Shown here: piece after piece, positions 1 to 52,136 of the stretch
How positions within the stretch are numbered: the first letter of the stretch is position 1
How the letters are laid out: each line of letters begins with the position of its first letter
Origin: an uncultured virus (IMG/VR IMGVR_UViG_3300021399_000104)
Lineage: Duplodnaviria; Heunggongvirae; Uroviricota; Caudoviricetes
Reading direction: 5' to 3' (one strand)
IMG/VR virus record: IMGVR_UViG_3300021399_000104
DNA: 52,136 bases
Notes under the pieces: generated by a model
Database searches by the model: none
Told to the model about the DNA's origin: nothing
The model's input: only the letters and a program-made list of their open reading frames with translations
Made by a program: the position numbers and the translations under genes

Positions 1-24
1 GAATCAATCTTTATAACGGAAGGA

Positions 25-423
25 TTGTTAACTTTGAAATACGCAGATCTTAAGTTGACAAAGAGATTAGCAACAGCATTAACCCTCTATTTCTATCCAG
101 GTAAAAGTCTTATATCAGAAACTTATTACCCTTATTCAACTACATTTATTAAAACCAACTATATCGTTAAACAAGAAGATGTTAAAAAAGCACGTTGGGG
201 ATTACTTTATACTTGGTTAGTGTGGAAACAGGATAGAAGAGATTTTCATATTTCATATCATAAACTTCCTAACGAGAATATACACTGGGTGATTCAATAT
301 TATAAAGAAAACGGTCAGATAGATTTTCTTTTTTACCCACCTTATGAACCAACGAAGCCTTATCTTATATATAGCTTAGTTAATAATAGGATAACAACAC
401 TAATACAGCCATTAAACTATTAG
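25..423 (+). CDS. Hypothetical phage protein, tandem paralogue family A (copy 1)
   Basis: ORF shares motifs (YFYPGK, NY.VKQ.D, WGLLY.WL.WKQ, IDF.FYPP, PYL) with the next ORFs. Confidence 0.75.
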   Translation: MLTLKYADLKLTKRLATALTLYFYPGKSLISETYYPYSTTFIKTNYIVKQEDVKKARWGLLYTWLVWKQDRRDFHISYHKLPNENIHWVIQYYKENGQIDFLFYPPYEPTKPYLIYSLVNNRITTLIQPLNY

Positions 424-812
424 ATATAAGACTGACAAAGAGAGTAGCAATAGAATTAACTCCCTATTTCTATCCTGGTAAAAATGTTGTGTCGCATGTG
501 GAGGAATTTTATCTTTATACAACAACATTTATTAAAGCCAATTATACTGTTAAACAAGGAGATCTCGGAAAAGCACTTTGGGGTTTATTGTATTCTTGGC
601 TAGTGTGGAAACAAGATAGAGATGCTTTAGTTACTTATCATAAACCTCCTAATAATGTAGCTGAGAATATATATTGGTTGGTTCAGTATCATCAAAACGG
701 CCAGATAGATTTTCTTTTTTATCCGCCTATAGATGATAATAAACCTGGACAAAGGCCTTATTTACGATTTCATCTAGATAATAATAAAATAACAACAACA
801 AAACTAGAATGA
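411..812 (+). CDS. Hypothetical protein, family A (copy 2); homology extends upstream of the tracked start to ATT at 411
   Basis: In-frame upstream translation IKLLDIRLTKRVAIELTPYFYPGK matches MKLLDMRVTKEIANALTPYFSTGK of copy 3. Confidence 0.7.
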   Translation: MKLLDIRLTKRVAIELTPYFYPGKNVVSHVEEFYLYTTTFIKANYTVKQGDLGKALWGLLYSWLVWKQDRDALVTYHKPPNNVAENIYWLVQYHQNGQIDFLFYPPIDDNKPGQRPYLRFHLDNNKITTTKLE

Positions 813-1210
813 AACTACTAGATATGAGAGTGACAAAGGAGATAGCCAATGCATTAACTCCATATTTCTCCACTGGTAAAAGTGTTGTGTCAGAAGTAAT
901 TCAACGTTTTACTTTTGCACATGTTAAAGTCAATTATACCGTTAAGCAGGGAGATCTTGAAAAAGCACTTTGGGGATTTTTAATTACGTGGCTAAAGTGG
1001 AATCAGAGTAGGAAAGAGGTTTATATTTTACCTTTCGACTACCCTAATAGAGCCAGGAATATGTGTTGGGTGATTAAATATTATAGAGGAAAAAGTCTGG
1101 TAGATTTTATTTTTTATTCGCCTGTAGATGAAACCAGGAAAAATCCTTATTTACGATTACGACTCAGTTTATATAAAAATAAAATAATAGCAACACGACT
1201 AGAAGAATGA
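809..1210 (+). CDS. Hypothetical protein, family A (copy 3)
   Basis: Clear paralogue of the preceding ORFs; ATGA start/stop overlap. Confidence 0.8.
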   Translation: MKLLDMRVTKEIANALTPYFSTGKSVVSEVIQRFTFAHVKVNYTVKQGDLEKALWGFLITWLKWNQSRKEVYILPFDYPNRARNMCWVIKYYRGKSLVDFIFYSPVDETRKNPYLRLRLSLYKNKIIATRLEE

Positions 1211-1647
1211 AACAGCTAGATATGAGACTAATAAAAGAAATAGCTAATGCATTAATTCCCTATTTCTCCCCAGGTAACACTTTAACTCTATACTTTACTA
1301 ATAGTCTAGTGAAACCAATCGAGATGAATTATGTGTTAGGGGAAGGTGATTTTGAGAATGCGATGATTGGATTTAATATCATTTGTGGTTACGAATTAAG
1401 GCGATGGACTATAGGTGTGGATGGAATGATGGGATATCCTTTTTCTAATTTAGCGTGGGAGTCATGTAGAGAGTCTAGAAATGAGATAGACTTCTTCTTT
1501 CGCCCACCAAAAGATGATATAAACTTCGGGCCACAATATCTCAGGTTTACTGTAAAAGATTATCATCTGGAAAGTGTTGATGTTGTAAAAAATCCAGGTT
1601 ATCATTATGAAATTAATAGAACTGAGGAAAGCAAAACACCTAGCTAA
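1207..1647 (+). CDS. Hypothetical protein, family A (copy 4, diverged)
   Basis: MKQLDMRLIKEIANALIPYFSPG N-terminus, IDFFFRPP, YLRF. Confidence 0.75.
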   Translation: MKQLDMRLIKEIANALIPYFSPGNTLTLYFTNSLVKPIEMNYVLGEGDFENAMIGFNIICGYELRRWTIGVDGMMGYPFSNLAWESCRESRNEIDFFFRPPKDDINFGPQYLRFTVKDYHLESVDVVKNPGYHYEINRTEESKTPS

Positions 1648-2023
1648 AGAATTAATTCATTATTATCCACCAGGGCATCAACTAAAATATACTCTCTCAG
1701 CCCAACCCTCTGCTATCAATCCTATCAATTTTCCTCGAGCTCTTTTATGTTTTTTATTAACGGAGATGTCTATAAAGAATAACAAACCACAAACTTTAAA
1801 ACATGATGCCGTTGGATCTTGTAGAATAAAAAACATATTGTGGGTGGGGGTTTATAGAAAAGCGAAGGAGGATTTTGAGTACACATTTTACCCACCAAGA
1901 AATCAAGAGGAATATTCTGCTCCTTATATTGAAGTAACTATTGGGAAAGATGAGAAGATTATTATTAAAAAAGCCTCATTAAATTGTTCCCACACTAATT
2001 TAAATCTATTTGAGATAATCTAA
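1607..2023 (+). CDS. Hypothetical protein, possibly a distant family A member
   Basis: MKL..LR..K.LA.EL..YYPPG, FYPP and PYI motifs. Confidence 0.6.
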   Translation: MKLIELRKAKHLAKELIHYYPPGHQLKYTLSAQPSAINPINFPRALLCFLLTEMSIKNNKPQTLKHDAVGSCRIKNILWVGVYRKAKEDFEYTFYPPRNQEEYSAPYIEVTIGKDEKIIIKKASLNCSHTNLNLFEII

Positions 2024-2328
2024 TGAAATTACAAGTCTTTAAGATACTGAAACTAAAATATCTTAGATACTATATAGATGCTGCCTTAGGAAATGAAGAT
2101 AATATCGAATTTTTCAGGCATAAACTTATTCCAGCTGTGATTAAAGGTTATTATTCCTCTGATTTTTGGTTTGAAGAGAGATTTTATATGCCATTACCTT
2201 TGAATGATGACAGTAGATTTATCATTCTCTCAACTTGCAGAAGGAAGGGGATCTTTATTCAGGTAAGATTTGAAAGAATGGCATCTATTACTTTAAATCA
2301 TAAACACTTACAATATTACTTGAGATGA
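2023..2328 (+). CDS. Hypothetical protein
   Basis: ORF coupled to upstream stop; MKL start like its neighbours. Confidence 0.55.
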   Translation: MKLQVFKILKLKYLRYYIDAALGNEDNIEFFRHKLIPAVIKGYYSSDFWFEERFYMPLPLNDDSRFIILSTCRRKGIFIQVRFERMASITLNHKHLQYYLR

Positions 2329-2598
2329 TGAAAAGGGGAACTATGAAGGCAAGAAATCCTAATAAATGTAGAAGAACACAGCAATCAGTTTTCATATTTA
2401 TTTTAGGGACATCAGAAGCCCTATCTAGAAAACTGGCGGGACTACCTTCTTCCCCTATAAGTTTTTATAAAAAGGTCTTGGGTAGTCATTATTTTGGGGT
2501 TAGCTTATCAATAAACGGTAGGCTAACTTTTCTTTTTTGCTCTACTCACGCCCCTTCTATCCTTATAAATGAAATAAACTAAAAACTAAAAATTAATT

Positions 2599-2988
2599 AT
2601 GGGAGAAATTAAAAACAAACTTAAAACATTGATGCCTGAATTAATGACAGAACTCAGGGAAATACAAAAGAAAGGCGGGGATATTACTGACGCTAAATTA
2701 GAGTTGGAAACATTAAAGCTCCTAAAGTCAGAAATACAGAAGATTGAAACATTACCTAAAGACCAACAGCCTAAGGAAGATGTTGAAATCTATGTACTAA
2801 ACTCCCTTGTCAAATCTCATGTAAAAGCTATTGACGCCTTTAAAGCATCCGGTCGCAAAGATCTGGCAGGGAAAGAACAAAAAGAATTAGAAATACTTAA
2901 CTCATTCCTGCCTAAATTACCTAGCGACCAAGAAATAAAGGCGAAAGTAGATGAATGGAAGAAACTAAACCAAATCTTACAACAATGA
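2599..2988 (+). CDS. GatB/YqeY domain-like protein
   Basis: LKSEIQK...LVKSH..AIDAFKASGRKDLA.KEQ.ELEIL.SFLP pattern typical of YqeY; preceded by the CCTTATAAATGAA motif. Confidence 0.75.
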   Translation: MGEIKNKLKTLMPELMTELREIQKKGGDITDAKLELETLKLLKSEIQKIETLPKDQQPKEDVEIYVLNSLVKSHVKAIDAFKASGRKDLAGKEQKELEILNSFLPKLPSDQEIKAKVDEWKKLNQILQQ

Positions 2989-3332
2989 TACTCCTAATCT
3001 TTTACTATTGGCTACTTCCGATAATTCTAATACTCGGACTTTGCCTTCTGTACCCTATCTATCTCTGGCATAAATATAATGGCTGGAAACTAGGATTGAA
3101 TAAAACCTGGCCTAGAAAAGTACTGGAAGGCTATGTGATTGAGAAGAATAATGAAGGAATATTTTCAGAACTGGTAGGACTGAGATGGTTTACCTGTGTC
3201 TCATTCTTTCCTATAATCAATATCATTAACGTCCTCATCCTGATAAGTGTTATAAACCTTAGGAATATCAAAAAGGTTTACGGAAAGTGTGATGATGGAA
3301 TTGAAAAACTTGAAGATCTATTAAAACTATGA
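2955..3332 (+). CDS. Hypothetical membrane protein
   Basis: Two hydrophobic segments. Confidence 0.6.
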   Translation: MEETKPNLTTMILLIFYYWLLPIILILGLCLLYPIYLWHKYNGWKLGLNKTWPRKVLEGYVIEKNNEGIFSELVGLRWFTCVSFFPIINIINVLILISVINLRNIKKVYGKCDDGIEKLEDLLKL

Positions 3333-3577
3333 CGATCGTATGTGTTGTCTATGTGGCCTCCTTAATCGGATGTTTGCTACTACCTTTTATCCTAAGCAAC
3401 ATTAAGACTGGACAGAACCTCTTTGAAAACTTAGGAAAATGGAATTCTGATACTTGGAAGGAAGTGAAAGGTGCTGTACTATTCCCAATCCTTAATACAC
3501 TTACTCTCCTAGCTGCCATTCTACTAATTGTTCTGAAAGGTGTTGAATATGCTGTGGAAAGAATTAATAGAGGGTGA
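3329..3577 (+). CDS. Hypothetical membrane protein, possibly related to 2955-3332
   Basis: Two hydrophobic segments; shared FP.IN/FPILN motif. Confidence 0.55.
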   Translation: MTIVCVVYVASLIGCLLLPFILSNIKTGQNLFENLGKWNSDTWKEVKGAVLFPILNTLTLLAAILLIVLKGVEYAVERINRG

Positions 3578-3738
3578 AGAATGCTGGGTGCTAGACTATA
3601 GGGATAAACTATGGTACTTTCAAACCAGCACTCTAAAATTAATTGGAATAATCGAAAAGGAAAGTCTGAAACAACCTATCGACTTCTCTGATGACCCTGA
3701 CCTCGAAGAATTATTGAAACTTAAAACATGGATAACTA

Positions 3739-4449
3739 ATGAATACAACACCAAATCAAAATGAAATCTATCTCATCGAACAACCAAAGAAAACAATTAT
3801 AACACTGCTTTTCTTCGATGAGAAATCCTATGATATTGGAAAAGAAGTTCATGATAATATCTTTAGACTGACAGAACAATCAGACACTATTATCATCTTC
3901 CCACAAAAATCTACTATTTATGACCTCGATAAAATAGCTTCACTCTATGGCGCTATCGGATGGATCATAGGAGAAAGTACAACGGAAACATTAATGAAGT
4001 GCCTGAAATATGACGGACTAATCTTTAAAATACATACTACCGCCGTCATAACTACACTGTCGAAACTCAAAAACCAAGAAATTACTACCCTAACACCATA
4101 TCAAGGGGAGGTTCAATGGCCTGTCCTTAATATAAAAAGAATGGACTATTATGAACTGAAAGAAATATATACCCTCCCTAAAAGAAAATGGTGGCAGATA
4201 AAGAAACAGGAGGAAAAGGGTAATAATAAATTCGCTGCCTATAAATGTACATCCAATATAGTAATCCTTAAAACTTCTATTATTCTACAACTTTATGAGG
4301 ATTATACAGAGGAAAAACTGAAAAACTGGATGAATACCTTTACTTTTAACGACCCCACATACCTCATCAGCGCGTGGATCAAAAAGAAAAATATAAAATG
4401 GATGGAATTCATAGACAAAAAGGACGAAACTCAAAATACCCAGAACTAA
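3739..4449 (+). CDS. Hypothetical protein
   Basis: 236-aa ORF in an operon-like run. Confidence 0.65.
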   Translation: MNTTPNQNEIYLIEQPKKTIITLLFFDEKSYDIGKEVHDNIFRLTEQSDTIIIFPQKSTIYDLDKIASLYGAIGWIIGESTTETLMKCLKYDGLIFKIHTTAVITTLSKLKNQEITTLTPYQGEVQWPVLNIKRMDYYELKEIYTLPKRKWWQIKKQEEKGNNKFAAYKCTSNIVILKTSIILQLYEDYTEEKLKNWMNTFTFNDPTYLISAWIKKKNIKWMEFIDKKDETQNTQN

Positions 4450-4706
4450 TATTAACTTGGAAACCAGGGGATGATGCTCCAGACTGGCTTATCGATATCT
4501 GTAAAGTGATAAAACTACAAGATGACGGAAAACCACTGCTGGATCTCGGAAAAACTAATACCGGCGGAATAATACTAAAAACAGCCGATGGAAATAAAAC
4601 CCTGATCAAAACTAAAAACTATAACGATTCAGTGTGCAAGGGAATAAAGGAAAATATAATCTTCTCCCTAACACAAGAACAACTGAATCTACTGTATGAA
4701 GAATGA
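4374..4706 (+). CDS. Hypothetical protein
   Basis: ORF followed by a terminator-like hairpin (AAGGAGAG/CTCTCC-like stem plus T-run, about 4714-4752). Confidence 0.6.
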   Translation: MDQKEKYKMDGIHRQKGRNSKYPELILTWKPGDDAPDWLIDICKVIKLQDDGKPLLDLGKTNTGGIILKTADGNKTLIKTKNYNDSVCKGIKENIIFSLTQEQLNLLYEE

Positions 4707-4767
4707 ATAAAGAAAAGGAGAGGATAATGATGAAATCTTCTCCTTATTTTTCCTTCTCATAAATACC

Positions 4768-5090
4768 TAAATTCCTTATATATGAAAAGACCATTTTAAA
4801 TCATTTTTCAAGGAGAGCAGTCTGTGATAGATAGCTCTCTTTATTTTTTTCTCTTCCTAAATACCACTAAATTCCTTATACATGCAATGAATAGGTTTAT
4901 TAGTGAAGTAGAGAAGATGGTTCGAGAGGAATAGTCTTCTCTTATTTTTTTTATCCACCACTCAATCCCTTATATGTGAAGTAATATTATTCATGTTAAT
5001 TGATAAATAGCCGAGGAGGGTAGTCTGTGATAGATAACTCTCTTCATTTTTCTCGTTTGAGATAGTGATAAATGCCTTATATATGAAAGA
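4768..5090 (+). repeat. Tandem promoter-motif/hairpin mini-units (three ORF-less units plus a fourth motif for the downstream gene)
   Basis: CCTTATAYRTG motif at about 4771, 4871, 4965 and 5072; the first three are each followed by a hairpin with a GTGAT/GAGAG loop and a T-run. Confidence 0.75.
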
Positions 5091-5136
5091 GAAATTATTG
5101 TTTAACCGATCCTTTCCTAGAGTAAAATAAGCTAGG

Positions 5137-5517
5137 ATGGATCATAAATTTTTGAAAATTATGAATACAAAAGCATTAAAAGAAGAGTTGAATAGGTTCT
5201 GTTGTGGAGAACCAATCAAAGACAGCTTTATCAACATTTCAGAGAACTGTAATTTGAATGATAATTACGTTCTCCCTCTGTTACATTATAAAGTGGCAGA
5301 GCTGGTAGCCCCAACAGAAATCGAGGGGTTCATGAAAAGAAACTTTACCTGGCATTTCCGGGTAGAGCACAGAGACAAAAAAATTTACCCAGTTATTTTC
5401 TTGGGTAGACAGTCAGCTATTCCCGCAGCTGGTTGGGAAATAGTAAGGAAAGAGCAGTTGGACCAATTGCTCAACGTTGTAGAGAACAATGGCAAGTATG
5501 ACATTACTCTTGCCTAA
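5137..5517 (+). CDS. Hypothetical protein (true start probably ATG at 5161)
   Basis: ORF; the first codons lie in a leader duplicated in front of 33787-34143. Confidence 0.65.
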   Translation: MDHKFLKIMNTKALKEELNRFCCGEPIKDSFINISENCNLNDNYVLPLLHYKVAELVAPTEIEGFMKRNFTWHFRVEHRDKKIYPVIFLGRQSAIPAAGWEIVRKEQLDQLLNVVENNGKYDITLA

Positions 5518-5524
5518 ACGAAGA

Positions 5525-5573
5525 AGAAAGAGGAATTAGATGTAAAAGTCTGGTTCCTCTTCTTTATTTTTTC
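5525..5573 (+). terminator. Intrinsic terminator, second hairpin family (TAGATGTAAAAGTCT core)
   Basis: AGAGGAATTAGA-TGTAAAAG-TCTGGTTCCTCT plus T-run; same core reversed at about 9252 and 28657. Confidence 0.7.
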
Positions 5574-5614
5574 TTTTGACCTCTTTTCCTAATATATGGA
5601 AATGAAAGAAGATT

Positions 5615-5806
5615 ATGTCATTAATTAGAGAAAAGATTGAACACTTAGAACATTGGTGGGGTAAGAATAAGCCATGGAAGAATTTTTCTTATTCCCGCAA
5701 ATATTTAAAAAATCAAATGAATCGTTATCTCCGCCGTAAACCTATAGAAGAGGATGAGGTTGGCGGAAAACGAGGAAGAAAACCGTATAGAGGATGGGAA
5801 TATTAA
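5615..5806 (+). CDS. Hypothetical basic protein
   Basis: Short ORF behind a promoter-motif variant at about 5586. Confidence 0.55.
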   Translation: MSLIREKIEHLEHWWGKNKPWKNFSYSRKYLKNQMNRYLRRKPIEEDEVGGKRGRKPYRGWEY

Positions 5807-6126
5807 TGCTTAAGGTTAGATTAGTAGTAATAGTTCCAATATTACTGGGACATATTATTTGGTATAGAGCTAACAAATTAAACGCCTTACTAAGAGAGAT
5901 GACAGATGAGGTTTTTGATTACTTAAACAAGAAAAGGACTTTTGCCTATGATGCAATCAAAAGAACAGGAGATCTTTCTTTATTTAATCAATTCAAAAAA
6001 GATAGAGAAACACTTTATTCTGAATTAAATAAAATTGTTGATTCATTTACCTTTATTGTTTGGTCATTTCGTCCTATATCAAGAAAGGCTTTATGTGGTT
6101 CAATTTTAAAAATTATTTACAATTAA
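5794..6126 (+). CDS. Hypothetical protein with N-terminal hydrophobic segment
   Basis: ORF track. Confidence 0.55.
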   Translation: MGILMLKVRLVVIVPILLGHIIWYRANKLNALLREMTDEVFDYLNKKRTFAYDAIKRTGDLSLFNQFKKDRETLYSELNKIVDSFTFIVWSFRPISRKALCGSILKIIYN

Positions 6127-6130
6127 AACT

Positions 6131-6508
6131 ATGGACTTTGAAAAATTGTTTGTGTGGGCAGCGTTAAAACTCTCTGGATACGACGAGAATGTACGACCAA
6201 CAAAAGAGGAAGCAGAGGTTTATAAAAATCTTAATTCCTGGTATTTAAACGAAAAGAAGAAACATGGTGCTTTCAATGAAGATCTTTTAATTAGCAAGAA
6301 ACAAAATAAGGAATTAATGGATCTTATGCCAGAATCTGAGAAAAAGAAATATCCTGACTTAGATCCAGATGAAGATATTTTCAGCTTTTATCCATACAAT
6401 GATCATGTGTGGGTTGAACTAAGATGTCATGGGACTCCTCTCTATAAATATTCGAAAGATTTTCAAACAAAAGCTTTAGAAATTATTAAGTATGTGCTTC
6501 ATTGTTAG
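6131..6508 (+). CDS. Hypothetical protein
   Basis: ORF track. Confidence 0.6.
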   Translation: MDFEKLFVWAALKLSGYDENVRPTKEEAEVYKNLNSWYLNEKKKHGAFNEDLLISKKQNKELMDLMPESEKKKYPDLDPDEDIFSFYPYNDHVWVELRCHGTPLYKYSKDFQTKALEIIKYVLHC

Positions 6509-6950
6509 AGGAAGAGAACCAAAGAGAAGATTAGCTACTGAGGATATTAGAGTTAAGAAAGTTTTTCGTATAATAAAGCCAAGTAATAAACTCGCCTCAC
6601 CTGTTATGTATAAGATCTGGGAAAGAGGTAAGATCTATAAATCATCTCTTGACCAACCTCACCTAGTCGAATTGGATAAAAACATTTGGAGGATAAACAG
6701 GGGATTCTATTCAGTAAAAAAGAGATTTTATTTTAGAAAGAGAAAAGGGTTGTTATATATCTACCTTAACTTTTTAGATTGGTTACTGGATCTAATATTT
6801 GAGTCTGAAGTTGGGGCAAATATGGTTGATGGTGGTGATATTTCTATTACTGTCGAGAACTGTATCATTCCAAAAGGTTCTTACTATTACAAAGATTGGT
6901 GGACAGGTCAAATAGTATCAGACCAACTAATGATGTGTCCAAAAGATTAA
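6492..6950 (+). CDS. Hypothetical phage protein
   Basis: MCF...A.EDI.V.KV N-terminus and CIIPKGS.YY...VSDQL C-terminus, a pattern I associate with Bacteroidetes phage hypotheticals. Confidence 0.65.
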   Translation: MCFIVRGREPKRRLATEDIRVKKVFRIIKPSNKLASPVMYKIWERGKIYKSSLDQPHLVELDKNIWRINRGFYSVKKRFYFRKRKGLLYIYLNFLDWLLDLIFESEVGANMVDGGDISITVENCIIPKGSYYYKDWWTGQIVSDQLMMCPKD

Positions 6951-7612
6951 ACTACCTAAACTATCAGACTTTTTAATGAGGTTTGATAGTTTCTTTTTCC
7001 TTATATATGAACGAAATTTAATAAAAATGAATAAAGAAGATATTGAGAGAGTTTTAGATTTATTAAAAGATGATGAAACTATAAAATCAATATTAGAGGA
7101 AATAAGCGGAAGAGTTAACCAGAAACATTACTATCTTTTCTTTAATCATAGTAATATCCTAGACTGGTACGTAAAAACTTCTCCATCGCTTAGGGCACGG
7201 TTCCTCGATGTCTTGACGAAAAGAGTCAATGAAAAATAAACAGGTGAAAATAGCACTGAAAAAGTTTAGAAATTATTTTGGCTATTACGTGACAGAAGGC
7301 GCAGGAATAACAATCTACGAGAGAACTACTTTGAATATTGTTTTATTACCTGAACCTGATAGAAAAGAATTTACTCGACACGTTGTTTTACTATTATTCT
7401 CTTGCCTGTTTAAAGATGAAATTAAAAACACAAAGAAAAATAATTGAGCAACTTCGTAGACAATATAGAGTTTTGCCTGGAGTTCTTGAAGGTACACTCG
7501 GCCTCTATGATAGGAAAAATTCTATAACTGTTTATCAAGGCGCTCCAATGGCTGACGTTTGGAAATACTTGACTTCAATATATAATCTACGCTTACATTT
7601 AAATGAAAAATA

Positions 7613-7894
7613 ATGAATATGGAAACAAGATACTGCATTGAATATGTAAATCCAAGGCATCCGTTACGTGCCAATGGAAGCATAAATATCAGATATGACA
7701 GAGTGTTAACATTGGAGCAAGCAGAACACGATTTAACACTCATCTTGTCATTTGGAGCAAAAATACTTAACCTCTATATGGGCAATGTTGTAGAGGGCAA
7801 AACCGGTGAGTGGAGTCCTGAACCAATGATTGTTTCTAAAGACGATTGGTTTACAACAGATTGGCTTAACGAAATAATAAATAAGCAAGATTGA
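7613..7894 (+). CDS. Hypothetical protein
   Basis: ORF track, coupled to its neighbours. Confidence 0.55.
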   Translation: MNMETRYCIEYVNPRHPLRANGSINIRYDRVLTLEQAEHDLTLILSFGAKILNLYMGNVVEGKTGEWSPEPMIVSKDDWFTTDWLNEIINKQD

Positions 7895-8205
7895 AATTAC
7901 TACATAAAAAGATTGGAAACGGAATCTTTAATACGGCAAAACTTCTTGATGTAATAAGAAAGAATAAATACTTTCTTGCCTATGTTTTCTATCTTGCTAT
8001 TGCCGGTAAAAGAAGAAGACGAGGAGTAATTCTATTTCAATTACGAAAAGGCTCAGAGGCAATAGACGAACTTTATTATACTAGTTTAGGTAATTATGTC
8101 TTCTTTACAATAAACACCGACTATCAATTTAGAGTTAAATATTTAAGAAAACCACATCTCAAACCAATATTACTAGAGATAAATTATCACCTAGGAGACA
8201 TATGA
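7891..8205 (+). CDS. Hypothetical protein, tandem paralogue family B (copy 1)
   Basis: MKLLHKK..., LAY.FYL, Y...PHL.P shared with the next three ORFs. Confidence 0.7.
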   Translation: MKLLHKKIGNGIFNTAKLLDVIRKNKYFLAYVFYLAIAGKRRRRGVILFQLRKGSEAIDELYYTSLGNYVFFTINTDYQFRVKYLRKPHLKPILLEINYHLGDI

Positions 8206-8621
8206 AATTAATTCACGCACGTTTAGGAAAGAAATTGGGAACTGAATATAAAAACAGATTAAAACAAGAAGTTAAACCAAAATTAGAAGAAAAGGTTGTA
8301 ATTGGGTATAAGTATATGTTTGCCTATACTTTCTACCTAGCAATAAATAAATTTAATCATAATCCTGAAATAATGGATTTTTATACTGATAACTTTAGTA
8401 TTAGAAAGGAACGTTCTTCTAATATAATTTGGATAACATGTGATAATCTTTATGGGATGGCAGGAGGTATTAGGATTCAATTACCACTGGATGAACTGGA
8501 AATAGAGTATAAGACAGAGCCACACTTAATACCAAAAAGATTTCGCATAAGAGGTCCATTTTATGAAGGTCCGTATTATGAAACTGATTCACATACGCTT
8601 AGGGAAGAGCTTGGGGACTGA
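8202..8621 (+). CDS. Hypothetical protein, family B (copy 2)
   Basis: MKLIHARLGK, FAYTFYL, NHNPE, DEL.IEYKTEPH.IPKRFR. Confidence 0.75.
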   Translation: MKLIHARLGKKLGTEYKNRLKQEVKPKLEEKVVIGYKYMFAYTFYLAINKFNHNPEIMDFYTDNFSIRKERSSNIIWITCDNLYGMAGGIRIQLPLDELEIEYKTEPHLIPKRFRIRGPFYEGPYYETDSHTLREELGD

Positions 8622-8967
8622 AATTAAAAACGGGTCAAATCAAGTTAGTCTAAGTTTGTCTGAAAAAGTTGTAATTAATTATAAGCACGAGTTTGCCTAT
8701 TTTTTCTACCTAACAATAAGTAGATTAAATCATAATCCTGAGTTAAATCAAATTTATTTTGGCAACTTTTGGGCAAGAAAGATACATTTCACTAATATAA
8801 TAGGGATGAAATGTGTAGCAGTTGTTGGATTAGCTGGTAGAATTGAATGTAGATTACTAATGGATGAACTACTGATTGAGTATAAGACGGAGCCACATAT
8901 AATGCCAAAAAGATTTCGTCTAAATGAAATTACTCCACAAGAAAGCAGCGAAAGATCTGAACTATGA
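8563..8967 (+). CDS. Hypothetical protein, family B (copy 3; likely start MKLIHIRLGK at 8578)
   Basis: High similarity to copy 2. Confidence 0.75.
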   Translation: MKVRIMKLIHIRLGKSLGTEIKNGSNQVSLSLSEKVVINYKHEFAYFFYLTISRLNHNPELNQIYFGNFWARKIHFTNIIGMKCVAVVGLAGRIECRLLMDELLIEYKTEPHIMPKRFRLNEITPQESSERSEL

Positions 8968-9235
8968 GGGAATTTTTAACTTCATTGTAGATAACAAAGA
9001 ACTGTTAGCTTATGCATTTTACCTTACCTTATCCCAAACTCAATCTCACGGAACTCATTTATTTTGCAAGTTTAAAAAGGGGAAAAGAACTGTACTACAA
9101 GAAACAAAAATTTCATGTGGTATTATTAGAGGAGAGTTTATGATGTCAATAGATAATGTTTATTTATTTAAAATTGACTATACCAATAAACTTCATATAA
9201 AAATGAAAACGGTTCGTGATTATATTAAAGTATAA
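8924..9235 (+). CDS. Hypothetical protein, family B (copy 4)
   Basis: MKLLHKK, LAYAFYL. Confidence 0.7.
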   Translation: MKLLHKKAAKDLNYEGIFNFIVDNKELLAYAFYLTLSQTQSHGTHLFCKFKKGKRTVLQETKISCGIIRGEFMMSIDNVYLFKIDYTNKLHIKMKTVRDYIKV

Positions 9236-9288
9236 GTGCCCAAAAATTAAAAGAGACTAGACTTTTTACATCTAATCTCTTTTTTTTT

Positions 9289-9426
9289 TTATTTTTCAAT
9301 CTCCTGTCTGATAGCTTGAACATACATCCTAACCTCTGCCTTATTGTGCATAAAGTTCCCAGATGTCATTCTTTCAGTTACATCATCAATATTGTCCAAA
9401 CATTTCTTAATTAAATCTATGTCCAT
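9289..9426 (-). CDS. Small hypothetical protein (45 aa, MDIDLIKKCLDNIDD...), not in the ORF track
   Basis: Hand translation; fills the gap between 9440 and the terminator at about 9252-9280. Confidence 0.5.
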   Translation of the reverse strand: MDIDLIKKCLDNIDDVTERMTSGNFMHNKAEVRMYVQAIRQEIEK

Positions 9427-9439
9427 TTTTATTTTCGTT

Positions 9440-9838
9440 TTAGTTATAGTGTGCATTTAATAAGAGCTGGAATTGATGAACCCAGGAAACTTCAATCCAT
9501 AATGTACCTGGAAAACACATCATAAATTTACCATTGCCGCCAGTCGATGAAGCAATAGTCCATCCTCTTTCTCGACCCTCTGGAAAATAACCATACTTCC
9601 ATTCCGGCTCTTCACCAAATTCTTCAACATCTGACGAATTATCAATAAACTTTTCAAATCCTGCAGCTTCTAATACGTCAGTTGTCATAGGTAAAGGAGC
9701 TAGATCAGACAAAGATATAAGCTCTTCATGATCCTTAACTCTAACCCTATCTGCCGAACCGAGAATATCAACTACTTTTATTGGCTCCCCTTTATATGAT
9801 AACCAAAAACCAATCTGTAACTGTTTTATTTCAACCAT
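9440..9838 (-). CDS. Hypothetical phage protein
   Basis: ELQIG.W / P.P.T..VLE..GF / WVHQ.Q-like pattern common in Bacteroidetes phage hypotheticals. Confidence 0.65.
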   Translation of the reverse strand: MVEIKQLQIGFWLSYKGEPIKVVDILGSADRVRVKDHEELISLSDLAPLPMTTDVLEAAGFEKFIDNSSDVEEFGEEPEWKYGYFPEGRERGWTIASSTGGNGKFMMCFPGTLWIEVSWVHQFQLLLNAHYN

Positions 9839-10155
9839 TTCTTTAATAAATATGTGTGTTCATCTTCTTCCATAACTTCAAAGCCTAAACCCCTGTAAAA
9901 ATCTACCAACCAAGCAAACCTAATGTCCGCCCTGAGATTGATGCAGGATGCTTTCTTAGACTCAATGTATTCTATCGCCTTATCCACTAATTGCCTTCCA
10001 TAACCCTTTCTTCTTTGAAGCGGAATTACAACTAGGTCATGAATATAAGCAATGTCAGGAGATTCGTTGTAAAAGGAAATAGAAACCATACCAACCTGAT
10101 CCTTGATAATCGTCTTAGTGTTTCCCCAATAAGACTCCCGATCTAGTTCAGTCAT
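9826..10155 (-). CDS. GNAT family acetyltransferase
   Basis: IHDLVV.P.QRRKGYGRQLV (motif A, RxxGxG) and FYRGLGF. Confidence 0.85.
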   Translation of the reverse strand: MTELDRESYWGNTKTIIKDQVGMVSISFYNESPDIAYIHDLVVIPLQRRKGYGRQLVDKAIEYIESKKASCINLRADIRFAWLVDFYRGLGFEVMEEDEHTYLLKKWLK

Positions 10156-10165
10156 AAAGGATCTA

Positions 10166-10366
10166 TTATAATCTTACTATCTTCTCCGCTAGCTTCATGT
10201 ACCAAGGCGACGCATCTATGTCCTCTAATATAGCTTCACCATCCTTAACATATTCAAAGGCTAATACTAAAGGATATGTAACAATGCCAAAAATACACAA
10301 GACTAATGCAATCGGATACAATATGATCAATTTTATCAACTTCAAAACCCTAATAAAATAAATCAT
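10166..10366 (-). CDS. Small membrane protein
   Basis: Hydrophobic ORF downstream of a promoter-motif copy at about 10419-10431. Confidence 0.5.
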   Translation of the reverse strand: MIYFIRVLKLIKLIILYPIALVLCIFGIVTYPLVLAFEYVKDGEAILEDIDASPWYMKLAEKIVRL

Positions 10367-10439
10367 CTTTCTACTTGGTTAAAATGTAATGTCTTAATTT
10401 CTCGTACTATAACTTTTACACTTATAAGGAAATTATTGC

Positions 10440-11000
10440 CGGAAAAACGCAAATATGAGGCTTTTGGAAACTAGAAAAATTTGGTAGGCAACGCAAAAAA
10501 GTTTTGGTTGACGGAGTACGGTAAGATCTATCGCGCAGAGTCTCTCATACGTAGTATGAAATTATATGCGCACGTCAATAGTCGATGGCCTCGCCAAGCC
10601 CGGGCCCATTGCCTACGTTTCGCTAACGCTACACTCCAACAATGCCCAGCCATCTCCTAAAGGGGGCTCCTAGCTGCACGCGCGTCGTCGCCATCCCCTT
10701 CCCTACCCCCCTGAGTATACCCCTATGCGAAGCGCTGAAGGAGATGAAAAGTCGTAATGAAGCGTTAGCGGAATTAGACTTTGAATCGACTGAGGCTAAT
10801 AGGGAGATATAAGGGGAGGCATTTTTATGGCGTGGACATACCCTTTATTAGAGGATACTATCACTGGGCGAAAAAAAACCGGTTACTTAAGTTGGACATT
10901 CTGTCAACCAAAATCAAACTAAGGGGACATTCTGTTAACCAGAACAAATGTAGAATTAGGGAGGTATTTTTTTAATGTTTTTACTGACGAACAACAAGAT
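10440..11000. other. GC-richer non-coding region with inverted repeats (candidate origin or structured element)
   Basis: Locally high GC; CGCTAACGCT (10621) / AGCGTTAGCG (10761) inverted repeat; 13-mer shared with 51860. Confidence 0.4.
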
Positions 11001-11099
11001 TAATAGAAAAAAACCTCCCATTCAAGTTAGACTAATGAACAATAAAAAATAAGGGAGCAGAGTTTAGGATTTTATCCTTCTCTGCTTCCTTCTGAGAGT

Positions 11100-13034
11100 T
11101 TATTTTTGACTAATTATTTTAAAAAAGTTTTCTTTAGTTTTCTTTACCCATATGCTCTTTAAGACGAACCACTCTTCTAGATCAGTTGCTTTAGGTGTTT
11201 TCTTTATACCTAGTCGAATATAGATTTCTTTCAATTTTTGTTTTATCTGAGCTTTTAGAATAATGTCTCCGACTTTGAATTCTCTTAAGATTTCTATTTT
11301 CAGTTTATCTTCTTTGGCGGCATCTGAAGCCATTTTCTCTAGCTCATTAAATCTATATCTTTTAGCTTTACATTCTTTAGTGCCATAGGCGGAATAGTAC
11401 GTATTGTATCTTTGGTCTGATATCTTAGTTACTAATATGTTTTCGATTTCAGTATTTCCAGAGTGTTTATCTCTAAATTTACAATAAAGTTTCATTTTAT
11501 CAGCTAGGGTCGGTGCGGCTAAGAACTCATTAAAGAATTTTGTCACAACTTCCCCATATATGCCTTTATATTCTTCTCCTTCATCTCCTAGTGTGTCTCT
11601 GATGGCTCTTGTTACACAAACTGAGTCCTGATAATCCTTCTGTATAACATCCCATGCTCTCTCATCAGCTATTTCGATCAAGTAATTATACACTATTTTT
11701 CCAGTTTTCCCAGATATAGAGATAAAGTCCTTAGCGTATTTATTGACTTTGATATCGGATTTACATTTTTCTCGGAGAACGAGTTGTGCATCTTTTTTCA
11801 TTCCATCCCAGGTTTCAAGTAATGAGTATGTGTTGTTTCTTCTTATTTCTTGTTTTGCATCAAACTCTTCTCTAGATGTTAAATTTTCAGTTTTAGTAGT
11901 TTTATAGAAGAGTGTAATTTCGTTTTTAAACACATTCTCTTTGTTTCTTTGTCGTCCTATTATTTGTGGTAGGTCGATAGAGATGTCCATGGCGAGTGAA
12001 TCTATGTTTGGGTCTGCGAATATAAAGGTAGATGCGCAGTTAGAGTACATATCGACTCCGGCATAAACAGACCTAGTACAGAACATAAACATAGGATATT
12101 GTTCATCTTTTAGTGGAACTTTAGAGGTATCGAAACCTTTTTTCTTCAGTTTCTTTTTGTTTTCATCCGTCTCCGAGCATATAACAATAGTATTTTCGGG
12201 AGTCAGATGTTTAAGTTGTATTATTCGGAGTATGTCTTTGACTGAGTTGACATAAAATACTGCCTCTCTGGATTCATACCATTTACCGTCCCTGAATGTT
12301 TTTGGATAATCTCCTCTAAGGTACTGGTCTATAATTTTTCCAACCTCTGTACCGATAGACCGACAGAACTTTCGTTGTAATTTAATAGTTTCGATAGCTC
12401 CAGTTTCGGTCCAGTCCAGTACATAATAGGTTAGGTCTTTAAATTCGTCTAGTTTCATCATATATTTTTCTAGCATTGGTGTAGCTGAAAGATATATGAC
12501 TGATTTTACGTTTGCCAAGTTTTCCAAGAATGTTAGTTCCACCTCGGGTTTAAAGAATGCATCGAGAAAGATACACTGAAACTCATCAACGACAAATATG
12601 AAAGAGTCTAGGAAATCTTGTGGTCTTGTTTCTTCGATATGTTTAGTTAGGTGTTTCAGTGAGTCGAAAGTCACCATTACTTTTACTGGCAGGTCTAGAT
12701 TTTGGCATTTATCTATGTGTTTATCCAGTGTTTTCATCATGTCCAAGACTGATCCTCCCTCTGTTGTATTATTTTCGAGGTATAGGATATTAGGGTCTTT
12801 TATATGTTGTGCTCTTTTATTTTCAAGGAGTAGTTTACGTGGTGAGCATAGGATGATATTATCTTTACATGTCAGGCAATATTCGGTAAAGCCACATCCC
12901 GTTACCATTTTATTAATCACACAATGTAGTCCTCTTGGTAATTCATAACCTGGCCACTCTGATATAAACTGTGTGCCATAGGGAACCTTAACAATTTCTT
13001 TTCTCATAAGTCCTCCCTTGTTATTAATGTTCAA
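11100..13034 (-). CDS. SF2 (DExx-box) helicase-like protein
   Basis: Degenerate Walker A TGCGFT, VVDEFQ (motif II), LSATP (motif III), QIIGRQR (motif VI-like). Confidence 0.7.
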   Translation of the reverse strand: MNINNKGGLMRKEIVKVPYGTQFISEWPGYELPRGLHCVINKMVTGCGFTEYCLTCKDNIILCSPRKLLLENKRAQHIKDPNILYLENNTTEGGSVLDMMKTLDKHIDKCQNLDLPVKVMVTFDSLKHLTKHIEETRPQDFLDSFIFVVDEFQCIFLDAFFKPEVELTFLENLANVKSVIYLSATPMLEKYMMKLDEFKDLTYYVLDWTETGAIETIKLQRKFCRSIGTEVGKIIDQYLRGDYPKTFRDGKWYESREAVFYVNSVKDILRIIQLKHLTPENTIVICSETDENKKKLKKKGFDTSKVPLKDEQYPMFMFCTRSVYAGVDMYSNCASTFIFADPNIDSLAMDISIDLPQIIGRQRNKENVFKNEITLFYKTTKTENLTSREEFDAKQEIRRNNTYSLLETWDGMKKDAQLVLREKCKSDIKVNKYAKDFISISGKTGKIVYNYLIEIADERAWDVIQKDYQDSVCVTRAIRDTLGDEGEEYKGIYGEVVTKFFNEFLAAPTLADKMKLYCKFRDKHSGNTEIENILVTKISDQRYNTYYSAYGTKECKAKRYRFNELEKMASDAAKEDKLKIEILREFKVGDIILKAQIKQKLKEIYIRLGIKKTPKATDLEEWFVLKSIWVKKTKENFFKIISQK

Positions 13035-13347
13035 ACTCTAAATTGTTCTCGTCTGATATATAGCTAAGAAATTGTCTAGCTTCATTGTCAGAGAGAAAAT
13101 CATCTAAGTCACATTCTCCAACACCATCAGTCAGAATAATAGCGTCTTGATAGGTATAGAATCCATAAACCTTCATTTCATCAGTGTCCATAAATTCTAG
13201 TTCCTCGGGGTCTACATTTTCCCCATAACTAAAAGGTTCTTTAAGTAGGACATTAGCACCATACCTTATTCCATCTTTTATGTAATGGCATCGATGGTCA
13301 TAACGTTTAGCTAATTCTGTTTCTTTGTTTTTCAGTTCTTTATTCAT
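13024..13347 (-). CDS. Hypothetical protein
   Basis: ORF with a promoter motif upstream at about 13383. Confidence 0.6.
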   Translation of the reverse strand: MNKELKNKETELAKRYDHRCHYIKDGIRYGANVLLKEPFSYGENVDPEELEFMDTDEMKVYGFYTYQDAIILTDGVGECDLDDFLSDNEARQFLSYISDENNLEFEH

Positions 13348-13379
13348 TTTTTTTTGTTGTAATTTAATAATATTTCTTT

Positions 13380-13968
13380 CATTTCATATAAGGCATTGAA
13401 GAGAAAAAAAATAGGGAAGATTATTCATCACGAACTATCCTCCCTCTAAACAATGATTTATATAAAGTTTCTTGCAGTTAACTCATATATAAGGTATTAA
13501 GGGGGCAAAAAAAAAAAATAAAGGGACTATTCATCTCGAACCATCCCTTCCGTAAATTATAAAAATTCTTTATATAGGAATAAATACTAAATAAATAAGG
13601 GAGGACTATTCATCACGAACCATCATCTCCCTTTAAACTGGTTATAAAAGTAATTTATTGAACTCATATATAAGAAATTGAGTAGTGTTTAAGGAGAGAA
13701 AAAGACGTTTTGGAGAGGATAAAAAAATTAAAGGAGACTATCTTCACAGACGGCCTCACCTTAGAAAAAACAAAAATCCTTATCATATATAAGGCAAAGA
13801 GAAGTGTTTAAGGCGGAAGAAAAAAAATAGGGAAGATTATTCATCACGAACTATCTTTCCCCTTTACGTATGACAAGCTCGGAGGGGTTTGTTTTCCTCC
13901 ATATATAAGGCATAGAAGGGATAAAAAAGTAAGAGAAGGTTATTCATCACGAACGGCCTCCTCTTTAT
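13380..13968 (-). repeat. Tandem array of about five ORF-less promoter-motif/hairpin mini-units
   Basis: Plus-strand CATATATAAG at about 13483, 13664, 13783, 13899 (variant at about 13570) alternating with TATTCATCACGAAC-type hairpins preceded by A-runs. Confidence 0.8.
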
Positions 13969-13970
13969 CT

Positions 13971-14402
13971 TTACAATTCAATTTCGTAGGATGTAAACTC
14001 TTCCATTTTCCCAGTCTTTTTTGATTTAGCTTTAAAGGTTCGTTTATTTATTTTAACGAGTAGTGGGAAGCAAGTAGGGTCTGTTTCCTCGAGTGCTTGG
14101 ATTGATTTATTTATGCGTTTAGATGAAGAGAACATTTTATAGGTATTGCCAGTTTTGAGTTCCACTTCATCGGGGTCTTCTTCCCATTCATCGACTACAT
14201 CTTGGTCTACTTCATCTATTATCAGCAGCATTCTTTCCGCTCCGAATTTAGTTGGTATTCCTTTTATAAATCTTTTAATGATTATATATTGTCCAACCAT
14301 ATCTTCAAGTGAGACGGATTCATAGTCGAAGAATTGGTGAGTAGTTTCTTTTAGTTTCTTTTGTAGGTCTTTTCTTTGTTTGAGTGAAGTTATTTTTTCC
14401 AT
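13971..14402 (-). CDS. Hypothetical protein, last gene of the RT operon
   Basis: Coupled to 14402-14800; followed by a terminator hairpin at about 13930-13965. Confidence 0.7.
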   Translation of the reverse strand: MEKITSLKQRKDLQKKLKETTHQFFDYESVSLEDMVGQYIIIKRFIKGIPTKFGAERMLLIIDEVDQDVVDEWEEDPDEVELKTGNTYKMFSSSKRINKSIQALEETDPTCFPLLVKINKRTFKAKSKKTGKMEEFTSYEIEL

Positions 14403-14800
14403 TATTCTAGTTCTTCCTCTGGTTGTTCCGGATCTGCTTCAGTGCTTGGGTCCCATATACCTGCTTCTGTTGCCCATTGTCTAGCATCTTTAGCCATTTG
14501 TTTTGATTCATCTCTATACTCTTGCATTTCAGTAAAGGCCTGGATATAGTCAGGGTTATCTTTATCTTTGAGTATATTATTGATGATAGCTTCCATTTGG
14601 TCTTCACTATATTTGATACGTATGATTTGTGAAGTGAGGAAGCCATAGTCCATCGATCCCAGTGGTGTTACAATTTCGTCCCATTGCCAGCTTTGATCAG
14701 ATCCAGTAATATTGACATTGACCCGGTAGTATTTTCTCATTTTTTCCACTCCCCAGGTTACGAAGTCTGGTTTTGTTGTTCCAGTTTTGTGTGTTGCCAT
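14402..14800 (-). CDS. Hypothetical protein downstream of and overlapping the RT
   Basis: ORF overlaps the RT 3' end; YS.D.MEAIINN...EMQEYR pattern recalls Bacteroidetes phage tail-associated hypotheticals. Confidence 0.7.
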   Translation of the reverse strand: MATHKTGTTKPDFVTWGVEKMRKYYRVNVNITGSDQSWQWDEIVTPLGSMDYGFLTSQIIRIKYSEDQMEAIINNILKDKDNPDYIQAFTEMQEYRDESKQMAKDARQWATEAGIWDPSTEADPEQPEEELE

Positions 14801-16161
14801 AAGATATACTTCTTTAGATTATACTTATCCTTTATCAGGATTTTCTTATAGTCGTCTACCACCATACAGACGAAGTGCAGATAAGGGTATTTAGCTTTTT
14901 CAAACACTTTAGTTCTGATATTATAGGTAGCCGATTGTTTAAGTAGTCCGAGATAGGAGTTAATAGCCAGTACATATCGTCCCAAGAGTTTAAGTTCGGG
15001 TAGGATATTTCTCTGGTATCTTCTTCTTTTATTCATCTCGTTATAAATTTTCATACAGACTTGATTAGCGGCGTAGACATTATTATAAAGTCCTCCGATA
15101 GTTCGATTGCCTGTATATTGTCTTGAAGGTTTTATTACGTGTCCTAGTATTTTAATTCCTTTTCTAACTTCTTGGATATAGACTTTATCAGGGTGTAGTG
15201 TTATGCCAAGTTTTCTAGGTAACCATTCTCTAACTTCTCTGATTACTTTTTTTAGATTAGATCTTCTTGGCATAGTTATCACGAAGTCATCCATATATCG
15301 TCTATAGTATCCTCCTCCATTTCTTTTTATGAGAGTTTGTATAAAATCATCCATCACTGACAGATAGAAATTTACTAAGACAGAGTTAAGATAATCACCC
15401 ACCGACAATCCTTTTCCCGGTTCCTCTTGATTTAGGAAAGATCGACCTGGCTTTAGAACATTCCATCTAATTTTTCCCGTCCGATATATAAAATTTTCAG
15501 TCGGGTAATGATCGATGAATAGTTCGAGGAGCCAGAGTATCGTATCTTTATCATCCTTAGTGTAATAGGTTCGGATAAAGGCGATTATTAATTTTTTCAG
15601 TTTTTCTCGAGGTATAGACATGAAGCAATTAGAGATATCAAACTTACCAACCCATGCTTCTTTTGTATAATTCTCTGAGGTAACAATAATATCTGACTTT
15701 ATATCCCTTAACGCTTTGTCTGTTCCTCCTTTAGTTTTCTTCCTTTCGCAATATGATACATCTCCCTGTAATGTATATCGTTCTTCTAAGAGTGGTTTTA
15801 TTTTCTTAACTAACCAATGCTGAACTACCCTATCTCTAAACTCAGGGACAAAGACTTCTCTAGGTTTGGGCCATTCCATTATAAAAGCTTGATATTGACC
15901 CTGTGTATATGTCCTCTGGTAAACTTCATTGGCTAGTCGGAGAAGGTCAAAATCTACCATACCCCTATACATTGCACACTCCTTCTTACTCTCCTTCCTA
16001 ACACAACATAACCGATAAGCTCTAAACCATGACCTAATTTGACGTGGATCTTTAATTATATCGGAGGAGGCGGTTTTAGGATGATAAAGTGGTGGAGAAA
16101 TAGAAGGGAATGGTTTAACCGGAGGAGACACGAAAGGATTTTTATGGTAATCGTATGTCAT
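14758..16161 (-). CDS. Reverse transcriptase, DGR-type
   Basis: PREVFVPEFRDRVVQH (region 2), KFDISNCFMSI (region 3), GLSVGDYLNS..VNFYL (region 4), RYMDDF catalytic motif, LHPDK..Q...GIKILG, INSYLG; no maturase or endonuclease extension; adjacent Avd-like gene. Confidence 0.92.
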   Translation of the reverse strand: MTYDYHKNPFVSPPVKPFPSISPPLYHPKTASSDIIKDPRQIRSWFRAYRLCCVRKESKKECAMYRGMVDFDLLRLANEVYQRTYTQGQYQAFIMEWPKPREVFVPEFRDRVVQHWLVKKIKPLLEERYTLQGDVSYCERKKTKGGTDKALRDIKSDIIVTSENYTKEAWVGKFDISNCFMSIPREKLKKLIIAFIRTYYTKDDKDTILWLLELFIDHYPTENFIYRTGKIRWNVLKPGRSFLNQEEPGKGLSVGDYLNSVLVNFYLSVMDDFIQTLIKRNGGGYYRRYMDDFVITMPRRSNLKKVIREVREWLPRKLGITLHPDKVYIQEVRKGIKILGHVIKPSRQYTGNRTIGGLYNNVYAANQVCMKIYNEMNKRRRYQRNILPELKLLGRYVLAINSYLGLLKQSATYNIRTKVFEKAKYPYLHFVCMVVDDYKKILIKDKYNLKKYILWQHTKLEQQNQTS

Positions 16162-16169
16162 AATAAATC

Positions 16170-17039
16170 GAATGTGTTTGTTTTAAAAAGGGGATGAGGG
16201 AAAACATCTCAAACCAGTGTCGTTCTCACCTATTTTCACGACATTTTCCCCTTGAACGATCCCCTACCACTAATAAAATGTAGAGCGGGTTATCTTAGTG
16301 GCCAAATAACCTTCTCATAAATTTCGTCCCGCCAATATGTTAAGCCCCTAGTGAAAATCTTAACAAGGCTTGGGAAATAAGTATCATCACGACAGTTATT
16401 CCTGGGACTTAATTCGTTCTTTATGTACCAGTAAGAGTAGATAAGAATAGAAGAAGAGCATGAAAGGTCTAAATCCATTCCTACCTACTCCTACCCTGCA
16501 ATGTAATACTATCTGTTCTTTAATTAAACCCTCTCTCCGATACCAACTCTATACTTTACGATAATTACTTACCAAGACCACAAAGGGCGAAGAGTGGGAG
16601 AAGACTTAATAACAGACAAAGGAGAGATCCGATACATATAACCCCTCACAATATTACGTCTTAACTAAATACCTCATCATTGGCAACCGATAGATATCTA
16701 GTGGTACATCAATTTGTCTTAAAGATTAAAATGCATTCCTGTAACCTTAATCACATTCATAACATCGTTCATAAGTATTTTCCCTAATGAAACAATCTTT
16801 AACTTAATTCTTACTATAATCTTTAAGCTCGGTATCGCGACCAGATACCTTAATGGAGCATAAGAAAGATTAAGTTTTTGGGCATCTTTCATAAGGTGTG
16901 AGCCGAAAATTATCATGAGCTAGAGGAATAAACGCCTTGGGCCACGAAATAATGCGAATTCTGCCATTCCTAACCGTAAACATGAATCAAATCACATTCC
17001 ATAATAACTACAACACACACTATGTATTCCTGTTATTAA
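16170..17039 (-). ncRNA. Candidate structured spacer RNA between the last cassette and the RT
   Basis: No credible ORF; nested inverted repeats at 16189-16265, 16827-16859 and 16864-16890; position matches the TR-RT spacer of DGRs. Confidence 0.4.
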
Positions 17040-17826
17040 GGAACGAACCGGCCGTGCATAGTGAAGAGCATCACCAGCGTAGTAACCAGATTGCCAAATT
17101 CCAGCAGCTGAGCTAAAACGCACCACCAAGCTATATGGAGTGAGCTGTTGCGTACTAGTCCAAAAGAAAGGCAATTCACTAGGGAAGAGGGAACGAACAT
17201 ATTTCGATCGTCTACCTTCAAGACCCTGGAAGGGACCTATCTCAATCCCAACTCCCATAACATATGATTGATTATATGTCGTTGAAGAAATATGCGAGGT
17301 ATTACTCGATCCTCCACTAGGGAAGAAGTCATTTAAGGAACTGGCACTCTAATGTTAAGGAACGAATAAGCAGTCTAGTATCATAGAAAGCACCACCAGT
17401 CACACTACCAGCGACCCATAACCCACCACCCCTCGTAAAAAGGAACACCCAAACATGAGTGGAAACGGTTTGCGTAGTAGTCGAAAGGTAATCGTATCTA
17501 CTAGGGAAGATGGTGAAAGGAATTAGCACTTTGATGTTAAGGAACGAATATAACACTTGACCCAAGCTGGATTATGCATCTCTTCACCAGGATAATATAA
17601 CTCTGTAGGTGTACTAAGGCGAATAGCAACAGCCCAAGTTCCAACGCTAGTAGTACTGTATAGGTAAATATATGTACCACTAGGGAAAGCACAAACGGAA
17701 CGAATATATGCATTCTGGTGCTTGTGCCATAAGTGATACTGACCAAGATAGAGATTAGTAGACTGGTTAAGCGCAATCTGCCGTGACTCGAGCCTCGTCA
17801 CTTCCATAGAGCTACCAATTTCTCCA

Positions 17827-18279
17827 CTAGGGCTCCTCATGATATTCTTCTTTAATAACATCGGATTTAGTCTTATTAATCCATCTCTCTAGCTGTACAT
17901 CAATCTCTCCAAAGTCCTTAAGATAATCTGCATATTGAGAAGGCGTCAGAAGGTGAACTTTTTGCTTATTTGTCTTACTCCATTCAAATAAAATCCGAAT
18001 AATAGAAGAAACAAAGCATAAGTGTCCCTTTATTGATATTAGGCAGTCTAATCTTTCTTTAATGTTTTGTGTAGAATAGGCTAATTGAGAACCCACCAGA
18101 CAATCAAGTAACTCATCTGTCAATCTCGCTAGGTATTTCTCAATCATCGGTATCTTAGGAGAGTTTTCAGTCACCTTAAGAAAGAATAGAGAGATGTTTT
18201 CTAGTTTTCGTGTGATGGAAGGTGTATGTGGCTTCTGTAAGTGCCTCCCATTATTGTTTACTTTATTATTATTTTCCAT
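17827..18279 (-). CDS. avd: Avd-like accessory protein (four-helix bundle)
   Basis: 150 aa, helical; PK...LA, IIRILF...LLTPSQY...FGEIDVQLERW resembles the Avd LRL...S..QY...EIG..LGGW pattern; upstream of the RT. Confidence 0.75.
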   Translation of the reverse strand: MENNNKVNNNGRHLQKPHTPSITRKLENISLFFLKVTENSPKIPMIEKYLARLTDELLDCLVGSQLAYSTQNIKERLDCLISIKGHLCFVSSIIRILFEWSKTNKQKVHLLTPSQYADYLKDFGEIDVQLERWINKTKSDVIKEEYHEEP

Positions 18280-18303
18280 TTTGATATAAATAATTGTAAC
18301 CCT

Positions 18304-18349
18304 TTTAGTAGATAGCCAGAGAGTTTAATTTCTCCAACTATCTACTAAA
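18304..18349. promoter_or_regulatory. Inverted repeat upstream of avd
   Basis: TTTAGTAGATAG (18304-18315) / CTATCTACTAAA (18338-18349). Confidence 0.55.
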
Positions 18350-21300
18350 TTCAAAAAGTCTTGTCGTACCTTAATATTCCTTTAACTTAAAAGGAACGAA
18401 TGAGCTCTCCCATGTAAACCCAGGTCCAGTACAACCTACCTGCGTCCCATACAGAATGACCTGCTGTAAAAGCCTCACCCAAACTAGATCCATTCATACC
18501 CTGCGTACTAGTCCACCAGTATCCACCACTAGGGCATATGGAACGAACCCAACGTAAAACAAAATATTGACCCAAGCGCAGACATCCAGATTGACTAACT
18601 TGAAATGCACAACTTAAGATATCCCATTGAGTTTGAGGTGTAGCAGAGGCGTGTCCAATACTAGGGAAGATGGAACGAATAGCTTCATTGTCCCAAAAGT
18701 CCTGGGAACTCAAACGGCCTGTATGCTCTTTCCCCTGAGAAAATCCCATTGTACGTGACAAAGGATAAAGAGAATTAGTAGACGCCCAATGATATATCCA
18801 GTGTTCACTAGGGAAAACGGAACGAATATAAAAACTGCTGCGAGGATATCCAGTCCATAAGAGACCGACACTAAAAAATGCCATATGAGGACTATTACTA
18901 CACCAATGGGCACCCTGACTGGCTACACTAGGAACGAATAATCTGAGTTTCCCAAAAAGTACGCCCCGCCATCATTCCAGCAACGATTACAGTATTATAT
19001 GAGTGAAATTCCATGAGTAACGCATTAACTAAGTTCTGTTGTGTACTAGAGTGAACCAATTGTATTGCACTAGGAACGAACTGTAGATAAATTGTCAGAC
19101 TTAGGAAAACCACCAATGCTACCTGGATACTGGCTAATATGTTTGCCTTTCACAAAGTAAGCTACTTGCGGTGTAAGATAACTAAGAGACGTAGTTGACC
19201 AATGAACACCGTACTTTTCAACAATCCAAGCACTAGGGAAGAAGAGAAATGGAACGAACAAAGCGATCGGACGGATTGAGTGGATATATAGTAGCTCCTG
19301 GGTCGCTAATGGCCTGTCCCTCTACCCATCTATGATAAAACACTACAGTCCATTGAGCCCGAACAGCGTAAGGTGTAGAAGAAGTATGTCCATTAACACT
19401 AGGAAAGCACGGAGGGAACGAACTGAGTAATAAGTAAACGCCTGCGAGTTAACTAAGCTGCCAGGATATTGTAGAATCAGATGGCCCTTCATAAAGAAAA
19501 TTAGCCGTGGATAATTAGCAATATGAGGCACAGCTGACCAATGAGCACCCACGTTATCACCTACCCAACCACTAGGAACGAACAGAGTAAACATGTCCGA
19601 CAACATCAGAAGCCCACCTACCAGCGAGATAGATACCTTCAGATGACAGAAAACGTACAATTGAACTCTGACTGGCATCGCGGGTCATACTAGTCCAACC
19701 TACACTAGGGAAGAAGATCCATCTAGTTCATTGTATAAAGAAAATGTCTCATGAAGATGACAAAAACATCGTAATTCCCTGTCTTTTTCTAACATTTTGA
19801 CATACTTTTGAACGAACTCCTCTAGAACCTTCTGGGATTGGCGTATGTGCACTACCCGGATATTCGTTGTATTTAAGCTGACGAGACCTAAAGTTAACTG
19901 CTCGAGCACCAAAACCATTAGCATCTGTAATAGACCAGTGAATAGTAGAACTATCACTAGGGGAACGAATAATGTGTTTATCCTGTCCACTTGCAACTGT
20001 CAGCCTACCAGATATCCAAATTCCAGCATCTAATGAGAAAGGCACTGCCCAACTATAAGAACTACCTCCCGCACTCGTACTCGTCCTGGTATATCCTCCA
20101 CTAGGTAAGGTATAGAACGAATGGGTAAAGAATATGAGAGGTGGAGGAGTAATCCTGCAGAATATCCTGGAAGCTCCTGATTATTATTTCCAGTACCAAA
20201 CATAGTCCATCGTGAATAACTTCCATGTTCAGCAGCAGTCGTAGAAGACCAATGCAAGGTTTGACTAGCGGCTTGGACTCCACTAGGGAACGAACATATC
20301 GACGGGCATAGACAGAGACATCAGTAGCAAAACCAGAACCCAAATCTCCAGCACCTAAAAACAAACGCATCACCCAACTAAACCATCCACCCGCTTGCGT
20401 ACTTGTCCAATAGGCTAATCCACTAGGGGATATAAACGGAACGAATATACCAACCTATGTGAAATGGACTATAACTACATTCACCATTTCTTTGAATCAT
20501 TCCCAAGCCTGCTCTTCTAGCATAAACGCTACTATGTTGTGTACTAGACCAAAACCAGCGATCTCCACTAGGGAAATACAACAGGAACGAAAAGGATGTG
20601 AAGCAGAAACAGAATCTCTATAAATCATGCCGTTACCTTTATATACCTCAGCAAGAGTAGATGGTAGAAAGGATACTGCAATATTAGCATAGTAATAAGT
20701 CGAACAATAGATATGCAGCCCTTTGGCACTAGGGAAATATGGAACGAACTGAGTGACTTGAAAAATATTGAAATAAGCCTACAAGACCGGTTCTATCTGA
20801 ATTTCCTTCCCACCAAATTCCTAATGCATAAGTAAGCGAATACATTGTAGTAGACACGAACCTTACCCATCCACCACAAGGGAAGAGGGAACGAATGCCT
20901 CGAGTACCTCCGGATGATGCAAACTGCACACCTGGATATTCATTGTATGGCAAATTTATCGCTCTGAAATTACAAGATCGAGGAGAGTTACTGTTACCTT
21001 CAGTAGCAGAATAATGGATAGAAGGTAAGCCACTAGGGGAACGAATATAAAGAGTTGCACTTAAGTTAGCTGCCGAAGTCGTCACACCAGAAATCCATTT
21101 ATCTGAACCTCCCCAAGCAAATAACATCACTAAAACACTAGGTTCGTATGCCCGCTGTGTACTACCCCAAAGATATGCACTAGGGAATATAAACGGAACG
21201 AATATTGCGTATATAAATGTGGCTTTGATGTGCAACTTCTCCCACAAAATAAGTGGACGATCCTGTAAATCGTACCTGCCAAGAAGACATAGTAATGCAC

Positions 21301-24300
21301 TCTGTAGAAGAGAAATGCTTCTCACCAGCAGATATTCCACTAGAAAATAAGACTAACGGAACGAATAGATGTACTGTCTGGATCAAGATACTTTGCCCTA
21401 ATGTTATGACCTCCGGGATATTGGCCAACTTGAGGGTTTCTCCGACTAAACCAAAAGGCAATTAGTTGGCCGTCAGTACACTCAGTTGTTGACGACTGAG
21501 GAAGAGTCTGCCAAGTACTAGGGAAGGAGGAACGAATAGTAACAGAGTCAAAATATCTTGCGCTTGAGCTAATAGATCCATAATAATGCCCCGGTTGGTC
21601 AGCGTAACCAAACCAGCAGAGACGGACGCGGAGGTCATTTTCTCCTGTTGCTGACCATTGCCTAGTACGCATACTGTATCCACTAGGAAAAGCACAAACG
21701 GAACGAACTGAGAATTCGTGAAATATTCTGGCTGAAGAGCAAATACCAAATGATAATAGTGGATCTGATGCATATCCTACTACTATGCGTAAAGCGTAAT
21801 TGCTCGAGGTCTGAGAACCGGACCAAACTCCACTAGGGAACGAATAGAATTTGCATGATATTTGTTTCTACGTTCATTGAATCCCCCCGGACAATAATAT
21901 ATCATTTTCATGCCGTGTGATATTCCCCCAGGATGCTTGGGAAGTGGCCTCTGTTGATGACCAAGAACGATCATAGTTAGAGGCAACTCCACTAGGGAAT
22001 ACAAACGGAACGAATATATGCATTCGCGCGTGGGTCGTCTTTTTGCCGAGCGGTTAACGCACCGTAATATTGCTCAATAATGTCTCCCTGAGTAATCCAA
22101 ACGCGACGTGCACCCCCTAGGCCGATTTCCGTTGTAGACCACAAACAATGTTTTCCACTAGGAAAAGCACAAACGGAACGAACTTCATGAGTCACGTTAG
22201 TTAAATCCTGTATAATGTAACCAGAAATATGCAGAGCACTACTATATTTACTGAAATTCACCATTCTGGCACCAGTTCCTATGTGACCTGTAGCACACCA
22301 ATAGTTTTGCCAACTTATTGCACTAGGAAACGAAGATTATGAGATGAACTAGTACTATTGAAGTAATTAGTGAAGTTACCTGCGCCTAATCCTTGACCAA
22401 AAACAAATGCAAAAGGAACATAGCTTAGGCTCCAATTTCCTATCATATATAGACTGCTATGCCAATGATATACAGCTCCTCCACTAGGGAACGGAACGAA
22501 ACTAGAAGGTAACACAGGGCCTAACTCTATATTCGAGGCAGGCATGAGGATAAGTATCTCTCGACCCGTCACGCCAGCACCATGCGTATTTCCAAGTACC
22601 ATTTCTCGGTAAAACACATGTAGAGGCCCAATGTTGACCGGCCAAACCTTGTTCCCATGTTCCTCCTACACTAGGAATAATGGAACGAATAGAGTGCGTA
22701 TTAGCAGCATCTTGGCGATGTACATAGCCGGGTTGCCACTCACCTGTGTTATGACTGCCTCCCACACGTATTGTAAAGAGGAGATAACTAACTAAAAAAT
22801 CAACAGACGTCCAGTGATAAGGCGTTCCACTAGTCAGGAACGAATAGAATAGCCTGGGTAGTATTTTGATGCAGCAATTTGTACATGTCCAGGATATTCG
22901 GTTTTTAATGTAGCCCGTCCAAATCATTGAACATAAAAGGCATTCGAATGGTGCTCTGTAGTACAAGATTCCGTAGCGAGATATGATTGTCCACTAGGAA
23001 AGCACTAATAGAACGAATAAGATAATAATCTGTCCCGTTTCGTCGTGCGATAAACCCTGAATAGTTATGATCCTGGATGTTCGAACCATAAAATGCAAGA
23101 TGTAAATGAACTTGACCGGTGCACTCTGCAGAAGAGGTATGCGACGCCCCACTAGGGAACGAATAATACTTCTTTTAGAAACGTGTCGGCCGATGAATAA
23201 GCCCCGATATTGATCCGAAGTATAGTATATAGTTGTAGATAATTCCCAGGCACGTTGAGAAGTTGACCAGTGAATTGTGTACTCTCCTTGTCCTCCACTA
23301 GGAAAAGTGGAACGAACAGTTACAGCGTTTAATTCGTTGAGGAGACGGCTGCGTACATATCCAGGATATTGTAAGGCTGTACCAGCATAGCCAAACCATA
23401 CAACAAAATATTGATTCCAACTGATCTGCGTAGAACAAGATTCTGTTGCTCGATCCCAATTTCCACTAGTCAGGAACGAATAGAAAAGGCTGCATTTGCC
23501 TCTTTATGCGCTACCTGAGTAAACCTCCCCGGTGTCTGAACTACGACAGAACCATAAAAATTAAATATAGCCCAAATATACAGATGATTATCTTCAGTAC
23601 TACCTAAAAAGTAAGGACCTGGAAAACCACTAGGGACGGAACGAATAGAGTTTCCAAAATGTTTGCTTCTACGTTGAATATATCCCCAAGATAATATTGC
23701 ATCATCATCGGGCCTTGCCACAATCGCATGGAAGCTTATCAGACCGGCCTCTGTAGACGACTGAGCAAGTGCAAAGTATATGTGAGTTCCACTATGGATC
23801 AAGCGGAACGAATTGTAACATTACCGAATTTGTATGGAATGCCATTTAAATTGCCTTCGCGCCATGACCATTGACGTGCATAATACGCATTTATCTCAGT
23901 AGCAGACCAGTAAAAGTATACCATATGTCTTACACTAGGAACGAATAAAGTTTCCGAAGTGTTTGTTTCTACGCTCATTGAATCCCGAATACAGTGTTAC
24001 TGAATCACCGTGTCGTATGATATTCGCCCAGAAGGTTAGGTAATTGGCTTCTGTAGATGAATGAGTAAGAGTATAGTTATTGACCGCTCCACTAGAAAAT
24101 ACTACTAATGGAACGAACAAGGTAAACATGTCCGACAACATCAGCAGCCCATCTGCCTGCAATATATATGTCATTACCCGATACAAAACGGACAATAGAA
24201 CTAAGGTGAGGATTCCAACCCGTACTGGACCAATGGCTATTTGACCCACTAGAGGATAATGGAACGGATAGGCAAGGTCCAAGGCCATTAGAATTTTAAA

Positions 24301-25297
24301 AATATCCGACCAACCCAATCGAGTCCTCCATTATACTCGAATCCAACTGCACAAGCTTCGATAGTAGACCATAACCGAATGTTTCCACTAGGGAACGAAT
24401 CCAATGCTGAATATCATGAACCTTACTTGATGTCGTCCAGTAACCATATGATGATAGAGGAACGGACCCATATCCTACCATTATCATGCTAAACGCTGCC
24501 GATCCTGCCTCAGTAACGGAGACAACTCTAGCAAAGTTCTGAGCCTGTCCACTATGGAAGATGGTGACGATCAATCACGACATTACCGGTATAGCACATA
24601 CCTGTATCCCATATACCTGCTCCCTGCGAAAGTATCACCTCCCAACTACGAGTAGAACCGAACTGTAGGCTTGTCCAAAAGTATGCACTAGGGAACGAAT
24701 AGAATGTGGATCTGATACTATTCTTCCAGACAACACTCCCGGGGAACTGCTTAAGTCAAACGCCAGCATAAAACAATAAGGAGCAAAGAAAATAGTGCTG
24801 ACCCAAGACCAAGACGAATATCCACTAGAGAACATAAACGGAACGAACCAAACGTAGATTAAAAAAGTATTTACTAGTTGGAGTGTAGAAACCATATGAT
24901 TCTTCTGGAAAAGACCCATATCCTACCATTATCATCCAATAGCTACGATCCGCCGCTTCTGTAGCAGACATCGCCCTAGCATGGTTCTGATCTCCACTAG
25001 GACATACGGAACGAATGTGGTGAATATTATCATGAACACCAGCACCTGCCCATCTACCGGAACCCCATACCTCATGCCAGGGTGCAAACTGTACCACCAC
25101 ACCTTGAGTATATAGGGACGGCATACTACTCCAAAGGTATCCACTAGGGAACGAATATTATGCGAATCTGATGCTACTCGTTCAGATATACCTCCTTGAT
25201 TAGCAAAGGGAGAAAACACTAGTCTAATACGATAGTGACTATGATATTCAGTACTGCTCCAGAAAATATACAAGTATCCACTAGTGGGGTATATTTG

Positions 25298-25363
25298 TGG
25301 AATATCAGGAATCGAACCTGAACTTAAGAATACATCTTCGTGCTACCATTACACCATATTCCT
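25298..25363 (-). tRNA. tRNA-like element with shortened anticodon arm (pseudo-tRNA) inside the cassette array
   Basis: Minus strand AGGAATA-TG-GTGT AATGGTA GCAC-G-AAGATGTATTCTT-AAGT-TCAGG TTCGATT CCTGA-TATTCCA: canonical D and T arms, 6-bp acceptor pairing, anticodon arm 13 nt instead of 17. Confidence 0.7.
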
Positions 25364-26312
25364 AGAGATTTATTAGATCTCTATATCAATTAAGCAAGGG
25401 AACTCAAACCGCCTGTCTTTAAAGCCAGTCGGGTTCCCTTGAAAGAAGTCGTCGAGATGATCAAACATCTCTCCTCAAGAAACGTCGGTCCTAATCGTCC
25501 CTCCTTAAGGAGTGCTTAGAAAGCACAAACGGAACGAATAATGTGACTATCATTCCAGAAATTACCAGCAGTACAGTATCCAGCAGCCCTAGAATCACCC
25601 GCCGTAAAATGCGTTACCCAACTATGAGTAGGTAAGTGTTGCATACCTGTCCAAAGATATCGTCCTGATCCACTAGAAGAACGAATAAGACGGAAAGCAG
25701 AATTGTGTTGTTGTGCTGTAGCTCCTGGACTAAGAGTGAGAGTGTCAGAAGCGGACGCCTTATAAAACGCTACATACCAACGAGTCTGTCCCGCCCACTG
25801 TGTAGAAGAATCCTGCGATAAACCACTAGGGATGGAACGAATATAGCGCCGAGTATCATAAGCTTTGAGTCCATAATCAGCCAATCCCCAATCACGTATA
25901 TTGTCACTTTGTGTTGATATCACAAAGTAGAGTTGATGATAACACTCTGTAGATGACCGAACAAGAGCTGACATAGAGGTATCTCCACTAGGGAAGACGA
26001 ACGAATATAACGATTTACATAATGATATGAATGAGCCATGCTACCGGTTGGTGCTGAATCTTTCCCAAATTTAAAACCAATTGAGATCAGAAGCAGAGAT
26101 ACTTCTACAGCAGCTATATGAATTCCTGATCCACCACTAGGGAACGAATAGAATTATATCCTACACATCTTGATTCCACAGAGATTAAAAGACCAGTTGA
26201 GTAGGTGGAGGATATATAACCAAATAATAACGCCAAATCATGAAGAATATCACGTTGCGTAGAAGAATGGGATGCATCATCGTACCAAACCGCTCCACTA
26301 GGGAAGATAAAG

Positions 26313-26354
26313 AAAAATAAGAAGAGGCAGGGTTATTACTCTCTACCTCCTCTT
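26313..26354 (-). terminator. Intrinsic terminator between the Ig-like gene and the array
   Basis: Minus strand AAGAGGAGGTAGAGAG...CCTGCCTCTTCTT followed by ATTTTT. Confidence 0.65.
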
Positions 26355-26369
26355 ACAATATATAAACTT

Positions 26370-28007
26370 TTAGACAGGCATAACTTCAAACACGCCCTCT
26401 TCTACCTCAACAGACTTATATCCATCAGCAACAAAGCTAACTGGACCACCGACCTCACTCATTGAATTAGCTGGGTCGAAGCCATAATACTTTCCGCCAT
26501 AGACAGTAATATTAGCAGTTCCAGCCGTATAAGAGGAATCATAGCAGTTAAGGAGATATTTCTTTTCCTCTCCTGTCAGTTTAAACTCACCCCCGTAAAT
26601 ATTAATCTGGCCATTTTCACAGTAAATAGCGTGAGTACTAGCCGTCCATTTACCACCCATTACATTCACTACACTACTCTTATTAGATAGCCATAGACCA
26701 TAGTAATCAGAGTTAGTATATTCGCCCGTTCCTTTAATGGTTAGGTTAAGTGCAGAGCCACGTACAAAGAACATACCATTTTTCGCTCCACTAAACTCTA
26801 TATTATGTTCTCCTAGGTTCCATTCATAGTTACCTGAAGCGAAAAGGCCAAAAGTAAGTGTGGCAGTTGCATTAATATTAGCGTCAAGGTTAGTTATGCC
26901 GGGTTGTAGAGCATAAGATTTAAATTGACTCCAAGTACTAGCGTTCATTATATTAGGTGAAACTGTGTACTCTGTGTCATTTACTACCTCATCAATTCTA
27001 TTCTCAACTTTAGTATCCTTCACAACTACATTGCCCTTCTTGACAATAAGCTTCTTAATGTGTGCTGCCGGACCAACATTGAGGGTATTATCTCCAACAG
27101 TGCTTTCAACTACGTTCCAAGATGAATTAAGTGTTACTGTTGAATTAGGTGTATTGATATTTAGAGAAGGCTCATTAGTATTCCCATTTGATATAGTAAC
27201 ATTCTTATTGGTTTCACTATTAACGTTACTAGACTCTGAGAAAACACCATTAACCGTTACATTCTTTCCGACTTCGCCATTAATATTAATGTCACTAACT
27301 TCTCCCTCACTAACTTTAATAGATGTGTTTGTGTTGACGTTGTTATATAGGCCTGTCAAATACACCGTAGAAACACTGGGAGCATCAACAGTGAGATTAG
27401 AAGGTGAAGTTGAGGTGTTATTTACATACACTAATTTACTACCACTTGCTTCAACCGTTGCATCACTAGATAATGGTGCCGTGATTTTACTAGTCTTTGT
27501 TACACTAGAGGGGATAGAAATTGTACCTACTTCACCTTCTGTTATGACGACTTCTCCACCACCTTTTTCTGTTAGCTCATTTACGATAGTCTCTTCATTC
27601 TCTTCTTTCTGAGCTTCATTACCATTTTCACAGACGGTAATATCTAGGGTTGCAATAATTCCAGATGTAGAAGTAGCAGTGATGGTGGCTTGTCCTATGT
27701 TTTTACCAACTAAGAGACCATCATTTTGTACTTCTAGAATTGAACTATCCGAACTCTCCCAGATTACCTCCGGAACATTAGCAATAACAGGGCTAGGAGT
27801 GATGGTTAGGCGGGACTCTTCATTAATAGATAGGTAATGTTTTCCTGATAAAGTAATTTCGACAGCGGCATGTTCATCGCCATCATAAATTTCTTGATCT
27901 GACTTAAACTCTACACTATCTTTAATCGCCTTTTGTTGTGGAATAGAATGATAGCCGGAAGTTACATAGATTGAATCAACGCCGTTATCAAAGTATTCAG
28001 CTGACAT
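26370..28007 (-). CDS. Ig-like (Big_2-type) domain protein with a C-terminal beta-helix-like region; probable virion or surface protein
   Basis: V.WESSD.SI.EV..DG.LVG...GQATITAT Big_2 signature; repeated 'INIYGGEF/ITVYGGKY' beta-strand motifs. Confidence 0.75.
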   Translation of the reverse strand: MSAEYFDNGVDSIYVTSGYHSIPQQKAIKDSVEFKSDQEIYDGDEHAAVEITLSGKHYLSINEESRLTITPSPVIANVPEVIWESSDSSILEVQNDGLLVGKNIGQATITATSTSGIIATLDITVCENGNEAQKEENEETIVNELTEKGGGEVVITEGEVGTISIPSSVTKTSKITAPLSSDATVEASGSKLVYVNNTSTSPSNLTVDAPSVSTVYLTGLYNNVNTNTSIKVSEGEVSDININGEVGKNVTVNGVFSESSNVNSETNKNVTISNGNTNEPSLNINTPNSTVTLNSSWNVVESTVGDNTLNVGPAAHIKKLIVKKGNVVVKDTKVENRIDEVVNDTEYTVSPNIMNASTWSQFKSYALQPGITNLDANINATATLTFGLFASGNYEWNLGEHNIEFSGAKNGMFFVRGSALNLTIKGTGEYTNSDYYGLWLSNKSSVVNVMGGKWTASTHAIYCENGQINIYGGEFKLTGEEKKYLLNCYDSSYTAGTANITVYGGKYYGFDPANSMSEVGGPVSFVADGYKSVEVEEGVFEVMPV

Positions 28008-28009
28008 AA

Positions 28010-28423
28010 TTATTCTCCTTCCTTACCGTCTGGGACATTAACACCATCCGTTACAGTAAATAAAATAGTCGACGAAACCTCTGTATTATAAGCATCAGTA
28101 ACAGTAACAGTAGCATCACCAACACCAACTGCGATAAGAGAAGCCTGTCCATTTGCTTTAATTACATTCTCATCTGACGACTCAATAATAACTTCGGGGA
28201 CATTTGCATAGGCAGGAGTAGGAACAATAACAAGTTTAACTACTTCTCCAACAAACAACTCCTTTCTGGAAGCACTAATTTCGAATGACTCTTCTTTATG
28301 TGATTCACCATCATAGACTTCCTGATCAGATACTTCAAATTCCTCAGTTGGTGATATAATCTTCCAGACCTTGTAATTATAGTCTCCATCAACAAACAGA
28401 GGAATGATCTTAACTTCTTCCAT
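28010..28423 (-). CDS. Ig-like (Big_2-type) domain protein, paralogue of the N-terminus of 26370-28007
   Basis: SDQEVYDGE.H, P.PA.ANVPEVI.ESSD, GDATVTVT shared with the neighbour. Confidence 0.75.
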   Translation of the reverse strand: MEEVKIIPLFVDGDYNYKVWKIISPTEEFEVSDQEVYDGESHKEESFEISASRKELFVGEVVKLVIVPTPAYANVPEVIIESSDENVIKANGQASLIAVGVGDATVTVTDAYNTEVSSTILFTVTDGVNVPDGKEGE

Positions 28424-28690
28424 AGTTTATTCAAAATTAAAAAAGATTAATGCTAGAAAATCATCTCATTTCTAACATTTTAATTTTACTCCATCATTTA
28501 TAAGAAATCAAGTACCATCCTAAGCGCGTTTTGTTTATTTCGAAAGAAGAAAAAAAATGAGGGGACTATCTATCACAGACTGTCCCTCTCCCATGGTTAA
28601 ATTGATTAAATCTAGAAACAATTTTTGCAAATCATCCATATATAAGGAAAAGAAAGGAGACTAGACTTTTACATCTAATCTCTTTATCCT

Positions 28691-29140
28691 TTAATCTACA
28701 ATAGCCAAATATTCATCCTTAAGGCCAAGTTCGTAGATTTTATCTCTATTAAAGTTCTCGATCAGTTTAGGCAGCATCACATTTACTTCCTCAGGGTTCA
28801 TGTAAGTAAGCGCTGTCTGGAAGAAGAGATGATTGAATTTATCTTCATCAATCTTCCCTCCTTTCTTTTCAGCTTTCTCAAATACTCCAAGAACTTCTAA
28901 TGTTGCTAATTTGATTAAGACATTCAAATTTCCTTTGATGAGTTCTGCCTTTGGTTCCAGGATTTGACGTTTAGGATCTACCAGGACTTCCTTAACAAGT
29001 GTAGCTCCGGCAGGTTCTTTAAACTTGATTTTTTCGTTTTTCACCTTTTGTTTCTTTGGTTCAGGTAATAACATCAACCCTCCGATCGTTGCTCCAATTA
29101 ATCCAAATATTCCGAGCAATACTTTACTAGATTGTTTCAT
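28691..29140 (-). CDS. Hypothetical protein with N-terminal membrane anchor
   Basis: Hydrophobic N-terminus; flanked by a promoter motif and a terminator. Confidence 0.65.
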   Translation of the reverse strand: MKQSSKVLLGIFGLIGATIGGLMLLPEPKKQKVKNEKIKFKEPAGATLVKEVLVDPKRQILEPKAELIKGNLNVLIKLATLEVLGVFEKAEKKGGKIDEDKFNHLFFQTALTYMNPEEVNVMLPKLIENFNRDKIYELGLKDEYLAIVD

Positions 29141-29412
29141 TTATATAGTTTGTTTATTGTTATTAATTTTTTACGTTTCTAAATATAAGATTTATATTGT
29201 ACTCCATACATAAGTCTTTGTTTATTCAACTCTGTCTTATGTACTTCGCGGGCATTTAGTTCGCATCTTTAGTGCTTGCAGCTCGTCTCACTGACCACGT
29301 AGAGGTATCCCGATCTTCAGTGAGGTCTTCATATATAAGAAATAGAAGGGCTGGTAATTATAAAAAAACACCAAGGATTTTTACGTCCTCAGTGTTTAAA
29401 TTATTATCTACA

Positions 29413-31629
29413 TTACATAGTAGTTGTTGTTACCTTATCTTTCTGTATTAACTTTGTGAGAATTTTTCCTAAGAGTGATGGTAAATTTCCAATATCACCC
29501 TTAATATCAATCACGTTATCAAACATATCCTCTGCTCCTTCCACAGTATCAATACATACCTGAATAACTTCCATATCCATAGTATTTTGGACTTTTTTGA
29601 CATTGCTTCTAACATCTCTGATAGCTGACATGCCATAATATCCTTCAGCTGCGGGTTCTCCATCAGACAGAACAATCATGATACAATGGTTTTGAGTAAA
29701 TTTTCTCACTCGTTTTGCTGTTTCATAGATTGCTGTTCCATCTCTATTTTGACATCGACCTGTAATATGAGTTAAGGAATCTGTGTTTTGTTTTCCACGT
29801 CCTCCTTCTCGATACTTATAGATTGTTGTAGTACCAGTTCCACCAAAAGACCTAAGATCTCCGGTGTGACCATAAATATACAAGTCAATTCCTGGACAAT
29901 CCTTAAAAGCTTCGTTCAATAAGATAGCACCTTGTCTAGCTAAATATGCTTTATTGCAACTATAACTATACATACTATCAGAACGTCCCATTGATCCACT
30001 TTCGTCTACTAAAACACAGATAGTAGTTTTATTTGTTTTTACTTCTCCTTTTCTGATATAGACTTGTGGAACACCTTGATATGCTTCCGCTAGTTTATTC
30101 TCATCCAGTTTTCCACTCCGACAACCATATATAGAGAATTCATAGTTTTTATCTATATTATTTACAAGTTTTCGAATGGACGGTATTAATGGTGAAATAT
30201 CTTTAGCTAGTTTTATGTATTTAGCTCTATCAGTATCGGATTTTTCTGCCGTAAAATAGGTCTTAGAACTTTCTCCTTTCTCGACAATACCAGAAAACAA
30301 GCCTTCAAATAAGTCTCCATGCGCATTAACATCATGTGAGGCAACATTAGCTCTAGTTGCTCCAACACGTTTAGACCTTCCAAAATTAGTGCTTAGTCTA
30401 GAATATAAGCTTCCATCACTACCAATTACAACATCTTTAGTAATAGAATTGATGGCGCTGTCTAAAATACTTTCAAATATTCTCTGAAATTCACTATCAT
30501 CTGATTTAAGCTTAAGCGTTATATCTTTGTAGTCTCTTTTAATTGATTTATAGATACTAATAGCTTTCTTACAAACATCAGCAGTAGTTTGTGGTAGAGG
30601 AGTCATTATCTTTTTAATCTCAGCGAATGATTTGTGATAGGTTTTTTCAACTGTTTCGTCAATTTCATCAGGATATCGAATTAGCCTGAATAGATTAATA
30701 AGATAATCTTTAAGTTCTATTTCTCTTTCATTTGTTATTTTTATTCCAGAAATCTCATCAACAAACTTCTTATACAGATATTGTTTAGATTTAGAAATAA
30801 AATCCAAAAATCCAGGACGAGTAGTTAATAACAGATCTTCTACTCTTTCATCCTCAATCATATTAAAGATTAAGAGTATTAGATTTCTGATATGACCTCG
30901 CTCCTCCCCTGAATATATATCTTTCTTATCATCTCGGTCTCCATCTTCTCTATCTACAGCTTTAAGATGGGAACTAATATTTCTTTCAAAATTAGTTATT
31001 ACCTTTAGATTTGTGTGTAGTAGATGAGCAGTTTCATGCAATCCTAAGCCACAGAAGATGGATATTTTATCTTCCTTTGTTTTAGCTTTATCATCCATAT
31101 AGCTGGTCGGAATAAATATGACTCTATCTACACGACCTTCTCTAAATGGACAAACCTCAGAACAGTATAAAGTACCGAGTTGTCCTTTAATTCCAACACT
31201 CTCAGATTTCTCTTCACCATCAGATTCGTATGCATTGATCTTAATACCAACAGAAAAGGGTAAATCCAGCACCACAATCATATCCCTTGCTGATCTATAG
31301 GCCGACATGATTACTTGCTCTGTCGCACCTAAAGTTGAAGTATATCCCCAGCTTTTACTTGTTGATGTAAATACGCTGGATCTATTATCAAAGAAATCAT
31401 CATACCCACCACAATATTCATTATAGTAAGATCCATGATAGGAAGGATATGAGGTAGTTTTGTCTTTATCTTTGTCCTTATCTTTTTTAGCTGGTATCGA
31501 ATAGCCGTAATAACGATGTGGGGAGGAAAAAGCGGATCTATATTTTGCATTTCTAATAGATGAACTTTTCCACCATTTATCCCAATCGAATGCTTTTTTA
31601 TTTTCTTCCAGTCTTTCTTCCCAATCCAT
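29413..31629 (-). CDS. vWA domain protein (CobT/NorD-like MoxR partner) with HExxH motif
   Basis: VLVDESGSMG MIDAS motif, IVLSDGEP, GLHETAH, N.IEDERVE. Confidence 0.85.
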   Translation of the reverse strand: MDWEERLEENKKAFDWDKWWKSSSIRNAKYRSAFSSPHRYYGYSIPAKKDKDKDKDKTTSYPSYHGSYYNEYCGGYDDFFDNRSSVFTSTSKSWGYTSTLGATEQVIMSAYRSARDMIVVLDLPFSVGIKINAYESDGEEKSESVGIKGQLGTLYCSEVCPFREGRVDRVIFIPTSYMDDKAKTKEDKISIFCGLGLHETAHLLHTNLKVITNFERNISSHLKAVDREDGDRDDKKDIYSGEERGHIRNLILLIFNMIEDERVEDLLLTTRPGFLDFISKSKQYLYKKFVDEISGIKITNEREIELKDYLINLFRLIRYPDEIDETVEKTYHKSFAEIKKIMTPLPQTTADVCKKAISIYKSIKRDYKDITLKLKSDDSEFQRIFESILDSAINSITKDVVIGSDGSLYSRLSTNFGRSKRVGATRANVASHDVNAHGDLFEGLFSGIVEKGESSKTYFTAEKSDTDRAKYIKLAKDISPLIPSIRKLVNNIDKNYEFSIYGCRSGKLDENKLAEAYQGVPQVYIRKGEVKTNKTTICVLVDESGSMGRSDSMYSYSCNKAYLARQGAILLNEAFKDCPGIDLYIYGHTGDLRSFGGTGTTTIYKYREGGRGKQNTDSLTHITGRCQNRDGTAIYETAKRVRKFTQNHCIMIVLSDGEPAAEGYYGMSAIRDVRSNVKKVQNTMDMEVIQVCIDTVEGAEDMFDNVIDIKGDIGNLPSLLGKILTKLIQKDKVTTTTM

Positions 31630-31634
31630 ATAGT

Positions 31635-32828
31635 TTAATAAGATGCTATTGTTTTGTAGATAATACTTCTTTCTCCCGTTGATTTAGAGCCTTCATATAG
31701 TGGCGCAAAGATTTTAGTGATAGAACTTCCAACATTCCATCCATCTTTGACTAATTCAGCTACATACAAAGTCTCACGAATAGATACAGAGGTTGATATT
31801 TCTTGTTTTTCAGCCAAAGAACGAACAGTGTTAGCTATCTTTACAATCGTTTTAGCTTGATCACTGGTAATTTGAGTTCTATGCATCAAGACTTTTTCCT
31901 CTTGATTCGACGGTATATAGTTCAACTCAATAGGGAAGAATCTATTAACCAAAGCTCTATCCATACTCTGTGTTCCTGTATATTCGGATCCAACATTTGC
32001 GGTAGCTATAAACGTTACCTCTGGATGTACATTAATTTCACGTACACTCTTAGATCCAGCCACTTCAATAGATAATTTTCTTCTATCATCGAGACAAGGG
32101 AACAGAATATTATTGGATGCGTAAGATGCTCGAGAAAGTTCATCAAGCAAAATTACACATGGTTCCTGAATAGCCTGGGTGAAGTTAGCATAATCAAATA
32201 CACTCTTTCCATCCTCCAATCTATGAACGCCTAAAAGAGATGAAATAGGATCAATAATAGAACCCATATCGAAGACGTGCAATTTGACGCCAAGTTTCTC
32301 ACAGGCAAGTTTAATTAAGGAGGTTTTACCAGTACCAGTCGGGCCAATAATCATAGTATTAATGTGCTTCTTAATATTTCTCAGAAGCAATGTCCAATTC
32401 TCTTTCTCTACAAAAAATCCTTCTTTGTTGGGAGTAGGCATATCAATCTTAGCCATTTCATCAAAGAAGGTTGGCTCCTTTATTTCTTCCTTTACCTCTT
32501 CTTTTGTTGTTTCCTCAGTCGTTGATTCCTCTTTTGGTATTGCTGCCATAAGCTTCTCGTATTCTGCTCTGACGACGGGACTTGACATCTTATCTGTTAA
32601 ATTAAGATAATAAATATTTCCTGCCTTATAATGTGTTTTACCAATCGAATAAAGGGAGTAAGAAAAGAAGATAGATCCGATGGGCTTAGAATCACGAACA
32701 CTCTTACTGCATGATACTCTAAGTTTTGGATTAATCTCTTCTCCACTTCCTAAAAACTTCTGACCTGGTAAAGGATAAACTTTCGTTTCTTTTTTCTCTG
32801 TAACGGTTTTGAAAAAATAATAACTCAT
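31635..32828 (-). CDS. MoxR/CbbQ/NirQ-family AAA+ ATPase
   Basis: GPTGTGKT Walker A, ILLDELSR Walker B, FIATAN, DRALVNRF. Confidence 0.9.
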   Translation of the reverse strand: MSYYFFKTVTEKKETKVYPLPGQKFLGSGEEINPKLRVSCSKSVRDSKPIGSIFFSYSLYSIGKTHYKAGNIYYLNLTDKMSSPVVRAEYEKLMAAIPKEESTTEETTKEEVKEEIKEPTFFDEMAKIDMPTPNKEGFFVEKENWTLLLRNIKKHINTMIIGPTGTGKTSLIKLACEKLGVKLHVFDMGSIIDPISSLLGVHRLEDGKSVFDYANFTQAIQEPCVILLDELSRASYASNNILFPCLDDRRKLSIEVAGSKSVREINVHPEVTFIATANVGSEYTGTQSMDRALVNRFFPIELNYIPSNQEEKVLMHRTQITSDQAKTIVKIANTVRSLAEKQEISTSVSIRETLYVAELVKDGWNVGSSITKIFAPLYEGSKSTGERSIIYKTIASY

Positions 32829-32937
32829 AAAATACTATATTATATTAAATTTTTAATCGTTGAGGGATTGATTACCCTCATATATAAGAAAAATACCCGC
32901 CCTCAATTTCTTTATATATAGAACAAATAAAATTAAT

Positions 32938-33681
32938 ATGAATCTAATCACCTCACGGTATTTGATAGAAGACGATCCAGATAGTGGAATAGTATGGGAT
33001 TTACCCGGTCGAACTATTAGATTTTGTGCATTACCTGTTAAAGTCATCATGAGCAAAGATATTGAATTTCTGAAAACCTCAGGAAACTATATCTTATTTA
33101 AGGACTATCGACTTGCTGATATCTTATATGTTGGCGAAAGCGATAGAAGTGGTGGCATACAAACCAGAGTAAGAGAGCACACAGAAACCAAAAAATATCA
33201 GTGGGCATTATTCATCGTGTCTAGTTTGGCCTCACAACCTCTAGGAACTTATCGGAAGAAAATAGAATATAGCCTAATACGAGACTATAATCCTCCGCTA
33301 AATAAGGATGGAGGTAATAATGAAAGACTATCAGAAGTAGAGTATTACCAATTTAAAGAGTACTATGGACAAATACAAAACTTCTTAAGACAAGAACTTA
33401 GAATTCTACCTTGTCCAGATCTCAAAATAAAATGTCCAAAAATGATAGAAGATTTATCATTAAAAGCCGGACAAATAATATACTGGAAGAAAAATACTAA
33501 AATAACAGGAGAAATTTTAGATGATTATACCCTGCTATTTAGAAATAAAGGAAAAACCAGTCTGTGCACCTTTGAAAAAGCTACAATAGATTTATGTGGC
33601 ACAAGCAATGATATTTGCAAAAGGTGGATGGATGAAAATGGGAATACTCTTGATATGTTTTCTAAAGGCCATTTTGTTTGA
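32938..33681 (+). CDS. GIY-YIG family nuclease-like protein
   Basis: SGNYILF...LYVGES...IQTRVREH...IEYSLI..YNPPLN; lone plus-strand gene in a minus-strand block. Confidence 0.7.
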   Translation: MNLITSRYLIEDDPDSGIVWDLPGRTIRFCALPVKVIMSKDIEFLKTSGNYILFKDYRLADILYVGESDRSGGIQTRVREHTETKKYQWALFIVSSLASQPLGTYRKKIEYSLIRDYNPPLNKDGGNNERLSEVEYYQFKEYYGQIQNFLRQELRILPCPDLKIKCPKMIEDLSLKAGQIIYWKKNTKITGEILDDYTLLFRNKGKTSLCTFEKATIDLCGTSNDICKRWMDENGNTLDMFSKGHFV

Positions 33682-33786
33682 TTTTTAAATGTTATTTCGT
33701 GGAGAAGACTGTCTGTGAAGATGGTTTTCTCTTATTTTTTTTTTCTTAATACAGAGTCCACAGAAAAAAAGAAAAAGAGGAAGAAC

Positions 33787-34143
33787 TTAATCCTCCTCTC
33801 CAGCCGTAGTTAGGCCGTAACGATGGCCATATTTTTGCACAAACCATAACCATCCAAACGCCCAGAATACATTCCAGGCTAAAACGATGATACCAATTAT
33901 CTTCCAGGTACCACCCCATTCCCCATAAGCCGCTACACCGGCTAGGATGTTTAAGATTGCCGCCGTAATAATTCCAACGGCAATTATAATATTCTTTTGT
34001 TTGGCGCTAAGAAATTCATAAAAAGGATTTCCAACGCCTTTAGCCACCTGATGATAGGCAGCCAAAATGTTAATCATTTGAGCCACCATAATAAGGCTCA
34101 ATGTTAATGTTGTTGTCATAATATCTAAAAATTTATGATCCAT
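33787..34143 (-). CDS. Hypothetical membrane protein
   Basis: Three hydrophobic segments; leader shared with the 5137 gene. Confidence 0.65.
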   Translation of the reverse strand: MDHKFLDIMTTTLTLSLIMVAQMINILAAYHQVAKGVGNPFYEFLSAKQKNIIIAVGIITAAILNILAGVAAYGEWGGTWKIIGIIVLAWNVFWAFGWLWFVQKYGHRYGLTTAGEED

Positions 34144-34189
34144 CAGACATTTATTTTCGTCTTCAGGATCTAGTTAAACAATAATTTCT

Positions 34190-34650
34190 CTATCATATAT
34201 AAGGAATTGATTGGTATTTTAGGCGGAAAAAATAAAAAGGAGGACTATCTATCACAGACCGTCCCCTGAAAAGAACAAATGAAAAAATATAAAATGAGAT
34301 TCATATATAAGGAAAATAAAGAGGGAATATTCATCCCTCTCCTTTTGCTTAATTCAATTCAATTCTTTCTTTCTTGGCAGGTATAAAGATGTTCATTTTC
34401 ACTCTGCCACTTTTTCTCGTGTTGTAACTTTTCGGATCAATTCTTACAATCCGTTCGCTTTTTAAAAATTTTGCCATTTTCTTTTATTTGATTAAACATT
34501 CATTCATATATAAGGAATTCAAGGGTTATAAAAAAAAAATAAAAAGGGGGACTATCTATCACAGACTGTCCCTCCTCAGGAAAAAACCAACATGTTTATT
34601 CGTATATAAGGAAAAGAAAAGAAGGAGATTATATTTTCCCCTTCTTTAGT
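34190..34650 (-). repeat. Promoter-motif/hairpin mini-units (two ORF-less, one containing a 42-aa ORF)
   Basis: CATATATAAGG at about 34193, 34301, 34503 and variant 34600; CTATCTATCACAGAC hairpins at about 34245 and 34552. Confidence 0.75.
34349..34477 (-). CDS. Small basic protein (42 aa, MAKFLKSERIVRIDPK...), not in the ORF track
   Basis: Hand translation; has its own promoter motif (34503) and terminator (about 34318-34341). Confidence 0.55.
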   Translation of the reverse strand: MAKFLKSERIVRIDPKSYNTRKSGRVKMNIFIPAKKERIELN

Positions 34651-34682
34651 TTCTTTTGTCAATAATTAAATATTCTATACCC

Positions 34683-35816
34683 TTAGAATCCGAGGGCAGC
34701 TACAACAGTACTTTTCGTTAAAACAGTTGAATCAATCTCAGCATAGCCAGAGAGATCAACAGAAGAGGACATAGCGGCCCAGTGTGATGATCCATAGTCG
34801 GTTGTAGAAGTTGCAGTAGTACATATGAGACTAGTACCGGCAGGATAGGAAATTCCATCTAATGTGAAAGCGGAATTTACTACCCACACATCGCCCTTAT
34901 TTGCACTTGTGATAGAATATACATCAGTTGCATTGGCTTTAGACCCTTGGAAGTTCATTACTGTTCCAAATCCATCGAGTTTAGCTTTATCCGCAGCTGA
35001 CATAAGACCTGGTGTGGTAGTTGTAGCTTCAGTATATGTAGTATCGACCGCAGTAAATACTTTATTTTCTACAGCTGTCACATGGCCATATGCATCAACA
35101 GTAATTCTGGGTATGTTAACTGTTGCTCCATCATTACCAGTTACATTTCCAGAGGGTCCATATGCTCCTGGTGTTCCTGATAGTGCTTGATCATGTTCTA
35201 CCTGATACGTTACTGAGTTTGTACCAGCAGTTCCAGTTAATGTAATAGGATCGCCGGAAACTGTATTTACATTAGCAGAAATAGTAAATTCAGTAGTATC
35301 CGTTAGTTTTGCATCAACAGGTACATCTACTGCCAGGAGATGATCACAGGCAACAGGTACACCATTTTCGTTGAAATAAACAGGTCTTTGAACAGAACCG
35401 ATCGGGCTATTATTAGATAATCTTTCTGCACTTATCGCGCTACCACCAACAGTTGATGAAGCGGCATAGGTTGTATTTTCCGAAAGTGCTCCTACTTCTG
35501 ATGCTGTATATTCTGGTTTTTCTGCCTCTTTAGCCCAGGGATATACATCTGAAGCGGGAAGTGTTGTAGGAATGTCAATAGATCTATATGTCCATGTACC
35601 GTCACTACTAATTTGGAGTCTACTTAATGCTTTATTATCTCCAGCATAAGCATTACCAGCATAGTCGGTAAATTTATTTAGTGCGAAAGTTTGTCCACCA
35701 ATTCCGGCAGTATATATGATTCGATCTACTAGGTTGACTGCAAGTTCACCAGGCTGCAAATTAATAGGTACCTTACCCTGAACTGTACTTCTTTTTATGA
35801 TGATAGTCTGGTTCAT
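34683..35816 (-). CDS. Tail-fibre-like structural protein
   Basis: IIIKRSTVQGKVP..LQPGELAVN N-terminal fibre motif, VDAYGHVT, GLMSAADKAKLDG repeat; Thr/Gly/Ala-rich. Confidence 0.7.
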   Translation of the reverse strand: MNQTIIIKRSTVQGKVPINLQPGELAVNLVDRIIYTAGIGGQTFALNKFTDYAGNAYAGDNKALSRLQISSDGTWTYRSIDIPTTLPASDVYPWAKEAEKPEYTASEVGALSENTTYAASSTVGGSAISAERLSNNSPIGSVQRPVYFNENGVPVACDHLLAVDVPVDAKLTDTTEFTISANVNTVSGDPITLTGTAGTNSVTYQVEHDQALSGTPGAYGPSGNVTGNDGATVNIPRITVDAYGHVTAVENKVFTAVDTTYTEATTTTPGLMSAADKAKLDGFGTVMNFQGSKANATDVYSITSANKGDVWVVNSAFTLDGISYPAGTSLICTTATSTTDYGSSHWAAMSSSVDLSGYAEIDSTVLTKSTVVAALGF

Positions 35817-35938
35817 ATGTATGATATCAGTATCGGTTTAGAAGTTTTAAATAAGGGGAGAGGATGATTTTTCATATGAACCACCCTACTCCCTTATATT
35901 GTTCAACCTACGTCAAATAATTTTAGTAGATCTTATTT

Positions 35939-37546
35939 TTAGAATGTACCGCCGTCGATTACATCAATAGTGCAAGTGAGGGCAAGAGATTGTACGTTGC
36001 TAGCATCAGTCTGCTTAGTAACAGTAACACCATAGACATTGTTAGTGCCTGTGAAATTCTCAGTACCAGAAACGACCTTATTCTCAAGGAAATTAGCCTC
36101 TGCATCAGCGCTACTTACACGAACCTTACCGGGGAGCTCAGTGAATTCAACGTTGAGTTGAGTCTTAGTAGTAGCATCAAACTCAGCGCCTGATACACAA
36201 TAAACCTTACCAGCCTCAGGAGTAAATGCATTACCGTTCTCATCAACCTCATTAGTAGTGAAGTCAGTAGTAGTAACGGTAGCAACGTGGCCATATGTAT
36301 CAACAGTAACACCAGTAACAACAGAGTTATTACCAATTGTTGGGCTAGCTGTGCTGTGCTTGATAATTACATTGCTGCTGAGTGCGCCAGTCGAGTTAGA
36401 GGAATCCAGCTCCAGACCATTCGTAGCAGTGACAGTACGATCATCAAATACTACATTATTAATGTTCTTAGTACTATCCTTGATAACCTTACCAGTAGCA
36501 CCATCGAAAACAGCAATATTACCATTTACAGAAGAAGCAGGACCAGTAACGGCACCATCAATATTGTTCTGAACAACCGACCATACAGGATCAGTAGAAT
36601 CTGTAGCCGAAGTAGAACAGATGATCATATCACCTACCTCTACATTCTCAGTACCAGCAGCGGTAGTCAACTGGAATGCAGCGGAAGCACGATAAGTCCA
36701 ACCAGCAACAGGCAGAGGATCATCAGTGTGATCTGGGAGGTCAGAAGCAGCAGCTACAGTGCCCTTAAACTGCATGGCCTGAGCAACTACGAGAGCGTCA
36801 TCTACATAGTTCTTAACGTAACCAGTAGAAGCAACATTAGTTCTGTTAGCGTTCTCAGAGCCAAGAGCAACTGTCGGAGTAGTAGGAGTGCCAAGGAGAG
36901 CTGCATCTGTACCATTGAAGTTTACAGTTACAGACTTATTTGCACCCTCAGTAGGAGAAGCAACAGCAGTCAGGTCAATGTTAGTACCGCCTACGAATTC
37001 GAGAGTATCATTAACACCGTTAGCTGCAATAGTGGTACCACCAACTACAATGTTCTTATAGGTATTTTCTACGTCAATAATGTGACGAAGAGCAGCGGCA
37101 TCAAGAGCTACTACATCAGCATTTCCAGAAGTACCATCCTCTGCGACACCAAGAACATGACCCTTAGCAATCTGAGCCAGACGATCGAGAGCTACCTGAT
37201 TCTTATTGATAGAAGCTTCGCCATTGGTAAATGAGATCTGAGTGCTAGATTTTGCATGACCATATACATCAGCTCCTGCCTTGGTCTCAATATGCTGACC
37301 TACAAGCTCAACCAACTCCTGAAGATCGGCATCAGTAGCAAGAATTTCATAAGAGCTAGCGCCTGTAGCAGCAGCCTTACCTACACCAAGAATAAGACGA
37401 TTAACAGTAGCATCACCAACAGTCTTCTGATAGATAGCAACAACTGGCTGACCTACTACATGGGTAATACCATTAAGAGCGGTAATCGCGGCGTCATAAG
37501 AAGCATAGGTACTGGCACCACGAAGAAATTTAATAGTCTGTTTCAT
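35939..37546 (-). CDS. Tail-fibre-like structural protein
   Basis: MQFKGTV, EVGDMII, WSVVQNNIDGAVTGP, FDGATGKVIKDS, VDTYGHV motifs; ends IDGGTF. Confidence 0.7.
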   Translation of the reverse strand: MKQTIKFLRGASTYASYDAAITALNGITHVVGQPVVAIYQKTVGDATVNRLILGVGKAAATGASSYEILATDADLQELVELVGQHIETKAGADVYGHAKSSTQISFTNGEASINKNQVALDRLAQIAKGHVLGVAEDGTSGNADVVALDAAALRHIIDVENTYKNIVVGGTTIAANGVNDTLEFVGGTNIDLTAVASPTEGANKSVTVNFNGTDAALLGTPTTPTVALGSENANRTNVASTGYVKNYVDDALVVAQAMQFKGTVAAASDLPDHTDDPLPVAGWTYRASAAFQLTTAAGTENVEVGDMIICSTSATDSTDPVWSVVQNNIDGAVTGPASSVNGNIAVFDGATGKVIKDSTKNINNVVFDDRTVTATNGLELDSSNSTGALSSNVIIKHSTASPTIGNNSVVTGVTVDTYGHVATVTTTDFTTNEVDENGNAFTPEAGKVYCVSGAEFDATTKTQLNVEFTELPGKVRVSSADAEANFLENKVVSGTENFTGTNNVYGVTVTKQTDASNVQSLALTCTIDVIDGGTF

Positions 37547-37568
37547 AAAGACAATTAATAATTGTTAA

Positions 37569-38156
37569 TTAATTATAAGTTCCACCGTCAACTCCGATAA
37601 CATACATAGCATCTTCTGGGTTAATGCCAATAGATTCGTTGTCAACGTTAGTTTCTAAGACAAGAGTCTCTTCTCCTGTTTCAGTTTCTTTGTTTACGAG
37701 TTTAAGGCCTCGTCCCTGAGAGATAACATTCTTAAGTTTATCAATTGACCAAGTTCGAACAGGACTAGCATTTAAGGTATCATCAATTTCTGGGATAGCG
37801 GAGATAGTAACTCTTTTCTTACCTTCTTCATCTATCACAACAGTAACGATAATACCATCACCTGCTTGAATATCCGAACTTATATCAACTCTAGAAAATT
37901 CCTCCCAGCCATCAGAATTCCTTCTATTTTCCCAATCAATCAGAACATATTTTTTCCCTTCGGACAGAACATACCATTCCTGACCGATGGCATCTTGATT
38001 TTCATTTGTCCCTGACTCTGATAGAATGCAATCAGCAATCGAGTAGAGCTTTGTGAAATTCAAGACGGTTTTATGTCCGGATATTTGAGAACCTCGTACA
38101 ATTCCAAATGATTTAGGATTATTCGACTCTAGCCTATCAGGAAATTTAATGGCCAT
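37569..38156 (-). CDS. Putative structural protein
   Basis: AGDGI motif, C-terminal VDGGTY; tail module context. Confidence 0.6.
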   Translation of the reverse strand: MAIKFPDRLESNNPKSFGIVRGSQISGHKTVLNFTKLYSIADCILSESGTNENQDAIGQEWYVLSEGKKYVLIDWENRRNSDGWEEFSRVDISSDIQAGDGIIVTVVIDEEGKKRVTISAIPEIDDTLNASPVRTWSIDKLKNVISQGRGLKLVNKETETGEETLVLETNVDNESIGINPEDAMYVIGVDGGTYN

Positions 38157-38168
38157 ATCTTCTTAGAT

Positions 38169-39344
38169 TTATTTGAAAGTTAAAGTGGCCGAAGTAAAAG
38201 CCCCTGGATGATTAGAGACATAGTAAATAAGCTCTACATCATAGCCCGAGTCATTTGTAATAGTTATAGTACCTTCAGTAAATGCAGATTTTACTGATAT
38301 GGCATAATCTTGTATAATATAGGTGAGAGGACCATAGACTTTAGGATAGGCGATAACATAATATTCATCTTCCTCACAGCTCACATCGGAAACTGTTAAG
38401 TCTATGTTTTCAGTCAATTCAGTATCGAGACTAGCCAAATCAGAAGCCTCCAACTGATTATGGTTTATTTTTCCATAATATTTTCTCCCTGTGAAAGTTA
38501 CTGATGCTCCAGCTGTTTCTGAATCCCATAAGTCTGAGGCATCGATTATATCATTATTCTCTCCTAATGTATAACCGGTTCTCTTTGCCATGAGAGTAAC
38601 ATTGAAAGAAGCATTTGTACTAATTCTTGGGGAAGTGTACTCGTCAGACTCTACACCACTTTCAGTAAGAACGGTCCACTCAGAATCATCACTGAGTTTT
38701 TCCGGATTCTTATAGCCTAATTTTTCTACCCACCTATACGTTCCTACCCATTGACAAGTAAACCCAACTTCAAGAGTAATATCATTTTCATCACGATATC
38801 CAACTTTATAGCCTTCGATGTTATAGACTGACCATCGACCAGACACTTTAGGTTGGGTAAGTGATAAATTTCTTTCCCCTACATTATCGAGTTTCTGTTT
38901 GTCTTCTTTTGATAGTAGTCCGTTTTTATCTGGAGTAGCAATATCTGTAACCTTAACAAAGTCCTCAGGATTAAGAGAGGTATCGAACCATTGAGCATGT
39001 GTCCAAAGTCCTCTCTTTTTGAGTTCATTATCGGATACAAATACGATAGTTTCATAAGGAATCTTTTCATCATTCAGATCCTGTTGAAACTGTTCCCAAC
39101 TTGAATATGACTTGAATACATCAGATTCGTCCGACCAAAGATCCCCAACAGTTACCTCATTGAGTTTTACTATCTTGCCATCACTATTCTTGGCCCAAAC
39201 AGCTTCCTCACCTTTATACAAAGATAGCGCAATTTCACCAATGACTAGGTCGGCTGGTGATGGTACTCTACCTTTCTTAAGACTATTTTTGAGTACGATA
39301 GTCTGTGTTTCAATGGGCGGAGCTATACCAACTTTTTTACTCAT
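38169..39344 (-). CDS. Putative tail structural protein
   Basis: IVLKNS..KGRVP...L..GEIAL N-terminus; GLLSKEDKQKLD repeat. Confidence 0.65.
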   Translation of the reverse strand: MSKKVGIAPPIETQTIVLKNSLKKGRVPSPADLVIGEIALSLYKGEEAVWAKNSDGKIVKLNEVTVGDLWSDESDVFKSYSSWEQFQQDLNDEKIPYETIVFVSDNELKKRGLWTHAQWFDTSLNPEDFVKVTDIATPDKNGLLSKEDKQKLDNVGERNLSLTQPKVSGRWSVYNIEGYKVGYRDENDITLEVGFTCQWVGTYRWVEKLGYKNPEKLSDDSEWTVLTESGVESDEYTSPRISTNASFNVTLMAKRTGYTLGENNDIIDASDLWDSETAGASVTFTGRKYYGKINHNQLEASDLASLDTELTENIDLTVSDVSCEEDEYYVIAYPKVYGPLTYIIQDYAISVKSAFTEGTITITNDSGYDVELIYYVSNHPGAFTSATLTFK

Positions 39345-39945
39345 CGCTATCTATTGTTCTTTGACATTTAGTACATGTCGGTGCTTGTATATTAGTTCTC
39401 CATTGTCCGTTTTGTCTGTAGTAGTTGGTTCTATCATAAGACTCATCATTAGGATAAACATCGCTTCTCCAAGATTCAAAGTCTCTCTGTGTTTGACCGA
39501 CAGATCCACACTTACAGCAATCCTCGTCATATTCTTGAGCAAAGCATCCGGCATATTGGAGCTTAAGTCTTACTAGGAGAGCAGTCAATACATTAGCCCA
39601 GGCATAGACAAACCATTCCTGATTATAAGGTATTTCATGATCTGGAGTGCAATAGGTGTTTGGATCTATTCCTACTTCTATTGCCAGACTTAATGTTGCA
39701 CCAGACAGTATTTGATCCGTTCCCCAGTCGAATATATCTTTAACTTCTTGAATTAAAAGACATATATCAGTTCCTTCTCCTACACAGATAAGGCGGCGGG
39801 AAAGGTATTCTAGTATATAGGTAACATATGGAGCTAATTCACATCTATCAGTGTTATAATCAATTTGGGAAACGCCTAGGATATTCTTCAGTGTATTTAA
39901 AGCTGTAGTATATCTTATGTATCCTTCTTGATTATTCCACTTCAT
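39337..39945 (-). CDS. Hypothetical protein with Cys-rich C-terminus
   Basis: ORF in a coupled operon; CCKC and CTKC. Confidence 0.65.
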   Translation of the reverse strand: MKWNNQEGYIRYTTALNTLKNILGVSQIDYNTDRCELAPYVTYILEYLSRRLICVGEGTDICLLIQEVKDIFDWGTDQILSGATLSLAIEVGIDPNTYCTPDHEIPYNQEWFVYAWANVLTALLVRLKLQYAGCFAQEYDEDCCKCGSVGQTQRDFESWRSDVYPNDESYDRTNYYRQNGQWRTNIQAPTCTKCQRTIDSDE

Positions 39946-40282
39946 AGATCAGTACTCCATTTAGTTGGATTCTAGATAATTTACCAGTTTCTTGAGATAG
40001 AATAAAGTAAAGTACATTCTCCTCATAGACACCTTGTTCTCCACAAACTACCTCAACACCTTTAAGAGTCATCGATTTCTGAACAGTCGAATCTACACTA
40101 AATACGAGACCTTGCTTATTATCATCATATTCAATGTTTATCCCATCGCCAGGAACCAACTCACTATTAGATACTGAGGTTCTGAAGAGAGTATCAATTC
40201 CATTTTCAATATTATTCAAGTTGGCAGCATTGACGGGAGTTTGATTATCTACCCATCTAGTTTTAAAGTATGTAGTCTTCAT
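39932..40282 (-). CDS. Putative structural protein
   Basis: KT.W.D..TPVNAANLNNIENGI motif typical of phage tail/baseplate proteins. Confidence 0.65.
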   Translation of the reverse strand: MKTTYFKTRWVDNQTPVNAANLNNIENGIDTLFRTSVSNSELVPGDGINIEYDDNKQGLVFSVDSTVQKSMTLKGVEVVCGEQGVYEENVLYFILSQETGKLSRIQLNGVLIYEVE

Positions 40283-40642
40283 TTACCACTCTCCTCCGTC
40301 AAATATATTACCACTAGACCAATTGTTTTCATCCGTCCAGTGTTCAACCGCCAGATCATCTCCTACATAAACCATCTCAGACCATACACCATAGACGGAA
40401 AGAAATCTCATAGCCATACCAAGTTTACGTCTTGATTCTGGTACAAGATTCGCAGCCTGATAGATAGTGTATTGGGTGATGTAATCGTTTTGTTCTTCGT
40501 TAATGTTACAATAGTCTGTCAGATATGAATTAGCAGCATCCACGCACTTATTGACAGTATTATTGATTGCATTAATTTCTTTAGCCGACAATCCATCACC
40601 AGGATTTTTCTGCGGTACTCCTGTTTTATTAATAAGTTCCAT
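40283..40642 (-). CDS. Putative structural protein
   Basis: K..GD.LSA.EIN, VP...RK.G...F pattern; ends FDGGEW. Confidence 0.6.
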   Translation of the reverse strand: MELINKTGVPQKNPGDGLSAKEINAINNTVNKCVDAANSYLTDYCNINEEQNDYITQYTIYQAANLVPESRRKLGMAMRFLSVYGVWSEMVYVGDDLAVEHWTDENNWSSGNIFDGGEW

Positions 40643-40644
40643 AA

Positions 40645-40812
40645 TTAACTAAGCTTAATAGCATCTAGTGTTATCTCCTCCTCAATCTGGTTTTCTTCTG
40701 GGATTTGAACCTTCTTTCTCGGTCTATCAATTTTTACGACAGGCCTAGACAAAGGTTTAGATCTAGAGGGTTTTGCTGACATTTGTGACGTACGTCTTAC
40801 TATTTTAGACAT
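40645..40812 (-). CDS. Small hypothetical protein (55 aa, MSKIVRRTSQ...), not in the ORF track
   Basis: Hand translation; exactly fills the gap with TGATG coupling. Confidence 0.55.
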   Translation of the reverse strand: MSKIVRRTSQMSAKPSRSKPLSRPVVKIDRPRKKVQIPEENQIEEEITLDAIKLS

Positions 40813-41333
40813 CAGAACGTTCCTCCATTAATATTAGTTAACTTATCAATGTTAATATCCGTAATGTCATTCGTATCGGTTCTAATATCTTCAACATGAG
40901 CTCCAATGAATCGAATCTTTCTGTTAGAGATAATATTGCCATTCTGATCGACAATAGTAATACCACCTGATAGATCATCCAGGTACGAGGGCTTCTTATC
41001 TACTCCCATACCAACAATAGTAACACCACAATTGAAGGTACCACAAATAGGTTTAATTCTCTCAGTATTTTTCAATTCGACGATACTTAGATCTCTCCAT
41101 GTAAATACCTTTCCTGGATATTCTTCCAACTCAACTACAGTGACAGTCTTTCCATCAGTTGCTATCCTAAAGTAAATATCTTTGATAGTCTTTGGTTCAT
41201 CCGCATCTGCACATCTAAAAAAATTGGAAGTTGGCATAGAACGAACATAAACTTTCGCCCCAATCAATTGCCAGTATTCCCATAAGCCAGAGGGATTCTT
41301 TAAGACCTGGCACTTGCAATTTGAAGTCGTCAT
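40812..41333 (-). CDS. Hypothetical protein
   Basis: Coupled ORF; ends INGGTF. Confidence 0.6.
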   Translation of the reverse strand: MTTSNCKCQVLKNPSGLWEYWQLIGAKVYVRSMPTSNFFRCADADEPKTIKDIYFRIATDGKTVTVVELEEYPGKVFTWRDLSIVELKNTERIKPICGTFNCGVTIVGMGVDKKPSYLDDLSGGITIVDQNGNIISNRKIRFIGAHVEDIRTDTNDITDINIDKLTNINGGTF

Positions 41334-41818
41334 TTAATCTCTCCTTTAGCTAGTTTATCAACATAGTTATTCCAGTATGTGTCGGGATCAGATACAGAGA
41401 GCTTTTGATGACCTTTAACCCAGGCAAAATTAATTCTACCTTTTAGCTTCTGGTCCTTTATTTCCTTCTGTATTTCATAGTTGATCTTAGCTATGTAGGG
41501 TTCTTTAATTCTCCATTCCCCATTTAGCCATTTACTTACCCCAATATAATCAGCCTTCAACGTAATTATATCATCCTGGTCTATACTATCTTTAAAATAC
41601 TGGAGGGCTTTAAGAACTGCTAAGAGCTCCATAGTCGGATTAGATACATAAGAAGTTTTTAGAGTTTTAATCAAGTAGTCTTCATTAATCTCCTCTGAAA
41701 ACTGATCCAACCGACGCTTATTACTATCATCTATCAGTACACCACCAATACCGAGACGACCTGAACCAATCTTAGTCTTAAAATGACTCCCATCAGTATA
41801 TATAACAAGGCTTCTCAT
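41330..41818 (-). CDS. rnhA: Ribonuclease HI-like protein
   Basis: IYTDGS, N..MELLAVLKAL, ADY, WVKGH, N.YVDKLAK: the RNase HI catalytic motifs. Confidence 0.88.
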   Translation of the reverse strand: MRSLVIYTDGSHFKTKIGSGRLGIGGVLIDDSNKRRLDQFSEEINEDYLIKTLKTSYVSNPTMELLAVLKALQYFKDSIDQDDIITLKADYIGVSKWLNGEWRIKEPYIAKINYEIQKEIKDQKLKGRINFAWVKGHQKLSVSDPDTYWNNYVDKLAKGEIK

Positions 41819-41859
41819 GATAGTTCCTCCTTAATTTAAGATTTTCAATTTCATTTTAT

Positions 41860-42306
41860 CTAGATTTTAAATATCGAATCTACACTAATAACAGTAATAG
41901 GTTCGAAGTCTTCTCCAAACTCTTCCTTACACCACTCCCTAAAATCAGCTGTCTTTATTTCACCAATCTTATATAGGACCGATAGAAATAACTGATACCT
42001 CCTAGCTGCATATGAAGATAAGAGATCAAGGAATAGCAGAATAATTTTTTCTATATTATCTGAGCTTTCGGTTACATTCTCACATAATACCCGATGACCA
42101 AACAGAGTATTGAAAGAGGAAAATACATCTAACCACTTCCAAGGTATCTCAATATAACTCCCGGAATGCAAGAAAATAACCTGAAGAGAAGAATAACTCA
42201 ATCGACACAAAATGAACTCCTGGATAATATTATCTGTCAAGTTACGCTGTCTATCACCTGGGGAATAGGATAACTCCATAAATTCTTCAAATAATTCTTT
42301 AATCAT
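41860..42306 (-). CDS. Hypothetical protein
   Basis: ORF track. Confidence 0.6.
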   Translation of the reverse strand: MIKELFEEFMELSYSPGDRQRNLTDNIIQEFILCRLSYSSLQVIFLHSGSYIEIPWKWLDVFSSFNTLFGHRVLCENVTESSDNIEKIILLFLDLLSSYAARRYQLFLSVLYKIGEIKTADFREWCKEEFGEDFEPITVISVDSIFKI

Positions 42307-42581
42307 AGCATATCGACAAAATTAATTAAAGCATTCCCAAACAATATCAGCGTGTTAGTGTCGTCAAAGATTATAAACTCAGACTTATCACAAATATGCT
42401 TATAGTCTAACTTCTTAAGAATATCAGATAAGTCCTCATGAAAGAAGAAAGTAATTGATAATAATGGCTTTCTCCTCTCTCCTTGTTGAGTAAATATGAC
42501 AGAGAAGGGAGAGATATCTAACGCCAAGAGATAATCTGTGATCTTCTCCTGTATCTCAATTTCTCTGTATTTATAAGTCAT
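42303..42581 (-). CDS. Hypothetical protein
   Basis: ORF track. Confidence 0.6.
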   Translation of the reverse strand: MTYKYREIEIQEKITDYLLALDISPFSVIFTQQGERRKPLLSITFFFHEDLSDILKKLDYKHICDKSEFIIFDDTNTLILFGNALINFVDML

Positions 42582-43021
42582 CTCTTTATTTCTTCTACTG
42601 GCCCATCAAAATATCCAGTCAAGTCTATCATTTCACCTAGTACCTTCCTGTGACACTTCTCTGGATCTGTTACATAACCCATAAGAACAATGCCTTTGGC
42701 TCCCGTCGATGTTGCTAATGTCTCGAGTCTCTTCATTAAGCCATAGAAATTAACAGACGCCAAGCCAATAACATATTCCCTAATGTATGTATCAAAGTCA
42801 ATGATTCCCCTCTTGTATCGCTGAAATAATTCTGTCCTAGGCGATAAATCTTTAATGTGGATGGGAGAACCTGACCACTTACTAATAATGGGAGAATTAC
42901 TGATGTTTCTAATTATAAAAACAGGTAAAATATCCTCCTTGCTAAAATACTCAATATTCTCTTCACTAACGTAAGATGTGTAAACTTTTAAATTTGATTT
43001 CATTTTATTTATACAATCCAA
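42578..43021 (-). CDS. DUF488-like protein
   Basis: VYTSY, LSP..EL, F..Y..EY, IVLMGY...PEKCHR..L pattern. Confidence 0.6.
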   Translation of the reverse strand: MDCINKMKSNLKVYTSYVSEENIEYFSKEDILPVFIIRNISNSPIISKWSGSPIHIKDLSPRTELFQRYKRGIIDFDTYIREYVIGLASVNFYGLMKRLETLATSTGAKGIVLMGYVTDPEKCHRKVLGEMIDLTGYFDGPVEEIKR

Positions 43022-43275
43022 TTACTGATAACCTGAACGAGAAGAGAAATAATACCTCCAATCATCCCCCACCAAAGATCACCCCAATCCGGAGCATTAT
43101 CCAATTTAGCTTCTTTAATAACTGAAAGAACTAATAGAACAGCAAAAACGATGCCACCAACTAAAGGACCAAACATCAATCCTAAAGAAACTAACCAACC
43201 AAAAACTGCACAATGAAGCAATTTGTCCTGATTAGCCTTTAACCATGCATCAATCTTTTCCCAAATCTTTTTCAT
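43009..43275 (-). CDS. Small membrane protein (VanZ-like)
   Basis: DKLLH, KE..D, DWGDL with three hydrophobic segments. Confidence 0.55.
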   Translation of the reverse strand: MKKIWEKIDAWLKANQDKLLHCAVFGWLVSLGLMFGPLVGGIVFAVLLVLSVIKEAKLDNAPDWGDLWWGMIGGIISLLVQVISNWIV

Positions 43276-43302
43276 GTCTTTAATTTGAATTTTATGACAG
43301 AC

Positions 43303-43716
43303 TCACCTCTTAAAACGCCGAGTGGAACTGTTGAATGAGTCTTTTTTATCACCCAATCCCTTCCACTTCCTATTAGAGAATGAGCTATTGTTGTCCCAGG
43401 TCGACTTTCCAGAACCTGAATTAGATAAACCAAAACGACGACTGGAAAATTCAAAACCAGAGGGAGCACTATTTAAACGCTTAATGAGACCTACATTAGA
43501 CTCAATTAAAGCTAACATTGTATGAGAGTCTAAGTGATATGAAATGTCTGGACAATGTAATATGTCTTCCTTCGATAAACCACTGGACACTAAGAATTCA
43601 CTTAACTTGGTCATACTTTCACTTAATGACGTGGTCGCTAATAATGTATCACTACTCGGCTCATACACTTTATACAAACCACTCGATGCATCATAATTTA
43701 TAACTACCTCAATCAT
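43303..43716 (-). CDS. Hypothetical protein
   Basis: Coupled ORF. Confidence 0.6.
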   Translation of the reverse strand: MIEVVINYDASSGLYKVYEPSSDTLLATTSLSESMTKLSEFLVSSGLSKEDILHCPDISYHLDSHTMLALIESNVGLIKRLNSAPSGFEFSSRRFGLSNSGSGKSTWDNNSSFSNRKWKGLGDKKDSFNSSTRRFKR

Positions 43717-44351
43717 TAGTGCGTAAAGTTAAGCAAACCTAAGATAACCGCTAAACTACCAGCTATTATCGTGTTCCTGTTCTTTCTACGTTTCTCCTTC
43801 TTTAACGACTTCTCTAAACTCGATGTCCTACTATTAACCTTCTCAATAATAGAATTCTTATTGTCAATGATAGCCTCAAGATCAGAACGTATAATAGAAT
43901 CTTCACGTATCACCCCCTCATACTCCTTTACTACCTTCCTCTCAGACTCTAAATCATTAAACGCTATATTAATATCCTGAACCTGAACCGGACTAACCTC
44001 TACTAATGTGTCGAGAGTCAGTGTTGAAACTACTCGGCGTGGAAAAGTATCAGAGTCGGAGACATCAAGATTACCACGCAAAACAGCAACACTAGAATCG
44101 ACACCTAAAGACCTTAGTTCCTTTGATGTCTTGTACTGTACTTCCCTGATTATCCTGACATTCTCTTTTAAACTGTCTATGACTTTGTCCTGCTCCTTAA
44201 TAACCTCAACTAAAGAGTCATTCTGAGAGTGTTCGTAGATAGTGTCAACCCTCTCTTTAACCTCAGTACCCTTCCCAGAACTTCCAAACCACCAGCCTAG
44301 AAGTAAACCCAAAATAAGAAGGATACCAGAAACAATAATTAACTTTTTCAT
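43716..44351 (-). CDS. Membrane-anchored coiled-coil protein (possibly spanin-like)
   Basis: N- and C-terminal hydrophobic segments with a central coiled coil. Confidence 0.5.
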   Translation of the reverse strand: MKKLIIVSGILLILGLLLGWWFGSSGKGTEVKERVDTIYEHSQNDSLVEVIKEQDKVIDSLKENVRIIREVQYKTSKELRSLGVDSSVAVLRGNLDVSDSDTFPRRVVSTLTLDTLVEVSPVQVQDINIAFNDLESERKVVKEYEGVIREDSIIRSDLEAIIDNKNSIIEKVNSRTSSLEKSLKKEKRRKNRNTIIAGSLAVILGLLNFTH

Positions 44352-44433
44352 AATGTAAATCTCAAAAAGGAAAACTGAAGCTTACTCGCTAGAATTTAAT
44401 CTAGTTTTCATCTTCAGTTTGATTTTAGTTTAT

Positions 44434-45135
44434 TTACGACACGAAAATTCCTATCCTATACTCAATATCACCCTCCTTTTTGTAATTGACGTACTTATGG
44501 AAAATCCGATAATCATTCCCATCATCAATTTTCTGGATAAAGTGATTAGTCCAACCCGATACATTCAATTTCTGTAAAAGATCGGTGAGTCTGGATACTT
44601 TAAGAGATGTCCGCTTGAGAATCTCCATGTTCTTTTCGGCCGCTAAAATGGATTTGAGTTCCTCCAATTCTTTATTAGCTGCTTCTTCATCGAGTACAGA
44701 ATCAGGATCATAGTCAGTAACAGGATATTGAGAGGGTTCTTTATCCCCAATCAATGTGTTAATGAATTGACCTGTTGCACCATCCTTAATCGACGAAATC
44801 TCAGCTAAAGAGGTCTCATATCCGTGCGCTGCTATTTGTTGTCTTACCTCTTCCATCGTTCTCTTAGATGTTGTGATACCAAGACTTACGAAAATACCGT
44901 AGGGCTTTATGATACTAACACCATCATGAGAATTTACATAGAAGGTCTTGTAAACCGGCTGATAAATTAAAGATACAAGATTATGTAATTTTTCTCGATT
45001 TATTTCTTTTTTCTCATTACCAGTATTACTATGTGAACCATTAATAACCGTCGTTATATCCATAGTTACTAAAGTTTTTCTGTTTAAAATATGTCCACTC
45101 TTGATTAGAAGTATAAGAGCCGTAATTGAATCCAT
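44434..45135 (-). CDS. Hypothetical protein (true start probably MDITTV near 45063)
   Basis: ORF track; overlap with the vWA gene suggests a later start. Confidence 0.6.
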   Translation of the reverse strand: MDSITALILLIKSGHILNRKTLVTMDITTVINGSHSNTGNEKKEINREKLHNLVSLIYQPVYKTFYVNSHDGVSIIKPYGIFVSLGITTSKRTMEEVRQQIAAHGYETSLAEISSIKDGATGQFINTLIGDKEPSQYPVTDYDPDSVLDEEAANKELEELKSILAAEKNMEILKRTSLKVSRLTDLLQKLNVSGWTNHFIQKIDDGNDYRIFHKYVNYKKEGDIEYRIGIFVS

Positions 45136-47503
45136 ACATAGTGTAGCCCTTCATTGTGCTCTCTATGCGATGCCATTCATTTAAGTTATCCTCAAAATCA
45201 GATATGAGAACTAATACGGCATTCTTATTGTAATTGTTCTTGAAATACTCCATACCAGCAGCCATATCAGTACCACCACCATAAGAGATATGTGGGACAG
45301 GCTTCTTTGGATCTAAGTCACGAAGATGTTCTCCTAACCTAGTATTCCAAGAGATTACATCATACTTCAAGTTTCTATTTATCTTATAAAGACTGACAGC
45401 AATAGACTTAAGACACCTATCTACCAGCTCAGTATTCATTGAACCGGAGATATCAATCAAAAATACTATCTTAATGTCATTCTTAAAGTTCAGTTTTGAT
45501 TTTGACATTGGCACTACTACATTTCGTGGGATTATGCCTTTATTCCAGGCTTTCATCATATCTATATCATCCGTCATCTTCACTACTCTGTGCTTAACAT
45601 GCTTCATTACTTCTCTTAATGCCATGTCAACCTCATCTACCATAGGATCTACTTCACGAACTCCATCGGAAGTACCAGATTTAGAGCAACCTACACCGCC
45701 ACCAGCACGGATTTGGCCTGCTTCTCTCTTCTTATCTGCTTCATCACGAGAGTTCGAACCATGATCTTTCTTCAGGTCATCGTCACCACTACCCGCTCTA
45801 GACTTTTGATCAGAATAGTCACTTCTGCCTTCTTTTTGAGCATCACCTTGACCTTTAGCCTGACCAGTAGTGTGATTTCCTCCAAGCATACCACTTCGAC
45901 GCATAAGATCAGACAAGCCACTCATTCCACTACCACCTTGGCCTTGACTTCTATCCAAACCACTAGCAGCATCACGTAAAGCTTGCTGATATCCGTCCTG
46001 ATAATCTTGCATAGCCTGATTTTGAGCAGACTGACCTTGACCTGAACCAGAACCTGAGCCCTGACCTTGTCCTTGACCTCCGTTCTGTCCCTGGTTTCGC
46101 ATTTGTTGAGCAGCATTTAAGCCGTCCTGAAAACCCTGATCATACTGAGAGGAACCAGATCCTTGTTGAGAACCTTGACCGGGTTGACCTTGAGACTGAG
46201 AATCTTGACCCTGTCCTTGTCCCTGTCCCTGAGCCTGGCCTTGTCCACCCTGACCCTGAGATGAAGAACCTTGAGCTTGACCTTGTCCTGGATTTACTTG
46301 TCCTGAACCTGAGCCCTGCATCTGTTGTTGAGAACCTTGATCTTGACCCTGACTCTCATCTCCTCCTTGATCTTGAGACTGAGAATCCTGACCTTGACCG
46401 GGTTGACCTTGAGATGATGGGTCCTGTCCTTGCTGTCCTTGATCTTGACCCTGACCTTGATTTTGCTGGAGACCTTGTGATAAGCCATCTGCAAAACCAC
46501 GAGCATAATCTGGATCAATCTGTCCTTGTCCCTGTCCTTGATTCTGATTTTGACCCTGACCGGACTGAGACTGACCTGAATTCTTACCTACCTGACCATT
46601 TCGAAGATCTTGCATAGCCTGCTGATAACCTTGTTGATATGCCGCAGACTGCTTTGATAAGCCATTCTGATTTAAGGCTCTCTGAATATCTTCTTGAGTG
46701 ATTTTACTAGTATCTCCATTCTGACCCATATCAATCGACACAAGCATCTTTATAAATTGATCCAAGTGCTTGAAAATCAAAATGAAATACTCAGCGTAGG
46801 TCTTATCGTTTGGGAAAGGAATCGGATTGCCCATCGTGTCCATACCAAGATTATAACGCTCGGGGATGATGAACTTAATCTTCGTTTCCTTCTTCATTTT
46901 ATCGAGGAGCTCACGATACTTCTCCTTCTCTGACTCCGATATAGAGTTTTTGATGAGGTACTCGAGCAACTCTTCTTCAGTCTTTGGGAATAATGAAGTG
47001 ATATCAACCTCCATTTCCTCCATGTCCTCCTTCGATAAGACACTAGAATTAACTTCCATGTCCATAGCGATATTGTGAATGGAGTGATTCATTTCTGGGT
47101 CATCTATAATACGCTCAATTAAGGACTCACCAAAATCTATTCCGCAAGACTCATTAATCTGACGTATTAATTCACCTCTATTATCCCGAATCACATTACA
47201 GGCCGCTACATCGAGTTCCTCATATATTCCATCTAAGTGACCAAGATATATGTGGCCGTATTCATGCATCATTACTCTAAAATCAGTACGTTCAATACCA
47301 GTCTTAGAGCAACATATTTTATAGACTGCCTTACCTGTCGCCTCGTTGATATTCTTGTAACAATAACCTAAAGCGGAATTATTACCGTCATATGGCTTGT
47401 CAACATTAACGACTAAAAGATTACCTACTCTATTATAAGCGCTGTCTACAAATTGTTTAATATTCAGTAAATCACTTCTTGATCTCTTCGACATTGTCTT
47501 CAA
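45041..47503 (-). CDS. vWA domain protein with N-terminal HExxH metallopeptidase-like region and Gln/Gly-rich linker
   Basis: MMHEYGH, NIAMDMEVN, FLIDISGSM MIDAS, GGGTD, ISD; about 250-aa QGQG low-complexity tract. Confidence 0.85.
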   Translation of the reverse strand: MKTMSKRSRSDLLNIKQFVDSAYNRVGNLLVVNVDKPYDGNNSALGYCYKNINEATGKAVYKICCSKTGIERTDFRVMMHEYGHIYLGHLDGIYEELDVAACNVIRDNRGELIRQINESCGIDFGESLIERIIDDPEMNHSIHNIAMDMEVNSSVLSKEDMEEMEVDITSLFPKTEEELLEYLIKNSISESEKEKYRELLDKMKKETKIKFIIPERYNLGMDTMGNPIPFPNDKTYAEYFILIFKHLDQFIKMLVSIDMGQNGDTSKITQEDIQRALNQNGLSKQSAAYQQGYQQAMQDLRNGQVGKNSGQSQSGQGQNQNQGQGQGQIDPDYARGFADGLSQGLQQNQGQGQDQGQQGQDPSSQGQPGQGQDSQSQDQGGDESQGQDQGSQQQMQGSGSGQVNPGQGQAQGSSSQGQGGQGQAQGQGQGQGQDSQSQGQPGQGSQQGSGSSQYDQGFQDGLNAAQQMRNQGQNGGQGQGQGSGSGSGQGQSAQNQAMQDYQDGYQQALRDAASGLDRSQGQGGSGMSGLSDLMRRSGMLGGNHTTGQAKGQGDAQKEGRSDYSDQKSRAGSGDDDLKKDHGSNSRDEADKKREAGQIRAGGGVGCSKSGTSDGVREVDPMVDEVDMALREVMKHVKHRVVKMTDDIDMMKAWNKGIIPRNVVVPMSKSKLNFKNDIKIVFLIDISGSMNTELVDRCLKSIAVSLYKINRNLKYDVISWNTRLGEHLRDLDPKKPVPHISYGGGTDMAAGMEYFKNNYNKNAVLVLISDFEDNLNEWHRIESTMKGYTMYGFNYGSYTSNQEWTYFKQKNFSNYGYNDGY

Positions 47504-49052
47504 TATCTTTTAAGTTCAAACTCTTCGTCTCAGGTATCAATCCAGTAAAGGTTGAATCATTCCTCAGTGCTACCTTTCTCAGTGCACGAAGCTTATATCC
47601 AAACTTCTTGATGTTATTAGAAGTGTCCTGTAATCCAACAATGACATCTTCACTATAACCCAACCCTTCCTTCGAAACTAACTTATAGAGACCAAGCTGG
47701 AAATCAACAATCGTATTCCAAGTCACTACTAAGTTAGCAAGATCCTCTGCCGAAAGATCAGCTGTCGATTTAATGTCTTTCAACAATACAGAGGAAGTGT
47801 TTACTAAGATATTACAAAGATTAGTAATAAGATCTGGTGCTAACGGACGCTCAATCATGGAAATCTCTGGATCTCTCGTCATCTCGGAAATCTTGTTAAT
47901 GATTACCTGCATGTCTGGAGAACTAAATACCTTCTTCTCCTTATCCTTCGACTTCTCATCCTTCAATATGTCAACGAAGAACTTTTCATACTCAGGCAAC
48001 TTATTATTCTTCAACTTCTCAATATCATTCGCTACCGCCTGAAGAAATGTGAAATATTCTCCACCAACCTTAACCTTCTCGATCTGACCATTCTTCTTGT
48101 TCCTTCTCAGGCCTACACCAATCAAACCATCAAGAAGAGATCTAAATACTTCACTCCCCAAACCCGCCTTACCAAAACACTGATAAGCGGAAAAAGCAAT
48201 CCGAGAAGCATAATACAAAGTTCGTGGGGTAACAAAACCATACACCTTTCCATCTGTGTCCTCGGTGTCTTCATAAATAGACTCAAGCTCCGTCTCATTT
48301 ATGTTAATAGCATTTGCACTACCACGATCAACCAATAAAGAGGTCTCATCAGCAATACCATTCTCGATAAGCTCATAAATCCTGTTCTTCCTCTCTTCTG
48401 GTATGTCAACTTCCTGGGCATCAATCGACTCCAATAACTTCCTTAACTCAGCATCAAAGTCAATCATCTTACCCATCATAGCACCCGAATGATGACACAA
48501 GAAAGCACTTAAATCACCCTTCTCGTACTGAAGATTATATATCACAAATCGATTCATGGTTGGTGGCATAAGACCAGATAAATCACGACTCAGGTTTGAC
48601 ATATAATTACCAGCCGAAATGATTAATGTGCTATCAGGTATTTTCTCATCATTACATTTTCGTTCAAATATCAAATGCAACAAGGCACTCTGAACTCGAG
48701 CAGACGCAGTTGTCAACTCATCAAGGAATAATATACACTCCTTACCAGCAGCCTCAGCATCAAGCAACTTCTGATACCAAATCGGACGACAATGAACAGT
48801 AGCCGGAGTGTCACCTGCCTTAATACCAGCCGGAACAGTCGGATAACCAATGATCTCCTCATGAGTCGTTGAATTAGATCGCAACTGAATCAACTCTCGA
48901 CCGGTAATATCAGCATACATCTGAACCGTCGTACTCTTCGCCATGCCCGGATTAGATAAAATCAACAGGGGCTGCTTCGCCTTGTCACAGATCTTGATTG
49001 CACTAAATAATCTTGCATTCAGACCATTTGAACCAAAAATACTTTTAGCCAT
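47472..49052 (-). CDS. MoxR-like AAA+ ATPase
   Basis: SNPGMAKST Walker A variant, LFLDELT Walker B, IISAGN, NRF. Confidence 0.85.
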   Translation of the reverse strand: MAKSIFGSNGLNARLFSAIKICDKAKQPLLILSNPGMAKSTTVQMYADITGRELIQLRSNSTTHEEIIGYPTVPAGIKAGDTPATVHCRPIWYQKLLDAEAAGKECILFLDELTTASARVQSALLHLIFERKCNDEKIPDSTLIISAGNYMSNLSRDLSGLMPPTMNRFVIYNLQYEKGDLSAFLCHHSGAMMGKMIDFDAELRKLLESIDAQEVDIPEERKNRIYELIENGIADETSLLVDRGSANAININETELESIYEDTEDTDGKVYGFVTPRTLYYASRIAFSAYQCFGKAGLGSEVFRSLLDGLIGVGLRRNKKNGQIEKVKVGGEYFTFLQAVANDIEKLKNNKLPEYEKFFVDILKDEKSKDKEKKVFSSPDMQVIINKISEMTRDPEISMIERPLAPDLITNLCNILVNTSSVLLKDIKSTADLSAEDLANLVVTWNTIVDFQLGLYKLVSKEGLGYSEDVIVGLQDTSNNIKKFGYKLRALRKVALRNDSTFTGLIPETKSLNLKDIEDNVEEIKK

Positions 49053-49199
49053 TCTTAACTAAATTTTTAAAATTTTGAAATTTGTTTTTTAAAAGTTGAT
49101 AAATTTTACAATTTGTCACATATAAAGAATTGAACCCCTCACTTTCGCGTTTCGTTTATTTCAAGTCTATTCCTTATAAGTGATTAAATAAATAGACAA

Positions 49200-49535
49200 A
49201 TGATAAATACAATTACAAAAGGAATTAATATTTATCCTGATCTAGAAAATAATGATGTACTGGATAAACTGGAAAAACTGAAGGAAAACTATGACCTGGA
49301 AGTAGAATTCGTGTTTGAAGATGGATTACTCTTTACATATGATACCGAAAAATATGATATAAAATACTTTCCAGGCGATATAGCTTTCGTAAGTAAAAAC
49401 GATAATTCTAATATTGTGGCAGTGGAATTTCTCCTTGATGCCGTGGATATCGATGTCCTTGTAAATTTTGATCAACTTAAAACTAAAATATCTATCCCAC
49501 TATTAGATGGCCTAGATTTATTTCAAAACTTATGA
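49200..49535 (+). CDS. Hypothetical protein
   Basis: ORF behind a TTCCTTATAAGTGA motif at about 49170. Confidence 0.55.
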   Translation: MINTITKGINIYPDLENNDVLDKLEKLKENYDLEVEFVFEDGLLFTYDTEKYDIKYFPGDIAFVSKNDNSNIVAVEFLLDAVDIDVLVNFDQLKTKISIPLLDGLDLFQNL

Positions 49536-50572
49536 AACCAATAGACTGCAAGAACTTTCAAGAACTAATACAACTCTGCAGAAAAAAAGATAAAATAACT
49601 TTCTCAGATCCAGAATTAGAGTTTAGCTATGTCCAAAATTCTTCTATCAATAAAGAAGATCCAGAAATATTGGAGGAACTATATCAGGCTATCTATGATT
49701 GGTGTAAATTTAACTTTTCTTCACCAGACGTAAGAAAGATAAAACCATTCGCACATCTCTTATCGTTCTGGAGAAATACTAGCCATTATAGTGGTGGAAC
49801 CTATGTCTACCCAACACAACAGACTAGAACATTTGATTTCTATACCTATCAATGGAAAAGCTATAAGGGAAACTTCTTGAGACATAATAATCATTATAAC
49901 ACCATATATAATACAGATGTGACTAGGACAACAAACCCACTCTTTATGATTATACTGATGAATATATTAGATGAGGAACTCGGATATTTCCCTAACCCTG
50001 AAAATATACTCAAAAACTTTAATCCCAACGATATTAGCTTGGAAGGACTCGATAGAATAACTAAAACCTTCTTCGATAAAATACAAGAACTATTCAATAA
50101 TTCTCCCCTCTATGGCTTCTATATTAAACAAGATCTGAGCAAACAGCCTTATGCAAAATACTATATTAGGAAACTAAAATCTATAGCAGCCTACTTTGAC
50201 ATAGAAGATTATTCCCTCTGCCTGTCCCCTTATCAATACTGTAGCGCTGGGATGTTTAGGGAAATGAAATTAATTGTCTTCGACCCAAAAGATAAGAAAA
50301 CTAAAACAATTCAAGACGGACATATGTATGATGTTAATGGTTGGAGACTTTTCTATAGTGAAGAGGAAGTGAATGAGGCTCTCGAAGTAATACAACAAAG
50401 GGTAATGTGGAAAAAAGAAATAGAAATTAACAACAACAAAAAATCTATTCAAGAAGTCAACAAAACCCTAAAACAACTTAAAAAGAAAAAGGAAATACTG
50501 GAACAGGAATTAATTAACCTAGAAGATATTAACAAAACAATATTCAACAATGGAAAAATTATTAGATCTTAG
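49532..50572 (+). CDS. Hypothetical protein with C-terminal coiled coil
   Basis: 346-aa ORF. Confidence 0.7.
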   Translation: MKPIDCKNFQELIQLCRKKDKITFSDPELEFSYVQNSSINKEDPEILEELYQAIYDWCKFNFSSPDVRKIKPFAHLLSFWRNTSHYSGGTYVYPTQQTRTFDFYTYQWKSYKGNFLRHNNHYNTIYNTDVTRTTNPLFMIILMNILDEELGYFPNPENILKNFNPNDISLEGLDRITKTFFDKIQELFNNSPLYGFYIKQDLSKQPYAKYYIRKLKSIAAYFDIEDYSLCLSPYQYCSAGMFREMKLIVFDPKDKKTKTIQDGHMYDVNGWRLFYSEEEVNEALEVIQQRVMWKKEIEINNNKKSIQEVNKTLKQLKKKKEILEQELINLEDINKTIFNNGKIIRS

Positions 50573-51599
50573 TGAAATTGGATTAGTACCAGCACCACTC
50601 AATTCTGGCTACCTCCCCGGCAACTATAACTTCTTAATACAGGAACCGAAGGATAGAACTTTTTCACTCCCCGTATTTACCTCACCTATGCCGGCGGTCG
50701 TGGATGAAAATAACTGGAAAATCTATGAAACAAATGGAATAAGACCAGTAATACCAAGAACTTCACCACTCAAAACTAGAATCGAAGCATCTAAACTAGT
50801 CTTCGCCGCTTTCTCTATCTCTGAAGTAATCGAAAACTTTATCTCATGCCAACAAACTTTTAATAACTGCCTGAGAATATGTATCGATTGCGGAAACGGT
50901 GCGGACCTGGAAATATTTAAAGTAGTAGCAGAATTACACAGAATCTATGGGAAACCTAGAGTAATTATCATGGCTGGAAATATAGGAACACCAGACACCT
51001 ATATCCAATACTGTAGATCCGAAATTGACTACGTTAGACTCGGACTGAATAATGGATCCCTGGTAAATGAAAATAAATATGGATTCTACTACCCGACAGC
51101 CTCACTAATACGAGATACCAAAACTAAACAAAATACTAACTGCAGCGGATTCCCTATGAAAACTAAAATAATAGTCGACGGCGGAATTGAATCATGCGCA
51201 GATATACTTAAATGTATAGCACTCGGAGCAGATGCAGTTATGATAGGACGAAAATTTGCTGAACTACTAGACGCCGCCGGACCACTCTTCGTTAAAGCTA
51301 ATGGGAAATTTGAACCCTATGATGAAAATATGAAAGAGGTTAAAGAGGTCTACCGAAAATATGAAGGCAATACTATACCACAAATCCGATCAAGACAAGA
51401 TGGATATGATAATGTACACGACTGGCTGAAACAAAAAACAGGACGATTTAAAGACTCTACCGCTGAATGGGTTAGAATCAAAAAGGACCTGAAAACTTGG
51501 ATGGCCGAAATGTATGATGCCTTTTCTTACGGATTTATGATGGCTAACGCTCAAAATTGGGATATGTTTCAGAAAAATATAAGGTGGAACATAATCTAA
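50550..51599 (+). CDS. IMP dehydrogenase/GMP reductase-fold protein lacking the catalytic Cys
   Basis: P.FTSPM..VV, ICID.GNG, IMAGNI.T, IIVDGGI, KCIALGADAVMIG; active-site loop reads LGLNNGSLV. Confidence 0.8.
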   Translation: MEKLLDLSEIGLVPAPLNSGYLPGNYNFLIQEPKDRTFSLPVFTSPMPAVVDENNWKIYETNGIRPVIPRTSPLKTRIEASKLVFAAFSISEVIENFISCQQTFNNCLRICIDCGNGADLEIFKVVAELHRIYGKPRVIIMAGNIGTPDTYIQYCRSEIDYVRLGLNNGSLVNENKYGFYYPTASLIRDTKTKQNTNCSGFPMKTKIIVDGGIESCADILKCIALGADAVMIGRKFAELLDAAGPLFVKANGKFEPYDENMKEVKEVYRKYEGNTIPQIRSRQDGYDNVHDWLKQKTGRFKDSTAEWVRIKKDLKTWMAEMYDAFSYGFMMANAQNWDMFQKNIRWNII

Positions 51600-52136
51600 A
51601 AGAAAACACAAGGGAATATCTAACATAAGACGTTCCCTTTATTTTTTTTTTCTGTGGAGTCTGTATTGAATAAAAAAAAATTAAAATGTGAAAAACCACT
51701 TAATCAGGGGTATTTGCTAAAATTAAATTAGGAGAATTAAATTCTTCTTCTACAAAGTTTGTGTGTAAAAAAAGTACGTAAAAAGACAAAAGTCACTTTA
51801 TCGGGGGTTTTTACCAAATTTTTACACATAGTTTTTACGACATAGGCGGAAGCTCTCCCGGCCTCGCCAAGCTCAGCCTCAACCTAAAGATAAAGTAGAA
51901 GTAGAATAAAGTTAAACCATTAATTAGATTAAATGATAAAATAATACTTCACCTACCAATCCAACCCTCCACTCCGGCCTCAGTCCCTTCAGCCTCCATT
52001 ACGCCTAGGTGAAGTATAAATTAAAGCATAGAGAAGAGGGGGCCTAGCCCAACCTTCCATTCCGTATTTTTCGTCATTTCATTCCTCAAAATCCTTCATT
52101 TCACCACCCTCTTCTCTCGCCTTCGGCGGAAACTGA

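Follow-up and report, generated by a model that had tools for sequence, protein, structure and literature searches.

A phage array of 54 cassettes beside a DGR-related reverse transcriptase: a possible donor library of lectin-like tips

The 52,136-nt stretch of gut phage DNA analysed here (the window) carries on its minus strand, from 26305 to 17040, a row of 54 units with anchor-to-anchor lengths of 114-183 nt. Each unit starts with CCTAGTG(G), encoding Pro-Ser-Gly, and ends with TTCGTTC(C), encoding Arg-Ser (Table 1). An Avd-like gene sits within this array rather than beside it, with 49 units upstream and 5 downstream, and a reverse transcriptase (RT) gene follows. We propose, as a possibility that we rate somewhat below even, that the array serves as a donor library from which RT-Avd copies single cassettes into a remote gene with a lectin fold. 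It would store 54 alternative variable, ligand-binding C-terminal halves of a DUF1566/Lcl_C-type domain as part of a DGR-derived retroelement. We found no description of such a cassette library in print.

Table 1. Positions of the array, its parts and the neighbouring genes in the window
Feature	Position	Strand	Remarks
132-aa ORF overlapping RT gene 3' end	14402..14800	-	Atlas: weak leads to tail-fibre-associated families, scores 0.84-0.86
Reverse transcriptase, 467 aa	14758..16161	-	phrog_1423 3.9e-51; Pfam RVT_1 1.2e-14
Non-coding spacer, 878 nt, last unit to RT gene	16162..17039	-	no ORF of at least 80 aa
Whole cassette array	17040..26305	-	54 units, 5' anchor (TT)CCCTAGTGG to 3' anchor RTTCGTTCC; interrupted by three non-cassette blocks
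Sub-array D, 5 units	17040..17834	-	between avd and spacer, the template-repeat position of canonical DGRs
Avd-like accessory gene, 150 aa	17827..18279	-	TAG stop falls within the next unit's CCCTAGTGG anchor
Sub-array C, 9 units	18393..19712	-	final unit ends ...IRSF, then stop codon
Punctuation block 2	19713..19808	-	about 100 nt of non-cassette sequence between units
Sub-array B, 35 units	19809..25287	-	contains decayed units: stops in 24692, 24392, 22998 and 22675; frameshift in 21996
Punctuation block 1	25288..25530	-	VCAF tail and stop, palindrome CTCCTTAAGGAG (25501-25512), about 140 nt of other sequence, tRNA-like element
tRNA-like element, shortened anticodon loop	25297..25363	-	Rfam tRNA 43.4 bits, E 1.6e-6; loop 5 nt vs 9 in the model; no tRNA called by ARAGORN
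Sub-array A, units 1-5	25531..26305	-	unit 5 runs on as ...IRSVCAF, then stop codon (25516-25518)
Ig-like (Big_2) structural protein, 545 aa, directly upstream of array	26370..28007	-	

Array anatomy and coding constraint

Units were defined by pairing 5' and 3' anchors. With up to two mismatches, TTCCCTAGTGG matches 54 times in the window against 11.6 +/- 3.7 times in shuffles, none of 100 shuffles reaching 54, and 46 of these matches lie on the minus strand from 17176 to 26305. With up to one mismatch, RTTCGTTCC matches 66 times where 16.8 +/- 4.0 are expected, 53 of them on the minus strand from 17040 to 26149. One doubtful pairing (24692->24466, 234 nt) overlaps the next unit. The interiors are very unlike each other, the best pair of units reaching about 70% nucleotide identity, so that Tandem Repeats Finder is blind to the array; the encoded peptides range from 38 to 61 aa. 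In unitigs of the probable source run, the array has the same depth as its flanks (about 31-32) and is therefore single-copy, with no assembly pile-up. The anchor enrichment over shuffles and the 54 units confirm an array of the kind that an earlier note on this DNA had described, with tandem units, conserved anchors and divergent interiors, and the cassette peptides quoted there are found in the units.

All anchors share the same, direct orientation, while the junctions between units vary from 15 to 30 nt. In minimal junctions TTCC is common to both anchors, and ATTCGTTCCCTAGTGG occurs in 8 of 53 junctions. CRISPR arrays consist of identical 23-50 nt repeats with non-coding spacers and are accompanied by cas genes; here the junctions are variable, the "spacers" consist of coding modules, 114-183 nt long and in frame, and no cas family was found among the ORFs scanned, and a CRISPR array was rejected. 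Shufflons and integrons likewise hold alternative C-terminal segments or promoterless cassettes between short conserved sites, the former depending on inverted sfx sites and the Rci recombinase, the latter on attC sites and IntI. Both were set aside, as all units are direct, no recombinase family was found in the neighbouring ORFs and the units are gene fragments.

The length from anchor to anchor is a multiple of three in 53 of 54 units. The PSG...RS frame is free of stops in 49 units out of 54, against 11/54 and 0/54 for the other two frames. The inter-unit linkers are spread over frames 0, 2 and 1 (19, 18 and 16, respectively). With units in frame and linkers in all frames, it is the frame within each unit, between its two anchors, that is preserved, and not a single long ORF. 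The units are individually coding-competent, as claimed earlier for the PSG...RS frame.

Anchor codons are fixed (CGT 54/54, AGT 53/54, TCC 48/54, CCT 44/54), whereas in the cassette interiors Arg is written as CGT about one time in four and Ser as TCC in about 6% of cases. Interior framework residues are conserved through mixed codons: TCT, TCA, TCC, TCG, AGT and AGC for Ser, GGT, GGA, GGC and GGG for Gly, ACG, ACA and ACT for Thr. Taken together, these patterns point to selection on the protein within cassettes and on the nucleic acid at their ends. Trp accounts for 4.4% of cassette residues against 0.9% in other genes, with His, Tyr and Ser also raised, while Lys falls to 1.5% against 7.6%; the codons AAA, AAG and AGA occur at 27 per 1000 against 95. 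Such a composition resembles that of a binding surface, which we count as support for our proposal. Unlike canonical templates, the cassettes are poor in A (24.7% vs 32.2%) and show no AAY enrichment.

Reverse transcriptase, Avd-like protein and spacer

Sequence comparison places the RT in the DGR RT lineage: its relatives from IMG/VR and a Bacteroidales MAG, at 32-37% identity, include canonical DGRs, and tblastn against phages retrieves Bacteroides phage DGR RTs at about 30% identity. The catalytic YMDD is intact. The signature motif of DGR RTs is given as [I/V/L]GxxxSQ (PMC7826257); the phage RT reads VGDYLNS at this point, lacking SQ, while all six relatives aligned across the motif read IGNLPSQ or IGNITSQ. 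All four RT-relative loci examined have the order target with C-terminal VR, avd, AAC-rich TR and RT, and their VRs end in ...VRPVAAF or ...VLPVFAC, to be compared with IRSVCAF in the array.

The Avd-like protein probably has the Avd fold, with support at the fold level. Its predicted model is a four-helix bundle (pLDDT 81) whose top Foldseek matches are Bordetella phage DGR Avd chains (8ub7_E and 4dwl; TM 0.73-0.81 by target, E 0.014-0.09). NCBIfam DivGenRetAVD is matched over positions 3-103 of 104 at an E of 0.06, and a sequence search of the PDB was negative. The DGR-type RT and Avd-like gene first noted from the sequence thus do accompany the array, except that the RT departs from the DGR motif.

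The spacer is a candidate structured RNA and might be the counterpart of the DGR "Sp" RNA. Folding of the region 16150-17060 has a z-score of -2.85. A contig from an RNA library covers 16072-17104 at a depth of 11.2, the highest among the RNA contigs listed, which hints at transcription or possibly at DNA carry-over. Complements to both anchors occur in the spacer at -15.5 and -10.5 kcal/mol, and one shuffle in 500 matches both; a control coding region does equally well (0/500), and the complementarity is not above that of this one among three control regions.

The 132-aa ORF at the 3' end of the RT gene matched no family in Pfam, PHROGs or NCBIfam. The Big_2 protein upstream of the array has a C-terminus that is not lectin-like and bears no anchor, and so is not the target as it stands. 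Within the window we found no TR/VR pair, the closest two units being those mentioned above. No adenine-mutagenesis signature was seen either: differences between units show no preference for adenines and are spread equally over the first, second and third codon positions (355/329/406). A target gene carrying the anchors, which the earlier note proposed to look for, is absent from the window, where six-frame translation revealed no cassette-like peptide outside the array and the ORFs matched no lectin-type domain in Pfam. No long protein ending in a cassette was detected in a profile search of 1.84 billion representatives, which has limited sensitivity to single cassettes, ORFs with one cassette scoring only 37-49 bits, nor in two word-indexed searches.

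Like canonical DGRs (BPP-1, with mtd-avd-TR-brt, and those of Bacteroides and crAss-like phages), the locus has a related RT, an Avd-fold gene upstream of the template position and a non-coding stretch between template and RT, and its cassettes resemble a lectin-fold C-terminal VR with a tail like ...VRPVAAF. Unlike them, it holds 54 dissimilar cassettes of varying length rather than one template, with avd embedded among them, an RT motif reading NS instead of SQ, and no TR/VR pair, adenine signature or target found. That canonical DGRs have one TR, as stated in the earlier note, is nearly right: up to three TR-VR pairs are reported for Zeta crAss-like phages (PMC12386605), which is the largest number seen in that literature.

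These Zeta crAss-like phages lend some credit to an ordinary multi-template DGR, in which up to five of the post-avd units would be templates for one to three remote targets and the 49 upstream units decaying remnants of duplicated VRs whose target gene was lost. The five units do occupy the template position, three of them with longer, complete C-terminal tails and their own stop codons (LTSKC, LTLECQFLK and LITGIHSVCCSYYGM), and the upstream gene lacks a lectin domain, as it would after target truncation. Yet 45 of those 49 units have lost neither frame nor anchors nor framework residues and contain no stop, whereas drift has brought linkers of comparable age into all three frames; decay would not have spared the interiors. 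A search among longer proteins for likeness to the last unit also found none, which is weak evidence. We consider relics of this kind quite improbable.

Cassette turnover between strains

The population comparison rests on contigs. Contigs from two independent studies (X5 and X8) match the RT, the spacer and avd at about 92-99% identity, avd being covered by both, and turn into unlike sequence exactly at anchors (17047, 17826 and 18401). Over 16226-17047, X5 differs from the spacer region at 5 of 822 letters. A further stretch of X5, an independent run, spans 25547-26600 including sub-array A with 20 other letters and 8 gaps; the far end of the array (units 1-5) is hence common to both phages, while the units adjoining avd and the spacer differ. 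Related array ORFs in other assemblies hold other cassettes and reveal gain or loss of whole cassettes (P0018), and in P0008 and P0018 cassettes differing at 10/60 or 22/53 residues lie beside identical or near-identical neighbours. Cassettes therefore turn over between strains. The suggestion that RT, avd and array loci be sought in related phages bore fruit in that the relatives keep RT, spacer and avd with other cassettes in another order. Even the cassette in template position varies between strains, unlike canonical templates, which are the invariant part.

Fast turnover is also a mark of the silent-cassette systems of bacteria, such as Borrelia vlsE/vls, Neisseria pilE/pilS and the Treponema tprK donor sites. 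These hold promoterless, diverse, in-frame segments of one surface-protein region between short conserved repeats, vary rapidly between strains and feed a nearby expression site by DNA gene conversion. The array shares with them its tandem, promoterless and diverse in-frame segments of one protein region, short conserved bounds and fast strain variation; it differs in belonging to a phage, in having RT, Avd and spacer RNA in cis, in cassettes of about 150 nt, in its out-of-frame junctions and in that no expression site was seen. The RT might have no part in moving the cassettes, which would then travel by DNA recombination or gene conversion, with the anchors as short homology or recombinase sites. 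The anatomy (in-frame modules with fixed ends, reshuffled at anchors between strains) fits this equally well, the TTCC overlap and the recurrent ATTCGTTCCCTAGTGG look like microhomology joining, and the missing adenine signature and altered RT motif also speak for it. Recombination, however, usually needs homology longer than the 9-11 nt of the anchors, the 15-kb block surrounding the array yielded no recognisable recombinase, integrase or invertase, and no expression site was found in the window or in the protein library. Nor would such a mechanism account for the interleaving of cassettes with avd, or for the location of the array between a structural gene on one side and an intact, conserved RT with its spacer on the other. 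We regard it as unlikely.

The difference between X5 and our phage near avd and the spacer, with units 1-5 shared, would suit a growing and shrinking record. The array may have been built in reverse, by tandem cDNA insertion of past or foreign VRs through aberrant or "recording" retrohoming with template switching at the TTCC microhomology, and never have served as donor; open frames would then be inherited from expressed VRs. Cassettes poor in A and rich in aromatics, Ser and Gly are like mutagenised VRs rather than templates, the junctions are of varied make-up, many of them with microhomology overlaps, and no target was found for the cassettes to feed. Against such an archive, canonical retrohoming could not generate lengths of 38-61 aa, and differences between paralogous units reach every codon position instead of being confined to template adenines. 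The framework residues are kept through many synonymous codons, including switches between TCN and AGY serines, which indicates long divergence under protein-level selection, and even in old, diverged units the nucleotides of both anchors have stayed fixed, as a dead record would not need. An archive or by-product of this kind strikes us as unlikely.

Lectin likeness and a possible donor library

The cassette peptides appear similar to the variable C-terminal half of lectin-like domains of the DUF1566/Lcl_C type, as well as to the VRs written by the closest RT relatives. Searched against the 1.84 billion (1.84e9) representatives, the cassette profile retrieved only 25 proteins at E <= 1e-3, the long ones among which include P0021 ("...ASPSGDYYWTSTE...SVRPV") and P0023. 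The latter matches Pfam Lcl_C (PF07603) at 4.8e-17, and hhalign aligns it with the cassette profile at 82.6% probability over the HWSSTE..AW..F motif; the corresponding values for the variable ends of targets are 44% (L003) and 24% (L002). Single cassettes gave no match to the Pfam lectin families, Lcl_C included (0/49); at about 50 aa against 117 positions in the Lcl_C model, they are not whole domains. In the lectin-family comparison advocated in the earlier note, then, the profile retrieves an Lcl_C protein and single cassettes match no family.

In a donor library, each cassette would be a self-contained in-frame replacement module, and both anchors would act as nucleic-acid signals, not merely as codons. 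The array would be transcribed together with the 0.9-kb spacer; RT-Avd bound to the spacer RNA would synthesise cDNA across one cassette, from its 3' anchor to its 5' anchor; and the cDNA would take the place of whatever the same two anchors enclose in a receptor-binding gene with a lectin fold, located outside the window and with CCTAGTGG...TTCGTTCC around the C-terminal half of its lectin-like domain. In the Bordetella DGR, the spacer RNA forms a priming duplex with the 3' end of the TR and a stop duplex with the sequence just upstream of the TR (bioRxiv 10.1101/2023.10.23.563531). Since all cassettes have the same ends, one spacer RNA could serve every one of them.

The position of the five post-avd units, where a TR would be, argues for this arrangement. 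We count against it that no recipient and no TR/VR pair were found, that the cassettes are A-poor and the RT without SQ, that Pfam lectin models miss all 49 single cassettes, and that anchors of about 9-11 nt are short for homing. Moreover, only the last unit adjoins the spacer, so the other 53 would need long-range RNA pairing, and the spacer complements the anchors no better than one of the three control regions does. No cassette transfer event was seen in the contig data; that transfer would run from the array to a target by way of the RT, and that such a target exists, is our inference. The library of replaceable tips envisaged in the earlier note is, as a whole, partly supported: coding units, lectin likeness, constraint at two levels, strain turnover and DGR kin speak for it, while target, transfer and TR/VR pair were not found. 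Should it hold, the phage would swap whole tips of a receptor-binding protein, length changes included, instead of or besides introducing point mutations at adenines.

Anchors, units and reading frame of the array

The two anchors picked out in the earlier note are strongly over-represented and confined to one strand and one region. TTCCCTAGTGG (up to 2 mismatches) has 54 matches in the window where shuffles give 11.6 +/- 3.7, and 46 of the 54 fall on the minus strand at 17176-26305; RTTCGTTCC (up to 1 mismatch) has 66 against 16.8 +/- 4.0, with 53 on the minus strand at 17040-26149. On that strand 0-19 nt lie between each 3' anchor and the next 5' anchor, and pairing of the anchors defines 54 units that recur at a median period of about 157 nt. 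The interiors have diverged too far (about 70% identity in the best pair of units) for Tandem Repeats Finder to pick up the array. In unitigs of the probable source run, the depth of the array equals that of its flanks. We regard the array as real and as highly unusual.

Features of the window; the array and its neighbours are listed in minus-strand order
Feature	Coordinates	Strand	Remarks
Ig-like structural protein, 545 aa	26370-28007	-	without lectin-like end; upstream of array
First five units		-	directly after Ig-like gene; last one ends IRSVCAF-stop
Palindrome CTCCTTAAGGAG, then tRNA-like element	25297-25363 (tRNA-like)	-	follow stop codon, inside array
Next array stretches		-	35 units, gap of ~100 nt, nine units
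Avd-like gene, 150 aa	17827-18279	-	followed successively by the next three features
Five more units		-	
Spacer, 878 nt without ORF	16162-17039	-	predicted hairpin at 16430-16495, stem of ~22 pairs (AGGGUAGGAGUAGGUAGGAAUGGA... with ...UCUUAUCUACUCUUACU)
RT gene	14758-16161	-	
Intergenic repeats	13378-13966, 28544-28658, 29325-29368, 34176-34622		five copies in tandem at 13.4-14.0 kb; others at 28.5, 29.3 and 34.2-34.6 kb
MoxR-type AAA+ ATPase and VWA-domain gene pair	29413-32828	-	
MoxR-type AAA+ ATPase and VWA-domain gene pair	45041-49052	-	short-period repeat region 46032-46560 in VWA protein
RNase H	41330-41818	-	
IMPDH/GMP-reductase-like dehydrogenase	50550-51599	+	
YqeY-like protein	2599-2988	+	

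From CCT AGT GG (Pro-Ser-Gly) to CGT TCC (Arg-Ser), length is divisible by three in 53 of the 54 units, a count that includes one doubtful pairing (24692->24466, four stops) which is open if read to its own degenerate anchor. In the PSG...RS frame 49 of the 54 units are free of stops, against 11 and 0 in the other two frames. Distances from the Arg codon to the Pro codon of the next unit are spread over frames 0, 2 and 1 (19, 18 and 16, respectively), which rules out a single long ORF that has decayed. Recoding of TAG as Gln was rejected on inspection alone, as no TAG stands at an anchor in the cassette frame and junction frames vary between units. The anchor codons are fixed (CGT in 54 of 54, AGT in 53, TCC in 48 and CCT in 44), while the interiors use many codons for these same amino acids and keep a framework of W-S-S-T, one aromatic residue and a Gly (51 of 52 aligned units) that is written with mixed synonymous codons, TCN/AGY serine switches included. 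Consequently, selection has acted on the ends as nucleic acid and on the interiors as protein. The tRNA-like element inside the array scores 43.4 bits with the Rfam tRNA model and has a shortened anticodon loop, of 5 nt where the model has 9; ARAGORN called no tRNA, this element included. The element is perhaps a signal for RNA processing, or else a relic.

Cassette peptides and the search for a target gene

The cassette consensus, PSG..(H/Y)WSST(E/Q)....a...F.....G.......(I/V)RS, often followed by VCAF, has a composition of the binding-surface type, with Trp, His, Tyr and Ser elevated and Lys, Glu and Asp reduced. A profile of 49 cassettes searched against 1.84 billion representatives retrieved just 25 proteins at E <= 1e-3. 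Most are short ORFs of 1-3 cassettes; twelve come from this window and eight (P0004, P0008, P0011-P0014, P0018 and P0020) from related arrays elsewhere. Two long matches hold the cassette motif within whole lectin-like domains, namely P0021, which reads '...ASPSGDYYWTSTE...SVRPV', and P0023, a Pfam Lcl_C protein (PF07603, the former DUF1566; 4.8e-17). The hhalign probability of the cassette profile is 82.6% with P0023, and 44% and 24% with the variable ends of the targets at L003 and L002, two loci of RT relatives. At the level of the profile the peptides resemble lectin-like domains, a likeness that the earlier note proposed to check; of the 49 single cassettes, none matches a lectin family in Pfam. 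With about 50 aa against a domain model of 117 positions, the unit corresponds solely to the variable C-terminal half of the domain and cannot fold alone.

Any target would be expected to carry the cassette frame signature CCTAGTGG...TTCGTTCC(GTTTGTGCTTTC) before a stop codon; tails of cassettes end in IRSLTSKC, IRSLTLECQFLK or IRSLITGIHSVCCSYYGM. The cassette HMM found nothing outside the array at E < 1 in the six frames of the window (best row E = 2), and Pfam revealed no lectin domain in its other ORFs. The 545-aa Ig-like protein does not significantly resemble the L003 target and shows just a weak local match to that of L002 (E 0.004). The library-wide profile search, of limited sensitivity for a single cassette, gave no long protein ending in a cassette, the cassette-profile search for longer proteins returned array ORFs alone and the last cassette matched no longer protein, the last two blanks being weak evidence. 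An exact 15-nt zero-linker junction sought in viral_contigs and metagenome_contigs gave single matches per contig among the matches listed, which are chance. P0013 was not found in viral_contigs, nor did megablast of 14000-27000 return anything from the phage collection.

DGR machinery beside the array

Relatives of the RT from IMG/VR and one Bacteroidales MAG share 32-37% identity with it. All four of the relative loci examined are canonical DGRs, in which a target with a C-terminal variable repeat (ending ...VRPVAAF or ...VLPVFAC) is followed by avd, an AAC-rich template and the RT. The earlier note suggested a look in related phages for loci combining RT, avd and array; no array lies beside the RT relatives, and no 8-mer or 9-mer is over-represented in L001-L008 and L137. 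The RT frame of one canonical relative, L005 10001-11227 (+), contains one in-frame stop codon, which may reflect stop-codon recoding or a pseudogene; in Zeta crAss-like phages, RT genes are reported to undergo amber suppression (PMC12386605). The window RT keeps YMDD and has VGDYLNS where the six relatives covering the motif have IGN(L/I)(P/T)SQ, [I/V/L]GxxxSQ being described as the signature motif of DGR RTs (PMC7826257). Judging from its sequence, the RT may have given up adenine mutagenesis (SQ to NS); in PMC7826257, however, substitution Q187P left misincorporation frequency unaltered.

Two defining marks of DGRs are absent from the window, namely the SQ motif in the RT and a TR/VR pair of the adenine type. 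No two units of the array form a TR/VR pair; codon positions 1, 2 and 3 differ equally between paralogous units (355/329/406 in the 20 closest pairs), without adenine bias, and the cassettes are A-poor (24.7% vs 32.2%), unlike templates. The Avd-like protein matches the NCBIfam Avd model weakly over the full length of the model (E 0.06); it has no sequence likeness to the L003 Avd, and a PDB sequence search with it found nothing. Its predicted structure, a four-helix bundle (pLDDT 81), has the Bordetella phage DGR Avd chains 8ub7 and 4dwl as best PDB matches (Foldseek E 0.014-0.09, TM 0.73-0.81 by target). The stop codon of its gene lies within an anchor. For two small ORFs downstream of the RT, the Atlas returned no family. 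DGR components make up the array.

In the DGR of the Bordetella phage, base pairing of the spacer RNA to the template's 3' end primes cDNA synthesis, and its pairing to the stretch immediately before the template stops it (bioRxiv 10.1101/2023.10.23.563531). The spacer of the window holds complements of both anchors, better than dinucleotide shuffles (14, 13 and 1 of 500), but we do not count this as support because one of three control regions scored as well. An RNA-library contig from the source sample spans the spacer (16072-17104) and is the deepest of the RNA contigs listed, though it may stem from carried-over DNA. The spacer adjoins the last unit alone, and use of the other 53 would need long-range RNA pairing. 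A multi-template DGR with 49 upstream units as relics is very unlikely, since the interiors are intact where the linkers between them have drifted.

Cassette turnover and possible modes of diversification

The 10-kb stretch is present at least partly in eight runs from four studies, and contigs from four of these runs were compared with the window. Contigs of X5, an independent sequencing run, show 62 differences in 2082 for the RT gene, 5 in 822 for the spacer, 12 in 576 for avd and 20 differences with 8 gaps in 1054 for units 1-5. Those of X8, another such run, match part of avd and, with 25 differences and 8 gaps over 1058 letters, 15990-17047 (RT gene start and spacer). Contigs of both diverge from the window exactly at 17047, 17826 and 18401, which are anchors, array stretches left uncovered not counting as absence. 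Related-array proteins behave similarly: P0018 joins a relative of unit 23796, differing at 22 of 53 residues, directly to a nearly identical unit 23156, two units that three others separate in the window; P0008 has no differences over the contained part of unit 21687 (~47 residues) but 10 in the 60 residues of unit 21522 and its tail; in P0004 and P0014, unit 25677 has other neighbours. Turnover of cassette content and order is therefore much faster than that of the machinery around them. This turnover takes in the unit at the template position; in canonical DGRs the template is the invariant part. The earlier note asked whether a target site carries different cassettes in different molecules; the window offers no such site, and the variation observed between independent runs, in contigs, is that of the array.

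Beyond the array, the window carries an intergenic repeat family of CATATATAAGG-type boxes, an A-run and a GGGA...TCCC hairpin. These repeats look like phage promoter/terminator modules and flank the 15-kb block in which the Ig-like genes, the array and the RT lie. Between 13386-13390 and 28586-28663, X5 contigs skip this block (15.3 kb) and X8 contigs run from its end back to its start; the matching sides are just 24-41 letters, within intergenic repeats, and the joints may reflect true presence or absence of the whole module or be a repeat artefact. The intra-array joints and the 13390/28663 joints are not counted as rearrangements, their sides being just 20-48 letters, at repeats. One of the ATPase/VWA pairs combines AAA_5/CbbQ_C with a CobT-like VWA, the other AAA_5 with VWA_CoxE; a PHROG with the annotation HNH endonuclease is a further match of the second VWA protein (820 aa). 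Genes for capsid, portal or terminase were not recognised within the 52 kb, and since clusters with these ORFs occur on contigs up to 330 kb, the genome must be much larger than the window, which is a fragment of it.

The cassette library for tip replacement put forward in the earlier note is partly supported, by in-frame modules, fixed anchors and turnover, but its target was recognised neither in the window nor in the protein libraries searched. We tentatively favour the reading that the array is a donor library copied into a target gene by RT-Avd-spacer machinery. Identical short ends on all cassettes would enable one spacer RNA and one RT-Avd complex to use any cassette, and identical ends in the target gene would define the replaced stretch, always in frame. 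DNA-level gene conversion from the cassette library, to be weighed against the adjoining RT, Avd-like gene and spacer and beside the missing DGR marks, is unlikely. An archive built in the reverse direction is likewise improbable, considered with the blank target searches on one hand and the anchors kept fixed even in diverged units on the other. Returning to the donor library, it is possible, if rather doubtful, that we are dealing with a retroelement for templated whole-module replacement, its RT-Avd-spacer RNA copying any of 54 stored, length-variable binding-tip cassettes with the same two anchors into a phage receptor-binding gene, the RT maybe working without adenine mutagenesis.

DGRs are known for protein diversification through point mutagenesis, with one invariant template, whereas here dozens of pre-formed cassettes of differing lengths are attached to DGR machinery. 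Full-text literature searches on DGRs with multiple templates or cassette arrays (main texts) found no such array described; the nearest report concerns two Zeta crAss-like phages with three TR-VR pairs (PMC12386605). There is a substantial chance that this is a new mode of retroelement-driven diversification. If so, whole-module swapping would be added to point mutagenesis as a second mode, explaining how phages could jump between very different receptors rather than exploring the neighbourhood of one tip. It would also provide a mechanistic link between retroelements and the silent-cassette systems of bacterial pathogens, a phage counterpart, through RNA, of antigenic variation or V(D)J-type combinatorial diversity, and a natural scaffold for programmable gene-segment replacement. 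Even as an archive only, the array would still be a readable record of the past binding specificities of the phage lineage.

Follow-up and report, generated by a model that had tools for sequence, protein, structure and literature searches.

The window, that is, the whole stretch of 52,136 nucleotides analysed here, derives from an uncultured gut phage of the class Caudoviricetes with a genome of at least 330 kb. On its minus strand we parsed an array of 54 units at 17040-26301, which is accompanied by a reverse transcriptase (RT) gene of the DGR clade, as judged by its sequence relatives, a predicted avd gene and a long non-coding stretch that is a candidate for a structured RNA (Table 1). 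This context of Avd, RT and non-coding stretch had been missed in a sequence-only reading of the same DNA, the claims of which are taken up below. Each unit comprises 111-180 coding bases, lacks a start codon and is bordered by CCTAGTGG (Pro-Ser-Gly) on one side and (A/G)TTCGTTCC (Ile/Val-Arg-Ser) on the other. These anchors are confined to the locus: all 46 minus-strand copies of TTCGTTCC fall within 17040-26400 and all 26 minus-strand copies of CCTAGTGG within the array, and neither occurs on the plus strand. For a single unit, 24691-24556, the 3' anchor is not clear and the end was placed by hand.

Table 1. Features of the array locus and its neighbours, in order along the minus strand.
Feature	Position	Strand	Remarks
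545-aa structural protein, Big_2 domain	26370..28007	-	adjoins the array, upstream
Hairpin and T-run, then half-linker (ATCTTCC) into first unit	26305..26369	-	3' of the 545-aa gene
Sub-array A	25531..26301	-	5 units; last ends IRSVCAF-stop, then palindrome CTCCTTAAGGAG
tRNA-like element	25297..25363	-	in 248-nt gap between sub-arrays A and B; anticodon loop too short
Sub-array B	19809..25284	-	35 units; holds all four broken units and the unit lacking a clear 3' anchor
Sub-array C	18393..19708	-	9 units; last ends IRSF-stop, then inverted repeat TTCCTTT...AAAGGAA
avd (accessory variability determinant; predicted)	17827..18279	-	150 aa; inside the array
Sub-array D	17040..17830	-	5 units; at the TR position of canonical relatives
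Non-coding stretch (880-nt stretch)	16162..17039	-	878 nt; between last unit and RT
Reverse transcriptase, DGR clade (by sequence)	14758..16161	-	467 aa; Pfam RVT_1 1.2e-14; phrog_1423 3.9e-51

The array is no tandem repeat in the sense of TRF, which reported none, and scans for sigma-70 promoters and terminators gave nothing better than shuffles. The protein encoded upstream matches Pfam Big_2 (2.1e-05) and the PHROG 'structural protein with Ig domain', and the hairpin region behind its gene has a DNA fold of -6.6 kcal/mol (z -1.8). The tRNA-like element scores 43.4 bits against the Rfam tRNA model (gathering score 29), with no ARAGORN prediction. Sub-array C lies just 5' of avd, which is the VR position in canonical relatives, and two junctions of sub-array D are long (38 and 40 nt) and similar to each other.

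Coding integrity of the units

The sequence-only reading had described the units as stop-free in one frame between the anchors, and this is what we find. In the frame AGT GGx ... CGT TCC, the interiors of 50 of the 54 units are free of stops, with five stops in total; the remaining five frames yield 0-13 stop-free units and 85-189 stops, and 2000 mononucleotide shuffles gave a mean of 4.0 stop-free units (sd 1.9, maximum 11). The length from AGT to TCC is divisible by three in 52/54 units. Four units are broken, three by one stop each (24391, 22997 and 22674) and one by a 1-nt insertion in a G run (21995). At third codon positions the units have 46% T, similar to the phage's own minus-strand genes (26-58%).

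Two stretches quoted earlier as differing at synonymous sites are real. They come from the 3' ends of two units, 19708-19575 and 24252-24110, which as a pair have a pS of 0.55, a pN of 0.26 and a dN/dS of 0.32. For seven of the eight best unit pairs dN/dS ranges from 0.32 to 0.83 at a dS of 0.7-1.3, which is near saturation, so that the ratios are only rough; in the eighth pair dS is saturated. The dN/dS support for the purifying selection proposed earlier comes from these near-saturated pairs. Even the closest paralogous units differ at about half of their synonymous sites. Identity blocks of 23 nt occur in two unit pairs and four pairs share at least 14 nt, where 0.2 would be expected, and such blocks resemble what segmental conversion may leave behind.

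Anchors and junctions

The anchor codons are frozen at synonymous sites: the anchor Arg is CGT in 52/54 units (27% of interior Arg codons), the Ser of the 3' anchor TCC in 46/54 (7% of interior Ser codons) and the Ser of the 5' anchor AGT in 53/54 (23% inside units). This fits a signal that is read on the DNA or RNA level.

Neighbouring units are separated by 53 gaps. Leaving out three long gaps and the junction following unit 24691, 49 true junctions of 1-40 nt were counted, whose phases are distributed 17:15:17 (chi-square p 0.92), 32 of them being out of phase. Variable linkers indeed shift the frame, as had been noted, and the longest ORF within the array does not exceed 203 aa. While the approximately 400 nt of junctions hold most of the frame breaks, the roughly 7100 nt of unit interiors contain only two phase errors and five stops, and we agree with the earlier view that the units are not decaying debris. 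The junctions have the appearance of a single ancestral linker, GTTTGTGCTTTTCCCT, that nested deletions have cut down to GTTTTCCCT, GTTCCCT, GTCCCT or CT.

These numbers bear on two readings in which the array itself is, or was, a gene. That it represents the decaying gene for one long protein with tandem repeats of about 50 residues seems to us very improbable. The full linker does join units in frame (IRS-VCAF-PSG), some junctions keep the phase and there are ORFs, at most 203 aa long, that cover two to four units; however, 17 in-phase junctions out of 49 is the level expected by chance, neutral decay would distribute breaks evenly instead of concentrating them in junctions, and a unit corresponds only to the C-terminal part of a known domain, as described below. 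Similarly, we give very little credence to translation of the units in place, be it by programmed frameshifts or in the form of numerous short proteins, each one to four units long. Predicted array ORFs of 66-203 aa are on record in protein databases and contigs from an RNA library touch the array, but these ORFs begin at arbitrary points within units, often in another frame, the GTG within the anchor is not in the unit frame, in-phase junctions are no commoner than chance and the units come without the N-terminal half of the domain.

Sub-arrays A, C and D each have an inverted repeat 3' of their final unit (z -1.9, -0.4 and -2.7, respectively), and none follows the inner units. In DGRs, as far as the available part of the source describes them, an IMH and a hairpin lie directly 3' of the recipient VR (PMC3240598). 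An 8-nt complement of the 3' anchor, GAACGAAT, is present in the 880-nt stretch near 16419. As 11% of the control windows and 7% of the shuffles reached the best duplex energy, this pairing was rejected as evidence.

Reverse transcriptase, Avd and the non-coding stretch

Eight relatives of the RT were found in IMG/VR, one of which (L108) duplicates L107 and was left out. The other seven (L107 and L109-L114; 32-37% RT identity), which were the nearest relatives detected, all lie within canonical DGRs with VR, avd, TR and RT, and their VR/TR mismatches are located at TR adenines (8/8 to 12/12 in six of them, 15/18 in L112). By this relationship we assign the RT of the window to the DGR clade. 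It retains YMDD and reads VGDYLNS at the signature position. The signature motif of DGR RTs is given as [I/V/L]GxxxSQ in the accessible portion of PMC7826257; the window RT departs from it, with NS in place of SQ, whereas four full-length relatives (L107, L109, L110 and L112) read IGN(L/I)(P/T)SQ. In the phage collection searched, all RT matches have less than 60% identity and the window DNA has no near match.

The product of the ORF inside the array is assigned as an Avd protein. A blastp comparison with the ORF at the Avd position of L107 gave an E value of 3e-06 and NCBIfam DivGenRetAVD (NF033474) matches over the full length, albeit weakly (E 0.06), so it is mainly the fold that speaks for this assignment: the predicted structure has four helices (pLDDT 84), and the top Foldseek matches are the Bordetella DGR Avd entries 8ub7_E and 4dwl_B (E 0.018-0.03, target TM 0.78-0.82). 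The TAG that ends avd is part of the anchor CCTAGTGG belonging to the unit that follows. A search of the viral contigs did not recover the Avd relative P0043.

The 880-nt stretch is a candidate structured RNA, with an RNA fold z of -3.83 and none of 20 shuffles equally stable; it matches no Rfam family and contains no TR-like sequence. A contig of the independent run X5 differs from the window at 5 letters over 16226-17047 and at 62 letters over 14085-16166, and in a second sample, too, RT, avd and the 880-nt stretch are conserved and without damage. Array parts lacking cover in run X5 were set aside as evidence, and so were joints with short sides (20-25 letters, at anchor level). One RNA-library contig spans 16072-17104 and others lie on parts of the array, which is only a hint of transcription because DNA can occur in such libraries.

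Relationship of the units to DGR variable regions

The targets of the seven canonical DGRs are of the Lcl_C/DUF1566 type, and the units correspond to their variable C-terminal part. A profile of the units aligned with the C-termini of these targets with an hhalign probability of 93.9% and an E value of 1.5e-07 (columns 6-48 of the unit profile against columns 91-126 of a template of 133). The targets end in ...PSNSWYWSASEY...YLVRPVAAFRL-stop, to be compared with the unit pattern PSG..W.ST[EQ]...[IV]RS(VCAF), and the 3' anchor is positioned at the V/I-R-S/P codons, where VR/TR homology stops in the relatives. More distant matches of the unit profile are Lcl_C proteins, again aligned in their C-terminal part. 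Each unit encodes 37-60 residues, the last part of an Lcl_C/DUF1566-type domain of the C-type lectin fold. A single unit modelled alone gave a low-confidence three-strand sheet (pLDDT 70, pTM 0.38), which is compatible with a part-domain and falls short of proof. In the receptor-binding proteins of phages, the segment corresponding to the units is the one hypermutated by canonical DGRs. The DUF1566/Lcl_C-type class makes up 14% of the DGR targets in the sections available of one survey (PMC5758913).

A search for repeats in the window found no TR/VR pair differing at template adenines. In an all-against-all comparison of the units, the best pair was only 68% identical, with mismatches of every kind, and no adenine-specific divergence was seen between paralogous units. 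The units contain 0-7 AAY codons each, and neither these counts nor an AAY scan across the window revealed an AAY-rich stretch. Their A content is 0.26 and 0.25 at codon positions 1 and 2, compared with 0.32-0.38 and 0.27-0.40 in other genes; conserved unit columns contain many A.

One might regard the array as a bank of ordinary TRs, each serving its own remote VR in the 330-kb genome by normal adenine mutagenesis. Template repeats of canonical DGRs are start-less and yet constrained at the protein level, just as the units are, and the five units of sub-array D lie between avd and RT, where the relatives have their TR. According to the consulted portion of PMC5758913, remote targets are known for other DGRs. 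However, the low AAY counts and the depletion of A at codon positions 1 and 2 are the opposite of what known TRs have, the databases, which include ORFs of the 330-kb contig, yielded no long protein with a unit-like end, and only one Sp-like stretch is present 5' of RT, which makes this reading improbable in our view.

Related arrays and the search for an acceptor gene

A scan of metagenome contigs for the anchors returned four contigs identical to the window and a second array, L168, with the same anchors and unrelated units, none of which is shared with the window. All 10 complete units of L168 are intact (2000 shuffles: 0.43, maximum 4), giving 60/64 intact units over the two arrays. Scans of viral and genome contigs yielded only single chance matches, and arrays were not found beside the RT relatives. 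Six of the chance matches come from one Saprospiraceae MAG, where they represent a palindromic repeat without relation to the array. P0017 has a relative of unit 23795 (59% identity) and, directly behind it, one of unit 23155 (89%), so that three units of the window are skipped, and the next P0017 unit is not present in the window. Unit neighbours also differ in P0010 and in P0002/P0029/P0030. As judged by these alignments, related genomes vary by entire units.

Neither an acceptor gene nor the N-terminal half of an Lcl_C domain was found in the window by motif scans and by Pfam searches of 59 ORFs. In a blastp search of Lcl_C domains against 432 six-frame ORFs of the window, the matches were the units' own C-terminal parts, and no window gene has a PSG...IRS end. 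The 545-aa protein in its present form was rejected as acceptor; its C-terminus reads ...EVMPV-stop and has no Lcl_C-like part. An exhaustive profile search of 1.84 billion representative proteins detected no long protein with a unit-like C-terminus, its 23 matches being array ORFs, variants, three distant Lcl_C-type proteins and false positives; all six matches of a word-index search for longer proteins were array ORFs. Both searches include ORFs of the 330-kb contig, which is 330,285 bp long and for which array ORFs are on record. The absence of an acceptor from the protein databases is only moderately telling, since a single unit scores near the reporting threshold.

The array could also be a fossil record or by-product, in which former variable regions piled up by faulty retrohoming, template jumping or unequal recombination and have no present use. 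Copies would be intact at birth because they derive from an expressed gene, and fast turnover would mask their decay. In keeping with this, the junctions resemble nested linker deletions as after imprecise joining, 4/54 units are broken, the arrays of close relatives differ by whole units, no acceptor was found in the window or the protein databases and the RT motif is altered. Against it, about half of the synonymous sites have changed even between the closest paralogues, with no preference for adenines, implying that the units are old or stem from many different genes, and yet 60 of the 64 units are intact. Moreover, the anchors are synonymously frozen in nearly all units, which idle copies would not need, and a second sample likewise shows intact, conserved versions of RT, avd and the 880-nt stretch. 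On balance, we consider the fossil reading unlikely.

Discussion

The explanation we favour, at about an even chance, is that the array is a silent library of variable-region cassettes which serves a DGR-derived system in a jumbo gut phage. The cassettes would be 54 alternative versions of a binding-tip segment, untranslated in place. A copy of one cassette at a time would be placed at the 3' end of a receptor-binding gene that is expressed and is located outside the window or not yet recognised. The copied piece would be delimited by the two frozen anchors, CCTAGTGG and (A/G)TTCGTTCC. A role as donor or template seems natural because the locus is built around DGR enzymes, because the units match the variable region of a DGR target and because canonical template repeats are equally start-less and protein-constrained. 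Two routes of transfer can be envisaged. By the first, the array would be transcribed, RT and Avd together with the conserved 880-nt RNA would make cDNA of one cassette, and this cDNA would take the place of the resident segment; by the second, plain homologous recombination would act at the anchors. We lean slightly towards the RNA route. The sequence-only reading had likewise proposed silent donors that are selected when expressed in a target: the donor part agrees with units kept coding without starts and with the DGR context, while the target part has no counterpart so far, as no acceptor was found and neither a transfer event nor a cDNA or chimeric read was observed.

A more specific version, which we put forward as a rather doubtful speculation, is a 'cassette DGR' that has abandoned adenine mutagenesis of one template in favour of more than 50 stored, pre-tested templates, any of which RT-Avd could write into the receptor-binding tip. 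The 880-nt RNA and the frozen TTCGTTCC anchor might guide RT-Avd, and a virus would thus select between alternative binding sites in an RNA-mediated, V-gene-like manner. The array might also gain new cassettes by writing back, which would account for the whole-unit turnover and the ragged junctions.

DGRs randomise a dozen or so codons of one binding site on a fixed scaffold. If the silent-library explanation is right, 54 scaffolds varying in sequence and loop length, and maintained as open frames by selection, would form a second layer of diversification beside the DGR enzymes, by which a jumbo gut phage could alter its host-binding specificity beyond point mutagenesis. One would also have to ask if a DGR reverse transcriptase is able to function on many templates while not mutagenising adenines, and the anchors would be natural handles for engineered cassette exchange. 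Should the array be a graveyard of old variable regions instead, past states of a DGR could still be read from it, which is rare. We found no published account of such an array, and to our knowledge cassette systems akin to antigenic variation or immune V segments have not been described for any phage.

Comparison with known systems

CRISPR arrays resemble the window array in that short conserved elements alternate with unique segments. They consist of identical direct repeats of about 28-37 nt and non-coding foreign spacers, with cas genes. CRISPR was rejected, in agreement with the sequence-only reading, as the conserved part here is 8 + 8 nt around a variable gap of 1-40 nt and not one repeat of 28-37 nt, and the unique parts (111-180 nt) are in phase, coding and mutually homologous; no cas genes were found among the 59 ORFs scanned. 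With integron arrays the locus shares promoter-less cassettes in a single orientation. An integron was rejected too, since the cassettes are gene fragments of one family and not whole genes; attC-like inverted repeats were not found, nor was an integrase among the 59 ORFs.

With canonical phage DGRs, such as that of Bordetella phage BPP-1 and the seven RT relatives, the locus has in common an RT of the DGR clade and an Avd of the same predicted fold, the order of variable segments, avd, template position and RT on one strand, and the encoded part, that is, the C-terminal variable segment of a lectin-fold domain of the DUF1566/Lcl_C type. It differs in lacking a TR/VR pair and adenine-specific mismatches, in having 54 unlike segments instead of one template and one to few targets, and in that these segments come without the remainder of a target gene. 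The largest number of tandem target genes cited for DGRs in the available text of PMC5758913 is eight. In addition, 878 nt separate the last segment from RT in the window, as opposed to about 50 nt in L109, and the RT signature has changed from SQ to NS.

The silent-cassette loci of bacteria, such as Borrelia vls, Neisseria pilS and the Treponema tprK donor sites, are head-to-tail arrays of open, diverse, partial copies without promoters and starts, with short conserved borders, strain-specific repertoires and signs of segmental exchange. They lie near a known expression site and depend on host recombination. An expression site of this type, with a full-length homologous gene, was found neither in the window nor in the protein databases. 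The window array is likewise made up of promoter-less, start-less partial copies that are kept open, and it shares the short conserved borders, the repertoires that differ between strains and the signs of segmental exchange, but it is carried by a phage and lies beside an RT and a predicted Avd.

The array units are maintained singly as coding segments

When each start anchor was paired with the end anchor that follows it, 54 start-less units resulted, arranged in four sub-arrays (see the table of features), which are separated by a 248-nt gap with a tRNA-like element, a 102-nt gap and a 150-aa ORF. On the minus strand, all 46 copies of TTCGTTCC and all 26 copies of CCTAGTGG lie within 17040-26400, and the plus strand contains neither. 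Read in the anchor-defined frame (C CT AGT GGx ... ATT CGT TCC), the units have coding lengths of 111-180 nt (median 144), which are divisible by three in 52 of 54 cases. The sequence-only reading had held that almost all units are stop-free in one frame and that the linkers shift the frame, and both claims were borne out. The interiors of 50 of the 54 units are open, with five stops in total, as compared to 4.0 +/- 1.9 open units (maximum 11) in 2000 shuffles; in the remaining five frames, 0-13 units are free of stops, and stops number 85-189. All three phases are about equally represented among the 49 true junctions of 1-40 nt (17:15:17, chi-square p 0.92). The units are thus kept open singly, and the mode in which they are joined is unconstrained. 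Of the four disrupted units, three contain a stop and one has a 1-nt insertion. T makes up 46% of third codon positions, matching the other minus-strand genes of the phage. Purifying selection had been suggested from one pair of related units, which is real and has a dN/dS of 0.32; values of 0.32-0.83 were found for seven of the eight best pairs, at a dS of 0.7-1.3, which is near saturation. A short metagenome contig (L168) carries a second array with the same anchors, in which 10 of 10 complete units are intact, versus 0.43 in shuffles. None of them matches any unit of the window, the sole similarity being one stretch at 72% identity.

Positions of the array, the reverse transcriptase and further features in the window
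Feature	Position	Strand	Details
Sub-array A	26301-25531	minus	5 units
Sub-array B	25284-19809	minus	35 units
Sub-array C	19708-18393	minus	9 units
Sub-array D	17830-17040	minus	5 units
tRNA-like element	25297-25363	minus	Rfam 43.4 bits; anticodon loop about two bases short
Long junctions behind units 17683 and 17504	17359-17548	minus	38 and 40 nt
Reverse transcriptase (RT)	14758-16161	minus	467 aa; downstream of array; RVT_1; phrog_1423 3.9e-51
MoxR/AAA_5 ATPase followed by VWA-domain protein	29413-32828	minus
MoxR/AAA_5 ATPase followed by VWA-domain protein	45041-49052	minus
Repeat reported by TRF	46204-46448		in 820-aa VWA protein
RNase H gene	41330-41818	minus	Pfam 5.2e-12; about 25 kb from RT
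Tandem paralogous small ORFs	1-1300 and 8269-8923	plus	period about 373-398 nt
Intergenic repeat families	13399-13966, 28544-28588, 29328-29368, 34176-34578		40-60 nt

Anchors, junctions and turnover of units

The anchor codons are frozen at synonymous sites: Arg is CGT in 52 of 54 units (27% of interior Arg codons), and Ser is TCC in 46 (7% of interior Ser codons) and AGT in 53 (23%). This points to the anchors being read as DNA or RNA. Anchor-pattern matches at six other loci (L208, L214, L222, L223, L229 and L236) were discarded as chance matches unrelated to the array, as they all stem from a palindromic intergenic repeat (TTCGTTCCCGAGGCACTAGTGCGTCAGGAAC...) of one Saprospiraceae MAG. The junctions look as if nested internal deletions had shortened a single ancestral linker. 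At full length, the junction (GTTTGTGCTTTTCCT) encodes VCAFP in frame, and the ancestral unit therefore ended in IRSVCAF, compare VRPCAAF in the database protein P0019. The long junctions behind units 17683 and 17504 are alike (TTAACAT.A.AGTGC.A.TTCC...), and a contig from an RNA library carries a similar sequence at a loose end at 25676, so that this type also occurs elsewhere in variant arrays. For the tRNA-like element, ARAGORN made no call; the protein variants P0028 and P0029 suggest that related genomes lack the gap around it or have a different one.

Two unit pairs that are otherwise 62-68% identical share 23-nt blocks of perfect identity, and at least 14 nt are shared in four unit pairs, versus 0.2 expected. 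Variant ORFs from other contigs differ by whole units. In P0017, a relative of unit 23795 (59% identity) is followed immediately by one of unit 23155 (89%); the three units that intervene in the window are missing, and the ORF then runs into a unit that is absent from the window. The neighbours around unit 25676 differ in P0010 and P0002/P0029/P0030, and P0028, the copy on a 330-kb contig, reads IRSLVV versus IRSVCAF-stop in the window. Divergence is patchy: one unit of P0005 is identical across 47 residues, and all 10 differences fall in the next unit and the linker tail.

The units resemble the variable part of DGR targets

Alignment of the 49 units that are both intact and complete gives the consensus SG....W.ST[EQ]......F......G.........[IV]RS. 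Pfam and PDB sequence searches returned no match to single units or the unit profile. When 1.84 billion representative proteins were searched exhaustively with the profile, 23 matched, mostly ORFs of the array or its variants. Three are distant (P0019, P0021 and P0023; E 2.7e-04 to 7.9e-04); P0019 and P0021 match Pfam Lcl_C (PF07603, formerly DUF1566), P0019 in the last 40 positions of the model. Target proteins of DGR relatives end in ...KPSNSWYWSASEYSAYSSWSINPVSGQVHNLSSKSDSYLVRPVAAFRL (L107) or ...RWTSTQS...VVLPVFAC (L109 group), with the same layout as the units. The unit profile matches these C-termini in a profile-profile comparison (probability 93.9%, E 1.5e-07), in which unit columns 6-48 cover only the VR-bearing part of the template (columns 91-126 of 133). 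According to PMC5758913, 14% of DGR targets have VRs of the DUF1566/Fib_succ_major type, which often follow Big_2 domains.

DGR enzymes next to the array

RT relatives in IMG/VR share 32-37% identity with the window RT. Seven were analysed (L108 was left out as a duplicate of L107), and all seven belong to a canonical DGR in which the VR measures 95-109 nt, a stretch of about 600 nt contains avd, and the TR lies just before the RT. Mismatches fall on TR adenines in 8/8 to 12/12 cases in six of these and in 15/18 in L112. The window RT has kept YMDD, but reads VGDYLNS (residues GLSVGDYLNSVLVNFYLS) at the signature position versus IGN..SQ in four aligned full-length relatives, and thus has NS in place of the SQ of DGR RTs. 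PMC7826257 gives this signature as [I/V/L]GxxxSQ and assigns its first residue a role in adenine mutagenesis.

On four grounds, the 150-aa ORF is identified as Avd. It sits at the avd position of the relatives, and aligns with the Avd-position ORF of L107 (E 3e-06). Its sole NCBIfam match, full-length though weak, is DivGenRetAVD (E 0.06), and its structural model (four helices, pLDDT 84) best matches Bordetella DGR Avd (8ub7_E and 4dwl_B; target TM 0.78-0.82, E 0.018-0.03). The avd stop codon is the TAG of the following unit's anchor.

Between the last unit and the RT lie 878 non-coding bases, which match no Rfam family and whose fold is more stable than 20 of 20 shuffles (z -3.83). Contigs of an independent sequencing run differ by 5 letters over 16226-17047 versus 62 over the RT piece 14085-16166. 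Among the RNA-library contigs from the likely source sample, one covers 16072-17104 and others fall on array parts and the 545-aa gene; as such libraries may contain DNA, this is only a hint of transcription.

The source phage

The window is phage-like, with many small ORFs, long minus-strand structural genes, MoxR-type ATPase and VWA pairs, RNase H and PHROG matches. A protein-database search placed array-internal ORFs also on a 330,285-bp contig, and the source is therefore a jumbo phage. Sequencing runs in which the window sequence occurs are labelled gut metagenomes. The two ATPase-VWA pairs are separate, and a long stretch in the middle of the 820-aa VWA protein is of low complexity and rich in Gln, Gly and Ser. 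RNase H could be used in cDNA metabolism, yet is common in large phages. The tandem small ORFs are 69-82% identical, and none has a family match. The intergenic repeats consist of an A-run and an inverted repeat such as GGGAAGAT...ATCCTCCC, plus a CATATATAAGG box, and read on the minus strand as a hairpin with a T-run; the phage probably uses them as shared terminators and promoters. None lies inside the array, and DNA-run depth rises several-fold at such spots.

Discussion

Our results fit an array that acts as a store of silent VR cassettes and is attached to DGR-derived machinery. A cassette is only a part of a domain, has been kept as a working coding segment and has nucleic-acid signals at its borders; the 3' signal lies at the end of VR/TR homology in canonical relatives. 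The window contains no TR/VR pair, unit pairs being at most 68% identical with mismatches of all kinds, and no AAY-rich stretch; conserved columns of a three-unit family include many A. No window ORF has the N-terminal half of an Lcl_C domain and could be a complete target, and the 545-aa Big_2 protein upstream of the array has its own stop, followed by a terminator-like hairpin. The missing acceptor and the ragged junctions are also what one would see if the array were an unused pile of former VRs, our main rival explanation. However, such a pile leaves unexplained why the anchors are frozen and why 60 of 64 units are intact while differing at about half of their synonymous sites.

We favour the silent-donor reading proposed from the sequence alone, which is supported as regards the constraint on the units as coding sequence; transfer into an expressed gene is what we infer. 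Cassettes would be copied singly into a receptor-binding gene that lies elsewhere in the genome and is expressed, in our preferred route through cDNA made by RT-Avd, or alternatively by recombination at the anchors. According to PMC3240598, recipient sites need a hairpin after the VR. Sub-arrays A, C and D each end in a unit that is followed by an inverted repeat, and these units may be recipients.

Full-text searches of the published literature turned up neither a described DGR with a cassette array nor silent-cassette variation in a phage, and the most targets per DGR according to PMC5758913 are eight, in tandem. We regard the locus as a variant of the DGR, in which the cassette mechanism would be categorically new only if transfer is demonstrated. 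Canonical TRs are likewise start-less yet protein-constrained, their information being copied into an expressed gene, and it is for this reason that we propose such copying for the cassettes.

Follow-up and report, generated by a model that had tools for sequence, protein, structure and literature searches.

Diversity-generating retroelements (DGRs) diversify one short region of a protein through adenine mutagenesis of one template. Canonical loci hold one long target gene with one variable region (VR) and one N-rich template repeat (TR) by the reverse transcriptase (RT), the two repeats differing in an adenine-specific manner; a DGR-type RT normally starts beside that one template and carries the hallmark motif [I/L/V]GxxxSQ. 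Antigenic variation in bacteria and protozoa is known to draw on cassette libraries, Neisseria pilS being a silent-cassette gene-conversion system. CRISPR is the model of polarised acquisition, and the Gin–Cin systems of Mu and P1 and the R64 shufflon hold few cassettes, in both orientations, served by a site-specific invertase. In the literature searched, PMC5758913 included, eight tandem target genes are the most that is mentioned, and an array of variable-region fragments is not described.

The window studied here, that is, the whole 52,136-nt stretch analysed, belongs to a large gut phage. Like canonical phage DGRs (L060–L087, including Bacteroides phage DGRs among the tblastn hits), its DGR-like locus has an RT of the same clade (32–42% identity), accompanied by a homologous accessory gene at the Avd position; strand order is unchanged, and the Lcl_C-type variable region closes on V/I-R-x-V-x-A-F. 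Unlike them, it has no target, TR/VR pair or adenine bias within the window, possesses an 879-nt spacer and reads NS for SQ in the RT. The operon is DGR-derived and runs cassettes, avd, cassettes, conserved structured region, RT, with 49 cassettes in the target position and five in the template position relative to canonical loci. Features lie on the minus strand unless stated otherwise.

Anchored cassettes and their junctions

The array (17040..26302) comprises 54 VR-sized cassettes. Both anchors (CCTAGTG ... TTCGTTCC) bound 53 of these, and the unit at 24692 has no recognisable end anchor; these counts derive from a looser anchor parse than the pattern CACTAG-N(0-25)-GAACGAA, which gives 41 matches, all on one strand and within 17177–26148 (0.02 expected). 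The consensus translation of a cassette is PSG..(Y)W(S/T)ST..F..G..(I/V)RS. Unit length is divisible by three in 51/53 cases (binomial P 3e-22) and 48/53 units are stop-free as well as in frame, the other five being broken by a stop or frame shift. Stop-free units in sense frames 0, 1 and 2 number 49, 11 and 0 of 53, whereas linker lengths fall in any frame (17/15/16 of 48, modulo 3); thus there is coding constraint inside each unit and none between units. Start-to-start spacing likewise represents the three frames about equally. A promoter scan of the array gave the same result as shuffled sequence (50 vs 45.7), as did a terminator scan. The array and its junction grammar are confirmed as real, far beyond chance.

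The cassettes share ~25% amino-acid identity with each other. Paralogous copies are old (dS 0.53–1.08, dN/dS 0.35–0.97 for nine pairs at ≥62% identity) and still open, and a three-cassette block is duplicated (25284–24840 vs 24828–24392, 60% identity). The five RT-distal cassettes (25531..26302) start directly after the terminator-like hairpin of an upstream Ig-domain gene. At the other end the original prediction had placed the limit of the array at 18387, which was not borne out: a 561-nt gap containing an avd-like gene is followed by five further units reaching 17040. This RT-proximal block (17040..17831) occupies the template-repeat position of canonical relatives and includes two long linkers (35 and 37 nt), its right flank beginning TTAA rather than GTTTGTG. 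A 99-nt non-cassette insert (19710..19808) fills the exact interval from an end anchor to a start anchor. On the plus strand lies an inverted ‘mini-cassette’ (16347..16419), out of frame, whose two anchors keep the right order with 59 nt separating them; it is the sole match in the window to CCTAGTG-N(50-80)-TTCGTTC (0.01 expected).

Each anchor extends over roughly 10 nt at the DNA level, (T)TC-CCTAGTGG and (T)ATTCGTTCC. Synonymous codon choice at the anchors is strongly skewed in the 48 intact units, with CGT for Arg in 48/48 (26% inside cassettes), AGT for Ser2 in 47/48 (25% inside) and TCC for the last Ser in 42/48 (6% inside), so that the anchors are conserved as DNA beyond what the protein demands. 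Linkers measure −2 to 13 nt, the two of 35 and 37 nt apart, and consist of pieces of GTTTGTGCTTTC (VCAF) and ATCTTC (IF); the two anchors overlap in 11 junctions. Eleven collapsed junctions had been predicted and all are present, seven as TTCGTTCCCTAGTG (26141, 25148, 24692, 24392, 23156, 21837 and 20287) and four as TTCGTTCCTAGTG (23938, 19575, 19073 and 18931), and in addition 22327 holds a near-variant and three linkers have a length of 0 nt. A long flank that the prediction had also picked out, TTCGTTCCGTTTGTGCTTT, is exact at 17686–17704, 21689–21707, 22164–22182 and 25520–25538, recurs with three mismatches at three further junctions and is absent elsewhere in the window. The unit ending at 25516, read beforehand as finishing in VCAF-stop, does so (IIRSVCAF-stop), the stop codon being followed by sequence that reads as hairpins.

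This longest right flank (25286..25530) holds GTTTGTGCTTTCTAA, VCAF-stop at 25516, two hairpins identified by eye (GTGCTT/AAGCAC and CTCCTTAAGGAG) and a tRNA-like element (25297..25363; Rfam RF00005, 43.4 bits) whose anticodon arm has a stem of 4 bp and a loop of 5 nt. ARAGORN called no tRNA, this element included. Each of the 30 linkers of 3–13 nt (247 nt in all) was modelled as a prefix of GTTTGTGCTTTC plus a suffix of ATCTTC, giving a summed edit distance of 50 against 123 ± 5.7 for array segments of equal lengths (1,000 random draws, minimum 104). The idea that these flanks resemble target-gene ends holds at the protein level too, canonical targets closing on ...VRPVAAFRL or ...VFAC before the stop and an Lcl_C protein on ...VRAVRAF. 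Sharing of TTCC/CC at junctions fits microhomology deletion within a longer linker equally well. Insertion at the spacer edge was considered and rejected; extended linkers and the spacer start have only TTAA(C/T)A in common, too short to support it.

The encoded domain and the DGR-derived operon

Profile comparison identifies each unit with the C-terminal half of an Lcl_C/DUF1566 lectin-like domain, the variable part that related DGRs mutate; the cassettes span the same size as a DGR template/variable repeat. A cassette profile aligns with the C-termini of 20 canonical targets (hhalign 87%, E 4e-6, 23 columns). Searched against 1.84 billion proteins, it matches the Lcl_C protein P0021 (PF07603, E 2.5e-25), which ends ...YVRAVRAF, at residues 152–193 of a domain spanning 114–196, hence in its C-terminal half; the same search returned P0020, with PSGDYYWTSTE...VRPV. 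Canonical DGR targets located beside the closest RT relatives finish in ...YLVRPVAAFRL or ...VVLPVFAC. PF07603 lies inside the RT's own ORF in three of the listed RT relatives, and in 9/10 aligned relatives the RT is preceded by an N-rich template stretch, WSS.E...VRP. Single cassettes gave no meaningful Pfam match, PF07603 included (0/48), and a PDB sequence profile search with cassettes gave 0 hits. The W-x-[LIVM]-P motif of the N-terminal half does not occur in any frame of the whole window, and the cassettes do not unite the W-x-L-P..EL and YWSST...VRxV parts of a complete domain. They are pieces of the Lcl_C domain, not members in their own right.

The RT (14758..16161, 467 aa; phrog_1423, E 3.9e-51; PF00078) retains YMDD. 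Its nearest relatives, at 32–42% identity, lie beside canonical TR/VR pairs or have an N-rich template stretch in the ORF, and comparison with the RT of locus L068 reveals purifying selection (dN/dS 0.17). Where 10/10 aligned relatives read IGNxxSQ, the window RT and its 95% relative P0032 read VGDYLNS; this SQ-to-NS change could equally reflect loss of classical activity. The avd-like gene (17827..18279, 150 aa) fills the 561-nt ‘linker’ of the array, its stop codon being the TAG of the next start anchor. It matches the gene between VR and TR in locus L060 (BLASTP E 4e-7) and a set of nine Avd-position genes (hhalign 97.5%, E 5.6e-12, 120 columns). Searched by itself it had no match in Pfam or NCBIfam, and Pfam PF05635 is touched weakly by 1/9 Avd-position genes (E 0.056).

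The last cassette is separated from the RT gene by a non-coding, structured and conserved spacer of 879 nt (16162..17039), with fold z-scores of −2.85 (911 nt) and −3.53 (359 nt). It is 97.6% identical in one related set of contigs (X8), against 91–95% in seven flanking pieces, and differs in another (X5) by five letters in 822 nt. Contigs from two RNA libraries cover it (X4, 16072–17104, the highest bin depth; X6, 16330–16689); these are unstranded, may contain DNA and do not prove transcription of the array. The spacer contains no ORF of ≥100 aa, Rfam returned sub-threshold chance hits only, and neither the spacer nor the 245-nt flank at 25286..25530 matched GenBank phages. Upstream of the array, a gene (26370..28007) encodes a structural protein of 545 aa that has an Ig-like domain (Big_2 and phrog_215) and is without a lectin-like C-terminus; its stop and hairpin precede the first cassette, so the array is separate from it. 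A 644-aa neighbour has a ‘helicase’ lead only, from Atlas. No recombinase was recognised beside the array by Pfam, phrog or NCBIfam.

The locus thus has a DGR-clade RT and an accessory gene in the Avd position; the SQ motif, an adenine-only TR/VR pair and a full-length target (in the window and among 24 profile hits) were not found. The 52-kb window contains no TR/VR pair. An A-wildcard scan of both strands against the array gave at best five non-A mismatches in 60, a paralogue pair, and the spacer compared with the array gave 13 vs 11–14 in shuffles, hence no template repeat. Among 25 listed cassette pairs there is no adenine bias; the A-richest cassette (24096, seven AAY codons), considered as a template, was rejected, its mismatches to related cassettes being free of such bias (19 of 51). 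A target gene ending as the original prediction proposed was sought through the 52 kb and none was found; nor did this stretch yield a full-length target or expression site, or anchors outside the array. Nor is there homology in the window to five canonical targets (best E 0.085). Among the proteins listed when the cassette profile was run against the 1.84 billion, no long phage protein has a cassette at its end, although that collection includes array ORFs on a 330,285-base contig, one of them identical to an array ORF of the window; and of 173 long proteins sharing words with a 152-aa array ORF none reached E ≤ 10.

Variation between related phages

Between near-identical phages the differences are of whole units, and the breakpoints lie at anchors. 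One cassette has three different downstream neighbours in such phages. The cassette ahead of the 245-nt flank reads ...IRSVCAF in P0028 and ...IRSLVV... in P0029, P0030, P0031 and P0002, and in related contigs that flank is absent behind it. P0003 has a different upstream neighbour. In contigs of two other studies the RT, spacer and avd are kept, with divergence at 17047, 17826 and 18401; X5 and X8 contigs match to 17047 or from 17826, then end or become unlike. In X5, the closest independent relative, the five distal cassettes and the spacer are kept and units by avd and spacer are unlike, as seen in contigs of one run; a contig of this independent run spans 25547–26600 with 20 other letters and eight gaps. 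Uncovered array parts in runs X4, X5, X6 and X8 were excluded as evidence, as were short-sided joints (sides of 20–48 nt, mostly anchor plus linker). Array content and order are therefore not fixed among relatives, in keeping with the original prediction, flanks being kept and then followed by unlike cassettes. Nine array ORFs on other contigs obey the grammar IRS-[VCAF/IYAF/F/LL]-PSG. Searches by DNA pattern found single chance-level matches only, in viral contigs (59 loci and at least 120 loci) and in genome contigs (three loci), and RT relatives in viral contigs (eight loci) lack enriched 8-mers.

That prediction had the array grow as VR-derived copies, bearing truncated target ends, were inserted at microhomology. 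The likeness of the flanks to target ends stands; the units are not adenine-mutagenised copies of a single VR, the best pairs being 60–78% identical with indels and free of A bias. Growth through an acquisition step is possible.

Candidate roles of the array

We tentatively read the array as a selected library of silent cassettes, copied probably via RT/Avd into an expression copy elsewhere, a reading we hold to be plausible though short of probable. Its units would be silent donors, each supplying a variable tip to a binding domain of Lcl_C/DUF1566 type (C-type-lectin-like), selection keeping only the anchor-to-anchor piece readable and the inter-cassette sequence being leftover target flank (VCAF-stop, IF), whittled down. 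Cassettes would be transcribed and then copied by RT/Avd, with the anchors as short homologies placing the copy, and a whole cassette would replace the variable region of an expressed receptor-binding gene outside the 52-kb window. Some 54 ready-made tips would then serve instead of, or before, adenine mutagenesis, and recombination at anchors would add, delete and reshuffle units between related phages. Three elements of this scheme are inferred: where the cassette is expressed, that it is copied, and that the copying depends on the RT. In favour of such a library are the coding constraint confined to the units, the anchors conserved as DNA, the homology to DGR variable regions, the RT and Avd context, the recurrence of the grammar on other contigs, the unit-level change at anchors and the purifying selection on the RT although the canonical template is absent. 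Against it are the five broken units, anchors of only about 10 nt, the changed SQ motif of the RT, the lack of an expression site or full-length target in the window and of a long phage protein with a terminal cassette among the profile hits, and the finding that none of the 54 cassettes has an RT-binding spacer of its own behind it, where a DGR-type RT normally starts beside one template.

Among described systems, Borrelia vls and Neisseria pilS resemble the array in their contiguous, promoterless, partial but readable copies, each a variable body between conserved short repeats. The phage array differs in its adjacent RT/Avd, its mixed frames and 0–13-nt linkers, and in the absence from the window of an expression site receiving cassette sequence; vls cassettes are stated to be ~90% identical (PMC11499132), against ~25% amino-acid identity here. 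Like CRISPR arrays it is regular, adjoins a conserved non-coding region that resembles a leader and varies in content among close strains, and contigs hint that its far end is the conserved one; it departs from them in its protein-coding, homologous variable parts, in ‘repeats’ of 7–10 nt that can overlap, and in that no Cas-like genes were seen. Gin–Cin and the R64 shufflon likewise store alternative C-terminal tips of binding proteins side by side, but here all 54 point one way, with one inverted mini-cassette, and no invertase was recognised.

Use of the same library by RT-independent DNA recombination, through gene conversion or microhomology exchange at the anchors and with RT/Avd a neighbour or relic, appears unlikely but deserves weight. 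DNA rearrangements with anchor breakpoints do exist between near-identical phages, the three-cassette block is duplicated at 60% identity, and the canonical template and SQ motif are missing. Yet an intact avd lies inside the array with an intact RT directly behind it on the same strand, the RT is under purifying selection, and the cassette span is that of a DGR template/variable repeat; ~10 nt is also short for homologous recombination, and no recombinase was recognised adjacent.

We are more doubtful of an archive, in which copies of the target 3′ end (IF-PSG-VR-IRS-VCAF-stop) were acquired and joined at microhomology, recording past variable regions. It would explain linkers made of truncated right and left target flanks, the stop and downstream hairpin-like sequence retained in one unit, the two longest linkers (35 and 37 nt) at the RT-proximal end, the variation of array content between strains and the state of X5, which keeps the RT-distal five and is unlike beside avd and spacer. 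However, the differences among cassettes are spread over every position and extend to length instead of falling at template adenines, and so the cassettes are not successive products of one template; the hint of polarity comes from contigs of one run, where missing cover proves nothing, and deletion between TTCC repeats gives collapsed junctions equally. Less probable still is that a DGR-derived RT has turned from mutating one template to both depositing whole binding-tip cassettes in a genomic archive and reading them out, with additions made beside the conserved leader-like RNA region and older units retrieved into the receptor-binding gene. If true, this would give the phage a heritable, CRISPR-like memory of host-range solutions.

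We are as doubtful of a by-product as of the acquisition archive: the array would have no present function and would have accumulated at a decaying DGR as concatenated cDNA or aberrant retrohoming products, through template jumping or through target-primed insertion next to the VR instead of replacing it. End-to-end template jumping by other RTs leaves variable truncation and microhomology at junctions, and the junctions here may be read by analogy in that way; target and template are missing from the window, and 5/53 units are broken. At dS 0.5–1.1, however, neutral pieces of ~48 codons would mostly be broken, yet 48/53 are intact; synonymous sites within the anchors are conserved, neither RT nor avd is broken, and the same architecture is present on several other contigs. 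That the array is one long multi-domain gene, decayed, frameshifted or in another genetic code, is very improbable: despite a full 12-nt linker that is in frame (IRS-VCAF-PSG) and runs of two to four cassettes forming ORFs of 100–203 aa, spacing and linker lengths are even over three frames, units are C-terminal domain halves only and deletions end exactly at anchors, and a giant ORF or alternative code is ruled out by mixed frames beyond repair by any code.

The array points to a means, so far undescribed, by which a phage could exchange its binding tips whole. Some 54 deeply diverged, selected cassettes in a template-less DGR operon would join the ideas of the DGR and the cassette library. 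Arrays differ between near-identical phages in public gut metagenomes, so the system is directly testable. If the library reading is true, it would represent a new activity for a DGR-type RT and a second, coarse-grained layer of host-range variation, in which the whole tip is exchanged rather than altered by point changes.

Architecture of the cassette array

The array occupies 26302–17040 on the minus strand and is built from variable-tip cassettes, each bounded by a start anchor (CCTAGTG) and an end anchor (TTCGTTCC). The motif CACTAG-N(0–25)-GAACGAA occurs 41 times (0.02 expected), always inside the array and nowhere else in the window. With one mismatch permitted in each anchor, start and end anchors alternate strictly, delimiting 53 units plus one (24692) with a degenerate end anchor, at lengths of 98–183 nt. 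Translated from CCT AGT G.., the units read PSG...(Y)W(S/T)ST...F...G...(I/V)RS. Linkers measure −2 to 13 nt at 46 junctions, with two longer ones of 35 and 37 nt; larger gaps with non-cassette DNA span 66, 99, 245 (holding a tRNA-like element) and 561 nt (holding the accessory gene, avd).

The original prediction, that junctions are truncated target-gene flanks fused at TTCC microhomology, was right about the array and its junctions but not about the start, beyond which the array runs a further 1.3 kb. All 11 collapsed junctions that it named are present, as are three GTTTGTGCTTT junctions and the IRSVCAF-stop at 25516. Its reading of linkers as truncated flanks is also supported: fitting 30 linkers (3–13 nt) to a prefix of GTTTGTGCTTTC plus a suffix of ATCTTC gives a summed edit distance of 50, versus 123 ± 5.7 (minimum 104) for random array segments (1,000 draws). 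Behind the IRSVCAF-stop unit, the 245-nt flank carries the tRNA-like element (25297–25363, minus strand), which scores 43.4 bits against the Rfam tRNA family. Its anticodon stem has 4 bp and its loop 5 nt, and ARAGORN calls no tRNA at this position. Related contigs are missing the element at that junction.

Cassette content and coding constraint

Reverse transcriptase (RT) relatives retrievable with their context (32–37% identity) are canonical diversity-generating retroelements (DGRs), ordered as long target gene, variable repeat (VR), accessory gene, template repeat (TR) and RT. Their targets end in ...RWTSTQ..AW..SSSA...VVLPVFAC* or ...YWSASE...LVRPVAAFRL*, which the cassette profile matches (hhalign 87%, E 4e-6) over only 23 columns. 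Searched against 1.84 billion representative proteins (E ≤ 1e-3), the profile returned 24 matches: ten exact copies of ORFs in the window, nine array ORFs from other contigs (P0002, P0003, P0007, P0012–P0015, P0022 and P0024), three unrelated repeat proteins and two lectin-like proteins. The first of these, P0021, belongs to Pfam Lcl_C (PF07603, E 2.5e-25), with the profile covering the C-terminal half of its domain; the second, P0020, carries ...PSGDYYWTSTE...SVRPV. Judged by these matches, a cassette is the variable half at the C-terminal end of an Lcl_C/DUF1566 domain and has the span of a DGR template/variable repeat. PF07603 matched none of 48 single cassettes, a lone cassette not being a domain.

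Linker lengths fall evenly over the three frames (17/15/16 of 48, modulo 3), ruling out the array as one gene. Unit length is a multiple of three in 51 of 53 (P 3e-22), and 48 of the 53 are stop-free as well; by frame, 49, 11 and 0 units are stop-free in sense and 4, 0 and 1 in antisense. Protein identity among cassettes is only ~25%, and the nine most similar in-frame pairs have dS of 0.53–1.08 (dN/dS 0.35–0.97). Cassettes of such age stay open only under selection, or if very recently derived from an expressed gene.

Anchor codons are conserved at synonymous sites. Of the 48 intact units, all 48 encode Arg as CGT (26% within cassettes), 42 the last Ser as TCC (6%) and 47 Ser2 as AGT (25%); these same anchors define the units, a bias that is small because units so delimited account for nearly all of the array. 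The cassette body therefore matters as coding sequence, and the anchors as DNA or RNA.

The retroelement genes and their spacer

The 150-aa ORF in the avd position (17827–18279, minus strand), within the 561-nt gap, shares homology with the accessory genes found in canonical relatives and ends at a TAG that is part of the following start anchor. Five further cassettes, an 879-nt non-coding region and a 467-aa DGR-type RT (14758–16161, minus strand) follow. The intact RT shows purifying selection (dN/dS 0.17 against a 96.6% identical contig). Its only close relative stands at 95% and the next at 42% or less, placing the window RT on a long branch. IGNxxSQ, kept in 10/10 aligned relatives, is VGDYLNS in the window RT (residues about 254–260) and its 95% relative. 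An N-rich template stretch (WSSTENNSNN.WNVNF..NNNNKYN.N.VRP) precedes the RT in 9/10 aligned relatives, and is absent ahead of the RT in the window and the 95% relative. No cassette pair resembles a TR and VR, none exceeding 78% identity and mismatches having no adenine bias; an adenine-wildcard template scan of the spacer and entire window, on both strands, found nothing. Outside the array, the window holds no sign of a target gene by anchors, by the W-x-L-P motif belonging to the N-terminal half of the domain or by homology to five canonical targets.

The spacer (16162–17039, minus strand) is more stably folded than shuffled sequence (z −2.85 and −3.53). It is 97.6% identical in sequencing run X8, versus 91–95% in seven other pieces, and differs at 5 positions over 822 nt in run X5. 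RNA-library contigs from two libraries and two studies map here (X4, 16072–17104, the highest bin; X6, 16330–16689), hinting at transcription; such contigs are unstranded and the libraries can contain DNA. The same two runs share array spots 21811–22239 and 22695–23067, both centred on long VCAF-type linkers and cassettes with a stop or frame shift, an overlap that may be chance or DNA carry-over. Within the conserved spacer lies an inverted, out-of-frame mini-cassette (16347–16419, plus strand), its two anchors 59 nt apart (0.01 expected by chance). As RT-strand RNA, it would complement both anchors.

Array variation between phages and a possible donor role

The window appears to come from a large tailed phage and carries tail-fibre-like genes, MoxR/VWA pairs and numerous small ORFs; one ATPase has its best phage match (48%) in a Bacteroides phage. 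A 330,285-base contig carries exact or near-exact counterparts of the window's array ORFs (P0026, P0029), so the source is probably a jumbo phage, of which the window is less than one-sixth. Two pairs of MoxR/CbbQ-type AAA ATPase and VWA-domain protein are encoded on the minus strand (31635–32828/29413–31629 and 47472–49052/45041–47503); the middle of the 820-aa VWA protein is a long, low-complexity Q/G/S-rich stretch. One tail-fibre-like gene (35939–37546, minus strand; 535 aa) differs from its neighbours, with 58% T at third codon positions and low A (0.24). A 46-nt repeat family, an A-run plus hairpin with conserved loop TATTCATCACGAAC, flanks both sides of the 15-kb RT–array–Ig gene block (five copies in 13402–13966; one at 28547–28592). 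Contigs in X5 and X8 join 13390 to 28663, with short sides of only 24 and 41 nt, too short to establish a block-less strain.

Three cassettes (25992–25531) recur in five cluster members at 91–100% protein identity, with varying downstream neighbours. The window and P0028 continue with VCAF-stop and the 245-nt flank; P0029 has a zero linker, a cassette read as LVV and the ORF end; P0002, P0030 and P0031 have a zero linker and a cassette homologous to 25148. Window and P0002 types are combined in P0030, a mosaic, and P0003 has a different upstream neighbour and linker. In P0007 and P0027, one cassette is identical to the window's and the next differs at 9–10 of 55 residues. Contigs from two independent studies (X5, X8) match RT and spacer as far as 17047, and avd to 18401 from 17826 (X5) or 18036 (X8), then stop or continue into unlike sequence at those anchor positions; 47/60 (X5) and 25/43 (X8) contig records fit the window only in part. 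Five RT-distal cassettes are retained in X5 (25547–26600). Content and order thus vary across relatives, so the refuting case set for the original prediction, a fixed array, does not apply. The original prediction suggested that the array may grow by acquisition, and such an archive is one alternative reading of it.

Our full-text search found no variable-region cassette array described beside a DGR in the abstracts it covered; passages on tandem arrangements in PMC5758913 mention eight tandem target genes at most. With cassettes readable, frame-independent and anchor-bounded, the simplest account of the array is a library of silent donors. Against it, the profile search of 1.84 billion representatives found no long protein ending in a cassette. 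Alternatively, the array could be a by-product without function, or transfer could proceed by RT-independent recombination; we favour RT-mediated copying, since the library is built around avd and RT, the two genes are maintained despite loss of the classical template, and cassettes span a template's length. A cassette would then be copied via the RT into a putative expression site, the array serving as its store of silent donors.
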